From Heptranchias perlo (taxonomy: Eukaryota): 64,000 bases of DNA. Positions 1 to 64,000 of this stretch are shown here, piece by piece; the stretch's first letter is position 1, and each line of letters begins with the position of its first letter. The DNA is taken from NCBI RefSeq assembly GCF_035084215.1, contig NW_027139272.1:372001-436000 (forward strand), given 5' to 3'. The position numbers and the translations under genes were made by a program. The notes below the pieces were generated by a model that had not been told where the DNA came from, ran no database searches, and saw nothing but the letters and a program-made list of their open reading frames with translations.

Positions 1-256
1 AACCTGAGAATGACCCGTTTAACCCTACTCTCTGTTTTCTGTCCATTAACCAATCCTCTATCCATGCTAATATTTTACCCCCAACCCCATGAGCCCATAT
101 CTTGTGTAACAACCTTTCATGTGGCACCTTATCGAATGCCTTTTGAAAATCCAAATATACTACATCCACTGATTTCCCTTTATCTACCCTGCTAGTTACC
201 TCCTCAAAAAACGAAGATAAAAACACAATTTCCCTTTCATAAAACCATGTTGACTT
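1..256 (-). mobile_element. CR1 LINE RT fragment
   Basis: Minus strand encodes VDVVYLDFQKAFDKVPH. Confidence 0.8.
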
Positions 257-260
257 CCAA

Positions 261-561
261 TTCGCGACCTCTACCACCTAGAAGGACAAGGGCAGCAGGC
301 ACATGGGAACACCACCACCTGCACGTTCCCCTCCAAGTCACACACCATCCCGACTTGGAAATATATCGCCGTTCCTTTATCGTCGCTGGGTCAAAATCCT
401 GGAACTCCCTTCCTAACAGCACTGTGGGAGAACTTTCACCACACGGACTGCAGCGGTTCAAGAAGGCGGCTCACCACCACCTTCTCAAGGGCAATTAGGG
501 ATGGGCAATAAATGCCGGCCTCGCCAGCAACGCCCACATCCCATGAATGAATAAAAAAAAA
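261..561 (+). mobile_element. 3' end of a LINE of the same family as 18510-20460
   Basis: Near-identical to 20168-20455 (...caagggcaattagggatgggcaataaatgccggcc...), followed by an A-rich tail. Confidence 0.85.
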
Positions 562-908
562 GAATATGGGGGTGATTTTAAAATGTTCGCCCGCTTCCTG
601 CAGGTGTACTTTCTCCTGGCCTGCAGTACTGGTGGAACTGGTGGGATTTTTGGCAGGGGATGGGGTGGAGATGTGATCCTGCCAGTCTTTGTGATATCAC
701 CATGGAAGGGGTGCAGCACAAGAGACCTCGCAGGAACAGGGTCCCAGTCCAAATTCCAGCCCTCCCCCCTCAGACTCAGGAATTTTGGGGCCATTGTGTT
801 TTGCACGTTTGACATTCAAAGAAATAAAGATTTGCCAGACAGTTTTGTTTGCTGACAGTGTCCCTTTCAGAGGACAGATTGTGAAGTGAGTTTCACAATA
901 AACTGAGG

Positions 909-925
909 GAAATGAAACTGAAAGT
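909..925 (+). promoter_or_regulatory. ISRE/IRF-binding element upstream of the TRIM start codon
   Basis: GAAATGAAACTGAAAGT: three GAAA cores, containing GAAANNGAAAGT, 35 bp before the ATG. Confidence 0.55.
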
Positions 926-959
926 AAAGTGAGCGACAGAATAAGGAGCAGGAACTGAG

Positions 960-1415
960 ATGGCCGTCAGCAAACAGATCGTAACCCTGAGTGAGGATTT
1001 AACCTGCTCCGTCTGCCTCTCTCTGTTTGTGTAGCCGGTGCGGCTGGACTGTGATCACAACTTCTGTAAATCCTGTATCGACAAGTGTTGGGACAAGCAG
1101 GGGGAGACCGTGTCCTGCCCGGAATGTCGGGTGGTTTTCCCCCGGAGAAACTACGGCAGGAACAGGGTGTTGGCCAATCTCACCGAGAAAGCTCGGCAGC
1201 TGAACCTCAACCCAGACCCAGACCTGAACCTGAACCTGAACCCAGAGCTGATCCCGAACCCAGAGAAAGGTCGGTCTCACTGTGAGGAACATAATGAGAA
1301 ACTGAAGCTGTTCTGTGAGGAGGATGAGATCCTGATCTGTGCCAGTTGTGTAGATTCTCCCGCACATTCAGACCACAGGTTCCTGCCGGTCCAGAGGGCA
1401 GTTCAAAAGTACAAG
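960..1415 (+). CDS. TRIM exon 1: C3HC4 RING and B-box2, with in-frame TAG at 1032-1034
   Basis: MAVSKQIVTLSEDLTCSVCLSLFV*PVRLDCDHNFCKSC...CPEC...CEEHNEKLKLFCEEDEILICASCVDSPAHSDH...KYK; donor AAG|gtgagg. Confidence 0.9.
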
Positions 1416-1532
1416 GTGAGGGGTTTAAGTGAGCGACCCGTCTCCACGAAACGCAATAAGAGTAATATTGGTTAAGTGCCAGCATGAACTGATAGGGAGA
1501 GTGTCAGAAAGATTTGGCAGGGCCACGGGGGG

Positions 1533-3290
1533 AGAGAGTGTCTGTGTGAGAGGGTGGGGAGTTGGATGGGGTACAGTGTCTGTGTGAGAGGGTGGGGAGT
1601 TGGATGGGGTACAGTGTCTGTGTGAGAGGGTGGGGAGTTGGATGGGGTACAGTGTCTGTGTGAGAGGGTGGGGAGTTGGATGGGGTACAGTGTCTGTGTG
1701 AGAGGGTGGGGAGTTGGATGGGGTACAGTGTCTGTGTGAGAGGGTGGGGAGTTGGATGGGGTACAGTGTCTGTGTGAGAGGGTGGGGAGTTGGATGGGGT
1801 GCAGTGTCTGTGTGAGAGGGTGGGGAGTTGGATGGGGTACAGTGTCTGTGTGAGAGGGTGGGGAGTTGGATGGGGTACAGTGTCTGTGTGAGAGGGTGGG
1901 GAGTTGGATGGGGTACAGTGTCTGTGTGTGAGAGGGTGGGGAGTTGGATGGGGTACAGTGTCTGTGTGTGAGAGGGTGGGGAGTTGGATGGGGTACAGTG
2001 TCTGTGTGAGAGGGTGGGGAGTTGGATGGGGTACAGTGTGTGTGTGAGAGGGTGGGGAGTTGGATGGGGTACAGTGTCTGTGTGAGAGGGTGGGGAGTTG
2101 GATGGGGTACAGTGTCTGTGTGAGAGGGTGGGGAGTTGGATGGGGTACAGTGTCTGTGTGAGAGGGTGGGGAGTTGGATGGGGTACAGTGTCTGTGTGAG
2201 AGGGTGGGGAGTTGGATGGGGTACAGTGTCTGTGTGAGAGGGTGGGGAGTTGGATGGGGTACAGTGTCTGTGTGAGGGTGGGGAGTTGGATGGGGTACAG
2301 TATCTGTGTGAGAGGGTGGGGAGTTGGATGGGGTCCAGTGTCTGTGTGAGAGGGTGGGGAGTTGGATGGGGTACAGTGTGTGTGTGAGAGGGTGGGGAGT
2401 TGGATGGGGTACAGTGTCTGTGTGAGGGGGTGGGGAGTTGGATGGGGTACAGTGTCTGTGTGAGAGGGTGGGGAGTTGGATGGGGTACAGTGTCTGTGTG
2501 TGAGGGTGGGGAGTTGGATGGGGTACAGTGTCTGTGTGAGAGGGTGGGGAGTTGGATGGGGTACAGTGTCTGTGTGAGAGGGTGGGGAGTTGGATGGGGG
2601 ACAGTGTCTGTGTGTGAGAGGGTGGGGAGTTGGATGGGGTACAGTGTCTGTGTGAGAGGGTGGGGAGTTGGATGGGGTACAGTGTCTGTGTGAGAGGGTG
2701 GGGAGTTGGATAGGGTACAGTGTCTGTGTGAGAGGGTGGGGAGTTGGATGGGGTACAGTGTCTGTGTGAGAGGGTGGGGAGTTGGATGGGGTACAGTGTC
2801 TGTGTGTGAGAGGGTGGGGAGTTGGATGGGGTACAGTGTCTGTGTGAGGGGGTGGGGAGTTGGATGGGGTACAGTGTCTGTGTGAGAGGGTGGGGAGTTG
2901 GATGGGGTACAGTGTGTGTGTGAGAGGGTGGGGAGTTGGATGGGGTACAGTGTCTGTGTGAGAGGGTGGGGAGTTGGATGGGGTACAGTGTCTGTGTGAA
3001 AGGACGGGGAGTTGGATGGGGTACAGTGTCTGTGTGAGAGGGTGGGGAGTTGGATGGGGTACAGTGTCTGTGTGAGAGGGTGGGGAGTTGGATGGGGTAC
3101 AGTGTCTGTGTGTGAGAGGGTGGGGAGTTGGATGGGGTACAGTGTCTGTGTGAGAGGGTGGGGAGTGGGATGGGGTACAGTGTCTGTGTGAGAGGGTGGG
3201 GAGTTGGATGGGGTACAGTGTCTGTGTGAGAGGGTGGGGAGTTGGATGGGGTACAGTGTCTGTGTGAGAGGGTGGGGAGTTGGATGGGGT
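1533..3290. repeat. 38-bp G-rich minisatellite in TRIM intron 1
   Basis: (gtgtctgtgtgagagggtggggagttggatggggtaca)n, about 46 copies. Confidence 0.95.
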
Positions 3291-4065
3291 ATATTGTCTC
3301 TGTTCTGGGTCTGGAGAGGGTAAAACTCCCTCGGTGAACTAAGACAGGGGGTTGGATGTTGGAGAATTACTGTTCAGGTAACTTTCGGTCTGGTTGGTCT
3401 GTTGAAAATACAAATGTCATTGTAGGAACTTGGTTTGTCCCAGTGTTGTTTGCGCTGATTTTTTAACATATAATATTTCTGCAATGTTAGATTCAGTTTA
3501 TAAGGGACGAACTCCCAAGGTTGCACACACAATGATTTTGTTTACAATGAGCCAGTAGCCTTGAATTATTCTCAACCACAGTGACTTAAAATGTGAATGA
3601 ACAATGGGAGGGTCAATGTGTACAATGTCAAACATGACGAGCCATTGTGTGAAGATCAGTCTGTGCAATACCTGAGGATCCAGGTATCCTCCCATTCCAT
3701 TGTCCCAGCAGGGGGCTTAGCTGAAACCGACACATAAACGCTCTGCTGTTGCCTCATCAGTGGGTAGGTGTTCCACGGCAGGGGTCATAACATTGATTGA
3801 CAGTTCAGTGGGCGGAATTCTCCATCTCATAGACTTACGGAAGGTGACAAATAAGTCTCTCTCTCTCTCTCTCTCCCAGACAGGGAGAGTGAGCTGTGTT
3901 CTCACATCAGCAGTGAGAAGCTGTCCACAAATTCAAAGTCTGGACCAGCTCATTTGGAAAGCTTAGCGAGAGAAGGTTTGATGAGTGTTGTATCTTTATT
4001 GTATTTAATAACTGGGGAGTGAGGGAACTGATTGTTCTCAGTGTGAAAGCCGTATAGACTTGCAT

Positions 4066-4420
4066 GGAATTACATACAATATGCAGCAGAGAAACAGGCC
4101 ATTCGGCCCAACAGGTCCATGCCGGCATTTATGCTCCACACAAGCCTCTTCCCACCCCTCTTCTAACTTTATCAGCACATCCTTGTGTCCCTTTCACCTC
4201 ATGTGATTATCTCGCTTCCCCTTAAACGTCTCTGTACTATTCGCCTCAACTACTCCTTGTGGTAGTGAGTTCCACATTCTAGCTACTCTCTGGGGAAAGA
4301 AGCTTGTTCTGAATTCCTTATCAGATTAATTACTGACTATCTTATATTTATGGCCCCTAGTTCTGGTCTCCCCCACAAGTGGAAACATTTTCTCTCCGTC
4401 TACCCTATCAAACCCTTTCA
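4066..4420 (-). mobile_element. CR1 LINE 3' end
   Basis: Reverse complement of the CR1 tail ggccgaatggcctgtttctctgctg and of the ORF2 C-terminus. Confidence 0.8.
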
Positions 4421-4619
4421 TATATTTAATATAACATAAACCAGTTGTTGGTTTGAAGCTGTGCCTGGTTTGATTGGGTACTTTTCACTCTGCCTCTTGT
4501 AAAGAAAGGGGTACACACTAGTAACACATGTAATATTCCCTGAACGTCCGACCCCACTGTTTTGGAATACAATGGCTGACATTGAAATGGATTATGATGA
4601 GATCTGATTCCATTTTTAG

Positions 4620-4715
4620 GACCAGCTGAAATTGTCCTTGGATTCCATGGAGGATGAAAAGAAAAGTAAAAGTGAATTAAAACGGTGGCAGGAGGAGAAG
4701 ATTTCAGAACTGAAT
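4620..4715 (+). CDS. TRIM exon 2 (96 bp, coiled coil)
   Basis: catttttag|GACCAG...CTGAAT|gtaagt; DQLKLSLDSMEDEKKSKSELKRWQEEKISELN. A 96-bp exon here is typical of B30.2 TRIMs. Confidence 0.88.
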
Positions 4716-4795
4716 GTAAGTCCTACTTACGTCACCTTTAAACACTGCGGCCCTTTAACAACCTGCAGCTTAAATGATCTCTCTCACCATCTTAG

Positions 4796-5029
4796 GAGCT
4801 CACAGGATCCCTGGAGCAAGACATCGCTGCACAATTTGCCAAAATTCATCAATATCTTGAAGACAAAGAGAAACATTTAATGGAAGAGCTGAGGAGGCAA
4901 AAGGAGGAAGATCTGCGCCCAATGGAGAAGAACTTGAAAAGAATTGAGGAGGAACTGAGATCACTTGAGGAGAACATATTGAACCTTTGTGCAGACATCG
5001 AGCAGCAAGACAGTATCTCTTTTCTCAAG
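4796..5029 (+). CDS. TRIM exon 3 (234 bp, coiled coil)
   Basis: catcttag|GAGCTC...CTCAAG|gtgatc; ELTGSLEQDIAAQFAKIHQYLEDKEKHLMEELRRQKEEDL...DSISFLK. Confidence 0.88.
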
Positions 5030-5595
5030 GTGATCCTTTATAAACCAATCCCCAACCTGTTGGTGTAAGTGTAAACAGCACATTATAATAGGGCTCAAAC
5101 CACATCACAACATTGCACAACGTGCAGTATACCTGAGGACAAACAGGTATCAGTCCAGTTTGAGCTCTGACTGTGGAGGAGACTGTCTGAACCTGTCAGG
5201 TATAACAGTATCTTCCTGTATAACTGGAACCAGATGACAATGTCCAAAAAAGGACTGTTACAGAAGAAATGGGCTGCATCTAGACCAAGGAGGGGTAAAG
5301 AGACTTGTGGGGAACATTGAGGCAGCAATCGGAAATCATTCAAAGTGGATAGGTGGAGGGAGGAAAGCAGATTCAGCCGAGACAAGTCGTAGATCAGAAG
5401 GTCGTTGGCAGGCGGGTCGAGACACAGAAGGGTATAAATTCCCCAAAGACGGTCGTGCAAAACAGGCGATAACGAATCGACAGCCTGTTTTACATTCCAC
5501 CCAATTTTCATTTGCAGTCAATGGACTGACTCGTACATACAGGTCAGAGAAAGTTGTGATCACACTGTGCAGTTACTCTGATCAGACCCCACTTT

Positions 5596-6876
5596 GAATA
5601 GAGGGATAGAATTCAAAAGCAGAGAGGTTATGTTAAACCTGTATCAAACCTTGGTTGGACCACAATTGGAGTACTGTTAACAGTTGTGGTCTCCATAAAC
5701 AAGATATAGAGGCACTGGAGAAGGTACAAAAAAGAATCACAAGGACGATAACAGAACTGAGAGGTTATAACTATCAGGAAACATTGAACAGGCTGGGGCT
5801 CATTTTTATTATTTGTTCATGGGATGTGGGTGTCGCTGGCGAGGCCAGCATTTATTGCCCATCCCTAATTGCCCTTGAGAAGGTGGTGGTGAGCCGCCTT
5901 CTTGAACCGCTGCAGTCCATGTGGTGAAGGTTCTCCCACAGTGCTGTCACAAGAGAGTTCCAGGATTTTGACCCAGCAACGATGAAGGAACGGCGATATA
6001 TTTCCAAGTCGGGATGGTGTGTGACTTGGAGGGGAACGTGCAGGTGGTGTTGTTCCCATGTGCCTGCTGCCCTTGTCCTTCGAGGTGGTAGAGGTCGCGG
6101 GTTTGGGAGGTGCTGTCGACGAAGCCTTGGCGAGTTGCTGCAGTGCATCCTGTGGATGGTACACACTGCAGCCACTGTGCGCCGGTGGTGAAGGGAGTGA
6201 ATGTTTAGGGTGGCGGATGGGGTGCCAATCATGCTTTGTCCTGGATGGTGTCGAGCTTCTTGACTGTTGTTGGAGCTGCACTCATCCAGGCAAGTGGAGA
6301 GTATTCCATCACACTCCTGACTTGTGGCTTGTAGATGGTGGAAAGGCTTTGGGGAGTCAGGAAGTGAGTCACTGGCCGCAGAATACCCAGCCTCTGACCT
6401 GCTCTTGTTGCCACAGTATTTATGTGGCTGGTCCAGTTAAGTTTCTGGTCAATGGTGACCCCCAGGATGTTGATGGTGGGGGATTCGGCGAAAAGAGAAG
6501 GCTGAGGGATGACCTGATCGAGATCTTAAAAATTATGAAATTGTTTAATAGGGGAGACATAGAGAATATGTATCCACTTGTAGGGGTGTCCAAAACTAGG
6601 GGCCATAAGTGTAATATCGTCACTATTTCAGGAGAAACTTATCTCCCCAGAGAGTGGTTAGAATGTGGAACTCGCGACCACATGGAGTGGTTGAGGTGAG
6701 TCGCACAGATACAATCAAGGGGAAGCTGGATAAACACATGAGGGAGAAAGGAGCAGAAGGATATGTTGATTGGGTTAGATGAAGAGGGGTGGGAGGAGGC
6801 TCATGTGGAGCATAAACACTGGCATGGACCAGTTGGGCCGAATGGCCTGTTTCTGTGCTGTAGATTCCACGTAATT
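5596..6876 (+). mobile_element. CR1 LINE 3' fragment interrupted by an antisense LINE (5803-6490)
   Basis: NRGIEFKS...ALEKVQKRITR at 5596-5800 resumes as EKRRLRDDLIE at 6490 and ends in the CR1 tail. Confidence 0.8.
5803..6490 (-). mobile_element. 5'-truncated LINE of the 18510-20460 family, nested in CR1
   Basis: Minus strand ATRAGQRLGILR...QVRSVMEYSPLAW...HSLHHRRTVAA, plus the family 3' UTR. Confidence 0.85.
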
Positions 6877-7586
6877 CGAAATAATACTGTGCCTAGTTCT
6901 GGTCACCGAGAAGTAAGGCAGGGCAGAGGAGAGCAGTGAGGCCTGGTATCAAGGGTCTCAGTTATTGGGACAGACTGGAGAGACTTGAACACTTCACCCT
7001 GGAAAGGAGTGGTGTAATTTTGACACTGGACGACAGTGTAAAAGGACCGATATCAGCTCAGTCACCTATTAAACATCTCTCCAGATTTGAAGTCAATAGA
7101 AATAAAAATGGGGAGAGGTGTTTAACGAGAGACCGAACCAATATCGTCCGTGCTACATTATCGCCTAAAGTCTAAATAATCCCCGAGGTGTCCGAGAGGT
7201 GATTCTATCGCGGTATAAGGGATAGTAAACAGTATGGAAATGGTAAATCAAAATCATACTTTAATTGTTGGAGTCGGCCAAGGGGACACAGGGTCAAACG
7301 TGTAAATGTAATTTCGGGACTGATATCAGGAAGTTCCTCTCACACAACAGTAATGAGCAAATGGGCAGCGTTAGGACAGGAACCAATTAGATGATGCAAT
7401 GTAGGGGGGCACCTTTAGTCGTTCTAGATGGAGGAATTGATGGGCCAAATGGCTTCCCTCACCTGTAAATATCCGATGAACTCACCATCTGAATATCTCC
7501 CACAGGTTACTGAGGATTCTTCATTCAGGTTTTGAGAGTTTAGGCCCTATTGTTTGCTCCACTTTGCTTCTGTCCTGAGAACAGAT

Positions 7587-7900
7587 TCATGTTGGGGTAC
7601 AGTCCCATGGGTACTAGCCCTGGGAACAGAGACATGTTGGGGTACAGTCCCATGGGTACTAGCCCTGGGGACGGAGACATGTTGGGGTACAGTCCCATGG
7701 GTACAAGCCCTGGGAACAGAGACATGTTGGGGTACAGTCCCCTGGGTACTAGCCCTGGGAACAGAGACATGTTGGGGTACAGTCCCATGGGTACTAGCCC
7801 TGGGAACAGAGACATGTTGGGGTACAGTCCCATGGGTACTAGCCCTGGGAACAGAGATATGTTGGGGTACAGTCCCATGGGTACTAGCCCTGGGAACAGC
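7587..7900. repeat. 45-bp minisatellite, about 7 copies
   Basis: (gttggggtacagtcccatgggtactagccctgggaacagagacat)n. Confidence 0.93.
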
Positions 7901-8324
7901 GATAGGCTGGGGTATATTTCTGTGGCTGCTGCACATCGATTGCACAAACAGTGAGCAACAGGAGGCTATTTGACTGTGTGGGCATCACAATGAACCTATT
8001 CCTGTTCTGGTCTGATGTCTCCACAGCTGCATGTTTCCCCAGAGCTGCCTGGAAGTGTCCAGGAGCTGGTACATAGGCTGTTGTCTCCCTATCGAAGGGA
8101 TACTGAGGTTAGGTGTAACACCACTGTCCCCAGCTCAGGGCCGCACAGACCAGAGACAAGCTCTGAGTTACTGGGAAAATATAGACCAGAAATCAAAGGA
8201 AAGGCTCAGTGAACCTTCAAAGTCTTCAGCAGCAGAGGAGACCCTGTCCAGTGTATTCCAGGGAGTAACGGACACGGTGTCACATCACTGGAGCCCGTCA
8301 GTGAAAACTCCCCAGATCACATCA

Positions 8325-11028
8325 CATTTCACTAAAACCACTGATTATACATCGGGAAGGAAAGAAAATAGTGGTGTTGGTGGCAGTGTTGATGAAGGGG
8401 AATATTGCAGTGCTGGAGAGAGAGGATGTCCCTGTGGGGCCAAGGACAGACTCTATTTGGTTAGATAGAGTTAAGAAACAATAGAGGTGCCAGTGCACTA
8501 CTGGGTGTATTCGATAGGCCACCAAATAGTAGGATGGGTATAGAGGAGCAAATTTGCAGGGAAATTACAGAGAGGTTCAAGAACTGCAGAGCAGTGATAA
8601 TAGGGGACTTCAACTATCCCAATATAGACTGGGATCGTAATAGTGTAAAGGGCAAAGAGGGGGATGAATTTCTGAAGTGTGTTCAGGAGAGCTTTCTTGC
8701 TCAGTATGTTTCCGGCCCAACGAGGAAGGAGGCATTGCTGGATCTGGTTCTGGAGAATGAGGTGGGTCAAGTGGAGCAAGTGTCAGTGGGGGAACATTGA
8801 GGGAACAGTGATCACAATATCATAAGGTTTAGATTAGTTATGGAAAAGGACAAGGAGCAAACTAGAGTAAAAATACTTAATTGGAGGAGGGCCAATTTCA
8901 GTGGGTTGAGAACGGATCTGGTCTGGGTAAATTGGAATCAAAGATTGTCAGGCAAAACTGGAATCGAACAATGGGTGGCCTTTAAAGAGGAGATGGTTCG
9001 GGTACAGTCGAGGTACATTCCCACGAGGGGGAAAGTTAGGGCAACTGAAGTCAGAGCTCCCTGGATGACAAAAGAGATAGTGAGTAAGATGAAGCAGAAA
9101 AGGGGTGTCTGACAGATGTCAGGTTGATAATACAAGTGAGAACCAGGCTGAATATAGAAAGTACAGAGGAGAAGTCAAAAGGAAATAAGAGGGGCAAAGA
9201 GAGAGTATGAGAATAGACTGACGGATAACATAAAAGGGAATCCAAAAGTTTCCTATAGGCATATATTGGGAAATGGGTGGAAAAAGGAGGGGTGGGGCCA
9301 ATTCGGGACCAAAAAGGAGAGCTACACATGGAGGCAGAGGGCATGGCTGAGGTACTAAATGAATACTTGCATCTTTCTTTACCAAGGAAGAAGATGCTGC
9401 CAAAGTCACAGTAAAAGAGGAAGTAGTTGAGATACTGGATGGGCTAAAAATTGATAGAGGACGCACTAGAAAGTACTTAAAGTCGATGAGTTACCCGGTC
9501 CGGATAGGATGCATCCTGGGTTGCTGAGGGAAGTAAGGGTGGAAATTGCGGAGGTACTGGCCAAAATCTTCCAAACATCCGTAGAGACGGGGGTGGTGCC
9601 AGAAGACTGGAGAATTGCAAATGTTACACCCTTGTTCAAAAAAGGGTGTAAGGATAAACCCAGCAACTACAGGCCAGTCAGTTTAACCTCGGTGGTGGGG
9701 AAGCTTTTAGAAACGATAATCTGGGACAAAATTAATAGTTACTTGGACAAGTGTGGATTAATAAAGGAAAGCCAGCACGGATTTGTTAAAGGCAAATCGT
9801 ATTTAACTAACTTAATTGAGTTTTTTAATGAGGTAACAGAGAAGGTTGATGTATATATGGACTTTCAAAAGGCGTTTGATAAAGTGCTACATAATAGGTT
9901 TGTCAGCAAAATTGAAGCCCATGGAATAAAAGGGGCAGTGACAGCATGGATAGGAAATTGTAAAGTGACGGGAAACAGAGAGTAGTGGTGACCGGTTATT
10001 TTTCGGACTGGATGAAGGTGTGCAGTGGTGTTCCCCAGGGGTCAGTACAATGACCATTGCTTTTTTTGATATATACTTAGACTTGGGTGTACAGGGCACA
10101 ATTTCAAAATTTGCAGATGACATAACACTTGGAAGTGTAGTAAACAGTGAGGAGGATAGTGATAGACTTCAAGAGAACATCGACAGGCTGGTGGAATGGG
10201 CGGACACATGTCAGATGAAATTTAACGCAGAGAAGTGTGAAGTGATACATTTTGGCAGGAAGAACGAGGAGAGGCAATATAAACTAAATGGTACAATTCT
10301 AAAGGGGGTGCAGGAACAGAGAGACCTGGGGTTATATGTGCCCAAATCTTTGAAGGTGGCAGGACAGGTTGAGAAAGCGGTTAAAAAAGCATGCAGGATC
10401 CTGGGCTTTATAAATAGAGGCATAGAGTACAAAAGTGAGGAGGTCATGTTGAACCTTTAAAAAACACTGCTTCAGCCACAACTGGAGTATTGTGTCCAAT
10501 TCTGGGAACCGCACTTTAGGAAGGACGTGAGGCCTTAGAGAGGGAACAGAAAAGATTTACTACAATGGTTCCAGGGGAGAGGGACTTCAGTTACCTGGAT
10601 AGACTGGAGAAGTTGGGATTGTTCTCCTGAGAGCAGAGAAGGTTGAGAGGAGATTTGATAGAAGTGTTCAAAATCATGAAGGATTTTGATAAAGTAAATA
10701 AAGAGAAACTGTTCCCATTGGTGGAAGGGCCAAGAACCAGAGGACACAGATTTAGTGATTGGCAAAAGAACTAAAGGTGACATGAGGAAAACATTGTTTT
10801 ACACAGCGAATAGTTATGATTTGGAATGAGCTGCCTGAAAGGTTGGTGGAGGCAGATTCAATCGTGGCTTTCGAAAAGGAATTGGATAAATACTTAAAGG
10901 GGAAAAAAGTTGCAGGGCTATGGGGAAAGAGTGGGGGGAATGGGACTAACTGGATTGCTCTTACAAAGAGCCAGCACGGGCTCGATGGGCCGAATGGCTT
11001 CCTTCTGTGCTGTAACGATTCTATGATT
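8325..11028 (+). mobile_element. CR1 (HER1-like) LINE, 5'-truncated ORF2 (end of APE endonuclease plus RT), degenerate
   Basis: IIGDFNYPNIDW, LLDLVL, EDWRIANVTPLFKKG, NYRPVSLTSVVGK, DFQKAFDKV, SKFADD; tail gggccgaatggcttccttctgtgctgtaacgattctatgatt. Confidence 0.92.
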
Positions 11029-11126
11029 AAAATGTACAATCCAAATAATACGGTATATTTATTAAAATGTACAATCTAAAGGGTACGGTATATTTATTAA
11101 AATGTTTCTGATTCTCTGTCCTGCAG

Positions 11127-11149
11127 GAACTGAAAAGATTGAGAGAAAG
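11127..11149 (+). CDS. TRIM exon 4 (23-bp micro-exon)
   Basis: tcctgcag|GAACTGAAAAGATTGAGAGAAAG|gtgagt (ELKRLRER). The 23-bp size is characteristic of this TRIM class and keeps the frame. Confidence 0.85.
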
Positions 11150-11241
11150 GTGAGTACCCAATCCAAACCCAGACTCGGTCTTACACTGTGATCACAGATT
11201 GTATCCAGCAGTGAGTGAGTGAATCAATCCCATTCAAACAG

Positions 11242-11627
11242 GTGCCTGGACAAAGGGGAGGGAGGAGAAGGTGCAGAGAGAGGGGAAGATCAAGAGAGAT
11301 CGTCAGAGGAAGGTGAAGATCAAGAGAGATCGTCAGAGGAAGGTGAAGATCAAGAGAGATCGTCAGAGGAAGGTGAAGATCAAGAGAGATCGTCAGAGGA
11401 AGGTGGAGATCAAGAGAGATCGTCAGAGGAAGGTGAAGATCAAGAGAGATCGTCAGAGGAACGTGAAGATCAAGAGAGATCGTCAGAGGAAGATGAAGAT
11501 CAAGAGAGATCGTCAGAGGAAGATGAAGATCAAGAGATACTGGTATCTGGAAGTCTGAAATACGCCGTGTTTCGAGGCCCTTTACTCTACGCAGTGTGGA
11601 AGGAAATGAAACAGATCATCTCTCCAG
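11242..11627 (+). CDS. TRIM exon 5 (linker with an acidic 10-aa repeat)
   Basis: aaacag|GTGCCTG...TCTCCAG|gtatga; CLDKGEGG...(EDQERSSEEG)x8.5...LVSGSLKYAVFRGPLLYAVWKEMKQIISP. Confidence 0.85.
11282..11538 (+). repeat. 30-bp coding minisatellite in TRIM exon 5
   Basis: (ggtgaagatcaagagagatcgtcagaggaa) x8.5. Confidence 0.93.
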
Positions 11628-11854
11628 GTATGAAACGACTCCACAGGTTTGGGTGAACTTTCTGTAGAGTTTCCTGCTCTCTTCTCCCTCTCCTGAATGT
11701 ACTGACTGTTGTTGTGTACCAATCACTGGGGCAGCAGTCTCTGGTACCTCACTCAAGGGGCCGGGCTTTTTGTGTGACCTCAGATTGAGCGATTCAAGTA
11801 GAGACAGAATCAGAACATTTTCTCATTTGAATCCAGACACTCGCACTTTCCAGT

Positions 11855-12179
11855 AGGGTTCACTGGACAGTGATCAGACTGAGACCCCTCTGACCCAGGG
11901 TTCACTGGACAGTGATCAGACTGAGACCCCCCTGACCCAGGGTTCACTGGACAGTGATCGGACTGAGACCCCCCTGACCCAGAGTTCACTGGACAGTGAT
12001 CAGACTGAGACCCCTCTGACCCAGGGTTCACTGGACAGTGATCAGACTGAGACCCCTCTGACCCAGGGTTCACTGAACAGTGATCAGACTGAGACCCCCT
12101 GACCCAGGGTTCACTGGACAGTGATCAGACTGAGACCCCTCTGACCCAGGGTTCACTGGACAGTGATCAGACTGAGACC
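11855..12179. repeat. 42-bp minisatellite in TRIM intron 5
   Basis: (cagggttcactggacagtgatcagactgagacccctctgacc)n. Confidence 0.93.
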
Positions 12180-12406
12180 ACTGGCTGACTGATTTCCTCT
12201 GCCTGGTCTGTAATATCTGTTCACTGAACACACTGGAGTCCAGGAATATATCGAACTGTACACTGTACCCAGTCTGCACCATTTACTGATACAGAAATTA
12301 TAGACTGGGGGCCGAGCCCAGTTTTCCAGATATCAGATATTAACCTGTGTCCGTCCACCTTCCTCTGTCTAAAATATTTAACATGATGTCATTTTTATTT
12401 CCCCAG

Positions 12407-12951
12407 CCCCAGCCTCACTGACCCTGGACCCAAACACAGCTCATCGTAAGCTCATCCTGTCTGAGGACTGGACCAGTGTGAGACTCGATGACAGAAAATT
12501 ACAGCTTCCCGATAACCCGGAGAGATTCGATTTGTGTCCTTGTGTCCTGGGATCACAGGGATTCACATCAGGGAAACATTACTGGGAGGTGGAGGTCGGG
12601 GACAAGACTCAGTGGGATGTGGGTGTGGCCAGAGAGTCAGTCAACAGGAAGGGAATGATATCACTGGGGCCTAAACGTGGATACTGGACTGTGTGGCTGA
12701 GAAATGGGAATGAATATGGAGCTATTGAAAACCCATTGGTCCCACTGACCCTGAGTGTGAAACTCAGGACCATCGGAGTTTACCTGGACTATGAGGGAGG
12801 ACAGGTGTCATTTTACAATGCTGATGATATGTCCAATCTCTACACTTTCACTCACACATTCACTGAGAAACTCTTTCCTTATTTCTATCCGGGATCGCAC
12901 GATAAGGGTAAAAATACTGCTCCTCTCAAACTGCGTCATTTCAAACTGTAG
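12407..12951 (+). CDS. TRIM exon 6: PRY-SPRY (B30.2) domain
   Basis: tttccccag|CCCCAGCC; [17 protein letters not shown]...[25 protein letters not shown]...[17 protein letters not shown]...FTEKLFPYF; stop TAG at 12949-12951. Confidence 0.93.
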
Positions 12952-14361
12952 CTTCCTAAACTGATGTGTCAGAGTACAGAGAGAATGGGGGCAATATTAA
13001 ACCCCCACGATGGGCGGGAGAGGGCCGGGGTGGGGGGGGTTAAAAATGTAAGATTGCAAAACGCGACCCGAACCCGCTGCATACACGCCGGCCGCCATTT
13101 TTACAGCGGCGGGTTGCGTGGTGAGCCTGTGTCCCGCTCTCGAGAGGTGAGACATCTCATTATTACCGGTACGACCCCCTCCCCCACTTCAAACCCCGAT
13201 CCCTCCTCCCTCCCGATCCCTTCCCCCAATCCCTCCCTCCCGATCCCACCCCCTTTCAACCTGCGATCTCTCCGTCTCTCCCTCCCGATCCCTTCCCCCC
13301 AATCCCTCTCTCCCGATCCCTTCCCCCCAATCCCTTCCCCCCCAATTCCTCCCTCCTGATCCCACCCCCTTTCAACCCGCGATCTCTCCGTCTCTCACTC
13401 CCGATTGCCAGTCCAACTTTCCCTTCCTTCAACCCCTGATCTTTCCCGATTGCCGGGCTCTGTCCCCAGTTGTCCTCTGATGTGGTCTTCTACCGCAGGC
13501 TTTCCCACGGATAAGAGACTGGAATTCCAGAGAGGCTGTTAGACTCTCATTGTATATTGGGAGTAATGTATCACAATATGTGGAAGCTGTACTGTAATCA
13601 CACAAAGACTTTCACAACAAATAAAGAGTTTTAAAAGGAACAGAAAAGGTGCAGAGTGAACCCATCACAGGAGCAGGGGCTGAACTGGTCGGTCAAGGTC
13701 CTGATGTACTGTATTTGGACACAGGCAGCCTGGCATCATTGATGTGTTTCCATTCCCAGTAAATTACAGAGCTGAGCTCCCGGTCGATGGGCTGGGACCC
13801 ATCGTGTGGGGTGAACGAGCGCAGGTCAAATCGGGCAGGGGGCCAATCCCTTTCACACCCGGTCCCCACCGGATTCTGGCTGAGCGACATCTTTAACCAG
13901 GACTTCCATTCGATGCCACTTTGTCCTCCTGAGAAACGGGTGAGAGTCTCGAAAGTCCTGAATGTTTCTCAAGGGATGGGAATGTGCCACGTTCGGAGAT
14001 TTCCCAGTGGCTGCTCGACCATGTAAACTGGGCATTGCTATCCTTCGAGGGATTAGTTCCTCAAAGGAGTTTTGCCCCCTGCAGTGCTTTTGATGCACTG
14101 TTATTTTCCCTTTACCTCTTCTGCACTTTTTTCTGTCATCAATATTCAGAAGTGGGGATTAATCGGGATGATTCCCTTTCGGTCTGTGGTGTTCTGCCCC
14201 GAGGGCAGCTCCGAACTCAAGTCTCACACAGGAGGCTCTTGAACTGCTCACCAGGCAAGAGAAGCTGAGAAGGTTTCCATTTGCCTTCCTCATGGTTCTT
14301 ATCTGCGGAGAACCTTCTCCCAGGTGGGCAGCAACCAAGGCTACAGACCCCACAGGAAACA

Positions 14362-14741
14362 GACACATCTCTCAGGATAGAGTTGCAGGGAACTGACTGA
14401 CACATCTCTCAGGATAGAGTTACAGGGAACAGACACATCTCTCAGGATAGAGTTACAGGGAACTGACTGACACATCTCTCAGGATAGAGTTACAGGGAAC
14501 TGACTGACACATCTCTCAGGATAGGGTGACAGGGAACTGACTGACACATCTCTCAGGATAGAGTTACAGGGAACTGACTGACACATCTCTCAGGATAGAG
14601 TTACAGGGAACTGACTGACACATCTCTCAGGATAGGGTTACAGGGAACTGACTGACACATCTCTCAGGATAGAGTTACAGGGAACTGACTGACACATCTC
14701 TCAGGATAGAGTTACAGGGAACTGACTGACACATCTCTCAG
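14362..14741. repeat. 37-bp minisatellite, about 10 copies
   Basis: (gacacatctctcaggatagagttacagggaactgact)n. Confidence 0.93.
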
Positions 14742-15589
14742 TCAATGGTGAAGATAATTGGACAGGATGTATATCTGCAGCTGATTCACTATTGCTCGAT
14801 TGTTCACTACTGCCCCCAAGGCCAATTTCACCCCCCTCCCCCACCCCGGACTCAATGACCTGACCCCCAGTCAGAGACTCTCACTGGGAATTTCCTCAGG
14901 GCTGCTCCTGAACGTCTGCCGTAACTTCTGTACAATTTCCACTGATCTTACGCTCAAGTTACGTCAACCAATCGGGAGAATCCTCCAGGAAATCCGACCT
15001 CCGACCTGAAACGACGTCGAACTGGAGCAGAGACATTGGTCACACTGATAACATGACACAGTGTTACAGAGTCACCTACAGACTTCACAGGGTTAGTATG
15101 GACACATTTAGCAGGGCAGAAGTCCGTAGGAACTGTTTACATTAGAGGTTTCAATGGGAGGACATGACAGGTAGAGTGATTTAATAATACACTGGCAGAT
15201 ATCCTGTGGTATTGTACACGGTGAGTCACGGCCAAACGTAATCTTCAGGTGAAGCAGAGTTAGAGGGTGGAGGATAATGAGATCTGGGTGAGCAGTTGTA
15301 ATTCAGAGCCTCTTTAAAATCAGAGACTCGGTTGTTATTTTTATAAATGACTTTGATTTGATATTATTACTTGGAGTTAAAGAGGAAAACAAGGGGGACT
15401 TGGGAAGCAGAGAAGTCGAGTTATTTGGAGTTCGGAGTTTCTTTGTATTGCAGGCTGAGATACTATAGCACCCCCACTGGTGGGAGGGTGAAATTACAGC
15501 GTGACTGTTTACATAGGCAGGTTCCATATCATGGAAAACATTGACACAAAAGTGTGACAAAAATGTGACAACAGGAAGTAAGGCTTCCT

Positions 15590-16570
15590 TGACCCACCCT
15601 TGAACCTTCTGTCCTTGCAAATTACCGCCCCATCTCCAACCTCCCTTTCCTCTCCAAAGTCCTTGAACGTGTTGTCGTCTCCCAAATCCAAGCCCACATT
15701 TCCCGCAACTCCATGTTTGAATCCCTCCAATCAGGTTTCCGTCCCTGACACAGTACTGAAATGGCCCTTATCAAAGTCACAAATGACATCCTATGTGACT
15801 GTGACCATGGTAAACTATCCCTCCTCATCCTTCTTAAACTGCTGCATCCTTTGACATGGTTGACCACACCATCCTCCTCCAATGCCTCTCCTTCGTTGTC
15901 CAGTTGGATGGGATTGCCCTCATCTGGTTCCATTCTTATCTATTCAACCTGCAATGGTTTCCTTTCCCACTCCCGCATCATTACTTCTGGAGTCCCCCAA
16001 GGATCTATCCTGGGACCCCGCCCATCTCTCATCTACATGCTGCACCTCGGCGACATCATCCGAAAACACATCATCAGATTCCACATGTGCACTGAGGACA
16101 CTCAGCTCGACCTCCCCATCACCTCTCAACTCCTCCACTGCCTCTGATTTGTCACGCTGCTTGTCTGACATCCAGTATTGGATGAGCAGAAATTTCCTCA
16201 AATTAAATATTGGGAAAAAAGAAGTCATTGTCTTCGGTCTCCGCCACAAACTCCGTTCCCTCGACCCCCGACTCCATCCCTCTCCCTGTCCACTGTCTGA
16301 GGCTGAACCAGACCGTTCGCAACCTTGGCGTCCTATTTGACCCTGAGATGAGCTTCTCACCACATATCCGCTCCATCACCAAGACCGCCTACTTCCACCT
16401 CCGTAACATCGCCCGTCTCCGTCCCTGCCTCAGCCCATCTGCTGCTGAAACCCTCATTCATGCCTTTGTTACCTCCAGACTTGACTATTCCAATGCTCTC
16501 CTGGAGGACCTCCCACCTTCCACCCTCAATATACTTGAGCTCATCCAGAACTCTGCTGCCCGTTCACCCG
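15590..16570 (+). mobile_element. L2 LINE RT fragment
   Basis: ALIKVTNDIL, VDHTILL, SGVPQGSILGP, RNLGVLFD, AYFHLRNIARLRP, LIHAFVTSRLDYSN. Confidence 0.88.
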
Positions 16571-16576
16571 TCATCC

Positions 16577-16875
16577 CACATAAGGAGATGACAGCACAGG
16601 TGACCAAAACCTCAAAGAGGTCGGTTTTAAGGAGCTCCTTGAAGGAGGAGAGAGAGGTAGAGCGGTGGAGAGGTTTAGGGAGGGAATTCCAGAGCTTAGG
16701 GCCTAGGCAGTTGAAGGCACGGGCGCCAATGATGGAGCGATTAAAATCGGGGATGCGCAAGAGGCCAGAATTGGAGGAGTGTAGAGTTCTCGGTGGGTTG
16801 TCGGGCTGGAGGAGGTGATAGGGAGGGGTGAGGCCATGGAGGGATTTGAACACAAGGTTGAAAATTTTAAAACCG
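16577..16875 (-). mobile_element. L2 LINE 3' segment, opposite orientation to the adjacent fragment
   Basis: Minus strand FKSLHGLTPPY...GARAFNCLGPKLWNSLP. Confidence 0.8.
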
Positions 16876-17794
16876 AAACTAACTCCTCTTTTTGCTTCTC
16901 TCTCCTGATTCTCCTTCTATCTTTCTTCCCTCTCCTTTTGGATGGGAGGTGGTTGGTGGCGTCGTGCGGTGACTGAAAGAGCCAGCAACATCTGCCCATT
17001 GCATTTGAGGTGGGGCCGACAGGGAAAATATGGCCCTCAGCTGTTCCCTTCCCATCTCCACCCCAATCACTTGTGTTTCCCTCCCCCCACCATCACATCC
17101 TTCACCCTTTATCTTCCCACAATCCCCTCCCCTTCCAACCACCCCCACTCCCATAACTAACCCCACCTCTTCCCCTTTGAACTATCCACTCAACCTCTGC
17201 CTCCTGTGCCCCCTCCCTTCACTGACACTCACCTCACCCTGAACCCTCCACCCACTCCCCTCCGTCCTTATTTGCTCCCCCAAAACCAGTTGGAGAGAGA
17301 GCCCAGGCCCCCCCCCCCCACTCTTCCTGTTTCCCTCCTCCCCTTCCCTCCCTTCCTCGCTGTTTCCCTCAAACAGACTTTGTTTGCTTTTAAAATTCAA
17401 TAAATCTAATTAGAATGAGGAAAGACTCACCTGTCTTCCTCTCTCTCTCACAGGTGTAAATAAATAGCATTTACCTTTTCTAACAACCAGCACAACAAAG
17501 GTAAGATAATATATTGGTTTTAAAATTCAATTGGTGCATTATTTTATTATGTGGTCGGGTCCAGGCTGGTGTTTATGCTCCACACGAGCCTCCTCCCTCC
17601 TCACTTCCTCTACCCTATCAGGATATCCCTCGATTACTTTCTCCCTCAAAGCTTCTGAAATCATCCTGTAGATTTCTGTAAATAATTTGAACAATAAAGC
17701 TGCTAGAAGCTAAAGGAAAACATCCCATCACCACTGTTTATAGTATCACAGCACAGGAGGAGGCTGCAAGAAAGATGCTTTCTGGACCAAATCG

Positions 17795-17920
17795 AGAACC
17801 AGATCACTGGGACCCTGTCTCGAACCGGATCGTTGGGTCCCTGTCTGGAACTGGATCGTTGGGTCCCTGTCTAGAACTGGATCGTTGGGTCCCTGTCTAG
17901 AACCGGATCGTTGGGTCCTC
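17795..17920. repeat. 26-bp tandem repeat, about 5 copies
   Basis: (gaaccggatcgttgggtccctgtcta)n. Confidence 0.85.
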
Positions 17921-18039
17921 TTTAGAACATGGAGGGAGGAAAAACTCGCATTGAAATCAGGACGGAGCCTCATTATAATCTAATTAAGTCTAACTAGGGG
18001 AAATCACTTTAATTACAGTATTGAAATTAAATCCAATTA

Positions 18040-18508
18040 TAACAACAACTTGCATTGATATAATGCCTTTAACGTCACAAGGTGCTTCACACGAACAATT
18101 ATCAAACAAAATTGGACACAGAGACACATAAAGAGATATTAGGATAGGTGACCAAAAGCTTGGTCAGAGGTCGGTTTTAACGAGTGTCTTAAAGGAGGAG
18201 AGAAAGGTGGAGAGGCGAAGGGCTTTAGGAAGGGAATTCCAGAGCTTAGGGCCGAGGTAGCTGAAGGCACGGCCAGCAATGGTGGAGCAAAGGAAATCAG
18301 GGATGGACAAAAGGCCAAAATCAGAGGAGTGCAGAGATTTCAGAGGGTTGTAGGGCTGGAGGAGGTTACAGAGATAGGGAGGGGCGAGGTCATGGAGGGA
18401 TTTGAAAACAAGGGTGAGAATTTTAAAATCAAGGCGTTGGTGGACTGGAGCCAATGTAGGTCAGTGAGCACAGGGGGTGATGGGAGAACGGGACTTGGTG
18501 CGAGTCAG
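18040..18508 (-). mobile_element. L2 LINE 3' end
   Basis: QRLDFKILTLVFKSLHDLAPPYL...GPKLWNSLP and a (gtt)n tail. Confidence 0.85.
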
Positions 18509-20460
18509 GCGTACCGAAAAATGAGGTACCAACCTGGTGAAGCTACAACTCAGGACTACATGCATGCTAAACAGCGGAAGCAACATGCTATAGACAGAGC
18601 TAAGCGATTCCACAACCAACGGATCAGATCAAAATTCTGCAGTCCTGCCACATCCAGTCATGAATGGTGGTGGGCAATTAAACAGCTAACGGGAGGAGGA
18701 GGCTCTGCAAACATCCCCATCCTCAATGATGGCGGAGTCCAGCACGTGAGTGCAAAAGGCAAGTCTGAAGAGTTTCAGCCAGAAGTGCTGAGTGGATGAT
18801 CCATCTCGGCCTCCTCCTGATATCCCCACCATCACAGAAGCCAGTCTTCAGCCAATTCGATTCACTCCACGTGATATCAAGAAACGGCTGAGTGCACTGG
18901 ATACAGCAAAGGCTATGGGCCCCGACAACATCCCGGCTGTAGTGCTGAACTCTTGTGCTCCAGAACTAGCCGCGCCTCTAGCCAAACTGTTCCAGTACAG
19001 CTACAACACTGGCATCTACCCGACAATGTGGAAAATTGCCCAGGTATGTCCTGTCCACAAAAAGCAGAACAAATCCAATCCGGCCAATTACCGCCCCATC
19101 AGTCTACTCTCAATCATCAGCAAAGTGATGGAAGGTGTCGTCGACAGTGCTATCAAGCAGCACGTATTCATCAATAACCTGCTCACCGATGATCAGTTTG
19201 GGTTCCGCCAGGACCACTCGGCTCCAGACCTCATTACAGCCTTGGTCCAAACATGGACAAAAGAGCTGAATTCCAGAGGTGAGGTGAGAGTGACTGCCCT
19301 TGACATCAAGGCAGCATTTGACCGAGTGTGGCACCAAGGAGCCCAAGTAAAATTGAAGTCAATGGGAATCAGGGGGAAAACTCTCCAGTGGCTGGAATCA
19401 TACCTAGCACAAAGGAAGATGGTAGTGGTTGTTGGAGGCCAATCATCTCAGCCCCAGGGCATTGCTGCAGGAGTCCCTCAGGGCAGTGTCCTAGGCCCAA
19501 CCATCTTCAGCTGCTTCATCAATGACCTTCCCTCCATCATAAGGTCAGAAATGGGGATGTTCACTGACGATTGCACAGTGTTCAGTTCCATTCGCAACCC
19601 GTCAGATAATGAAGCAGTCCGAGCCCGCATGCAGCAAGACCTGGACAACATCCAGCCTTGAGCTCATAAGTGGCAACTAACATTTGTGCCAGACAAGTGC
19701 CAGGCAATGACCATCTCCAACAAGAGAGAATCTAACCACCTCCACTTGACATTCAACGGCATTACCATCGCCGAATCCCCCACCATCAACATCCTGGGGG
19801 TCACCATTGACCAGAAACTTAACTGGACCAGCCACATTAATACTGTGGCTACAAGACCAGGTCAGAGGCTGGGTATTCTGCAGCGAGTGACTCACCTTCT
19901 GACTCCCCAAAGCCTTTCCACCATCTGCAAGGCACAAGTCAGGAGTGTGATGGAATACTCTCCACTTGCCTGGATGAGTGCAGCTCCAACAACGCTCAAG
20001 AAGCTCAACACCATCCAGGACAAAGCAGCCCGCTTGATTGACACCCCATCCACCACCCTAAACATTCACTCCCTTCACCACCAGTGCACAGTGGCTGCAG
20101 TGTGTACCATCCACAGGATGCACTGCAGCAACTCTCCAAGGTTTCTTCGACAGCACCTCCCAAACCTGCGACCTCTACCACCTAGAAGGACAAGGGCAGC
20201 AGGCGCATGGGAACAACACCACCTGCACGTTCCCCTCCAAGTCACACACCATCCCGACTTGGAAATATATCGCCGTTCCTTCATCATCGCTGGGTCAAAA
20301 TCCTGGAACTCCCTTCCTAACAGCACTGTGGGAGAACCGTCACCACACGGACTGCAGCGGTTCAAGAAGGCAGCTCACCACCACCTTCTCAAGGGCAATT
20401 AGGGATGGGCAATAAATGCCGGCCTCGCCAGCGACGCCCACATCCCATGAATGAAATTTT
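18509..20460 (+). mobile_element. CR1-clade LINE (second family), RT domain to 3' end
   Basis: KAMGPDNIP, NYRPISLLSIISK, QFGFR, LDIKAAFDRVWH, GVPQGSVLGP, FTDD; interrupted by a stop at 19659. Confidence 0.9.
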
Positions 20461-20942
20461 TAAAATAATCCTGCCCGCTTTACGATCCTGTCAATTTACG
20501 ATCCTGCCCCAGACCAATTTCGAACCCTGAGTTTCTACAATAAAACAAACATGTCTGTTTGTATAATTAGCTTCATCTTCTCCCTCCCTTTGATAATGTG
20601 CTAACTCATATTGCAGTTCAGCTGTGGGCAACCCTCCAGTACTTTGCTGCAGGTGGCCAGTTTTTGTATGTGAGAATCAGTCGGCTATTCGACTGTAGAA
20701 GATATCACAGCTGATCCTCCTCCTGCAAACAGCTTCTCTACAGTCCAGGGCACTGAGCCCGATTGTTGCCTTGGGAGTGAAGAGCTGAGTGAGCAGAAAG
20801 CCGAGCCCACCAGGTCAGCATGGCGATGTCTTTATCCATGGCCTTCGGGGAAGGTGCGATTTTCGCTTTAATGCAAAAGGCAGATTATGTGCAGTAAACG
20901 TATTTACTAATCGTTATGTGTTGTGTTTCTAATTGTACGCAG

Positions 20943-21195
20943 GAGCTAAAGGACTCAAGCGGAGGTGAGGGTGAATTTTAAACCTTGCCTTCCACATTCT
21001 TACACTGTTTATTTATTTTTACACCCCCCACGGCTTAATATTTCAAACAAACCTGTTAATGAACCATTTCCTCAGGTTCCAGGAAAAGAGAGTAAATGAC
21101 AGACTGTGTGGTGAGCAGTGATCTGGAGTTGGGAGTGTTCAGGGAACCCCTGCAATACACAGTCTGGCAAGAAATGCGACAAATGCTCTCTCCAG
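20943..21195 (+). pseudogene. Second TRIM pseudogene: remnants of the micro-exon (20943-20964) and linker exon (21076-21195)
   Basis: cgcag|GAGCTAAAGGACTCAAGCGGAG|gtgagg is 22 bp, one short of the 23-bp exon. The next exon encodes VVSSDLELGVFREPLQYTVWQEMRQMLSP|gtaaac, homologous to TRIM exon 5. TAA at 21093. Confidence 0.75.
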
Positions 21196-24100
21196 GTAAA
21201 CACCAATAGATAGACCGCAATACACTCTCCCGGTAAACACCGATAGATATACCGCAATACACTCTCCCGGTAAACACCGATAGATATACCGCAATACACT
21301 CTCCCGGTAAACACCGATAGATATACCGCAATACACTCTCCCGGTAAACAATAATAGATATACCGCAATACACTCTCCCGGTAAACACCGATAGATATAC
21401 CGCAATACACTCTCCCGGTAAACACCGATAGATATACCGCAATACACTCTCCCGGTAAACACCGATAGATATACCGCAATACACTCTCCCGGTAAACACC
21501 GATAGATATACCGCAATACACTCTCCCGGTAAACACCGATAGATATACCGCAATACACTCTCCCGGTAAACACCGATAGATATACCGCAATACACTCTAC
21601 CGGTAAACACCGATAGATATACCGCAATACACTCTCCCGGTAAACACCGATAGATATCCCGCAATACACTCTCCCGGTAAACACCGATAGATATACCGCA
21701 ATACACTCTCCCGGTAAACACCGATAGATATACCGCAATACACTCTCCCGGTAAACACCGATAGATATACCGCAATACACTCTCCCGGTAAACACCGATA
21801 GATATACCGCAATACACTCTCCCGGTAAACACCGATAGATATACCGCAATACACTATCCCGGTAAACACCGATAGATATACCGCAATACACTCTCCCGGT
21901 AAACACCGATAGATATACCGCCATACACTCTCCCGGTAAACACCGATAGATATACCGCAATACACTCTCCCGGTAGACACCGATAGATATACCGCAATAC
22001 ACTCTCCCGGTAAACACCGATAGATATACCACAATACACCCTCCTGGTAAACACCGATAGATATACCGCAATACACTCTCCCGGTAAACACCGATAGATA
22101 TACCGCAATACACTCTCCCGGTAAACACCGATAGATATACCGCAATACACTCTCCCGGTAAACACCAATAGATATACCGCAATACACTCTCCCGGTAAAC
22201 ACCAATAGATATACCGCAATACACTCTCCCGGTAAACACCAATAGATATACAGCAATTTACTCTCCCGGTAAACACCAATAGATATACCGCAATACACTC
22301 TCCCGGTAAACACCAATAGATATACCGCAATACACTCTCCCGGTAAACACCAATAGATATACCGCAATACACTCTCCCGGTAAACACCAATAGATATACC
22401 GCAATACACTCTCCCGGTAAACACCAATAGATATACCGCAATGCACTCTCCCGGTAAACACCGATAGATATACCGCAATACACTCTCCCGGTAAACACCA
22501 ATTGAGAAACCGCAATACACTTTCCTAGTACGCACTGATAGATATTCCATAAACCTCTCCCCTGGTAAACACTGGTAGATTTACCATAAACCTCTCCCCT
22601 GGTAAACACTGGTAGATTTACCAAAAACCTCTCCCCTGGTAAACACCAGTAGATTTACCATAAACCTCTCCCCTGGTGAACACTGGTAGATTTACCATAA
22701 ACCTCTAGCCGGGCAAACACCAGTAGATTTACCATAAACCTCTCCCCTGGTGAACACTGGTAGATTTACCATAAACCTCTCCCCTGGTAAACACCAGTAG
22801 ATTTACCATAAACCTCTCCCCTGGTGAACACTGATAGATTTACCCTAATCCCCTCTCTCGGTAAATACCGATAGATTTACCCTAATCCCCTCTCTCAGTA
22901 AACACTGATAGTTTTACTCTAATCCCCTCTCTCGGTAAACACCGATAGATTTACCCTAATCCCCTCTCTCGGTAAACATTGATAGATTTACCCTAATCCC
23001 CTCTCTCGGTAAACACCGATAGATTGACCCTAATCCCCTCTCTCCTGGGAAACAACGATAGATTTACCCCAATCCCCTCTCTCGGTAAACACCGATAGAT
23101 TTACCCTAATCCCCTCTCTCCTGGTAAACACCGATAGATTTACCCTAATCCCCTCTCTCCTGGTAAACACCGATAGATTTACCCCAATCCCCTCTCTCGG
23201 TAAACATCGATAGATTTACCCTAATCCCCTCTCTCCTGGTAAACACCGATAGATTTTACCCTAATCCCCTCTCTCCTGGTAAACACCGATAGATTTACCC
23301 TAATCCCCTCTCTTGGTAAACACCGATAGATTTACCCTATTCCCCTCTCTCCTGGTAAACAACGATAGATTTACCCTAATCCCCTCTCTCCTGGTGAACA
23401 CCGATAGATTTACCCCAATCCCCTCTCTCCTTGTAATCAACGATAGATTTACCCCAATCCCCTCTCACAGTAAACACCGATAGATTTACCCTAATCCCCT
23501 CTCTCCTGGTAAACACCGATAGATTTAACCTAGTCCCCTCTCTCGGTGAACACCGATAGATGTACCCGAATCCCCTCTCTCGGTAAACACCGATAGATTT
23601 ACCCTAATCCCCTCTCCCGGTAAACACCAATAGATATACCGTAATACACTCTCCCGGTAAACACCGATAGATATACCGCAATACACTCTCCCGGTAAACA
23701 CCGATAGATATACCGCAATACACTCACCCGGTAAACACCGATAGATATACCGCAATACACTCTCCCGGTAAACACCAATAGATAGACCGCAATATACTCT
23801 CCCGGTAAACACCAATAGATATAGCGCAATACACTCTCCCGGTAAACACCGATAGATATATCGCAATACACTCTCCCGGTAAACACTGATAGATATACCG
23901 CAATACACTCTCCCGGTAAACACCAATAGATATAACGCAATACACTCTCCCGGTAAACACCGATAGATATACCGCAATACACTCTCCCGGTAAACACCGA
24001 AAGATATACCGCAATACACTCTCCCGGTAAGCACCGATAGATAGACCGCAATACACTCTCCCGGTAAACACCAATATATATACCGCAATACACTCTCCCG

Positions 24101-27100
24101 GTAAACACCAATAGATATACCGCAATACACTCTCCCGGTAAACACCGATAGATATACCGCAATACACTCTCCCGGTAAACACCAATAGATATACCGCAAT
24201 ACACCCTCCCGGTAAACACCAATAGGTATACCGCAATACACTCTCCCAGTAAACACCGATAGATATACCGCAATACACTCTCCCGCTAAACACCGATAGA
24301 TATACAGCAATACACTCTACCGGTAAACACCGATAGATATACCGCAATACACTCTCCCGGTAAACACCGATAGATATACCGCAATACACTCTCCCGGTAC
24401 GCACCAATAGATATACCGCAATACACCCTCCCGGTAAACACCAATAGATATACCACAATACACTCTCCCGGTAAACACCAATAGTTAAACCGCAATACAC
24501 TCTCCTAGTAAGCACCGATAGATATACCATAAACCTCTCCCCTGGTAAACACTGGTAGATTTACCATAAACCTCTCCCCTGGTAAACACTGGTAGATTTA
24601 CCAAAAACCTCTCCCCTGGTAAAAACCAGTAGATTTACCATAAACCTCTCCCCTGGTGAACACTGATAGGTTTATCCTAATGCCCTCTCTCGGTAAACAC
24701 CGATAGATTCTAATCCCCTTTCTCGGTAAACACCGATAGATTTACCCTAATCCCCTCTCTCGGTAAACACTGATAGTTTTACCCTAATCCCCTCTCTCGG
24801 TAAACACTGATAGTTTTACCCTAATCCCCTCTCTCGGTAAACACCGATAGATTTACCCTAATCCCCTCTCTCGGTAAACATTGATAGATTTACCCTAATC
24901 CCCTCTCTCGGTAAACACCGATAGATTGACCCTAATCCCCTCTCTCCTGGTAAACACCGATAGATTTACCCCAATCCCCTCTCTCGGTAAACGCCGATAG
25001 ATTTACCCGAATCCCCTCTCTCCTGGTAAACACCGATAGATTTACCCTAACCCCCTCTCTCGGTAACACCGATAGATTTACCCTAATCCCCTCTCTCGGT
25101 AACATCGATAGATTTACCCTAATCCCCTCTCTCGGTAAACACCGATAGATTTACCCTAATCCCCTCTCTCCTGGGAAACACCGATAGATTTACCCTAATC
25201 CCCTCTCTCCTGGTAAACACCGATACATTTACCGCAATCCCCTCTCTCGGTAAACACCGATAGATTTACCCTAATCCCCTCTCTCCTGGTGAACACCGAT
25301 TGATTTACCCCAATCCCCTCTCTCGGTAAACACTGATAGATTTACCCGAATCCCCTCTCTCGGTAAACACCGATAGATTTACCCTAATCCCCTCTCTCGG
25401 TAAACACTGATAGATTTACCTTAATCCCCTCTCTCCTGGTAAACACCGATAGATTTACCCTAATCCCCTCTCTCGGTAAACACCGATAGATTTACCCTGA
25501 TCCCCTCTCTCGGTAAACACCGATAGATTTACCCGAATCCCCTCTCTCCTGTTAAACACCGATAGATTTACCCGAATCCCCTCTCTCGGTAAACACCGAT
25601 AGATTTACCCTAATCCCCTCTCTCCTGGTAAACACCGATAGATTTACCCTCATCCCCTCTCTCCTGGTGAACACCGATAGATTTACCCTAATCCCCTCTC
25701 TCGGTAACACCGATAAATTTACCCTAATCCCCTCTCTCGGTAACATCGATAGATTTACCCTAATCCCCTCTCTCGGTAAACACCGATAGATTTACCCTAA
25801 TCCCCTCTCTCCTGGTAAACACCGACAGATTTACCCTAATCCCCTCTCTCCTGGTAAACACCGATACATTTACCGCAATCCCCTCTCTCGGTAAACACCG
25901 ATAGATTTACCCTAATCCCCTCTCTCCTGGTGAACACCGATTGATTTACCCCAATCCCCTCTCTCGGTAAACACCGATAGATTTACCTTAATCCCCTCTC
26001 TCGGTAAACACTGATAGATTTACCTTAATCCCCTCTCTCCTGGTAAACACCGATAGATTTACCCTAATCCCCTCTCTCGGTAAACACCGATAGATTCACC
26101 CTGATCCCCTCTCTCGGTAAACACCGATAGATTTACCCTAATCCCCTCTCTCCTGGTAAACACCGATAGATTTACCCTAATCCCCTCTCTCGGTAAACAC
26201 CGATAGATTTACCCTAATCCCCTCTCTCGGTAAACACCGATAGATTTACCCTAATCCCCTCTCTCCTGGTGAACACCGATAGATTTACCCTAATCCCCTC
26301 TCTTGGTAAACACCGATAGATTTACCCTCATCCCCTCTCTCCTGGTGAACACCGATAGATTTACCCTAATCCCCTCTCTCGGTAAACACCGATAGATTTA
26401 CCCTAATCCCCTCTCTCCTGGTGAACACCGATAGATTGACCCTAATCCCCTCTCTCTCGGTAAACACTGATAGATTTACCCTCATCCCCTCTCTCCTGGT
26501 GAACACCGATAGATTTACCCTAATCCCCTCTCTCGGTGAACACCGATAGATTTACCCTAATCCCCTCTCTCCTGGTGAACACCGATAGATTTACCCTAAT
26601 CCCCTCTCTCCTGGTAAACACCGATAGATTTACCCTAATCCCCTCTCTCCTGGTGAACACCGATAGATTTACCCTAATCCCCTCTCTCGGTAAACACCGA
26701 TAGATTTACCCTAATCCCCTCTCTCGGTGAACACCGATAGATTTACCCTAATCCCCTCTCTCCTGGTAAACACCGATAGATTTACCCCAATCCCCTCTCT
26801 CCTGGTAAACACTGATAGATTTACCCTAATCCCCTCTCTCGGTAAACACCGATAGATTTAACCTCATCCCCTCTCTCCTGGTGAACACCGATAGATTTAC
26901 CCTAATCCCCTCTCTCGGTAAACACCGATAGATTTACCCGAATCCCCTCTCTCGGTAAACACCGATAGATTTACCCTAATCCCCTCTCTCGGTGAACACT
27001 GATAGATTTACCCTAATCCCCTCTCTCGGTAAACACCGATAGATTTACCCTGATCCCCTCTCTCGGTAAACACTGATAGATTTACCCTAATCCCCTCTCT

Positions 27101-30100
27101 CGGTAAACACCGATAGATTTACCCTGATCCCCTCTCTCGGTAAACACTGATAGATTTACCCTAATCCCCTCTCTCCTGGTAAACACCGATAGATTTACCC
27201 TAATCCCCTCTCTCAGTTAACACCGATAGATTTACCCTAATCCCCTCTCTCCTGGTAAACACCGATAGATTTACCCTAATCCCCTCTCTCGGTAAACACC
27301 GATAGATTTACCCTAATCCCCTCTCTCAGTTAACACCGATAGATTTACCCGAATCCCCTCTCTCGGTAAACACCGATAGATTTACCCGAATCCCCTCTCT
27401 CGGTAAACACCGATAGATTTACCGCAATACACTCTCCCGGTAAACACCGATAGATATACCGCAATACACTCTCCCGGTAAACACCAATAGATATACCGCA
27501 ATACACTCTCCCGGTAAACACCGATAGATATACCGCAATACACTCTCCCGGTAAACACCGATAGATATACCGCAATACACTCTCCCGGTATACACCGATA
27601 GATATACCGCAATACACTCTCCCGGTAAACACCAATAGATATACCACAATACACCCTCCCGGTAAACACCGATAGATAAACCGCAATACACTCTCCCGGT
27701 AAACACCAATAGATATACCGCAATACACTCTCCCGGTAAACACAGATAGATATACCGCAATACACTCTCCCGGTAAACACCAATAGATATACCGCAATAC
27801 ACTCTCCCGGTAAACACCGATAGATATACCGCAATACACTCTACCGGTAAACACCGATAGATATACCGCAATACACTCTCCCGGTAAACACCGATAGATA
27901 TCCCGCAATACACTCTCCCGGTAAACACCGATAGATATACCGCAATACACTCTCCCGGTAAACACCGATAGATATACCGCAATACACTCTCCCGGTAAAC
28001 ACCGATAGATATACCGCAATACACTCTCCCGGTAAACACCGATAGATATACCGCAATACACTCTCCCGGTAAACACCAATAGATATACCACAATACACCC
28101 TCCCGGTAAACACCGATAGATAAACCGCAATACACTCTCCCGGTAAACACCAATAGATAAACCGCAATACACTCTCCTAGTAAGCACCGATAGATATACC
28201 ATAAACCTCTCCCCTGGTAAACACTGGTAGATTTACCATAAACCTCTCCCCTGGTAAACACTGGTAGATTTACCATAAACCTCTCCCCTGGTAAACACCA
28301 GTAGATTTACCATAAACCACTCCCCTGGTAAACACCAGTAGATTTACCATAAACCTCTCCCCTGGTAAACACCAGTACATTTACCATAAACCTCTCCCCT
28401 GGTGAACACTGATAGATTTACCCTAATCCCCTTTCTCAGTCAACACCGATAGATTTACCATAACCCCCTCTCCTGGTAAACACCGATAGATTTACCCGAA
28501 TCCCCTCTCTCGGTAAACACCGATAGATTTACCGCAATACACTCTCCCGGTAAACACCGATAGATATACCGCAATACACTCTCCCGGTAAACACCAATAG
28601 ATATACCGCAATACACTCTCCCGGTAAACACCGATAGATATACCGCAATACACTCTCCCGGTAAACACCGATAGATATACCGCAATACACTCTCCCGGTA
28701 AACACCAATAGATATACCGCAATACACTCTCCCGGTAAACACCGATAGATATACCGCAATACACTCTCCCGGTAAACACCGATAGATATACCGCAATACA
28801 CTCTCCCGGTAAACACCAATAGATATACCGCAATACACTCTCCCGGTAAACACCGATAGATATACCGCAATACACTCTCCCGGTATACACCGATAGATAT
28901 ACCGCAATACACTCTCCCGGTAAACACCAATAGATATACCACAATACACCCTCCCGGTAAACACCGATAGATAAACCGCAATACACTCTCCCGGTAAACA
29001 CCAATAGATATACCGCAATACACTCTCCCGGTAAACACAGATAGATATACCGCAATACACTCTCCCGGTAAACACCAATAGATATACCGCAATACACTCT
29101 CCCGGTAAACACCGATAGATATACCGCAATACACTCTCCCGGTAAACACCGATAGATATACCGCAATACACTCTCCCGGTAAACACCGATAGATATACCG
29201 CAATACACTCTCCCGGTAAACACCAATAGATATACCGCAATACACTCTCCCGGTAAACACCGATAGATATACCGCAATACACTCTCCCGGTAAACACCGA
29301 TAGATATACCGCAATACACTCTCCCGGTAAACACCGATAGATATACCACAATACACTCTCCCGGTAAACACCAATAGATATACCACAATACACCCTCCCG
29401 GTAAACACCGATAGATAAACCGCAATATACTCTCCCGGTAAACACCAATAGATAAACCGCAATACACTCTCCTAGTAAGCACCGATAGATATACCATAAA
29501 CCTCTCCCCTGGTAAACACTGGTAGATTTACCATAAACCTCTCCCCTGGTAAACACTGGTAGATTTACCATAAACCTCTCCCCTGGTAAACACCAGTAGA
29601 TTTACCATAAACCACTCCCCTGGTAAACACCAGTAGATTTACCATAAACCTCTCCCCTGGTAAACACCAGTACATTTACCATAAACCTCTCCCCTGGTGA
29701 ACACTGATAGATTTACCCTAATCCCCTTTCTCAGTCAACACCGATAGATTTACCATAACCCCCTCTCCTGGTAAACACCGATAGATTTACCCGAATCCCC
29801 TCTCTCGGTAAACACCGATAGATTTACCGCAATAAACTCTCCCGGTAAACACCGATAGATATACCGCAATACACTCTCCCGGTAAACACCAATAGATATA
29901 CCGCAATACACTCTCCCGGTAAACACCGATAGATATACCGCAATACACTCTCCCGGTAAACACCGATAGATATACCGCAATACACTCTCCGGGTATACAC
30001 CGATAGATATACCGCAATACACTCTCCCGGTAAACACCAATAGATATACCACAATACACCCTCCCGGTAAACACCGATAGATAAACCGCAATACACTCTC

Positions 30101-33100
30101 CCGGTAAACACCAATAGATAAACCGCAATACACTCTCCGAGTAAGCACTGATAGATATACCATAAACCTCTCCCCTGGTAAACACTGGTAGATTTACCAT
30201 AAACCTCTCCCCTGGTAAACACTGGTAGATTTACCATAAACCTCTCCCCTGGTAAACACTGGTAGATTTACCATAAACCTCTCCCCTGGTAAACACTGGC
30301 AGATTTACCATAAACCTCTCCCCTGGTAAACACCAGTAGATTTACCATAAACCTCTCCCCTGGTAAACACCAGTAGATTTACCATAAACCTCTCCCCTGG
30401 TAAACACCAGTAGATTTACCATAAACCTCTCCCCTGGTGAACACTGATAGATTTACCCTAATCCCCTTTCTCAGTCAACACCGATAGATTTACCATAACC
30501 CCGTCTCCTGGTAAACACCGATAGATTTACCCGAATCCCCTCTCTCGGTAAACACCGATAGATTTACCGCAATACACTCTCCCGGTAAACACCGATAGAT
30601 ATACCGCAATACACTCTCCCGGTAAACACCAATAGATATACCGCAATACACTCTCCCGGTAAACACCGATAGATATACCGCAATACACTCTCCCGGTAAA
30701 CACCGATAGATATACCGCAATACACTCTCCCGGTAAACACCGATAGATATACCACAATACACTCTCCCGGTAAACACCAATAGATATACCACAATACACC
30801 CTCCCGGTAAACACCGATAGATAAACCGCAATACACTCTCCCGGTAAACACCAATAGATAAACCGCAATACACTCTCCTAGTAAGCACCGATAGATATAC
30901 CATAAACCTCTCCCCTGGTAAACACCAGTAGATTTACCATAAACCTCTCCCCTGGTAAACACCAGTAGATTTACCATAAACCTCTCCCCTGGTGAACACT
31001 GATAGATTTACCCTAATCCCCTTTCTCGGTCAACACCGATAGATTTACCATAACCCCCTCTCCTGGTAAACACCGATAGATTTACCCTAATCCCCTCTCT
31101 CGGTGAACACCGATAGATTTACCCTAATCCCCTCTCTCCTGGTGAACACCGATAGTTTTACCCTAATCCCCTCTCTCCTGGTAAACACCGATAGATTTAC
31201 CCTAATCCCCTCTCTCCTGGTGAACACCGATAGATTTACCCTAATCCCCTCTCTCGGTAAACACCGATAGATTTACCCTAATCCCCTCTCTCGGTGAACA
31301 CCGATAGATTTACCCTAATCCCCTCTCTCCTGGTAAACACCGATAGATTTACCCCAATCCCCTCTCTCCTGGTAAACACTGATAGATTTACCCTAATCCC
31401 CTCTCTCGGTAAACACCGATAGATTTAACCTCATCCCCTCTCTCCTGGTGAACACCGATAGATTTACCCTAATCCCCTCTCTCGGTAAACACCGATAGAT
31501 TTACCCTAATCCCCTCTCTCGGTAAACACCGATAGATTTACCCTAATCCCCTCTCTCGGTGAACACTGATAGATTTACCCTAATCCCCTCTCTCGGTAAA
31601 CACCGATAGATTTACCCTGATCCCCTCTCTCGGTAAACACTGATAGATTTACCCTAATCCCCTCTCTCGGTAAACACCGATAGATTTACCCTGATCCCCT
31701 CTCTCGGTAAACACTGATAGATTTACCCTAATCCCCTCTCTCCTGGTAAACACCGATAGATTTACCCTAATCCACTCTCTCAGTTAACACCGATAGATTT
31801 ACCCTAATCCCCTCTCTCCTGGTAAACACCGATAGATTTACCCGATTCCCCTCTCTCGGTAAACACCGATAGATTTACCCTAATCCCCTCTCTCAGTTAA
31901 CACCGATAGATTTACCCGAATCCCCTCTCTCGGTAAACACCGATAGATTTACCAGAATCCCCTCTCTCGGTAAACACCGATAGATTTACCGCAATACACT
32001 CTCCCGGTAAACACCGATAGATATACCGCAATACACTCTCCCGGTAAACACCAATAGATATACCGCAATACACTCTCCCGGTAAACACAGATAGATATAC
32101 CGCAATACACTCTCCCGGTAAACACCAATAGATATACCGCAATACACTCTCCCGGTAAACACCGATAGATATACCGCAATACACTCTCCCGGTAAACACC
32201 GATAGATATACCGCAATACACTCTCCCGGTAAACACCGATAGATATACCGCAATACACTCTCCCGGTAAACACCAATAGATATACCGCAATACACTCTCC
32301 CGGTAAACACCGATAGATATACCGCAATACACTCTCCCGGTAAACACCGATAGATATACCGCAATACACTCTCCCGGTAAACACCGATAGATATACCACA
32401 ATACACTCTCCCGGTAAACACCAATAGATATACCACAATACACCCTCCCGGTAAACACCGATAGATAAACCGCATTACACTCTCCCGGTAAACACCAATA
32501 GATAAACCGCAATACACTCTCCTAGTAAGCACCGATAGATATACCATAAACCTCTCCCCTGGTAAACACTGGTAGATTTACCATAAACCTCTCCCCTGGT
32601 AAACACTGGTAGATTTACCATAAACCTCTCCCCTGGTAAACACCAGTAGATTTACCATAAACCTCTCCCCTGGTAAACACCAGTAGATTTACCATAAACC
32701 TCTCCCCTGGTAAACACCAGTAGATTTACCATAAACCTCTCCCCTGGTGAACACTGATAGATTTACCCTAATCCCCTTTCTCGGTCAACACCGATAGATT
32801 TACCATAACCCCCTCTCCTGGTAAACACCGATAGATTTACCCGAATCCCCTCTCTCGGTAAACACCGATAGATTTACCGCAATACACTCTCCCGGTAAAC
32901 ACCGATAGATATACCGCAATACACTCTCCCGGTAAACACCAATAGATATACCGCAATACACTCTCCCGGTAAACACCGATAGATATACCGCAATACACTC
33001 TCCCGGTAAACACCGATAGATATACCGCAATACACTCTCCCGGTATACACCGATAGATATACCGCAATACACTCTCCCGGTAAACACCAATAGATATACC

Positions 33101-36100
33101 ACAATACACCCTCCCGGTAAACACCGATAGATAAACCGCAATACACTCTCCCGGTAAACACCAATAGATATACCGCAATACACTCTCCCGGTAAACACAG
33201 ATAGATATACCGCAATACACTCTCCCGGTAAACACCAATAGATATACCGCAATACACTCTCCCGGTAAACACTGATAGATATACCGCAATACACTCTCCC
33301 GGTAAACACCGATAGATATACCGCAATACACTCTCCCGGTAAACACCGATAGATATACCGCAATACACTCTCCCGGTAAACACCAATAGATATACCGCAA
33401 TACACTCTCCCGGTAAACACCGATAGATATACCGCAATACACTCTCCCGGTAAACACCGATAGATATACCGCAATACACTCTCCCGGTAAACACCGATAG
33501 ATATACCACAATACACTCTCCCGGTAAACACCAATAGATATACCACAATACACCCTCCCGGTAAACACCGATAGATAAACCGCAATACACTCTCCCGGTA
33601 AACACCAATAGATAAACCGCAATACACTCTCCTAGTAAGCACCGATAGATATACCATAAACCTCTCCCCTGGTAAACACTGGTAGATTTACCATAAACCT
33701 CTCCCCTGGTAAACACTGGTAGATTTACCATAAACCTCTCCCCTGGTAAACACCAGTAGATTTACCATAAACCACTCCCCTGGTAAACACCAGTAGATTT
33801 ACCATAAACCTCTCCCCTGGTAAACACCAGTACATTTACCATAAACCTCTCCCCTGGTGAACACTGATAGATTTACCCTAATCCCCTTTCTCAGTCAACA
33901 CCGATAGATTTACCATAACCCCCTCTCCTGGTAAACACCGATAGATTTACCCGAATCCCCTCTCTCGGTAAACACCGATAGATTTACCGCAATACACTCT
34001 CCCGGTAAACACCGATAGATATACCGCAATACACTCTCCCGGTAAACACCAATAGATATACCGCAATACACTCTCCCGGTAAACACCGATAGATATACCG
34101 CAATACACTCTCCCGGTAAACACCAATAGATATACCACAATACACCCTCCCGGTAAACACCGATAGATAAACCGCAATACACTCTCCCGGTAAACACCAA
34201 TAGATATACCGCAATACACTCTCCCGGTAAACACAGATAGATATACCGCAATACACTCTCCCGGTAAACACCAATAGATATACCGCAATACACTCTCCCG
34301 GTAAACACCGATAGATATACCGCAATACACTCTCCCGGTAAACACCGATAGATATACCGCAATACACTCTCCCGGTAAACACCGATAGATATACCGCAAT
34401 ACACTCTCCCGGTAAACACCGATAGATATACCGCAATACACTCTCCCGGTAAACACCGATAGATATACCGCAATACACTCTCCCGGTAAACACCGATAGA
34501 TATACCGCAATGCACTCTCCCGGTAAACACCGATAGATATACCACAATACACTCTCCCGGTAAACACCAATAGATATACCACAATACACCCTCCCGGTAA
34601 ACACCGATAGATAAACCGCAATACACTCTCCCGGTAAACACCAATAGATAAACCGCAATACACTCTCCTAGTAAGCACCGATAGATATACCATAAACCTC
34701 TCCCCTGGTAAACACTGGTAGATTTACCATAAACCTCTCCCCTGGTAAACACTGGTAGATTTACCATAAACCTCTCCCCTGGTAAACACCAGTAGATTTA
34801 CCATAAACCACTCCCCTGGTAAACACCAGTAGATTTACCATAAACCTCTCCCCTGGTAAACACCAGTACATTTACCATAAACCTCTCCCCTGGTGAACAC
34901 TGATAGATTTACCCTAATCCCCTTTCTCAGTCAACACCGATAGATTTACCATAACCCCCTCTCCTGGTAAACACCGATAGATTTACCCGAATCCCCTCTC
35001 TCGGTAAACACCGATAGATTTACCGCAATACACTCTCCCGGTAAACACCGATAGATATACCGCAATACACTCTCCCGGTAAACACCAATAGATATACCGC
35101 AATACACTCTCCCGGTAAACACCGATAGATATACCGCAATACACTCTCCCGGTAAACACCGATAGATATACCGCAATACACTCTCCGGGTATACACCGAT
35201 AGATATACCGCAATACACTCTCCCGGTAAACACCAATAGATATACCACAATACACCCTCCCGGTAAACACCGATAGATAAACCGCAATACACTCTCCCGG
35301 TAAACACCAATAGATAAACCGCAATACACTCTCCGAGTAAGCACTGATAGATATACCATAAACCTCTCCCCTGGTAAACACTGGTAGATTTACCATAAAC
35401 CTCTCCCCTGGTAAACACTGGTAGATTTACCATAAACCTCTCCCCTGGTAAACACTGGTAGATTTACCATAAACCTCTCCCCTGGTAAACACTGGCAGAT
35501 TTACCATAAACCTCTCCCCTGGTAAACACCAGTAGATTTACCATAAACCTCTCCCCTGGTAAACACCAGTAGATTTACCATAAACCTCTCCCCTGGTAAA
35601 CACCAGTAGATTTACCATAAACCTCTCCCCTGGTGAACACTGATAGATTTACCCTAATCCCCTTTCTCAGTCAACACCGATAGATTTACCATAACCCCGT
35701 CTCCTGGTAAACACCGATAGATTTACCCGAATCCCCTCTCTCGGTAAACACCGATAGATTTACCGCAATACACTCTCCCGGTAAACACCGATAGATATAC
35801 CGCAATACACTCTCCCGGTAAACACCAATAGATATACCGCAATACACTCTCCCGGTAAACACCGATAGATATACCGCAATACACTCTCCCGGTAAACACC
35901 GATAGATATACCGCAATACACTCTCCCGGTAAACACCGATAGATATACCACAATACACTCTCCCGGTAAACACCAATAGATATACCACAATACACCCTCC
36001 CGGTAAACACCGTTAGATAAACCGCAATACACTCTCCCGGTAAACACCAATAGATAAACCGCAATACACTCTCCTAGTAAGCACCGATAGATATACCATA

Positions 36101-39100
36101 AACCTCTCCCCTGGTAAACACTGGTAGATTTAGCATAAACCTCTCCCCTGGTAAACACTGGTAGATTTACCATAAATCTCTCCCCTGGTAAACACCAGTA
36201 GATTTACCATAAACCTCTCCCCTGGTAAACACCAGTAGATTTACTATAAACCTCTCCCCTGGTAAACACCAGTAGATTTACCATAAACCTCTCCCCTGGT
36301 GAACACTGATAGATTTACCCTAATCCCCTTTCTCGGTCAACACCGATAGATTTACCATAACCCCCTCTCCTGGTAAACACCGATAGATTTACCCTAATCC
36401 CCTCTCTCGGTGAACACCGATAGATTTACCCTAATCCCCTCTCTCCTGGTGAACACCGATAGATTTACCCTAATCCCCTCTCTCCTGGTAAACACCGATA
36501 GATTTACCCTAATCCCCCCTCTCCTGGTGTACACCGATAGATTTACCCTAATCCCCTCTCTCGGTAAACACCGATAGATTTACCCTAATCCCCTCTCTCG
36601 GTGAACACCGATAGATTTACCCTAATCCCCTCTCTCCTGGTAAACACCGATAGATTTACCCCAATCCCCTCTCTCCTGGTAAACACTGATAGATTTACCC
36701 TAATCCCCTCTCTCGGTAAACACCGATAGATTTAACCTCATCCCCTCTCTCCTGGTGAACACCGATAGATTTACCCTAATCCCCTCTCTCGGTAAACACC
36801 GATAGATTTACCCTAATCCCCTCTCTCGGTAAACACCGATAGATTTACCCTAATCCCCTCTCTCGGTGAACACTGATAGATTTACCCTAATCCCCTCTCG
36901 CGGTAAACACCGATAGATTTACCCTGATCCCCTCTCTCGGTAAACACTGATAGATTTACCCTAATCCCCTCTCTCGGTAAACACCGATAGATTTACCCTG
37001 ATCCCCTCTCTCGGTAAACACTGATAGATTTACCCTAATCCCCTCTCTCCTGGTAAACACCGATAGATTTACCCTAATCCCCTCTCTCAGTTAACACCGA
37101 TAGATTTACCCTAATCCCCTCTCTCCTGGTAAACACCGATAGATTTACCCTAATCCCCTCTCTCGGTAAACACCGATAGATTTACCCTAATCCCCTCTCT
37201 CAGTTAACACCGATAGATTTACCCGAATCCCCTCTCTCGGTAAACACCGATAGATTTACCAGAATCCCCTCTCTCGGTAAACACCGATAGATTTACCGCA
37301 ATACACTCTCCCGGTAAACACCGATAGATATACCGCAATACACTCTCCCGGTAAACACCAATAGATATACCGCAATACACTCTCCCGGTAAACACAGATA
37401 GATATACCGCAATACACTCTCCCGGTAAACACCAATAGATATACCGCAATACACTCTCCCGGTAAACACCGATAGATATACCGCAATACACTCTCCCGGT
37501 AAACACCGATAGATATACCGCAATACACTCTCCCGGTAAACACCGATAGATATACCGCAATACACTCTCCCGGTAAACACCAATAGATATACCACAATAC
37601 ACTCTCCCGGTAAACACCGATAGATATACCGCAATACACTCTCCCGGTAAACACCGATAGATATACCGCAATACACTCTCCCGGTAAACACCGATAGATA
37701 TACCACAATACACTCTCCCGGTAAACACCAATAGATATACCACAATACACCCTCCCGGTAAACACCGATAGATAAACCGCAATACACTCTCCCGGTAAAC
37801 ACCAATAGATAAACCGCAATGCACTCTCCTAGTAAGCACCGATAGATATACCATAAACCTCTCCCCTGGTAAACACTGGTAGATTTACCATAAACCTCTC
37901 CCCTGGTAAACACTGGTAGATTTACCATAAACCTCTCCCCTGGTAAACACCAGTAGATTTACCATAAACCTCTCCCCTGGTAAACACCAGTAGATTTACC
38001 ATAAACCTCTCCCCTGGTAAACACCAGTAGATTTACCATAAACCTCTCCCCTGGTGAACACTGATAGATTTACCCTAATCCCCTTTCTCGGTCAACACCG
38101 ATAGATTTACCATAACCCCCTCTCCTGGTAAACACCGATAGATTTACCCGAATCCCCTCTCTCGGTAAACACCGATAGATTTACCGCAATACACTCTCCC
38201 GGTAAACACCGATAGATATACCGCAATACACTCTCCCGGTAAACACCAATAGATATACCGCAATACACTCTCCCGGTAAACACCGATAGATATACCGCAA
38301 TACACTCTCCCGGTAAACACCGATAGATATACCGCAATACACTCTCCCGGTATACACCGATAGATATACCGCAATACACTCTCCCGGTAAACACCAATAG
38401 ATATACCACAATACACCCTCCCGGTAAACACCGATAGATAAACCGCAATACACTCTCCCGGTAAACACCAATAGATATACCGCAATACACTCTCCCGGTA
38501 AACACAGATAGATATACCGCAATACACTCTCCCGGTAAACACCGATAGATATACCACAATACACTCTCCCGGTAAACACCGATAGATATACCGCAATACA
38601 CTCTCCCGGTAAACACCGATAGATATACCGCATTACACTCTCCCGGTAAACACCAATAGATATACCGCAATACACTCTCCCGGTAAACACCGATAGATAT
38701 ACCGCAATACACTCTCCCGGTAAACACCGATAGATATACCGCAATACACTCTCCCGGTAAACACCGATAGATATACCACAATACACTCTCCCGGTAAACA
38801 CCAATAGATATACCACAATACACCCTCCCGGTAAACACCGATAGATAAACCGCAATACACTCTCCCGGTAAACACCAATAGATAAACCGCAATACACTCT
38901 CCTAGTAAGCACCGATAGATATACCATAAACCTCTCCCCTGGTAAACACTGGTAGATTTACCATAAACCTCTCCCCTGGTAAACACTGGTAGATTTACCA
39001 TAAACCTCTCCCCTGGTAAACACCAGTAGATTTACCATAAACCACTCCCCTGGTAAACACCAGTAGATTTACCATAGACATCTCCCCTGGTAAACACCAG

Positions 39101-42100
39101 TACATTTACCATAAACCTCTCCCCTGGTGAACACTGATAGATTTACCCTAATCCCCTTTCTCAGTCAACACCGATAGATTTACCATAACCCCCTCTCCTG
39201 GTAAACACCGATAGATTTACCCGAATCCCCTCTCTCGGTAAACACCGATAGATTTACCGCAATACACTCTCCCGGTAAACACCGATAGATATACCGCAAT
39301 ACACTCTCCCGGTAAACACCAATAGATATACCGCAATACACTCTCCCGGTAAACACCGATAGATATACCGCAATACACTCTCCCGGTAAACACCGATAGA
39401 TATACCGCAATACACTCTCCGGGTATACACCGATAGATATACCGCAATACACTCTCCCGGTAAACACCAATAGATATACCACAATACACCCTCCCGGTAA
39501 ACACCGATAGATAAACCGCAATACACTCTCCCGGTAAACACCAATAGATAAACCGCAATACACTCTCCGAGTAAGCACCGATAGATATACCATAAACCTC
39601 TCCCCTGGTAAACACTGGTAGATTTACCATAAACCTCTCCCCTGGTAAACACTGGTAGATTTACCATAAACCTCTCCCCTGGTAAACACTGGTAGATTTA
39701 CCATAAACCTCTCCCCTGGTAAACACTGGCAGATTTACCATAAACCTCTCCCCTGGTAAACACCAGTAGATTTACCATAAACCTCTCCCCTGGTAAACAC
39801 CAGTAGATTTACCATAAACCTCTCCCCTGGTAAACACCAGTAGATTTACCATAAACCTCTCCCCTGGTGAACACTGATAGATTTACCCTAATCCCCTTTC
39901 TCAGTCAACACCGATAGATTTACCATAACCCCGTCTCCTGGTAAACACCGATAGATTTACCCGAATCCCCTCTCTCGGTAAACACCGATAGATTTACCGC
40001 AATACACTCTCCCGGTAAACACCGATAGATATACCGCAATACACTCTCCCGGTAAACACCAATAGATATACCGCAATACACTCTCCCGGTAAACACCGAT
40101 AGATATACCGCAATACACTCTCCCGGTAAACACCGATAGATATACCGCAATACACTCTCCCGGTAAACACCGATAGATATACCACAATACACTCTCCCGG
40201 TAAACACCAATAGATATACCACAATACACCCTCCCGGTAAACACCGATAGATAAACCGCAATACACTCTCCCGGTAAACACCAATAGATAAACCGCAATA
40301 CACTCTCCTAGTAAGCACCGATAGATATACCATAAACCTCTCCCCTGGTAAACACTGGTAGATTTACCATAAACCTCTCCCCTGGTAAACACTGGTAGAT
40401 TTACCATAAACCTCTCCCCTGGTAAACACCAGTAGATTTACCATAAACCTCTCCCCTGGTAAACACCAGTAGATTTACCATAAACCTCTCCCCTGGTAAA
40501 CACCAGTAGATTTACCATAAACCTCTCCCCTGGTGAACACTGATAGATTTACCCTAATCCCCTTTCTCAGTCAACACCGATAGATTTACCATAACCCCCT
40601 CTCCTGGTAAACACCGATAGATTTACCCGAATCCCCTCTCTCGGTAAACACCGATAGATTTACCGCAATACACTCTCCCGGTAAACACCGATAGATATAC
40701 CGCAATACACTCTCCCGGTAAACACCAATAGATATACCGCAATACACTCTCCCGGTAAACACCGATAGATATACCGCAATTCACTCTCCCGGTAAACACC
40801 GATAGATATACCGCAATACACTCTCCCGGTATACACCGATAGATATACCGCAATACACTCTCCCGGTAAACACCAATAGATATACCACAATACACCCTCC
40901 CGGTAAACACCGATAGATAAACCGCAATGCACTCTCCCGGTAAACACCAATAGATAAACCGCAATACACTCTCCTAGTAAGCACCGATAGATATACCATA
41001 AACCTCTCCCCTGGTAAACACTGGTAGATTTACCATAAACCTCTCCCCTGGTAAACACTGGTAGATTTACCATAAACCTCTCCCCTGGTAAACACTGATA
41101 GATTTACCATAAACCTCTCCCCTGGTAAACACCAGTAGATTTACCATAAACCTCTCCCCTGGTGAACACTGATAGATTTACCCTAATCCCCTTTCTCAGT
41201 CAACACCGATAGATTTACCATAACCCCGTCTCCTGGTAAACACCGATAGATTTACCCGAATCCCCTCTCTCGGTAAACACCGATAGATTTACCGCAATAC
41301 ACTCTCCCGGTAAACACCGATAGATATACCGCAATACACTCTCCCGGTAAACACCAATAGATATACCGCAATACACTCTCCCGGTAAACACCAATAGATA
41401 TACCGCAATACACTCTCCCGGTAAACACCAATAGATAAACCGCAATACACCCTCCCGGTAAACACCAATAGATAAACCGCAATACACTCTCCCGGTAAAC
41501 ACCAATAGATATACCGCAATACACTCTCCCGGTAAACACCGATAGATTTACCCTAATCCCCTCTCTCCTGGTAAACACCGATAGATTTACCCAAATCCCC
41601 TCTCTCGGTAAACACCGATAGATTTACCCCAATCCCCTCTCTCGGTAAACACCGATTGATTTACCCTAATCCCCTCTCTCCTGGTAAACACCGATAGATT
41701 TACCTCAATCCACTCTCTCGGTGAACACCGATAGATTTACCCTAATCCCCTCTCCTGGTAAACACCGATAGATTTACCCTAATCCCCTCTCTCCTGGTAA
41801 ACACCGATAGATTTACCCAAATCCCCTCTCTCGGTAAACACCGATAGATTTACCCTAATCCCCTCTCTCGGTGAACACCGATAGATTTACCCTAATCCCC
41901 TCTCTCGGTGAACACCGATAGATTTACCCTAATCCCCTCTCTCGGTGAACACCGATAGATTTACCCTAATCCCCTCTCTCGGTGAACACCGATAGATTGA
42001 GCCTAATCCCCTCTCTCGGTGAACACCGATAGATTTACCCGAATCCCCTCTCTCCTGGTAAACACCGATAGATTTACCCTAATCCCCTCTCTCGGTGAAC

Positions 42101-42376
42101 ACCGATAGATTTACCCTAATCCCCTCTCTCCTGGTAAACACCGATAGATTTACCCTAATCCCCTCTCTCGGTGAACACCGATAGATTTACCCTAATCCCC
42201 TCTCTCGGTGAACACCGATAGATTTACCCTAATCCCCTCTCTCGGTGAACACCGATAGATTTACCCTAATCCCCTCTCTCTGTAAACACTGATAGATTTA
42301 CCCTAATCCCCTCTCTCGGTGAACACCGATAGATTTACCCTAATCCCCTCTCTCGGTGAACACCGATAGATTTACC
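21186..42376. repeat. ~21-kb satellite, 37-bp unit (39-bp variants), roughly 565 copies, three monomer types in higher-order blocks
   Basis: Type A ctctcccggtaaacaccgatagatataccgcaataca; type B cctctcccctggtaaacactggtagatttaccataaa; type C cccctctctcggtaaacaccgatagatttaccctaat. Confidence 0.97.
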
Positions 42377-42657
42377 ATGTGAGGTTTGATGTTATCTCTG
42401 TTGTCTGCAGCTGTTCTGATGACACAGTGAGTTTATGAAATAGGTGGTTGAGCCCCAGAGGAAGATTGCAGGTTCCATCCTTGGTCTGTTTTAATCAGCT
42501 GGTCATCCCCATAACTATTACTGAGGAGTCAGGGCCGTCTGGGGCAGCCCCATTCGCAATGGGAAGGACTGCGAGCAGTCTCTGGATTTCTCCCTACGCC
42601 CTGCAATATGGTATTCACTTCATGAACCTCAGACAGTTGAAAGGCTGAGTGGACGTT

Positions 42658-42722
42658 GTTGGGATTCAAACCTGGGACCCTTAACCCCTTCGTCCAGCTC
42701 TCAACCAGCTGAGCTACCCAAC
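42658..42722 (-). pseudogene. tRNA-like relic (SINE head or tRNA pseudogene)
   Basis: Minus strand gttgggTAGCTCAGCTGGttgagagc...GGTTTGAATCCcaac has A and B boxes and 6-bp terminal pairing; the anticodon arm is degenerate. Confidence 0.4.
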
Positions 42723-43139
42723 GCTCTGAAGGAACGTAGACCTGTTGAGCTGAGATTATCGGGGCCCTGGGCCACTGGCAGAGCCTTGCACACAGTGTGT
42801 GGATCATTGGAGGTGTCCACAATTCTTGGTCCATTGCCATTAATGAATGGAAAATCACGGGCAGTGGGCCGACTATTTACTGATAAACTGCCCTCTGGGG
42901 GTGAGGTCCCATCGCTGGAGCAGGGACTCCGAAAATACCACCGCCCCCACCCCCCTTCAATGCCGCAACCAACTGGAGAGACATGCACAAGGATCAAACT
43001 TCGATAAACTCTGCACACGGAGACTCATTTGTATTTTTATTATAAAGCCGGACATGATCTCCTTTAAGGATGAAGTGAAATCATTCATTCAATGTGTATC
43101 TAATACGTGAGGTCATTACAGTGAACATAAAAACAAGTC

Positions 43140-43843
43140 TCCCACTCTGACCCGACTGAATCCCACTCCCCACTCTGACCCGACTGAGACCCACTCCCCA
43201 CTCTGACCCGACTGAGCCCCACTCCCCACTCTGACCCGACAGAGCCCCACTCCCCACTCTGACCCGACTGAATCCCACTCCCCACTCTGACCCGACAGAG
43301 CCCCACTCCCCACTCTGACCCGACTGAGCCCCACTCCCCACTCTGACCCGACAGAGCCCCACTCCCCACTCTGACCCGACTGAGTCCCACTCCCCACTCT
43401 GACCCGACTGAGTCCCACTCCCCACTCTGACCCGACTGAGTCCCACTCCCCACTCTGACCCGACTGAGTCCCACTCCCCACTCTGACCCGACTGAGTCCC
43501 ACTCCCCACTCTGACCCGACTGAATCCCACTCCCCACTCTGACCCGACTGAGCCCCACTCCCCACTCTGACCCGACTGAATCCCACTCCCCACTCAGACC
43601 CGACCGAGCCCCACTCCCCACTCTGACCCGACTGAGTCCCACTCCCCACTCTGACCCGACTGAGCCCCACTCCCCACTCACACCCGACTGAGCCCCACTC
43701 CCCACTCTGACCCGACTGAGTCCCACTCCCCACTCTAACCCGACTGAGGCCCACTCCCCACTCTGACCCGACTGAGTCCCACTCCCCACTCTGACCCGAC
43801 TGAATCCCACTCCCCACTCTGACCCGACTGAGGCCCACTCCCC
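43140..43843. repeat. 28-bp minisatellite, about 25 copies
   Basis: (cccactctgacccgactgagtcccactc)n. Confidence 0.93.
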
Positions 43844-44637
43844 AATTAATTCCTATCCCCTATGGACCCACAAATAACAAGAATTGCTTGAGACGGCCCT
43901 AAACTCTCCTCACATGAAACCTTTATCGACCTTTCATCTGGGTTGTATTTGAACTCAGGTGAAAGACAGATTTTCTTATAAACCTCCCCAGTTTAGTAAT
44001 AGAAGAATCTTTCTGTACCTTAACACACAGAGGAAAATATTCCCCAATTGATGTGATTTTCTTTATGGATCCTCTATCTCCTGTGGCATTTCTAGCCTGG
44101 GCCAAGTTAGCTGATCTGAGCACCAATCATTCTCGGCTCTCCCTGGGCTGGGGGTGAGTCAGACTCTGAGCTACGGTTCCTGGTCCTGATCCCTCGCCCG
44201 TGTGGGAATCCGGTGGGGCCCAGGTCAGGCTGAGCTGTGATGCCTTCCACAGTCGAATAATAGCTTGCCAGCAGTCCCCGTGCAGGCTGATATATGAAGG
44301 TCGGCCATGTGGGTAAGATTCTGAAGGTACTAGGGCTCCATTGGAATCAGATCAGAGCAAGGTATCAATACCCCTGTATCAAGAGAAGGGGAAATGTTGA
44401 TAAAGGTGAACGATTCCCCTGCGGGATTGTGGAGGGGGCGAGTCAGAGGATATACTGTTTCGTAAAGAGGGGTGTTATCGGCAAGATATGAGGGGGGAAC
44501 GTGTCCCCAGAAGGAATTGTGTACTGTATGCAAAGCCGATAACACCTTCTCGATATATCACCTTGGATTTCAGTATTTTCATGTTCCAGTTATAATTGTC
44601 GAATGTTTATAACGTTCTCCCTGTCTATTATTAAAAG

Positions 44638-45176
44638 TGCTGGCTCTGATCACTCTCGATCCCAGAACCGGGCAGTCCAGGCTTGTAGTACCTGAGGACC
44701 TGACCATGGTGGACGCCAATGATCTGAGCCAATAACCTAAACAACGTCTGCCAGGGGTATGAGCAGTGCACCTGCGTTCTGAGCAGCCAGGGATTCACCT
44801 CAGGGAATCACTACTGGGAGATGGAGGCGGCCAACAAGACCGACTGGGACTTGGGACTGGCCCAGGAGACGGCTAACAGGAAGGGGCAGATCACGCTGAC
44901 CCTCGATTGGGTAGTGGACCATCTGTCAGAGGTACGAGCACATCGAAGGGGCTCTGACCTCACCCTCCACTGTCCTCAAACTAACAACCAAGCCCAGGAA
45001 GATCAGGGTCTATGAGGGAGGACAGGTGTCCTTTTACAATGCTGATGACATGTTCCATCTCTGCACTTTTTCACTCACACGTTCAAAGACAAACTGTTCC
45101 CTTTCTTTAATCCTTGGTTGAACAAAAGTAGGAGAAACACGGAACCTCTTTTAAACGGCGTCATTTGAAACTGTAA
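44638..45176 (+). pseudogene. Second TRIM pseudogene: frameshifted PRY-SPRY exon
   Basis: ITLDPRTGQSRLVVPEDLT / CTCVLSSQGFTSGNHYWEMEAANKTDWDLGLAQETANRKGQITL / [14 protein letters not shown] / [12 protein letters not shown] / RHLKL*, split across frames by several indels and stops. Confidence 0.88.
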
Positions 45177-46624
45177 TGAGTTAACGGGGCCGAATTCTCC
45201 TGGAGAGGTAACGGGGGGCTCACGACACACGTCGTTATTAATGCACAAATCGGCCAGCAAGGTCAGGGGATTAAGAGACACACCGTGAGATGCAAATCTC
45301 CGGAATTTGCTGGTCGATTTACGCCGTTCCACCATTTGCTTCTCACGACCTCAACCTCCGTTATTTTTAAGAACTTGCTGGATTTGCACATTAATCGCCC
45401 GTTAAACTCGCCTCAAAGTCAGGGCTGGAACTTAACATCGTAAATACCCTCTTAACAATGTGAGAATTGTTAATGCCAATCAATCTCTCCAGCCCAGAAA
45501 GGGGACGATTTAAACAAGTGAATCTCACCCGGCAGGTAGTAAATTCTTCTGAGAGATTTTTAAAATTTAAAATTTTACTTTTTTTTTCTTACTTTTCCTT
45601 TCTGTCTCTTTTTAATCCAATATTTTCTTCCCCCTTTATTTCTCTTTCAGTCCCTGATTTGACACTAATTCACTCTGTCGTTCCTCTGATTCTTTTTTCA
45701 ATCCTTAAATCTCAATGGTTAAGGAGATGGACTTTTGGTCTCGACGGTCACTGAGGTCCCAGATTCCCCTTTGCCCTCTCCGTGCCCGTTATCAGCTCGC
45801 ACTTCCAGAAAGTTGACTGCACACGAGGTGATATCCAGTATGGGGTTATCGTTAAGTCTTTTCACACTAGGCCTCTGTAACCATCTCCCATCACCATAAG
45901 CATCAATTATATGTTGCCCACTTAAACTGTATGAAGTAGGCCGACTATTTCGGGCAGTTCAAACAGCTGTTCGCACATCTGTAAAGGGCGATCACCTGTC
46001 ATTAAGTCCTTCCAGGCAGCCCCCGCTGCCATCTGTCACCCCCCCATCCCGCGCCCCTCCATGGCCGCTATAACTCCTGCGATTACTTCTCACAAATATT
46101 TACCTGCTGTGGTGGTGGAGTGGGCCGCAGGTGAAACTGGCCAGGACCGCTGCGTGTTTCAGCCCGAACTCCAGAACCTCTTTAGCTGAACGCTCCCCGT
46201 ATCCCCACTCGGAGCAGTAGATACGCAGAGTAAACTCTCATCACGAGTAATGAATCTTACATTAATCGGCTACTTTCGAAACTTCACCAGGAAACCCACC
46301 CCGGCTGCAATGGCGAGAGTAGAGTAAAGGGTCACACTCACAGCATGGCAACGGCCAATCACAAACCAACAATTGATGCTGTCGCCAGTTTTTAAATCTA
46401 AACTTGAGTGACGTGAGTTTACAAAATATATCTCGAAAATACCAACAGGTTTCAAGAGGCCTGACCCTGATCAGTGTGAGGATACAGCACAAACCCTCGC
46501 CATGCTTCCCACCACCTCCAGGGGCTCGGCCATCAGGTCACATCGTCCACCGCGAATAGCAGGTGAATCCCCCTCGCACGAACCCGTCTATTATAAGTGG
46601 TGGGGACTCGACCACCACCCAACG

Positions 46625-48309
46625 GTGTCAGCTATGGCTCAGTGGGTAGCACTCTCCTCTCTCAGTCACAAGGTCATGGGATCAAGTCCCACTTCAGAGA
46701 CTTGAGCACAAAATCTAGCCTGACACACCGAGTGCAATGCTGAGGGAGCACTGCACTGTCAGAGGGGCAGTACTGAGGGAGCACTGCGCTGTCAGAGGGG
46801 CAGTACTGAGGGAGTGCTGCAATGTCAGAGGGGCAGTGCTGAGGGAGTGCTGCACTGTCAGAGGGGCAGTACTGAGGGAGTGCTGCAATGTCAGAGGGGC
46901 AGTGCTGAGGGAGTGCTGCACTGTCAGAGGGGCAGTACTGAGGGAGTGCTGCACTGTCAGAGGGGCAGTACTGAGGGAGTGCTGCACAGTCGGAGGGCAG
47001 TACTGAGGGAGTGCTGCACAGTCAGAGGGGCAGTGCTGAGGGAGTGCTGCACAGTCGGAGGGCAGTACTGAGGGAGTGCTGCACAGTCGGAGGGCAGTAC
47101 TGAGGGAGTGCTGCACAGTCGGAGGGCAGTACTGAGGGAGCGCTGCACAGTCAGAGGGGCAGTGCTGAGGGAGTGCTGCACAGTCGGAGGGCAGTACTGA
47201 GAGAGTGCTGCACAGTCGGAGGGGCAGTACTGAGGGAGTGCTGCACAGTCGGAGGGCAGTACTGAGAGAGTGCTGCACTGTCAGAGGGGCAGTACTGAAG
47301 GAGTGCTGCACAGTCGGGTCGGAGGGGCAGTGCTGAGAGAGTGCTGCACTGTCAGAGGGGCAGTACTGAGGGAGCACTGTGCTGTCAGAGGGGCAGTACT
47401 GAGAGAGCACTGCGCTGTCGGAGGTGCAGTACTGAGAGAGTGCTGCACAGTCGGAGCGCAGTACTGAGGGAGCGCTGCACAGTCGGAGGGCAGTACTGAG
47501 GGAGTGCTGCACAGTCGGAGGGCAGTACTGAGGGAGTGCTGCACAGTCGGAGGGCAGTACTGAGGGAGTGCTGCACAGTCGGAGGGCAGTACTGAGGGAG
47601 CGCTGCACAGTCAGAGGGGCAGTGCTGAGGGAGCGCTGCACTGTCGGAGGGTCAGTCCTGAGGGAGCGCTGCACTGTCGGAGGGTCAGTACTGAGGGAGC
47701 GCTGCACTGTCGGAGGGTCAGCACTGAGGGAGCGCTGCACTGTCGGAGGGTCAGTACTGAGGGAGTGCTGTACTATCTGAGGGTCAGTACTGAGGGAGTG
47801 CTGTACTATCTGAGGGACAGTACTGAGGGAGTGCTGCACTGACGGGGTGCCATCTTTCGGATGAGATGTTAAACCGAGGCCCTGTCTAACCTCTCTGGCA
47901 GACGTAAAAGATCCCATAACACTATTTCGACCACCCACTGAGCAATAGCTGACACCGTTGGGTGGTGGTAGACGGGTTCGTGCGAGGGGGATTCACCTGC
48001 TATTCGCAGTGGACGATGTAACCTGATGGCCGAGCCCCTGGAGGTGGTGGGAAGCATGGCGAGGGTTTGTGCTGTATCCTGTTCTCCCTGGTGTCCTGGC
48101 CAATATTTATCCCTCAACCAACATCACTGAAAAACAGATAATCTGCTCATTATCACGTTGCTGTTTGTGGGATCTTGCTGAGTGTAAATCGGCTGCCTGT
48201 TTACTACATGACAACAGTGACTACACTTCAAAAGTACTTCATTGGCTGTAAAGGTTTGGGACGACCTATGGTCGTGAAAGGCGCTATATAAATGCAAGTA
48301 CTTTCTTTC
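46625..48309 (+). mobile_element. tRNA-derived Deu-domain SINE (SacSINE1/AmnSINE-like) with an internal 31/33-bp tandem expansion
   Basis: tRNA head tggctcagtgggtagc...gggatcaagtcccac; Deu core ctttcggatgagatgttaaaccgaggccc; L2-like tail ggcgctatataaatgcaagt. Confidence 0.8.
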
Positions 48310-48535
48310 AATCCAATTGTCCCCTCTCGGTGGGAGCGAACCTTTGGCTTAACTGTAGAATTCTTGCCCCTGAGTCAGGAAGGGCAGGGTTTGAGCCCCA
48401 GTCCCAGCGAGTGGAGACTCACCCTGAATTCTGGGTTGACATCTAGCAGAATACTTGCCTCTGGTGTGTGGGTGTGGGTTGTGGGAACTTTTGCTGTATA
48501 GGACAAACCACAGCTGGTATAAACATGGGTATGGC

Positions 48536-49056
48536 CAGGTACACCATGGGCTAGATAGAGTGAATCTCCCTCGACACTGTCCCATCAAACACTCCCAGGG
48601 CAGGTACACCATGGGCTAGATAGAGTGAATCTCCCTCTACACTGTCCCATCAAACACTCCCAGGGCAGGTACAGCATGGGTTAGATAGAGTGAATCTCCC
48701 TCTACACTGTCCCATCAAACACTCCCAGGGCAGGTACAGCATGGGTTAGATACAGAGTAAAGCTCCCTCTACACTGTCCCATCAAACACTCCCAGGGCAG
48801 GTACAGCATGGGTTAGATACAGAGTAAAGCTTCCTCTACACTGTCACATCAAACACTCCCACGGCAGGTACAGCATGGGTTAGATACAGAGTAAAGCTTC
48901 CTCTACACTGTCCCATCAAACACTCCCAGGGCAGGTACAGCATGGGTTAGATACAGAGTAAAGCTTCCTCTACACTGTCCCATCAAACACTCCCAGGGCA
49001 GGTACAGCACGGGTTAGATACAGGGTAAAGCTCCCTCTGCACTGTCCCATCAAACA
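48536..49056. repeat. 65-67-bp minisatellite, about 8 copies
   Basis: (ctctacactgtcccatcaaacactcccagggcaggtacagcatgggttagatacagagtaaagctcc)n. Confidence 0.92.
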
Positions 49057-49340
49057 TCTGAAGATGGAGCACAGGTGATATTCTGGGTGGTCCTGGCACG
49101 TACACCAGTTAAGAGTTTGCAACTTCAGGAGAATATGGGAGGAGAATGGAAGAAAATATATCGTTCGTGGAATTAACTCCTGAAAATGGATCTTGTTGGT
49201 CAGCAGGTGAGGAACCTGCTGTTCTCTGCTCGTCTCTGACATTGTCTGTCTCTGCTGGACTCTGTCGCTTTCTGCTGGTCTCTGCCAGTCCCTTCTGGTC
49301 TCTGATATTCTCTGCTGGTCACTGCAGAACTCTGCTGGTC

Positions 49341-49618
49341 TTACTGGTCTCTGCCGGTCACTGCAGGACTCTGCCGGTCTCTGCTCATCACGGCAGGACT
49401 CTGCCAGTTTCTACTGGTCTCTGATGGGTTTTGCTGGTCTCTGATGGGCTTTGCTGGTCTCTGATGGGCTCTGCTGGTCTCTGATGGGCTCTGCTGGTCT
49501 CTCCTGTTTTGCCTCTTGCTCCAGAAGCCAATTCCGACGATGATGCCAAGAAGAGTGAGTGAGACGGCTGCTGCTCCAGTCCCAATCCCGACATTCGTGC
49601 CTCCTTCTGTCGCCCTCT
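49341..49618 (-). CDS. MHC class I transmembrane and cytoplasmic exon (absent from the ORF track)
   Basis: ttcaatag|AG AGG GCG in phase 1 reads ERATEGGTNVGIGTGAAAVSLTLLGIIVGIGFWSKRQNRRDQQSPSE...GRDQ*: a hydrophobic TM followed by a basic stop-transfer. The 3' end is uncertain because a possible donor (gtaaga) overlaps the stop. Confidence 0.75.
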
Positions 49619-52600
49619 CTATTGAATTTTAAAATGATGTTGATCAATAATTATTTCCTAATGATTTCATTAGGTGCTTCATTAAGCTGCACACTGGTAC
49701 AGTACATGTCTGATAGGGTAATGAACAATTAAAAATGGATTGAAACATGCCTAACTGGCTCCATTACAAATAATAAGCAGAATACAACTCGTTACCATTT
49801 ATTAATCTCAGAAACAGGGCAGTTCCTGACTCGTTACAGAGTTTAAAGTGCAATTCCTGTACTCTGCAGATTAAATCAACACACGAACCACCTGATATCA
49901 GGGATAGAGGCTGCAGAATTACACACTGTAAAATAACAGTGCAATGCCAAGGAGGGGAAACTATTGGCCATTTCTTTTGACAGATGATGGTTGCAGATTG
50001 CAATGTTTGGCCACAGGGAGTGGTTGAGACAGAGACCATTGTATGTTTTAAGGGAAGGGTGGCTAAACATTCGAAGCTCAGGGAGATACAGAGCAGTGAG
50101 GTTAGTTTGGGATTGATACAGGACTATGGGGAGAGAGTGGGGCAGTGGGATTAGTTTGGGATTGATGCAGGGCGATGGGGAGAGAGTGGGGCAGTGGGAT
50201 TAGTTTGGGATTGATGCAGGGCTATGGGGAGAGAGTAGGGCAGTGGGATTAGTTTGGGATTGATACAGGGCTATGGGGAGATACAGAGCAGTGGGTTTAG
50301 TTTGGGATTGATACAGGGCTATGGGGAGAGAGTGGGACAGTTGGATTAGTTTGGGATTGATACAGGGCTATGGGGAGAGAGTGGGGCAGTGGGATTAGTT
50401 TGGGATTGATACAGGGCTATGGGGAGGGCGAGGGGCAGTGGGATTAGTTTGGGATTGATACAGGGCTATGGGGAGGGCGCGGGGCAGTGGGATTAGTTTG
50501 GGATTGATACAGGGCTATGGGGAGAGAGTGGGGCAGTGGGGTTAGTTTGGATTGAGACAGGGCTATGGGGAGGGCGTGGGGCAGTGGGATTAGTTTGGGA
50601 TTGATACAGGGCTCTGGGGAGAGAGTGGGGCAGTGGGGTTAGTTTGGATTGTGACAGGGCGATGGGGAGAGAGTGGGACGGGGGATTAGTTTGGGATTGA
50701 TACAGGGCTATGGAGGGAGAGTGGGGCAGTGGGATTAGTTTGGGATTGATACAGGGCTATGGGGAGAGAGTGGGGCAGTGGGATTAGTTTGGGATTGATA
50801 CAGGGCTATGGGGAGAGAGTGGGGCAGTGGGATTAGTTTGGGATTGATACAGGGCTATGGGGAGAGAGTGGGGCAGTGGGATTAGTTTGGGATTGATACA
50901 CGGCTATGGGGAGAGAGTGGGGCAGTGGGATTAGTTTGGGATTGATACAGGGCTATGGGGAGAGAGTGGGGCAGTGGGATTAGTTTGGGATTGATACACG
51001 GCTATGGGGAGAGAGTGGGGCAGTGGGGTTAGTTTGGATTGTGACAGGGCTATGGGGAAAGGGCAGTCTCTCCAATTGAAATCCTCCCACTCAGCAGAGG
51101 CCAGGGGTTAAATCTGGGACCCTCTGGTCTGTCCGTCTTTGTTCCAGATTGGGCAGGTCATTTACCAATTGTGCTATTGGGTAAATTGAAGGGGATTTTG
51201 CTCAGTGTAACACCGTGAAAGGTGGGCATGTGCTATTGAAAGAGAAAAGGAAGAGGTGTATTTATATAACACCTTTCATGAGCTCAGGATGTCTCAAAGC
51301 ACTTTACAGCCAATTAAACTATTTTGAAGTGTCGTCACTGTTGTGATGTGGAAAACCCGGCAGCCAATTTGCGCACAGCAAGATCCCATGACCAGCAATG
51401 TGATAATGATCAGATCACTTTTTTTATATTCATGTTTATTGAGGGATAAATATTGGCCAGGACACCGGGGATAACTCTCCTGCTCATCCTCGAAATAATG
51501 TCATGGGATGTTTCACCTCCACCTGAGATGGCAGTTGGGGCCTTGACTTAACATCTCATCCGAAAGATGGCACCTCCCACAGTGCCGCACTCCCTCAGTA
51601 CTGACCCTCCGACAGTGCAGCTCTCCCTCAGTACTGACCCTCCGACAGTGCAGCTCTCCCTCAGTACTGACCCTCCGACAGTATCGCACTCCCTCAGTAC
51701 TGTCCCTCCGACAGTGCAGCGCTCCCTCAGTACTGACCCTCCGACAGTACCGCACTCCCTCAGTCCTGACCCTCAGACAGTGCAGCACTCCCTCAGTACT
51801 GACCCTCCGACAGTGCAGCACTCCCTCAGTACTGACCCTCAGACAGTGCAGCACTCCCTCAGTACTGTCCCTCAGACAGTGCAGCACTCCCTCAGTACTG
51901 ACCCTCCGACAGTACCGCACTCCCTCAGTACTGACCCTCAGACAGTGCAGCTCTCCCTCAGTACTGACCCTCCGACAGTACCGCACTCCCTCAGTACTGA
52001 CCCTCCGACAGTGCCGCTCTCCCTCAGTACTGACCCTCCGACAGTGCCGCTCTCCCTCAGTACTGACCCTCCGACAGTGCCGCTCTCCCTCAGTACTGAC
52101 CCTCCGACAGTGCCGCTCTCCCTCAGTACTGACCCTCCGACAGTGCCGCTCTCCCTCAGTACTGACCCTCCGACAGTGCCGCTCTCCCTCAGTACTGACC
52201 CTCCGACAGTGCAGCTCTCCCTCAGTACTGCCCCTTTGACAGTGCCGCTCTGCCTCAGTACTGACCCTCCGACAGTGCAGCTCTCCCTCAGTACTGACCC
52301 TCCGACAGTGCAGCACTCCCTCAGTACTGACCCTCCGACAGTGCCGCTCTCCCTCAGTACTGACCCTCCGACAGTGCCGCACTCCCTCAGTACTGCCTCT
52401 TTGACAGTGCAGCTCTCCCTCAGTACTGACCCTCCGACAGTGCCACACTCCCTCAGTACTGCCCCTTTGACAGTGCAGCGCTCCCCCGAAGGATGCAGAG
52501 ACACGGGGAAGGACCCTGCGGCACAGGGAATGACCTTGAGGCACAGGGAATGACCTCGAGTCACAGGGAATGATCTAGAGTCACAGGGGAGGATCCAGAG

Positions 52601-55600
52601 AAGTGGGGAAGGACGCAGAGACACAAGGAAGGACCCTGAGGCACGGCAATGACCCAGAGGCACAGGGAAGGATGCAGAGGCACAGGGAATGACCCTGAGA
52701 CACAGGGAAGGACCCAGAGGCACGAGGAAGGACCCAGAGGCACGAGGAAGGACCCAGAGGCACGAGGAAGGACCCAGAGGCACAGGGAAGGATGCAGAGG
52801 TACGAGGAAGGACCCAGAGGCACAGGGAAGGATGCAGAGGAACGGGGAATGATCCAGAGGCACGGGGAAGGACCCTGAGACACGGGGAATGATGCAGAGG
52901 CACAGGGAATGACCGAGAGGCACGGGGAAGGACCCAGAGGCACGGGGAAGGATCCAGAGGCACGGGGAAGGACCCAGAGGCACGGGGAAGGACCCAGAGG
53001 CACGGGGAAGGACCCAGAGGCACGGGGAGGGACCCAGAGGCACGGGGAATGACCCAGAGGCACGGGGAATGACCCAGAGGCACAGGGAATGACCCAGAGG
53101 CACAGGGAATGACCCAGAGGCACAGGGAAGGATGCAGAGACACAGGGAAGGACGCAGAGGCACGGGGAATGACCCAGAGGCACAGGGAAGGACCCAGAGG
53201 CACAGGGAAGGACCCAGAGGCACAGGGAAGGACCCAGAGGCACAGGGAAGGACCCAGAGGCACAGGGAAGGACGCAGAGGCACGGGGAATGATCCACAGG
53301 CACAGGGAAGGACCCAGAGGCACAGGGAAGGATGCAGAGGCACAGGGAATGATCCAGAGGCACGGGGAAGGACCCAGAGGCACGGGGAAGGACCCAGAGG
53401 CACGGGGAATGATCCAGAGGCACGGGGAATGATCCAGAGGCACGGGGAATGATCCAGAGGCACGGGGAATGACCCAGAGGCACGGGGAATGACCCAGAGG
53501 CACAGGGAATGACCCAGAGGCACAGGGAAGGACCCAGAGGCACGGGGAATGACCCAGAGGCACGGGGAATGACCCAGAGGCACAGGGAATGACCCAGAGG
53601 CACAGGGAATGACCCAGAGGCACAGGGAATGATCCAGAGGCACGGGGAATGACCCAGAGGCACAGGGAATGACCCAGAGGCACAGGGAAGGACCCAGAGG
53701 CATGGGGAAGGACCCTGTGGGCCCCCAAGACACGGGGAAAAGCCCTGCGGCCCTCCCGAGAATCGGGGATGGACCCAGAGTTCCAGGAAGTACCTCGCGG
53801 CCCCCCCGAGACACAGGGAAAGACCCTGAGGACCCCCCCCCGATTTGCCACTCACCCCAGGGTACGTTGATCCCCCGCAGGAGGCTGGCGTGCTCGATAT
53901 GACAGGAGTAGCTCTTCCTGTCGTCTCCACTCAGCTCGATCGTTTTCAGTACCCGATAGGTCATATCCTGGTTGGGCAGCACGTCACTGGATTCAATGTC
54001 AGCGATCTCCTCGCCATTCCCCAACCAAGTCACCTCGATGGCCCAGGGGTAGAACCCCGACACAAGGCAGGAGACCCTTAGCACTCTGTCCCCGTCACTC
54101 CTCTTCCCAATAAACACCTCAGGGGCGACTGAGAGATTTAAACAAAGAGTACAATCGGTGACAAGTTCTCTTCTTTTGCCTTCATTTCTTCCCCGCCCAC
54201 CACCATCAATTTTCTCGGCCTGAAGGCAGATGACTGATGCTGAGAGACAGCTGGAGTTCACCGGAGTTCAGCTGAGGGGTCACCTGATAGAGGTCGTTAA
54301 GATTATGAAAGGGTTTGATAGGATAGACGTAGGGAAGATGGGCGCTAAATAGGGCCGTGTAGCGCCCGTTGTTTCGGCGCTAGACGGCCTCTCCGACATC
54401 CAAGATGGCGTCTCGGATGCGCACGCACGTTTCCTGCATGACGTGCGCCAGACGCCATCTTGGTATAGGAGTTAGTGCAGGCGCAGATAACGAACGCTGG
54501 AATCATGTAAAGTAGGGAGAAAATGGCTTCAATCAGTGTGCAACGCTGATTTAAAGTGATAGACACCATTTCGGGACTTAACGCTCAACTCAACGCACAG
54601 TCTTAACCCCGACCATCTGAACGTGTCTTACAGTTCCTGGAGGACCCCCCACCGGCTCTATTTAAAGGGACCATGCAGGATTTACAGGTTAGTGGCTGGA
54701 TTATTGCTTCTGGCTGCCAAGACATTCAAAACTGTTTTCGGAGGTCTCCTACATTTGAATACTGGGACACGGGGACATCGCCAAACATTTAGAGCCATGA
54801 CGTGCAGGAGTGAAGTTAGGAAATGCTTCTTCACACAAAGGGTGGGAGATGTTTGGAACGCTCTTCTACAGACGGCAGTTGATGCTCGCTCACTTGTGAA
54901 TGTTAAATCTGAGATTGATAGATTTCTGTGAACCAAGGGTATTATGGGATATGGGGCTAAGGTGGGTATATGGAGTTAGGTCACAGGTCCACCATGATCT
55001 CATTGAATGGTGGAACAGGCTCGAGGGGCTGAATGCCACTGTCACTTGCTGCCTCTTGATATGCACCACCTTCTCCTGTGTCTGGGTGATGTTCCTGTCA
55101 TGGTTGAATAGCTGCCAGTGTGTGTGGCCTGTGAGTTGTGGGTGGGCGGCTTGAAACAGTGGTAATGTGTAAGGGTGAGAGGAAGCATCTGATGGGAAGA
55201 GTTGAGTACTGATGGAAAGAGTTTGTTGGTATGTGGGTGATGGGGGTGTCGTGTGTGGAGCAGTTGGTTGGAGACAACACTTGACAGTTGACCTCACTCA
55301 CCTTGACCACTCATGTCAAAGCATTGAACTTCTTCCTGCAATACATCCATGTTCATGATGCTGTGAGCCTGGGATTGACTTCGTCCCCCGCTGCCTCCCA
55401 CTGCCTTTTGGATATCTGTCTGGAGGGCCTCTTGCCCCCCTCCCCCCACCAACTGTGGATATAGGATGTCCCTCCTTCTGTCCACCTCTTGCACCAAGGC
55501 CTCTAGTGCATCAGCAGAGAACCCTGGTGCATGCACTCTCACAGGCCTGGTACCAACTCAGATCGGCAGATTGGTGAGGTCTGGTGTGCAGATTGGAGGA

Positions 55601-58600
55601 TGTGGGATTTAGTAGTGTGCAACCTTTATTCAATGTTTTAACATAACTCATCAGTGTGTATGTAAACATAGGGATGGGACCTGCATCGTGTTTTACGTGT
55701 GTGATGTCTGATCTCCGTTCAGACTCCGTGCAGACTGTTATTTTCAGCAAATAACAGGTACCAGCTACCTTTAAGAGATTTCTGACAAACATCCTCCCTT
55801 TAAGAGATTGCCCTCCCTCTGGTGGTGGAAAGTGTGAATTGCATTGATTCCAGGTGCAAGGCCTGGGATGGAACGCTGATCGCAGGTCGGTCCTCGGGTG
55901 GGTCGAAACTTGCATCCTGCCTGCGCCGGGACCATTGGACACGGGGTAAAGCACATCACGCTGCCCCCGCCCAAAAACGGCCACATCCAAATTTTTCCCC
56001 CGATGTTTCCACTTGTGGCAGAGGCCAGAACGAGGGGCCATAAATATAAGAGAGTCACTAATAAATCCAATGGGGAATTCAGGAGAAACTCAGAGAGTGG
56101 TTTGAATGTGGAGCTCGCTCTCACAAGGAGTAGTTGAGGCGAATAGAACAGATGCCTTTAAGGGGAAGCTGGATAAACACATGAGGGAGAAAGGAATAGA
56201 AGGATATGCTGATCGGGGGAGATGAAGTAGGGAGGGTGCAGCAATAACACTGGCATAGACCTGTTGGGCCGAATGGCCTGTTTCTGTGTTGTAAATTCCA
56301 TGTAACGGGTCACGTTCCGGTAACGCACACAAGCACCCAGTGTTCACGAGTGAGCCTTCACAGTGAGGACCAGGACGCTATTCAACCATGGGGGTATTAC
56401 AATTTAGTTGAACCCCGTGCTCACCCGATGTCAACACGCACGGGCTTTCCAGCCGGGGAGACTGAGTAGGTCATTGGATTTAGGTCACCTGCCCGCTTAT
56501 CTCCCCCATCCCCACCCCACCCACCCCAAGGGGTACTGAGGCCAGGTGCAGCACCCCTCACTGCTACCCTGTCCGGGAACAGCTGGCTCAGGACAGACTG
56601 GGAATATAAACTTTGCCTGTACGGCACCTCCAGTTCCTGCTCGCTCGAGGTACCTTTCCTCTGTAGTGCTTCTCGCCCAGCCCGAAGGTATATCAGCAGC
56701 CACTTCACACAGTCCTTTTCCAACAGGGTCTTGAAGTATTTGTTCATGAAGGTGTTTGCATTCCACCGGTCTGCTAAAGTCTGGAACTCTGGATTCACCG
56801 CAATCCAACTCAATCTGTCCTTGTCAAAAACATACGCGTCCTCCCCGTCATATCCAAACTTTATAAACCCCTCCGTGGAGTTGTCGCTGTTCAGTTCGCA
56901 GCCACACATTCCCTGGACAAAGAAAACACCTGGAGAAACAACTCAAGTCAATTGAAAATGTGAAAAGGGTTCGATCGGGTACATACAACAACAACAACTT
57001 GCATTTATATAGCGCCTTTCACGGAGTAAAACATCACAAGGCACTTGACAAACAAAATTTGACACCGAGCCACATAAGGAGATATTAGGACAGGTGACCA
57101 AAAGCTTGGACAAAGAGGTAGGTTTGAAGGAGCATCTTAAAGGAGGAGAGAGAGGCGGAGAGGTTTAGGGAGGGAATTCCAGAGGGACTATTTCCTCAGG
57201 TGGGGGAATCAAGATCTTAGATTCAGAGCCAGGCCATTTAGGAGTGAAATCAGGAAGCACTTTATCACACAAAGGGGAGTGGGAATCAGGAACTCTCTCC
57301 CCCAAAAGGCTGTGGGATGCTGGGGGCCCATTGGAGCTTTCAAGACTGAGATTGTTAAATTTTTGTTCGGTAAGGGTATCGATGGATAGGAAGCAAAGGC
57401 TGGAAAATGGAGTTACGGTGCAGATTAGCCATGATATAAATGAATGGTGGAGCAGGCTCGATGGGCTGAATGGCCTCTTCCTCTTTCGATGCTCCTAAGC
57501 AGCTGTGTTACGTTGAGGTTCCATTTATGTCCTGCTGTCTTGGACTTTAACCTTAGCAATAGGTTAGATTGTCACAGAGAGTCATCGATCTCTGGAATTT
57601 CAGTGGGATGAGAACAGATCTGGTCCCGGGTAAATTGGAATCAAAGATTGTCAGGCAAAACTGTAATTGAACAGTGGGCGGCCTTTAAGGAGGAGATGAT
57701 TCGGGTACAGTCTCCACGAGGGAGAAAGGGAGGGCAACTAAAGCCAGAGCTCCCTGGATGACAAAAGAGATAGAGAGTAAGATGAAACAGAAAAAAGGAG
57801 CATATTACAGATGTCAGGTTGATAATACAAGTGAGAACCAGGCAGAATATAGAAAGTTCAGAGGAGAAGTGAAAAAGGAAATAAGAGGGGCAAAGAGAGA
57901 GTCTGAGAATAGACTGGCGGCCAACATAAAAGGGAATCCAAAAGTCTTCTGTAGGTATCTAAACAGTAAACAGGTAGTAAGAGGAGGGGTGGGGCCGATT
58001 AGGGACCATAAAGGAGATCTACTCATGGAGGCAGAGGAGATGGCCAAGGTACTAAATGAGTAATTTGCATCTGTTTTTACCAAGGAAGAAGATGCTGCCA
58101 GAGTCTCAGTAAAGGAAGATATAGTTGAGATACTGGATGGGCTAAAAATTGATAAAGAGGAGGTACTTGAAAGGCTGGCTGTATTTAAAGTAGATCAGTC
58201 ACCCAGTCCGGATGGGATGCATCCTAGGTTGCTGAGGGAAGTAAGGGTGGAAATTGCGGAGATACTGGCCATAATCTTCCAAACATCCGTAGATACAGGG
58301 GTGGTGCCAGAGGACTGGAGAATTGCAAAAGTTATATCCTTGTTCAAAAAAAGGTGTAAGGATAAACCCAGCAACTACAGGTCAGTCAGTTTAACCTCGG
58401 TGGTGGGGAAACTTTTAGAAATGATAATCCGGGACAGAATTAACAGTCACTTGGACGAGTGTGAATTGATTAGGGAAAGCCAGCACGGATTTAAAGGCAA
58501 AACATATTTAACTAACCTGATACAGTTTTTTGATGAGGTAACAGAGAGAGTAGATGAGGGCAATGCGGTTGATGTGATGTATATGGACTTCCAAAAGGCG

Positions 58601-61600
58601 TTTGATAAAGTGCCGCATGGTCGGCTTATCATCAAGATTGCGGCCCATGGAATAAAGGGGGCAGTAGGGACAGGAAACAGAGAGTAGTGGTGAACGGTTG
58701 TTTTTCGGACTGGAGGGAGGTGCACAGTAGTGTTCCCCAGGGGTCGGTGCTGGGACCACTGCTTTTCTTGATATATATTAATGACTTCAACTTGGGTGTA
58801 CGGGGCACAATTTCAAAATTTGCAGATGGCACAAAGCTCGGAAAGGTAGTGAACAGTGAGGATAGTGATAGACTTCAAGAGGATATAGACAGGCTGGTGG
58901 AATGGGCAGACACGTGGCAGATGAAATTTAATGCAGAAAAACGCGAAGTGATACATTTCGATAGGAAGAACGAGGAGAGGCAATATAAACTAGAGGGCAC
59001 AATTCTAAAAGGGTACAGGAACAGAGAGATCTGGGGGTATATGTGCACAAATCATTCAAGGGAGCAGGGCAGGCTCAGAAAGCGGTTAAAAAAACATCCT
59101 GGATCCTGGGCTTTTTAAATAGAGGCATAGAGTACAAAAGTATGGAAGTCATGATGAACCTTTATAAAACACTGGTTCGGCCACAACGGGAGTATGGTGT
59201 CCAGTTCTGGGCACCGCACTTTAGGAAGGATGTGAAGGCCTTGGAGAGGGTGCAGAATAGATTTACCAGAATGATTCCAGGGATGAGGGACTTTAGTTAT
59301 GTGGATGGACTGGAGAAGCTGGGGTTGTTCTCCTTGGAACAGAGACGGTTGCGAGGAGATTTGATCGAAGTGTTTAAAATCATGAAGAAACTATTCCCAT
59401 TGACAGAAGGGTTAAAAACCAGAGGTCATAGATTTAAGGTGATTGGCAAAAGAAGCAAAGGTGACTTGAGGAAAAACTTTTTTACACAGCGAGTGGTTAG
59501 GATCTGGAATGCACGGCCCGAGGGGATGGTGGAGGCAGATTCAATCGTGGACTTCAAAAGGGAACTGGATAAGTAATGAAAGGAAAAAATTTGGAGGGCT
59601 ACAGGGATAGGGCAGGGGAGTGGGACTAGCTGGATTGCTCTTGCATAGAACCAGCACGGACTCAATGGGCCGAATGGCCTCCTTCCGTGCTGTCACCTTT
59701 CTGTGATTCGATGAACAAGTTGCCTGCATGCACAGTGTGTGTGTGTGGACTGCAAGTGTTGGAAAGGGGACTGGCGACCAATAGAAAGTATCTCGAGTTA
59801 TAGGAGGTGTGTGGGGTTAATGGGGACCAGTGATATCAGACACTGTGGTCTCCTGCACCTTCCTCGATTCCCTGGGGGGGGGGGTCGCAGAGGAATCTCC
59901 CAGAGTGTTTGCTTTCCTAACTTGGCCTCAGTTTCATCCTCTTTCTTTGGCCTCTCCCAGGAGATTGTGTGACTGTGGGAGGGAGAGGGTGCTGATGGTG
60001 TGTGTGTGTGTGTTGTTTCACCGTGCCAAGACAGGACAGGCTTGATGGACCCGCCTGTCCTGATTTCATCTGTTTGTTAGTAACCCTGGCAACGCAGCTT
60101 TAGAAGAGGAGAAACAAGTGGCAGCGATGATTTCATTCCAACGTTCAAGGTGCTCACATCAAATCCCTCAGTGCTGCCCCTCCCTCAGTGCTGCACTCCC
60201 TCAGTGCTGCCCCTCCCACAGTGCTGCCCCTCCCACAGTGCTGCCCCTCCCACAGTGCTGCCCCTCCCTCAGTGCTGCCCCTCCCACAGTGCTGCCCCTC
60301 CCACAGTGCTGCCCCTCCCACAGTGCTGCCCCTCCCACAGTGCTGCCCCTCCCTCAGTGCTCCCCCTCCCTCAGTGCTGCCCCTCCCACAGTGCTGCCCC
60401 TCCCTCAGTGCTGCCCCTCCCTCAGTGCTGCACTGGGAGTGCCAGCCGAGATTTTGTGCTCCAGTCTCTGGAGTGGGACTTGAACCCACAACCTTCTGAA
60501 CTGGAGGTGAGAGTAAGAAGGTCGTGGTTTCAGGCCCCACTCCAGAGATTTGAGCGCATTATCCGGGCTGACACTCCAGTGCAGTACTGAGGGAGCGCTG
60601 CACTGTCGGAGGGGCAGTACTGAGGGAGCGCTGCACTGTCGGAGGGGCAGTACTGAGGGAGTGCTGCACTGTCGGAGGGGCAGTACTGAGGGAGTGATGC
60701 ATTGTCGGAGGGGCAGTACTGAGGGAGTGATGCATTGTCGGAGAGGCAGTACTGAGGGAGTGATGCACTGTCGGAGGGGCAGTACTGAGGGAGTGATGCA
60801 TTGTCGGAGGGGCAGTACTGAGGGAGTGATGCATTGTCGGAGAGGCAGTACTGAGGGAGTGATGCACTGTCAGAGGGGCAGTACTGAGGGAGTGATGCAT
60901 TGTCGGAGGGGCAGTACTGAGGGAGTGATGCATTGTCGGAGGGGCAGTACTGAGGGAGTGATGCATTGTCGGAGAGGCAGTACTGAGGGAGTGATGCACT
61001 GTCAGAGGGGCAGTACTGAGGGAGTGATGCATTGTCGGAGGGGCAGTACTGAGGGAGTGATGCATTGTCGGAGGGGCAGTACTGAGGGAGCGCTGCACTG
61101 TCGGAGGGGCAGTACTGAGGGAGTGCTGCACTGTCGGAGGGGCAGTACTGAGGGAGTGCTGCACTGTCGGAGGAGCAGTACTGAGGGAGTGATGCATTGT
61201 CGGAGAGGCAGTACTGAAGGAGTGATGCATTGTCGGAGAGGCAGTACTGAGGGAGTGCTGCACTGTCGGAGGGGCAGTACTGAGGGAGCGCTGCACTGTC
61301 GGAGGGGCAGTACTGAGGGAGTGCTGCACTGTCGGCGGGGCAGTACTGAGGGAGTGATGCATTGTCGGAGAGGCAGTACTGAGGGAGTGATGCATTGTCG
61401 GAGAGGCAGTACTGAGGGAGTGATGCATTGTCGGAGAGGCAGTACTGAGGGAGTGCTGCACTGTCGGCGGGGCAGTAGTGAGGGAGCGCTGCACTGTCGG
61501 AGAGGCAGTACTGAGGGAGTGCTGCACTGTCGGAGAGGCAGTACTGAGGGAGTGCTGCATTGTCGGAGGGGCAGTACTGAGGGAGTGATGCATTGTCGGA

Positions 61601-63043
61601 GGGGCAGTACTGAGGGAGTGATGCATTGTCGGAGAGGCAGTACTGAGGGAGTGATGCATTGTCGGAGGGGCAGTACTGAGGGAGTGATGCATTGTCGGAG
61701 AGGCAGTACTGAGGGAGCGCTGCACTGTCGGAGGGGCAGTACTGAGGGAGTGATGCATTGTCGGAGGGGCAGTACTGAGGGAGTGATGCATTGTCGGAGA
61801 GGCAGTACTGAGGGAGTGATGCACTGTCGGAGGGGCAGTACTGAGGGAGTGCTGCACTGTCGGAGGAGCAGTACTGAGGGAGTGATGCATTGTCGGAGAG
61901 GCAGTACTGAAGGAGTGATGCATTGTCGGAGAGGCAGTACTGAGGGAGTGCTGCACTGTCGGAGGGGCAGTACTGAGGGAGCGCTGCACTGTCGGAGGGG
62001 CAGTACTGAGGGAGTGCTGCACTGTCGGCGGGGCAGTACTGAGGGAGTGATGCATTGTCGGAGAGGCAGTACTGAGGGAGTGATGCATTGTCGGAGAGGC
62101 AGTACTGAGGGAGTGATGCATTGTCGGAGAGGCAGTACTGAGGGAGTGCTGCACTGTCGGCGGGGCAGTAGTGAGGGAGCGCTGCACTGTCGGAGAGGCA
62201 GTACTGAGGGAGTGCTGCACTGTCGGAGAGGCAGTACTGAGGGAGTGCTGCATTGTCGGAGGGGCAGTACTGAGGGAGTGATGCATTGTCGGAGGGGCAG
62301 TACTGAGGGAGTGATGCATTGTCGGAGAGGCAGTACTGAGGGAGTGATGCACTGTCGGAGGGGCAGTACTGAGGGAGTGATGCATTGTCGGAGGGGCAGT
62401 ACTGAGGGAGTGATGCATTGTCGGAGGGGCAGTACTGAGGGAGTGCTGCACTGTCGGAGATGCCGTCCTTCAGATGAGACGTTAAATCGAGGCCCCGTCT
62501 TCCTGTTCAAATGAACATAAAAAGAACCAATTGCTCCCATTTCTCCCTCAATCCACACCAATAAAAACAGATGAACAAATCAATCATCTCATTGCCATTT
62601 GCTGTGCAGAAAATGTCTGCCATGTTACTCCCAGATAGTGCCAATGACCAGGTCATCCCAAGTCATTTAATGGGTGTAAAGTGGTTCGGGACATTTCTCC
62701 GAGACAGGATAAGGCTCTATATGGATACAAATCCTTTCCTCCTGTCAGTCGATAGCTGCACCGGCTCTGTGAGGATACTCACTCGAGGCACCGTGTTGCT
62801 GTCGGTAAAATATCTCGGCGTTTCCTCTGACCAGACCATGGAACCCCGCCATTGTGATGGCGATGGCGTCCCAGTGATGGTTGTCGAAGGAGTCGGCCAT
62901 CCACTGCTGTCTGGGCACAGTCCGCTGCAGGGTGCTGTCGAAATACACTATCTCATAGTCATCGAGCATCGCGACCAAGCTGTACTCGGGCATCTCGGCC
63001 CCGCCACGGCTCAGTATGTAGTAAAATGCGAGGATGTGGAAAT
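49341..63043 (-). CDS. Nonclassical MHC class I heavy chain gene (alpha1, alpha2, alpha3, TM/cytoplasmic; leader exon probably beyond the window end)
   Basis: Four phase-1 exons of 261, 276, 273 and 278 bp splice in frame with no internal stop. Class I motifs present: H3, D29, FDS, PRxxW, Q96, C101-C164, YDGxD, W133, W147, Y171, and an Ig C1 domain. Confidence 0.9.
50085..51066. repeat. 49-bp G-rich minisatellite derived from a CR1 3' UTR
   Basis: (gggattagtttgggattgatacagggctatggggagagagtggggcagt)n. It follows a CR1 ORF2-end remnant (~50015-50085) and resembles the CR1 3' UTR at 10913-10958. Confidence 0.88.
51241..52486 (-). mobile_element. SacSINE1-like SINE, head missing, with a 33-bp tandem expansion (51575-52485)
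   Basis: Reverse complement of the Deu core and tail; repeat (cagtactgaccctccgacagtgcagcactccct)n. Confidence 0.8.
52488..53716. repeat. 20-bp purine-rich minisatellite in the MHC alpha3-TM intron
   Basis: (gacccagaggcacrgggaak)n, about 60 copies. Confidence 0.95.
53856..54128 (-). CDS. MHC class I alpha3 exon (Ig C1-set)
   Basis: tctctcag|TCGCCCCT...CCCTGGG|gtgagt; VAPEVFI...VSCLVSGFYPWAIEVTW...VLPNQDMTYRV...YSCHIEHASL...VPW. Confidence 0.93.
54270..55035 (+). mobile_element. CR1 3' fragment split by a ~400-bp GC-rich non-autonomous element (~54340-54750)
   Basis: LRGHLIEVVKIMKGFDRID ... TRGH...FFTQRVGDVWNAL plus the CR1 tail. Confidence 0.65.
55045..56001 (-). mobile_element. Degraded PIF/Harbinger DNA transposon carrying a Myb/SANT-like pseudo-exon (55302-55542)
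   Basis: APGFSADALEALVQEVDRRRDILYP / KRPSRQISKRQWEAAGDEVN...*TWMYCRKKFNALT*VVK|gtgagt; terminus GGGGAAAAATTTGG. Confidence 0.7.
56003..56305 (+). mobile_element. CR1 LINE 3' end
   Basis: MFPLVAEARTRGHKYK...; tail gggccgaatggcctgtttctgtgttg. Confidence 0.75.
56654..56929 (-). CDS. MHC class I alpha2 exon (276 bp)
   Basis: ttctccag|GTGTTTTC...AGGAAAG|gtacct; SVFFVQGMCGCELNSDNSTEGFIKFGYDGEDAYVFDKDRLSWIAV...ADRWN...LEKDCVKWLLIYLRAGREALQRK. Confidence 0.93.
56986..57185 (-). mobile_element. L2 LINE 3' end
   Basis: acaacaacaacttgcatttatatagcgcc..., same family as 18040-18508. Confidence 0.75.
57595..59712 (+). mobile_element. CR1 (HER1-like) LINE, 5'-truncated, same subfamily as 8325-11028
   Basis: MHPRLLREVRVEIAE, VPQGSVLGPLLFLIYIND, SKFADG; tail gggccgaatggcctccttccgtgctgtcacc. 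Confidence 0.92.
60164..60500 (-). mobile_element. SacSINE1-like 5' part with a 20-bp tandem expansion
   Basis: Minus strand agaaggttgtgggttcaagtcccactccagagac...gtgcagcactgaggga; on +, (cagtgctgcccctcccY..)n. Confidence 0.7.
60515..62742 (+). mobile_element. SacSINE1-like SINE with a ~1.9-kb 33-bp tandem expansion (60580-62460)
   Basis: cccactccagagatttgagc...gctgacactccagtgcag, then (cagtactgagggagtgatgcattgtcggagggg)n, then tgccgtccttcagatgagacgttaaatcgaggcccc. Confidence 0.82.
62783..63043 (-). CDS. MHC class I alpha1 exon
   Basis: cctgcag|ATTTCCAC...GCCTCGA|gtgagt; DFHILAFYYILSRGGAEMPEYSLVAMLDDYEIVYFDSTLQRTVPRQQWMADSFDNHHWDAIAITMAGFHGLVRGNAEIFYRQQHGAS. Confidence 0.92.
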
Positions 63044-63131
63044 CTGCAGGATCACAGACAGAAACCAGTCTCAAAAATGACGTTAATCATAAGTAACTCA
63101 AAGTGGAAACGGCTAATGCTCAGCCTGGTTA

Positions 63132-63947
63132 GACCATAAGACCATAAGAGATAGCAGCAGGAGTAGGCCATTCAGCCCCTCGAGCCTGCTCCGCCATTCA
63201 ATGAGATCATGGCTGATCTGATTTTTACCTCAACTCCACTTTCACGCCCTTTCCCCATATCGTTTGACTCCCTTGCTGATCAAAAATTTGTCTAACTCAG
63301 CCTTGAATGTATTCAATGACTCCACAGCTTTTTGGGATAAAGAATTCCAAAGATTCACAACCCTCTGGGAGAAGAAATTCCTCCTCATTTCCGTCTTAAA
63401 CGGGCGACCCCTTATTCTGAGACTATGCCCCCTAGTTTTAGATTCCCCCATGAGGGGTAACGTCCTCTCAGCATCTACCCTATCGAGTCCCCTCAGAATC
63501 TTGTATTTTTCATAAGATCTCCTCTCATTCTTCAAAACTCCAATGAGTATAGACCCAACCTGTTCAATCTTTCCTCATAAGACAACCCTTCCATGCCCGG
63601 AATCAACCTCGTGAACCTTCTCTGAACTGCCTCCAATGCAAGTATGTCCTTCCTTAAATAAGGTCACCAGAACTGTACGCAGTGCTCCAGGTGTGGTCTC
63701 ACCAGCACCCTGTACAGTTGTAGCATGACTTCCCTGCTTTTATACTCCATCCCCCTGGAAATAAAGGCCAATACTCCGTTTGCCTTCCGGATTACCTGCT
63801 GCACCTGTATGTTGACTTTTTGTGTTTCATGTAGGAGGACACCCAGATCCCTCTGTACCGCAGCATTTTGTAGTATTTCTCCATTCAAATAATATTTTGC
63901 TTTTTTATTTTTCCTCCCAAAGTGGATGACTTCACATTTTCCCATAT
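63132..63947 (-). mobile_element. CR1 LINE 3' portion
   Basis: KCEVIHFGRKN...RDLGVL...RPHLEHCVQFW...FFSQRVVNLWNSL; tail (tcttatgg)n. Confidence 0.9.
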
Positions 63948-64000
63948 TAGGCCACAGTGAGGACGTTGCGTCCGATTTTGGATACCATGTGTTGAAGAGG

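What the first reader, a model, noticed from the sequence alone, without database searches (positions are those of the whole stretch)
49341..63043. Nonclassical MHC class I with a hydrophobic groove lacking peptide anchors: candidate lipid or small-molecule presenter
Seen: four exons splice in frame without stops. By manual alignment to HLA-A2 numbering the peptide-terminus anchors read Y7F, Y59H, R/Y84Q, Y123A, T143L, K146R and Y159L; only W147 and Y171 remain. Groove-facing positions are mostly hydrophobic (L5, F7, L24, I63, M67, F70, L73, V74, F81, I114, F116, L143, M152, F156, L159). The beta2m-contact and structural residues H3, D29, Q96, G120, D122 and C101-C164 are kept. Established: hydrophobic grooves lacking these anchors characterise CD1, ZAG and other non-peptide-binding class I molecules. 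Inference: a beta2m-associated molecule presenting non-peptide ligands. It may belong to a described elasmobranch nonclassical lineage (UBA, UCA, UDA, UEA, UFA) or a new one; I cannot assign the lineage by eye.
Basis: partly seen in the sequence, partly recalled or inferred. Interest (0 to 1): 0.8.

Follow-up and report, generated by a model that had tools for sequence, protein, structure and literature searches.

The report
Shark lipid-type MHC class I gene
This is a real, already annotated nonclassical MHC class I gene of the sevengill shark, from an old shark-and-ray lineage that is sister to the recently solved UGA molecule; its groove is very greasy and has lost the peptide anchors, so a lipid-like ligand is likely but untested.

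Summary
Four minus-strand exons (alpha1, alpha2, alpha3, TM/tail) join in frame with canonical splice sites. Spliced RNA contigs confirm both ends of the alpha2 and alpha3 exons. The window is Heptranchias perlo and this copy equals RefSeq XP_067834405.1 ('MR1-like'). That model has no leader exon and none lies in the window. Its tail is frameshifted by a 40-bp microsatellite expansion relative to seven sister copies. Only near-identical copies are shown to be expressed.

The gene belongs to a lineage found in sharks and rays, usually one gene per species. This lineage is sister to UGA (PDB 9ch4; support 99/93), distinct from UFA (PDB 8gm8), and not classical. Six of eight peptide-terminus anchors are lost. 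Of 35 pocket positions, 69-72% are aliphatic or Phe/Trp/Cys, and they are almost invariant between sharks and rays. The MR1 Schiff-base lysine is absent.

The best reading is a beta2m-associated binder of hydrophobic, lipid-type ligands, as reported for UFA and UGA. That is inferred, not shown. I could not test whether the lineage is the published UDA, UEA or UCA. Other first-stage notes in this genome describe similar genes on other pieces.

The parts
62783..63043 (-). alpha1 exon (phase 1 at both ends). It encodes (D)FHILAFYY...QQHGAS(S).
   Evidence: Sequence read. Pfam MHC_I 27 bits. Identical to RefSeq P0161 and P0254 alpha1. Best PDB match is the UGA structure 9ch4, E 1.9e-22. The donor at 62782 (GTGAGT) is the one used by the RefSeq models (the 'GASS|VFF' join).
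56654..56929 (-). alpha2 exon, with C101 and C164 (HLA numbering) and an extra Cys at position 99
   Evidence: Pfam MHC_I 67 bits. Both exon ends coincide with the ends of a spliced RNA contig piece, 56654-56929. 48% identical, without gaps, to human MR1 alpha2.
53856..54128 (-). alpha3 exon (Ig C1-set domain)
   Evidence: Pfam C1-set 61 bits. An RNA contig piece covers 53856-54128, and the joint 54128->56654 appears in 3 runs.
49341..49618 (-). Connecting peptide, transmembrane segment and cytoplasmic tail exon, ending in TAA (49343-49341)
   Evidence: 91/91 identical to the C-terminus of RefSeq P0255. The AlphaFold model of sister copy P0161 has a TM helix at residues 302-328.
49248..49506 (.). 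Degenerate 10-bp-period microsatellite that encodes most of the cytoplasmic tail. This copy has four 20-bp units where the proteins of seven sister copies imply two, which shifts the frame and lengthens the tail.
   Evidence: Tandem Repeats Finder row. Tails compared.
56930..62782 (-). Intron between alpha1 and alpha2 (5.9 kb), filled with a LINE reverse-transcriptase fragment and 17-bp and 33-bp tandem arrays
   Evidence: ORFs. RVT_1 hit at 58064-58684. Arrays at 60164-60431 and 60581-62459.
54129..56653 (-). Intron between alpha2 and alpha3 (2525 bp), removed in RNA
   Evidence: Joint 'skips 2525, CT..AC' in runs X1, X2 and X3.

Best explanation
Identity. [quoted passage not shown] It belongs to a distinct class I lineage present in both sharks and rays, here called lineage A. 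Lineage A is the sister of the UGA lineage and its neighbour in the MHC class Ib cluster.

Proposed mechanism. The heavy chain has the ordinary class I build: alpha1/alpha2 platform, C1-set alpha3, TM segment and short tail. It most likely pairs with beta2-microglobulin. Its groove has lost the residues that clamp peptide ends and is lined almost wholly by invariant aliphatic and aromatic side chains. A few invariant polar residues sit near the rim (H59, T66, N77, Q84, R146, D163). The likely function is therefore to hold a hydrophobic, lipid-type ligand and display it at the cell surface to lymphocyte receptors, in the manner of CD1 and of shark UFA and UGA.

Shown: the gene structure, splicing and expression of the gene family, lineage placement, anchor loss, groove composition and conservation.

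Inferred: beta2m pairing, ligand class, and recognition by T or NK cells.

Open: whether this particular copy is functional. No leader exon is seen, the tail is frameshifted, and its own allele is not seen in RNA.
For: Gene model.
- Exons and splice sites.
- Pfam domains.
- Identity to RefSeq P0255 and P0161.
- Spliced contigs with the exact exon ends.

Lineage.
- One to two proteins per species in 12 shark and ray species, at 54-72% identity to the skate query P0001. The next class I hits are about 34% identical.
- Careful IQ-TREE: lineage A 100/100, UGA 100/100, A+UGA 99/93, with a ray/shark split inside A.
- 9ch4, titled 'shark nonclassical MHC class I, UGA', is the best sequence match (241 bits) and the best structural match (Z 27.1; title).

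Linkage.
- Lineage A and UGA proteins of H. perlo lie on the same 529,794-bp scaffold.
- The two Leucoraja proteins have adjacent accession numbers.
- In Pristis the 'MR1-like' gene sits directly before three 'F10-like' class Ib genes, between B2M/BRD2 and COL11A2/RXRB.

Groove.
- 69-72% of 35 pocket positions are A, V, I, L, M, F, W or C in lineage A. The figure is 51-60% in UGA and 46% in classical-type P0175. Only 3 charged residues are present, and most columns are invariant.
- alpha1 and alpha2 have more invariant columns (43/88 and 48/91) than alpha3 (28/91).

Function of relatives. UFA and UGA are reported as CD1-like lipid binders by crystal structure and mass spectrometry (PMC12562908; PMC10751288).
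Against: - There is no ligand, beta2m-pairing or surface-expression data for this lineage.
- Composition alone cannot show an open cavity, and I could not read model coordinates to measure one.
- By sequence the protein is nearer to MR1 and to classical class I than to CD1, which is not among the best 60 PDB sequence matches.
- No tyrosine-based endosomal sorting motif is visible in the tail.
- This copy lacks an annotated leader: P0255 starts at an internal Met.
- None of the contigs shown to cover site 56757 (X1 and X2) carries the window's T.
Confidence: 0.6

Rival explanations
1. This particular copy is a recent, 5'-truncated or otherwise disabled duplicate. Full-length sister copies in the same genome carry out the lineage's function.
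For: - RefSeq has at least 10 models in the same 90% cluster, on at least 7 scaffolds.
- Five of them start with the leader MLLVTLLNVYCVPNVSS. The window's model (P0255) and three others start at the internal Met of alpha1.
- No leader is found in the 957 bp upstream within the window.
- The tail is frameshifted by +40 bp relative to seven copies.
- The RNA contigs covering alpha2 carry C at 56757 where the window has T.
Against: - All four exons are intact and the ectodomain is 100% identical to full-length copies.
- All splice sites are canonical.
- The leader may simply lie beyond the window, behind a LINE insertion (63245-63999).
- Contigs drop minor variants, so absence of the window allele proves nothing.
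- The scaffolds may be haplotigs rather than paralogues.
Confidence: 0.35
2. It presents lipopeptides or very hydrophobic peptides rather than free lipids, as chicken YF1*7.1 does with N-acylated amino acids and peptides.
For: - Chicken YF1*7.1 entries rank directly below UGA in the structural re-alignment (Z 25.2-25.6). This is within 1 Z of many other class I chains.
- W147, Y171 and R146 are kept at the F-pocket end, and Y9, Y155 and N77 are invariant.
Against: - Z values are tied with classical chicken, duck, fish and MR1 chains, so the fold gives no specific pointer.
- Six of eight terminus anchors are gone.
Confidence: 0.15
3. The groove is closed or ligand-free, and the molecule acts as a ligand for a receptor or has a non-immune role, as with HFE, FcRn, MIC or ZAG.
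For: - Many class I-like molecules without peptide anchors carry no ligand (established knowledge).
- ZAG is among the structural matches (Z 24.5).
Against: - Groove-lining positions are the most conserved part of the protein and stay hydrophobic over the shark-ray divergence. That is hard to explain for an unused, buried surface.
- Small residues at floor positions 97 (Gly) and 123 (Ala) leave room rather than filling it.
- Sister UGA is reported to hold lipids.
Confidence: 0.1
4. It is a shark counterpart of MR1 that captures small metabolites.
For: - NCBI names the lineage 'MR1-like'.
- The alpha2 exon is 48% identical to human MR1 without gaps (79 bits). That is higher than to UGA (66 bits).
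- His aligns with MR1 His58.
Against: - MR1 Lys43, the Schiff-base residue (modified or mutated in the MR1 entries aligned), aligns with Thr. That column is T/I/C/A across the lineage.
- MR1 Arg94 aligns with Gly, Trp156 with Leu, Tyr62 with Ile/Met and Trp69 with Phe.
- alpha1 scores only 27-28 bits against MR1, versus 83 against UGA.
Confidence: 0.04

Closest known systems
Shark nonclassical MHC class I UGA (PDB 9ch4, released 2026-03-18; probably nurse shark)
   Same: - It is the sister lineage (99/93 support) and a genomic neighbour.
- Identity is 41-49% in every domain.
- Shared motifs in the helices are AGFHG(L/I) in alpha1 and MN.YFK.LLEKDC in alpha2.
- Both lose Y159, and both have G97 and a small or aliphatic residue at 123 (mostly Ala).
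- It is the best structural match, Z 27.1.
   Different: - The two are separate clades, each with both sharks and rays, so the split predates the shark-ray divergence.
- Lineage A has an even more hydrophobic pocket set: 69-72% against 51-60%.
- Position by position: H59 in A and Y59 in UGA, Cys99 and Phe99, R146 and K146.
- Lineage A lacks the N86 glycosylation sequon and has a conserved NST in alpha2 instead.
Shark nonclassical MHC class I UFA (PDB 8gm8, released 2024-11-27)
   Same: It is another MHC-linked elasmobranch class Ib lineage, described as CD1-like (PMC10751288, PMC12562908).
   Different: - The relationship is distant. The window's alpha1 scores 43 bits against 8gm8, versus 83 against UGA.
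- The UFA-type protein P0027 has a very divergent alpha2 and is not grouped with lineage A or UGA (polytomy).
CD1 (tetrapods)
   Same: The proposed working principle is the same: a beta2m-associated class I fold with a hydrophobic groove lacking peptide anchors.
   Different: - There is no specific sequence relationship. CD1 appears only through alpha3 matches and is not among the best 60 whole-protein PDB matches.
- This gene is MHC-linked.
- No YXXphi sorting motif is present in the tail.
MR1 (mammals)
   Same: - It is the best non-shark sequence match (about 181 bits).
- The alignment over alpha2 is gap-free.
- His is shared at the position of MR1 His58.
   Different: Lys43, Arg94, Trp156, Tyr62 and Trp69 of the MR1 ligand pocket are not conserved.
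Chicken YF1*7.1
   Same: It is a nonclassical class I with a hydrophobic groove that binds lipids and N-acylated ligands, and it ranks high among structural matches (Z 25.6).
   Different: Identity is 27%, and the Z value is tied with many peptide-binding class I molecules.

Membership tests
MHC class I heavy chain | alpha1/alpha2 MHC_I domain followed by a C1-set Ig domain and a TM segment | tested here: met
   Pfam MHC_I on the alpha1 and alpha2 exons and C1-set on the alpha3 exon. TM helix in the model of the sister copy.
MHC class I heavy chain | Conserved alpha2 disulfide (C101-C164) and alpha3 Ig disulfide | tested here: met
   Both Cys pairs are present in the exon translations and aligned.
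Classical class I (UAA) | Invariant peptide-terminus anchors Y7, Y59, Y/R84, T143, K146, W147, Y159, Y171 | tested here: not met
   Only W147 and Y171 remain. Compared with classical-type P0175, which has all eight.
Classical class I (UAA) | Polymorphism concentrated in the groove | tested here: not met
   Ten H. perlo copies or alleles are identical at all pocket positions. The groove is the most conserved part across species.
UGA lineage | Falls inside the clade that holds PDB 9ch4-type sequences | tested here: not met
   It forms a separate clade with 100/100 support and is sister to UGA. Identity to 9ch4 is 41%.
UFA lineage | Close similarity to PDB 8gm8-type sequences | tested here: not met
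   The alpha1 exon scores 43 bits against 8gm8, and only over residues 2-59. The UFA-type P0027 scores 305 bits against 8gm8 and lies elsewhere in the tree.
UBA, UCA, UDA, UEA lineages | Clustering with the published reference sequences | not testable with these tools
   The defining papers are not held. No database protein carries these names.
CD1 | Specific sequence relationship of alpha1/alpha2 to CD1 | tested here: not met
   CD1 chains match only through alpha3 and are absent from the best 60 whole-protein matches and the top 50 structural rows.
CD1 | Hydrophobic ligand cavity | tested here: inconclusive
   The composition is strongly hydrophobic. Cavity volume could not be measured because model coordinates are not readable.
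CD1 | Tyrosine-based endosomal sorting motif in the tail (most isoforms) | tested here: not met
   No Tyr in the tail of this copy or of its sister copies.
MR1 | Lys43, which forms a Schiff base with the ligand | tested here: not met
   It aligns with Thr. The column is T/I/C/A across the lineage (HLA position 45).
MR1 | Aromatic and basic pocket residues (Tyr62, Trp69, Arg94, Trp156) | tested here: not met
   They align with Ile, Phe, Gly and Leu respectively.

The most novel reading that the evidence does not exclude
Lineage A would be a so far unnamed third lipid-type class I lineage of elasmobranchs. It would have been born with UGA by a tandem duplication before sharks and rays parted, and later expanded to several copies in the sevengill shark. 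Its invariant, apparently unpaired cysteine on the groove floor (HLA position 99, next to the C101-C164 disulfide) would take part in holding the ligand, for example by covalent or redox-dependent capture. That would be a cysteine analogue of the lysine trick of MR1.
Probability: 0.2. Interest if true: 0.65.

Novelty: new member of a known kind. Interest (0 to 1): 0.4.

Why it matters
Lipid presentation by class I-like molecules was long thought to begin with CD1 in tetrapods. Shark UFA and UGA have moved that origin back to the earliest jawed vertebrates. A third lineage would strengthen that picture: it is deeply conserved, is the sister of UGA, and has an even more hydrophobic and more invariant groove. 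It would show that cartilaginous fish keep a small family of such presenters side by side in the MHC. It would also offer a clean comparison pair (UGA against its sister) for asking which groove residues set ligand choice. The practical value is a defined target for expression, lipid elution and tetramer work in sharks.

Tried and rejected
- PDB codes in the paper library. Searches for 9CH4 and 8GM8 gave only chance hits or nothing.
- The lineage-defining papers. Almeida 2020 and 2021 (PMC7002201, PMC8454915) are not held. Other papers that cite them give no UDA or UEA sequence features.
- The supplement of PMC10751288 labels genes only 'MHC-Ib'.
- Lineage names in protein databases. Three cluster look-ups and a search seeded with P0018 returned only automatic RefSeq names.
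- A possible UDA structure. Testing P0283 against the PDB found no close structure.
- P0172 as a guess for the 9ch4 lineage was wrong, at 175 bits only.
- Earlier scan findings by sequence and by lineage words were blank.
- Model coordinates are not exposed, so no cavity volume was computed.
- The joined four-exon protein was never typed or searched. Exons were searched one by one, and whole-protein work used RefSeq proteins returned by the tools (P0161, P0255).
Full report
**What is in the sequence**

The finding lies on the minus strand. Reading the four stretches gives these exons:
- alpha1: 63043..62783
- alpha2: 56929..56654
- alpha3: 54128..53856
- a last exon, 49618..49341, that encodes the connecting peptide, a transmembrane segment and the cytoplasmic tail, ending in TAA at 49343-49341.

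Every acceptor is AG and every donor GT. All junctions are phase 1, as in class I genes generally, and no exon has a stop.

Each exon was scanned on its own against Pfam:
- MHC_I on alpha2: 67 bits.
- MHC_I on alpha1: 27 bits, just below the whole-protein cut-off when taken alone.
- C1-set on alpha3: 61 bits.

All whole-protein work used RefSeq proteins returned by the tools.

**Which genome, and which gene**

A search of 1.84 billion representatives with the alpha1 exon found one close cluster. A word search seeded with its skate representative found the family. [quoted passage not shown]

The cluster holds eleven H. perlo proteins on at least seven scaffolds. One of them, P0255 (XP_067834405.1, on a 449,286-bp scaffold), is identical to the window over alpha2, alpha3 and all 91 residues of the last exon. 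The window copy is therefore that RefSeq gene.

Two things set it apart from its sisters:
- Its RefSeq model begins at an internal methionine of alpha1 (MPEYSL...). Five sister models begin with a leader, MLLVTLLNVYCVPNVSS. No leader is found in the 957 bp that the window holds upstream of alpha1. That stretch is LINE debris.
- Its tail differs. The tail is encoded in a degenerate 10-bp-period microsatellite. The window has four 20-bp units where the proteins of seven sister copies imply two. The extra 40 bp shift the frame and give a longer, different tail.

**Expression**

One sample with three runs holds the alpha2 exon. Their contigs were laid on 53800-57000. All three runs show the joint 54128->56654. 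It skips 2525 bases and reads CT..AC on the plus strand, which is GT..AG on the gene strand.

One 1438-nt contig covers exactly 53856-54128 and 56654-56929. It has a further 539 nt on the 3' side and 350 nt on the 5' side. The 350 nt are enough for the 261-nt alpha1 exon plus a leader. Unique intron sequence has little or no depth.

Spliced mRNA of this gene family therefore exists, with the predicted exon ends. However, the two alpha2 contigs that cover 56757 (X1, X2) carry C there, where the window has T; the change is synonymous. At 54006 one run shows the window's base and another shows the RefSeq Val allele. Expression of this exact copy is therefore not shown. Contigs drop minor variants, so it is not excluded either.

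**Lineage**

The word search returns one or two proteins per species from sharks (Pristiophorus, Scyliorhinus, Mustelus, Cetorhinus, Stegostoma, Hemiscyllium, Chiloscyllium) and rays (Leucoraja, Pristis, Mobula, Hypanus). They are 54-72% identical to the skate query. The next class I proteins are only about 34% identical.

The best solved structure by sequence is 9ch4 (241 bits), followed by MR1 (about 181) and classical class I (148-174). CD1 is not among the best 60. Foldseek gives the entry titles:
- 9ch4 is 'Crystal structure of shark nonclassical MHC class I, UGA'.
- 8gm8 is 'Crystal structure of shark nonclassical MHC class I, UFA'. This title was obtained by folding the Cetorhinus protein P0027 and searching with the model.

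A second word search recovered the UGA lineage in sharks and rays, including an H. perlo member on the same 529,794-bp scaffold as P0161.

A careful IQ-TREE analysis of 46 elasmobranch class I proteins gives:
- the window's lineage: 100/100 support
- UGA: 100/100
- the two together: 99/93
- a ray/shark split inside each lineage.

A quick tree of 93 proteins agrees, although it warns that two long branches meet at the A+UGA join. The domain-wise scores give independent support: the alpha1 exon scores 83 bits against UGA and at most 43 against anything else.

The gene is therefore neither UFA nor UGA nor classical. It is UGA's sister, and the duplication predates the shark-ray divergence. In Pristis the 'MR1-like' gene sits just before three 'F10-like' class Ib genes, next to TRIM39-like genes and between B2M/BRD2 and COL11A2/RXRB. 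That is the class Ib cluster described by Verissimo et al. 2023 (PMC10751288). The window likewise carries a TRIM gene.

I could not test whether the lineage is what the literature calls UDA, UEA or UCA. The defining papers are not held, and no database protein carries those names.

**The groove**

I aligned the lineage with UGA, with chimaera relatives and with a classical-type shark protein, P0175. P0175 keeps Y7, Y59, R84, T143, K146, W147, Y159 and Y171. The HLA-A2 numbers rest on standard knowledge of that sequence, anchored on invariant motifs and on P0175. HLA-A2 itself was not available as a usable sequence.

At the 35 positions that form pockets A-F in HLA-A2, the share of A, V, I, L, M, F, W or C is:
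- lineage A: 69-72%, with three charged residues
- UGA: 51-60%
- P0175: 46%.

Most of these columns are invariant from sevengill shark to manta ray. Counted over whole domains, alpha1 and alpha2 have more invariant columns (43/88 and 48/91) than alpha3 (28/91). This is the reverse of classical class I and points to selection for one conserved ligand class.

The remaining polar pocket residues (H59, T66, N77, Q84, R146, D163) are invariant and lie on the helices. In CD1 the residues that bind lipid head groups sit in a comparable place; that comparison is inference. Positions 97 (Gly) and 123 (Ala) are small. Position 99 is an invariant cysteine with no evident partner.

**What it is not**

The 'MR1-like' name reflects a real similarity. 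The alpha2 exon is 48% identical to human MR1 without gaps. However, the MR1 lysine that binds ligand covalently aligns with Thr. Arg94, Trp156, Tyr62 and Trp69 align with Gly, Leu, Ile and Phe.

Structure comparison of an AlphaFold model of P0161 (pLDDT 82.9) ranks UGA first (Z 27.1). After that comes a tie of chicken YF1*7.1, classical bird and fish molecules, MR1 and ZAG (Z 24.4-25.6). Beyond UGA, the fold does not discriminate.

**Most likely mechanism**

A beta2m-associated, membrane-anchored class I molecule whose invariant hydrophobic groove holds a lipid-type ligand for display to lymphocyte receptors. This is what a 2025 review reports for UFA and UGA from crystal structures and mass spectrometry (PMC12562908). 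The ligand class, beta2m pairing and recognition are inferred, and I put this at about 0.6.

Rivals:
- a lipopeptide presenter of the YF1 type
- a ligand-free receptor ligand
- an MR1-type metabolite presenter, which is largely excluded.

Separately, this copy may be a disabled duplicate, at about one chance in three.

**Novelty**

The gene is annotated, and its Pristis orthologue is already marked 'MHC-Ib' in a published table. The kind of molecule, a shark class I with a CD1-like groove, is known through UFA and UGA. What may be new is the recognition of this lineage as UGA's older sister with a still more hydrophobic groove, and its multiplication in H. perlo. Other first-stage notes of this scan describe similar genes elsewhere in this genome. 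One of them lies 242 kb before this window on the same piece.

**Limits**

- Model coordinates could not be read.
- Tetrapod reference sequences could not be brought into a tree.

Noticed in passing
window 1035-12948 (+): A TRIM-type gene. RING and B-box lie at 1035-1472, TRIM coiled coil at 4796-5065 and PRY-SPRY at 12382-12948 (Pfam). It lies tail to tail with the class I gene. TRIM39-like genes flank the orthologue in Pristis.
   Followed up: partly
window 21188-42376: A 21-kb satellite of a 37-bp unit, about 570 copies at 90% match. It accounts for the flat GC skew of -0.46 across a third of the window.
   Followed up: no
window 44728-45012 (+): An open frame that resembles the SPRY part of the upstream TRIM gene but has no Pfam hit at E 0.001. 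It is probably a decayed TRIM fragment.
   Followed up: partly
window 46740-47845, 51573-52485, 60581-62459: Three arrays of what looks like the same 33-bp unit, one of them in the opposite orientation. They lie downstream of the gene and in two of its introns.
   Followed up: no
alpha2 exon, window 56904-56902 (codon of Cys at HLA position 99): An extra cysteine two residues before C101. It is invariant in all 11 lineage members and is Phe in all UGA sequences. No conserved partner cysteine is present.
   Followed up: partly
alpha1 exon end and alpha2 exon start (window 62783-62800; 56870-56880): The usual N86 glycosylation sequon (NQT/NET in UGA and classical-type sequences) is absent from the whole lineage. 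A conserved N-S/T-T sequon sits in the first alpha2 loop instead.
   Followed up: no
H. perlo RefSeq proteins P0161 and P0249-P0258: At least ten near-identical models of this gene lie on at least seven scaffolds, up to three per scaffold. Some have a leader and some lack one. These are either a recent tandem expansion in the sevengill shark or uncollapsed haplotigs.
   Followed up: partly
alpha1 versus alpha2 exon scores: The two groove domains point to different relatives. alpha1 scores 83 bits against UGA and 27-28 against MR1. alpha2 scores 79 bits against MR1 and 66 against UGA.
   Followed up: no
proteins P0188, P0197, P0203 (Callorhinchus milii, one 49-kb contig): Three chimaera class I proteins grouped as sister to lineage A plus UGA in the quick tree (support 88). 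They fell into a polytomy in the careful tree, so a holocephalan counterpart is possible but unresolved.
   Followed up: partly
proteins P0018, P0283, P0037, P0285, P0286: This is another conserved shark class Ib lineage, also named 'MR1-like' by NCBI. It keeps most peptide-terminus anchors: Y7, Y59, T143, K146, W147, Y159 and Y171 in P0018.
   Followed up: no
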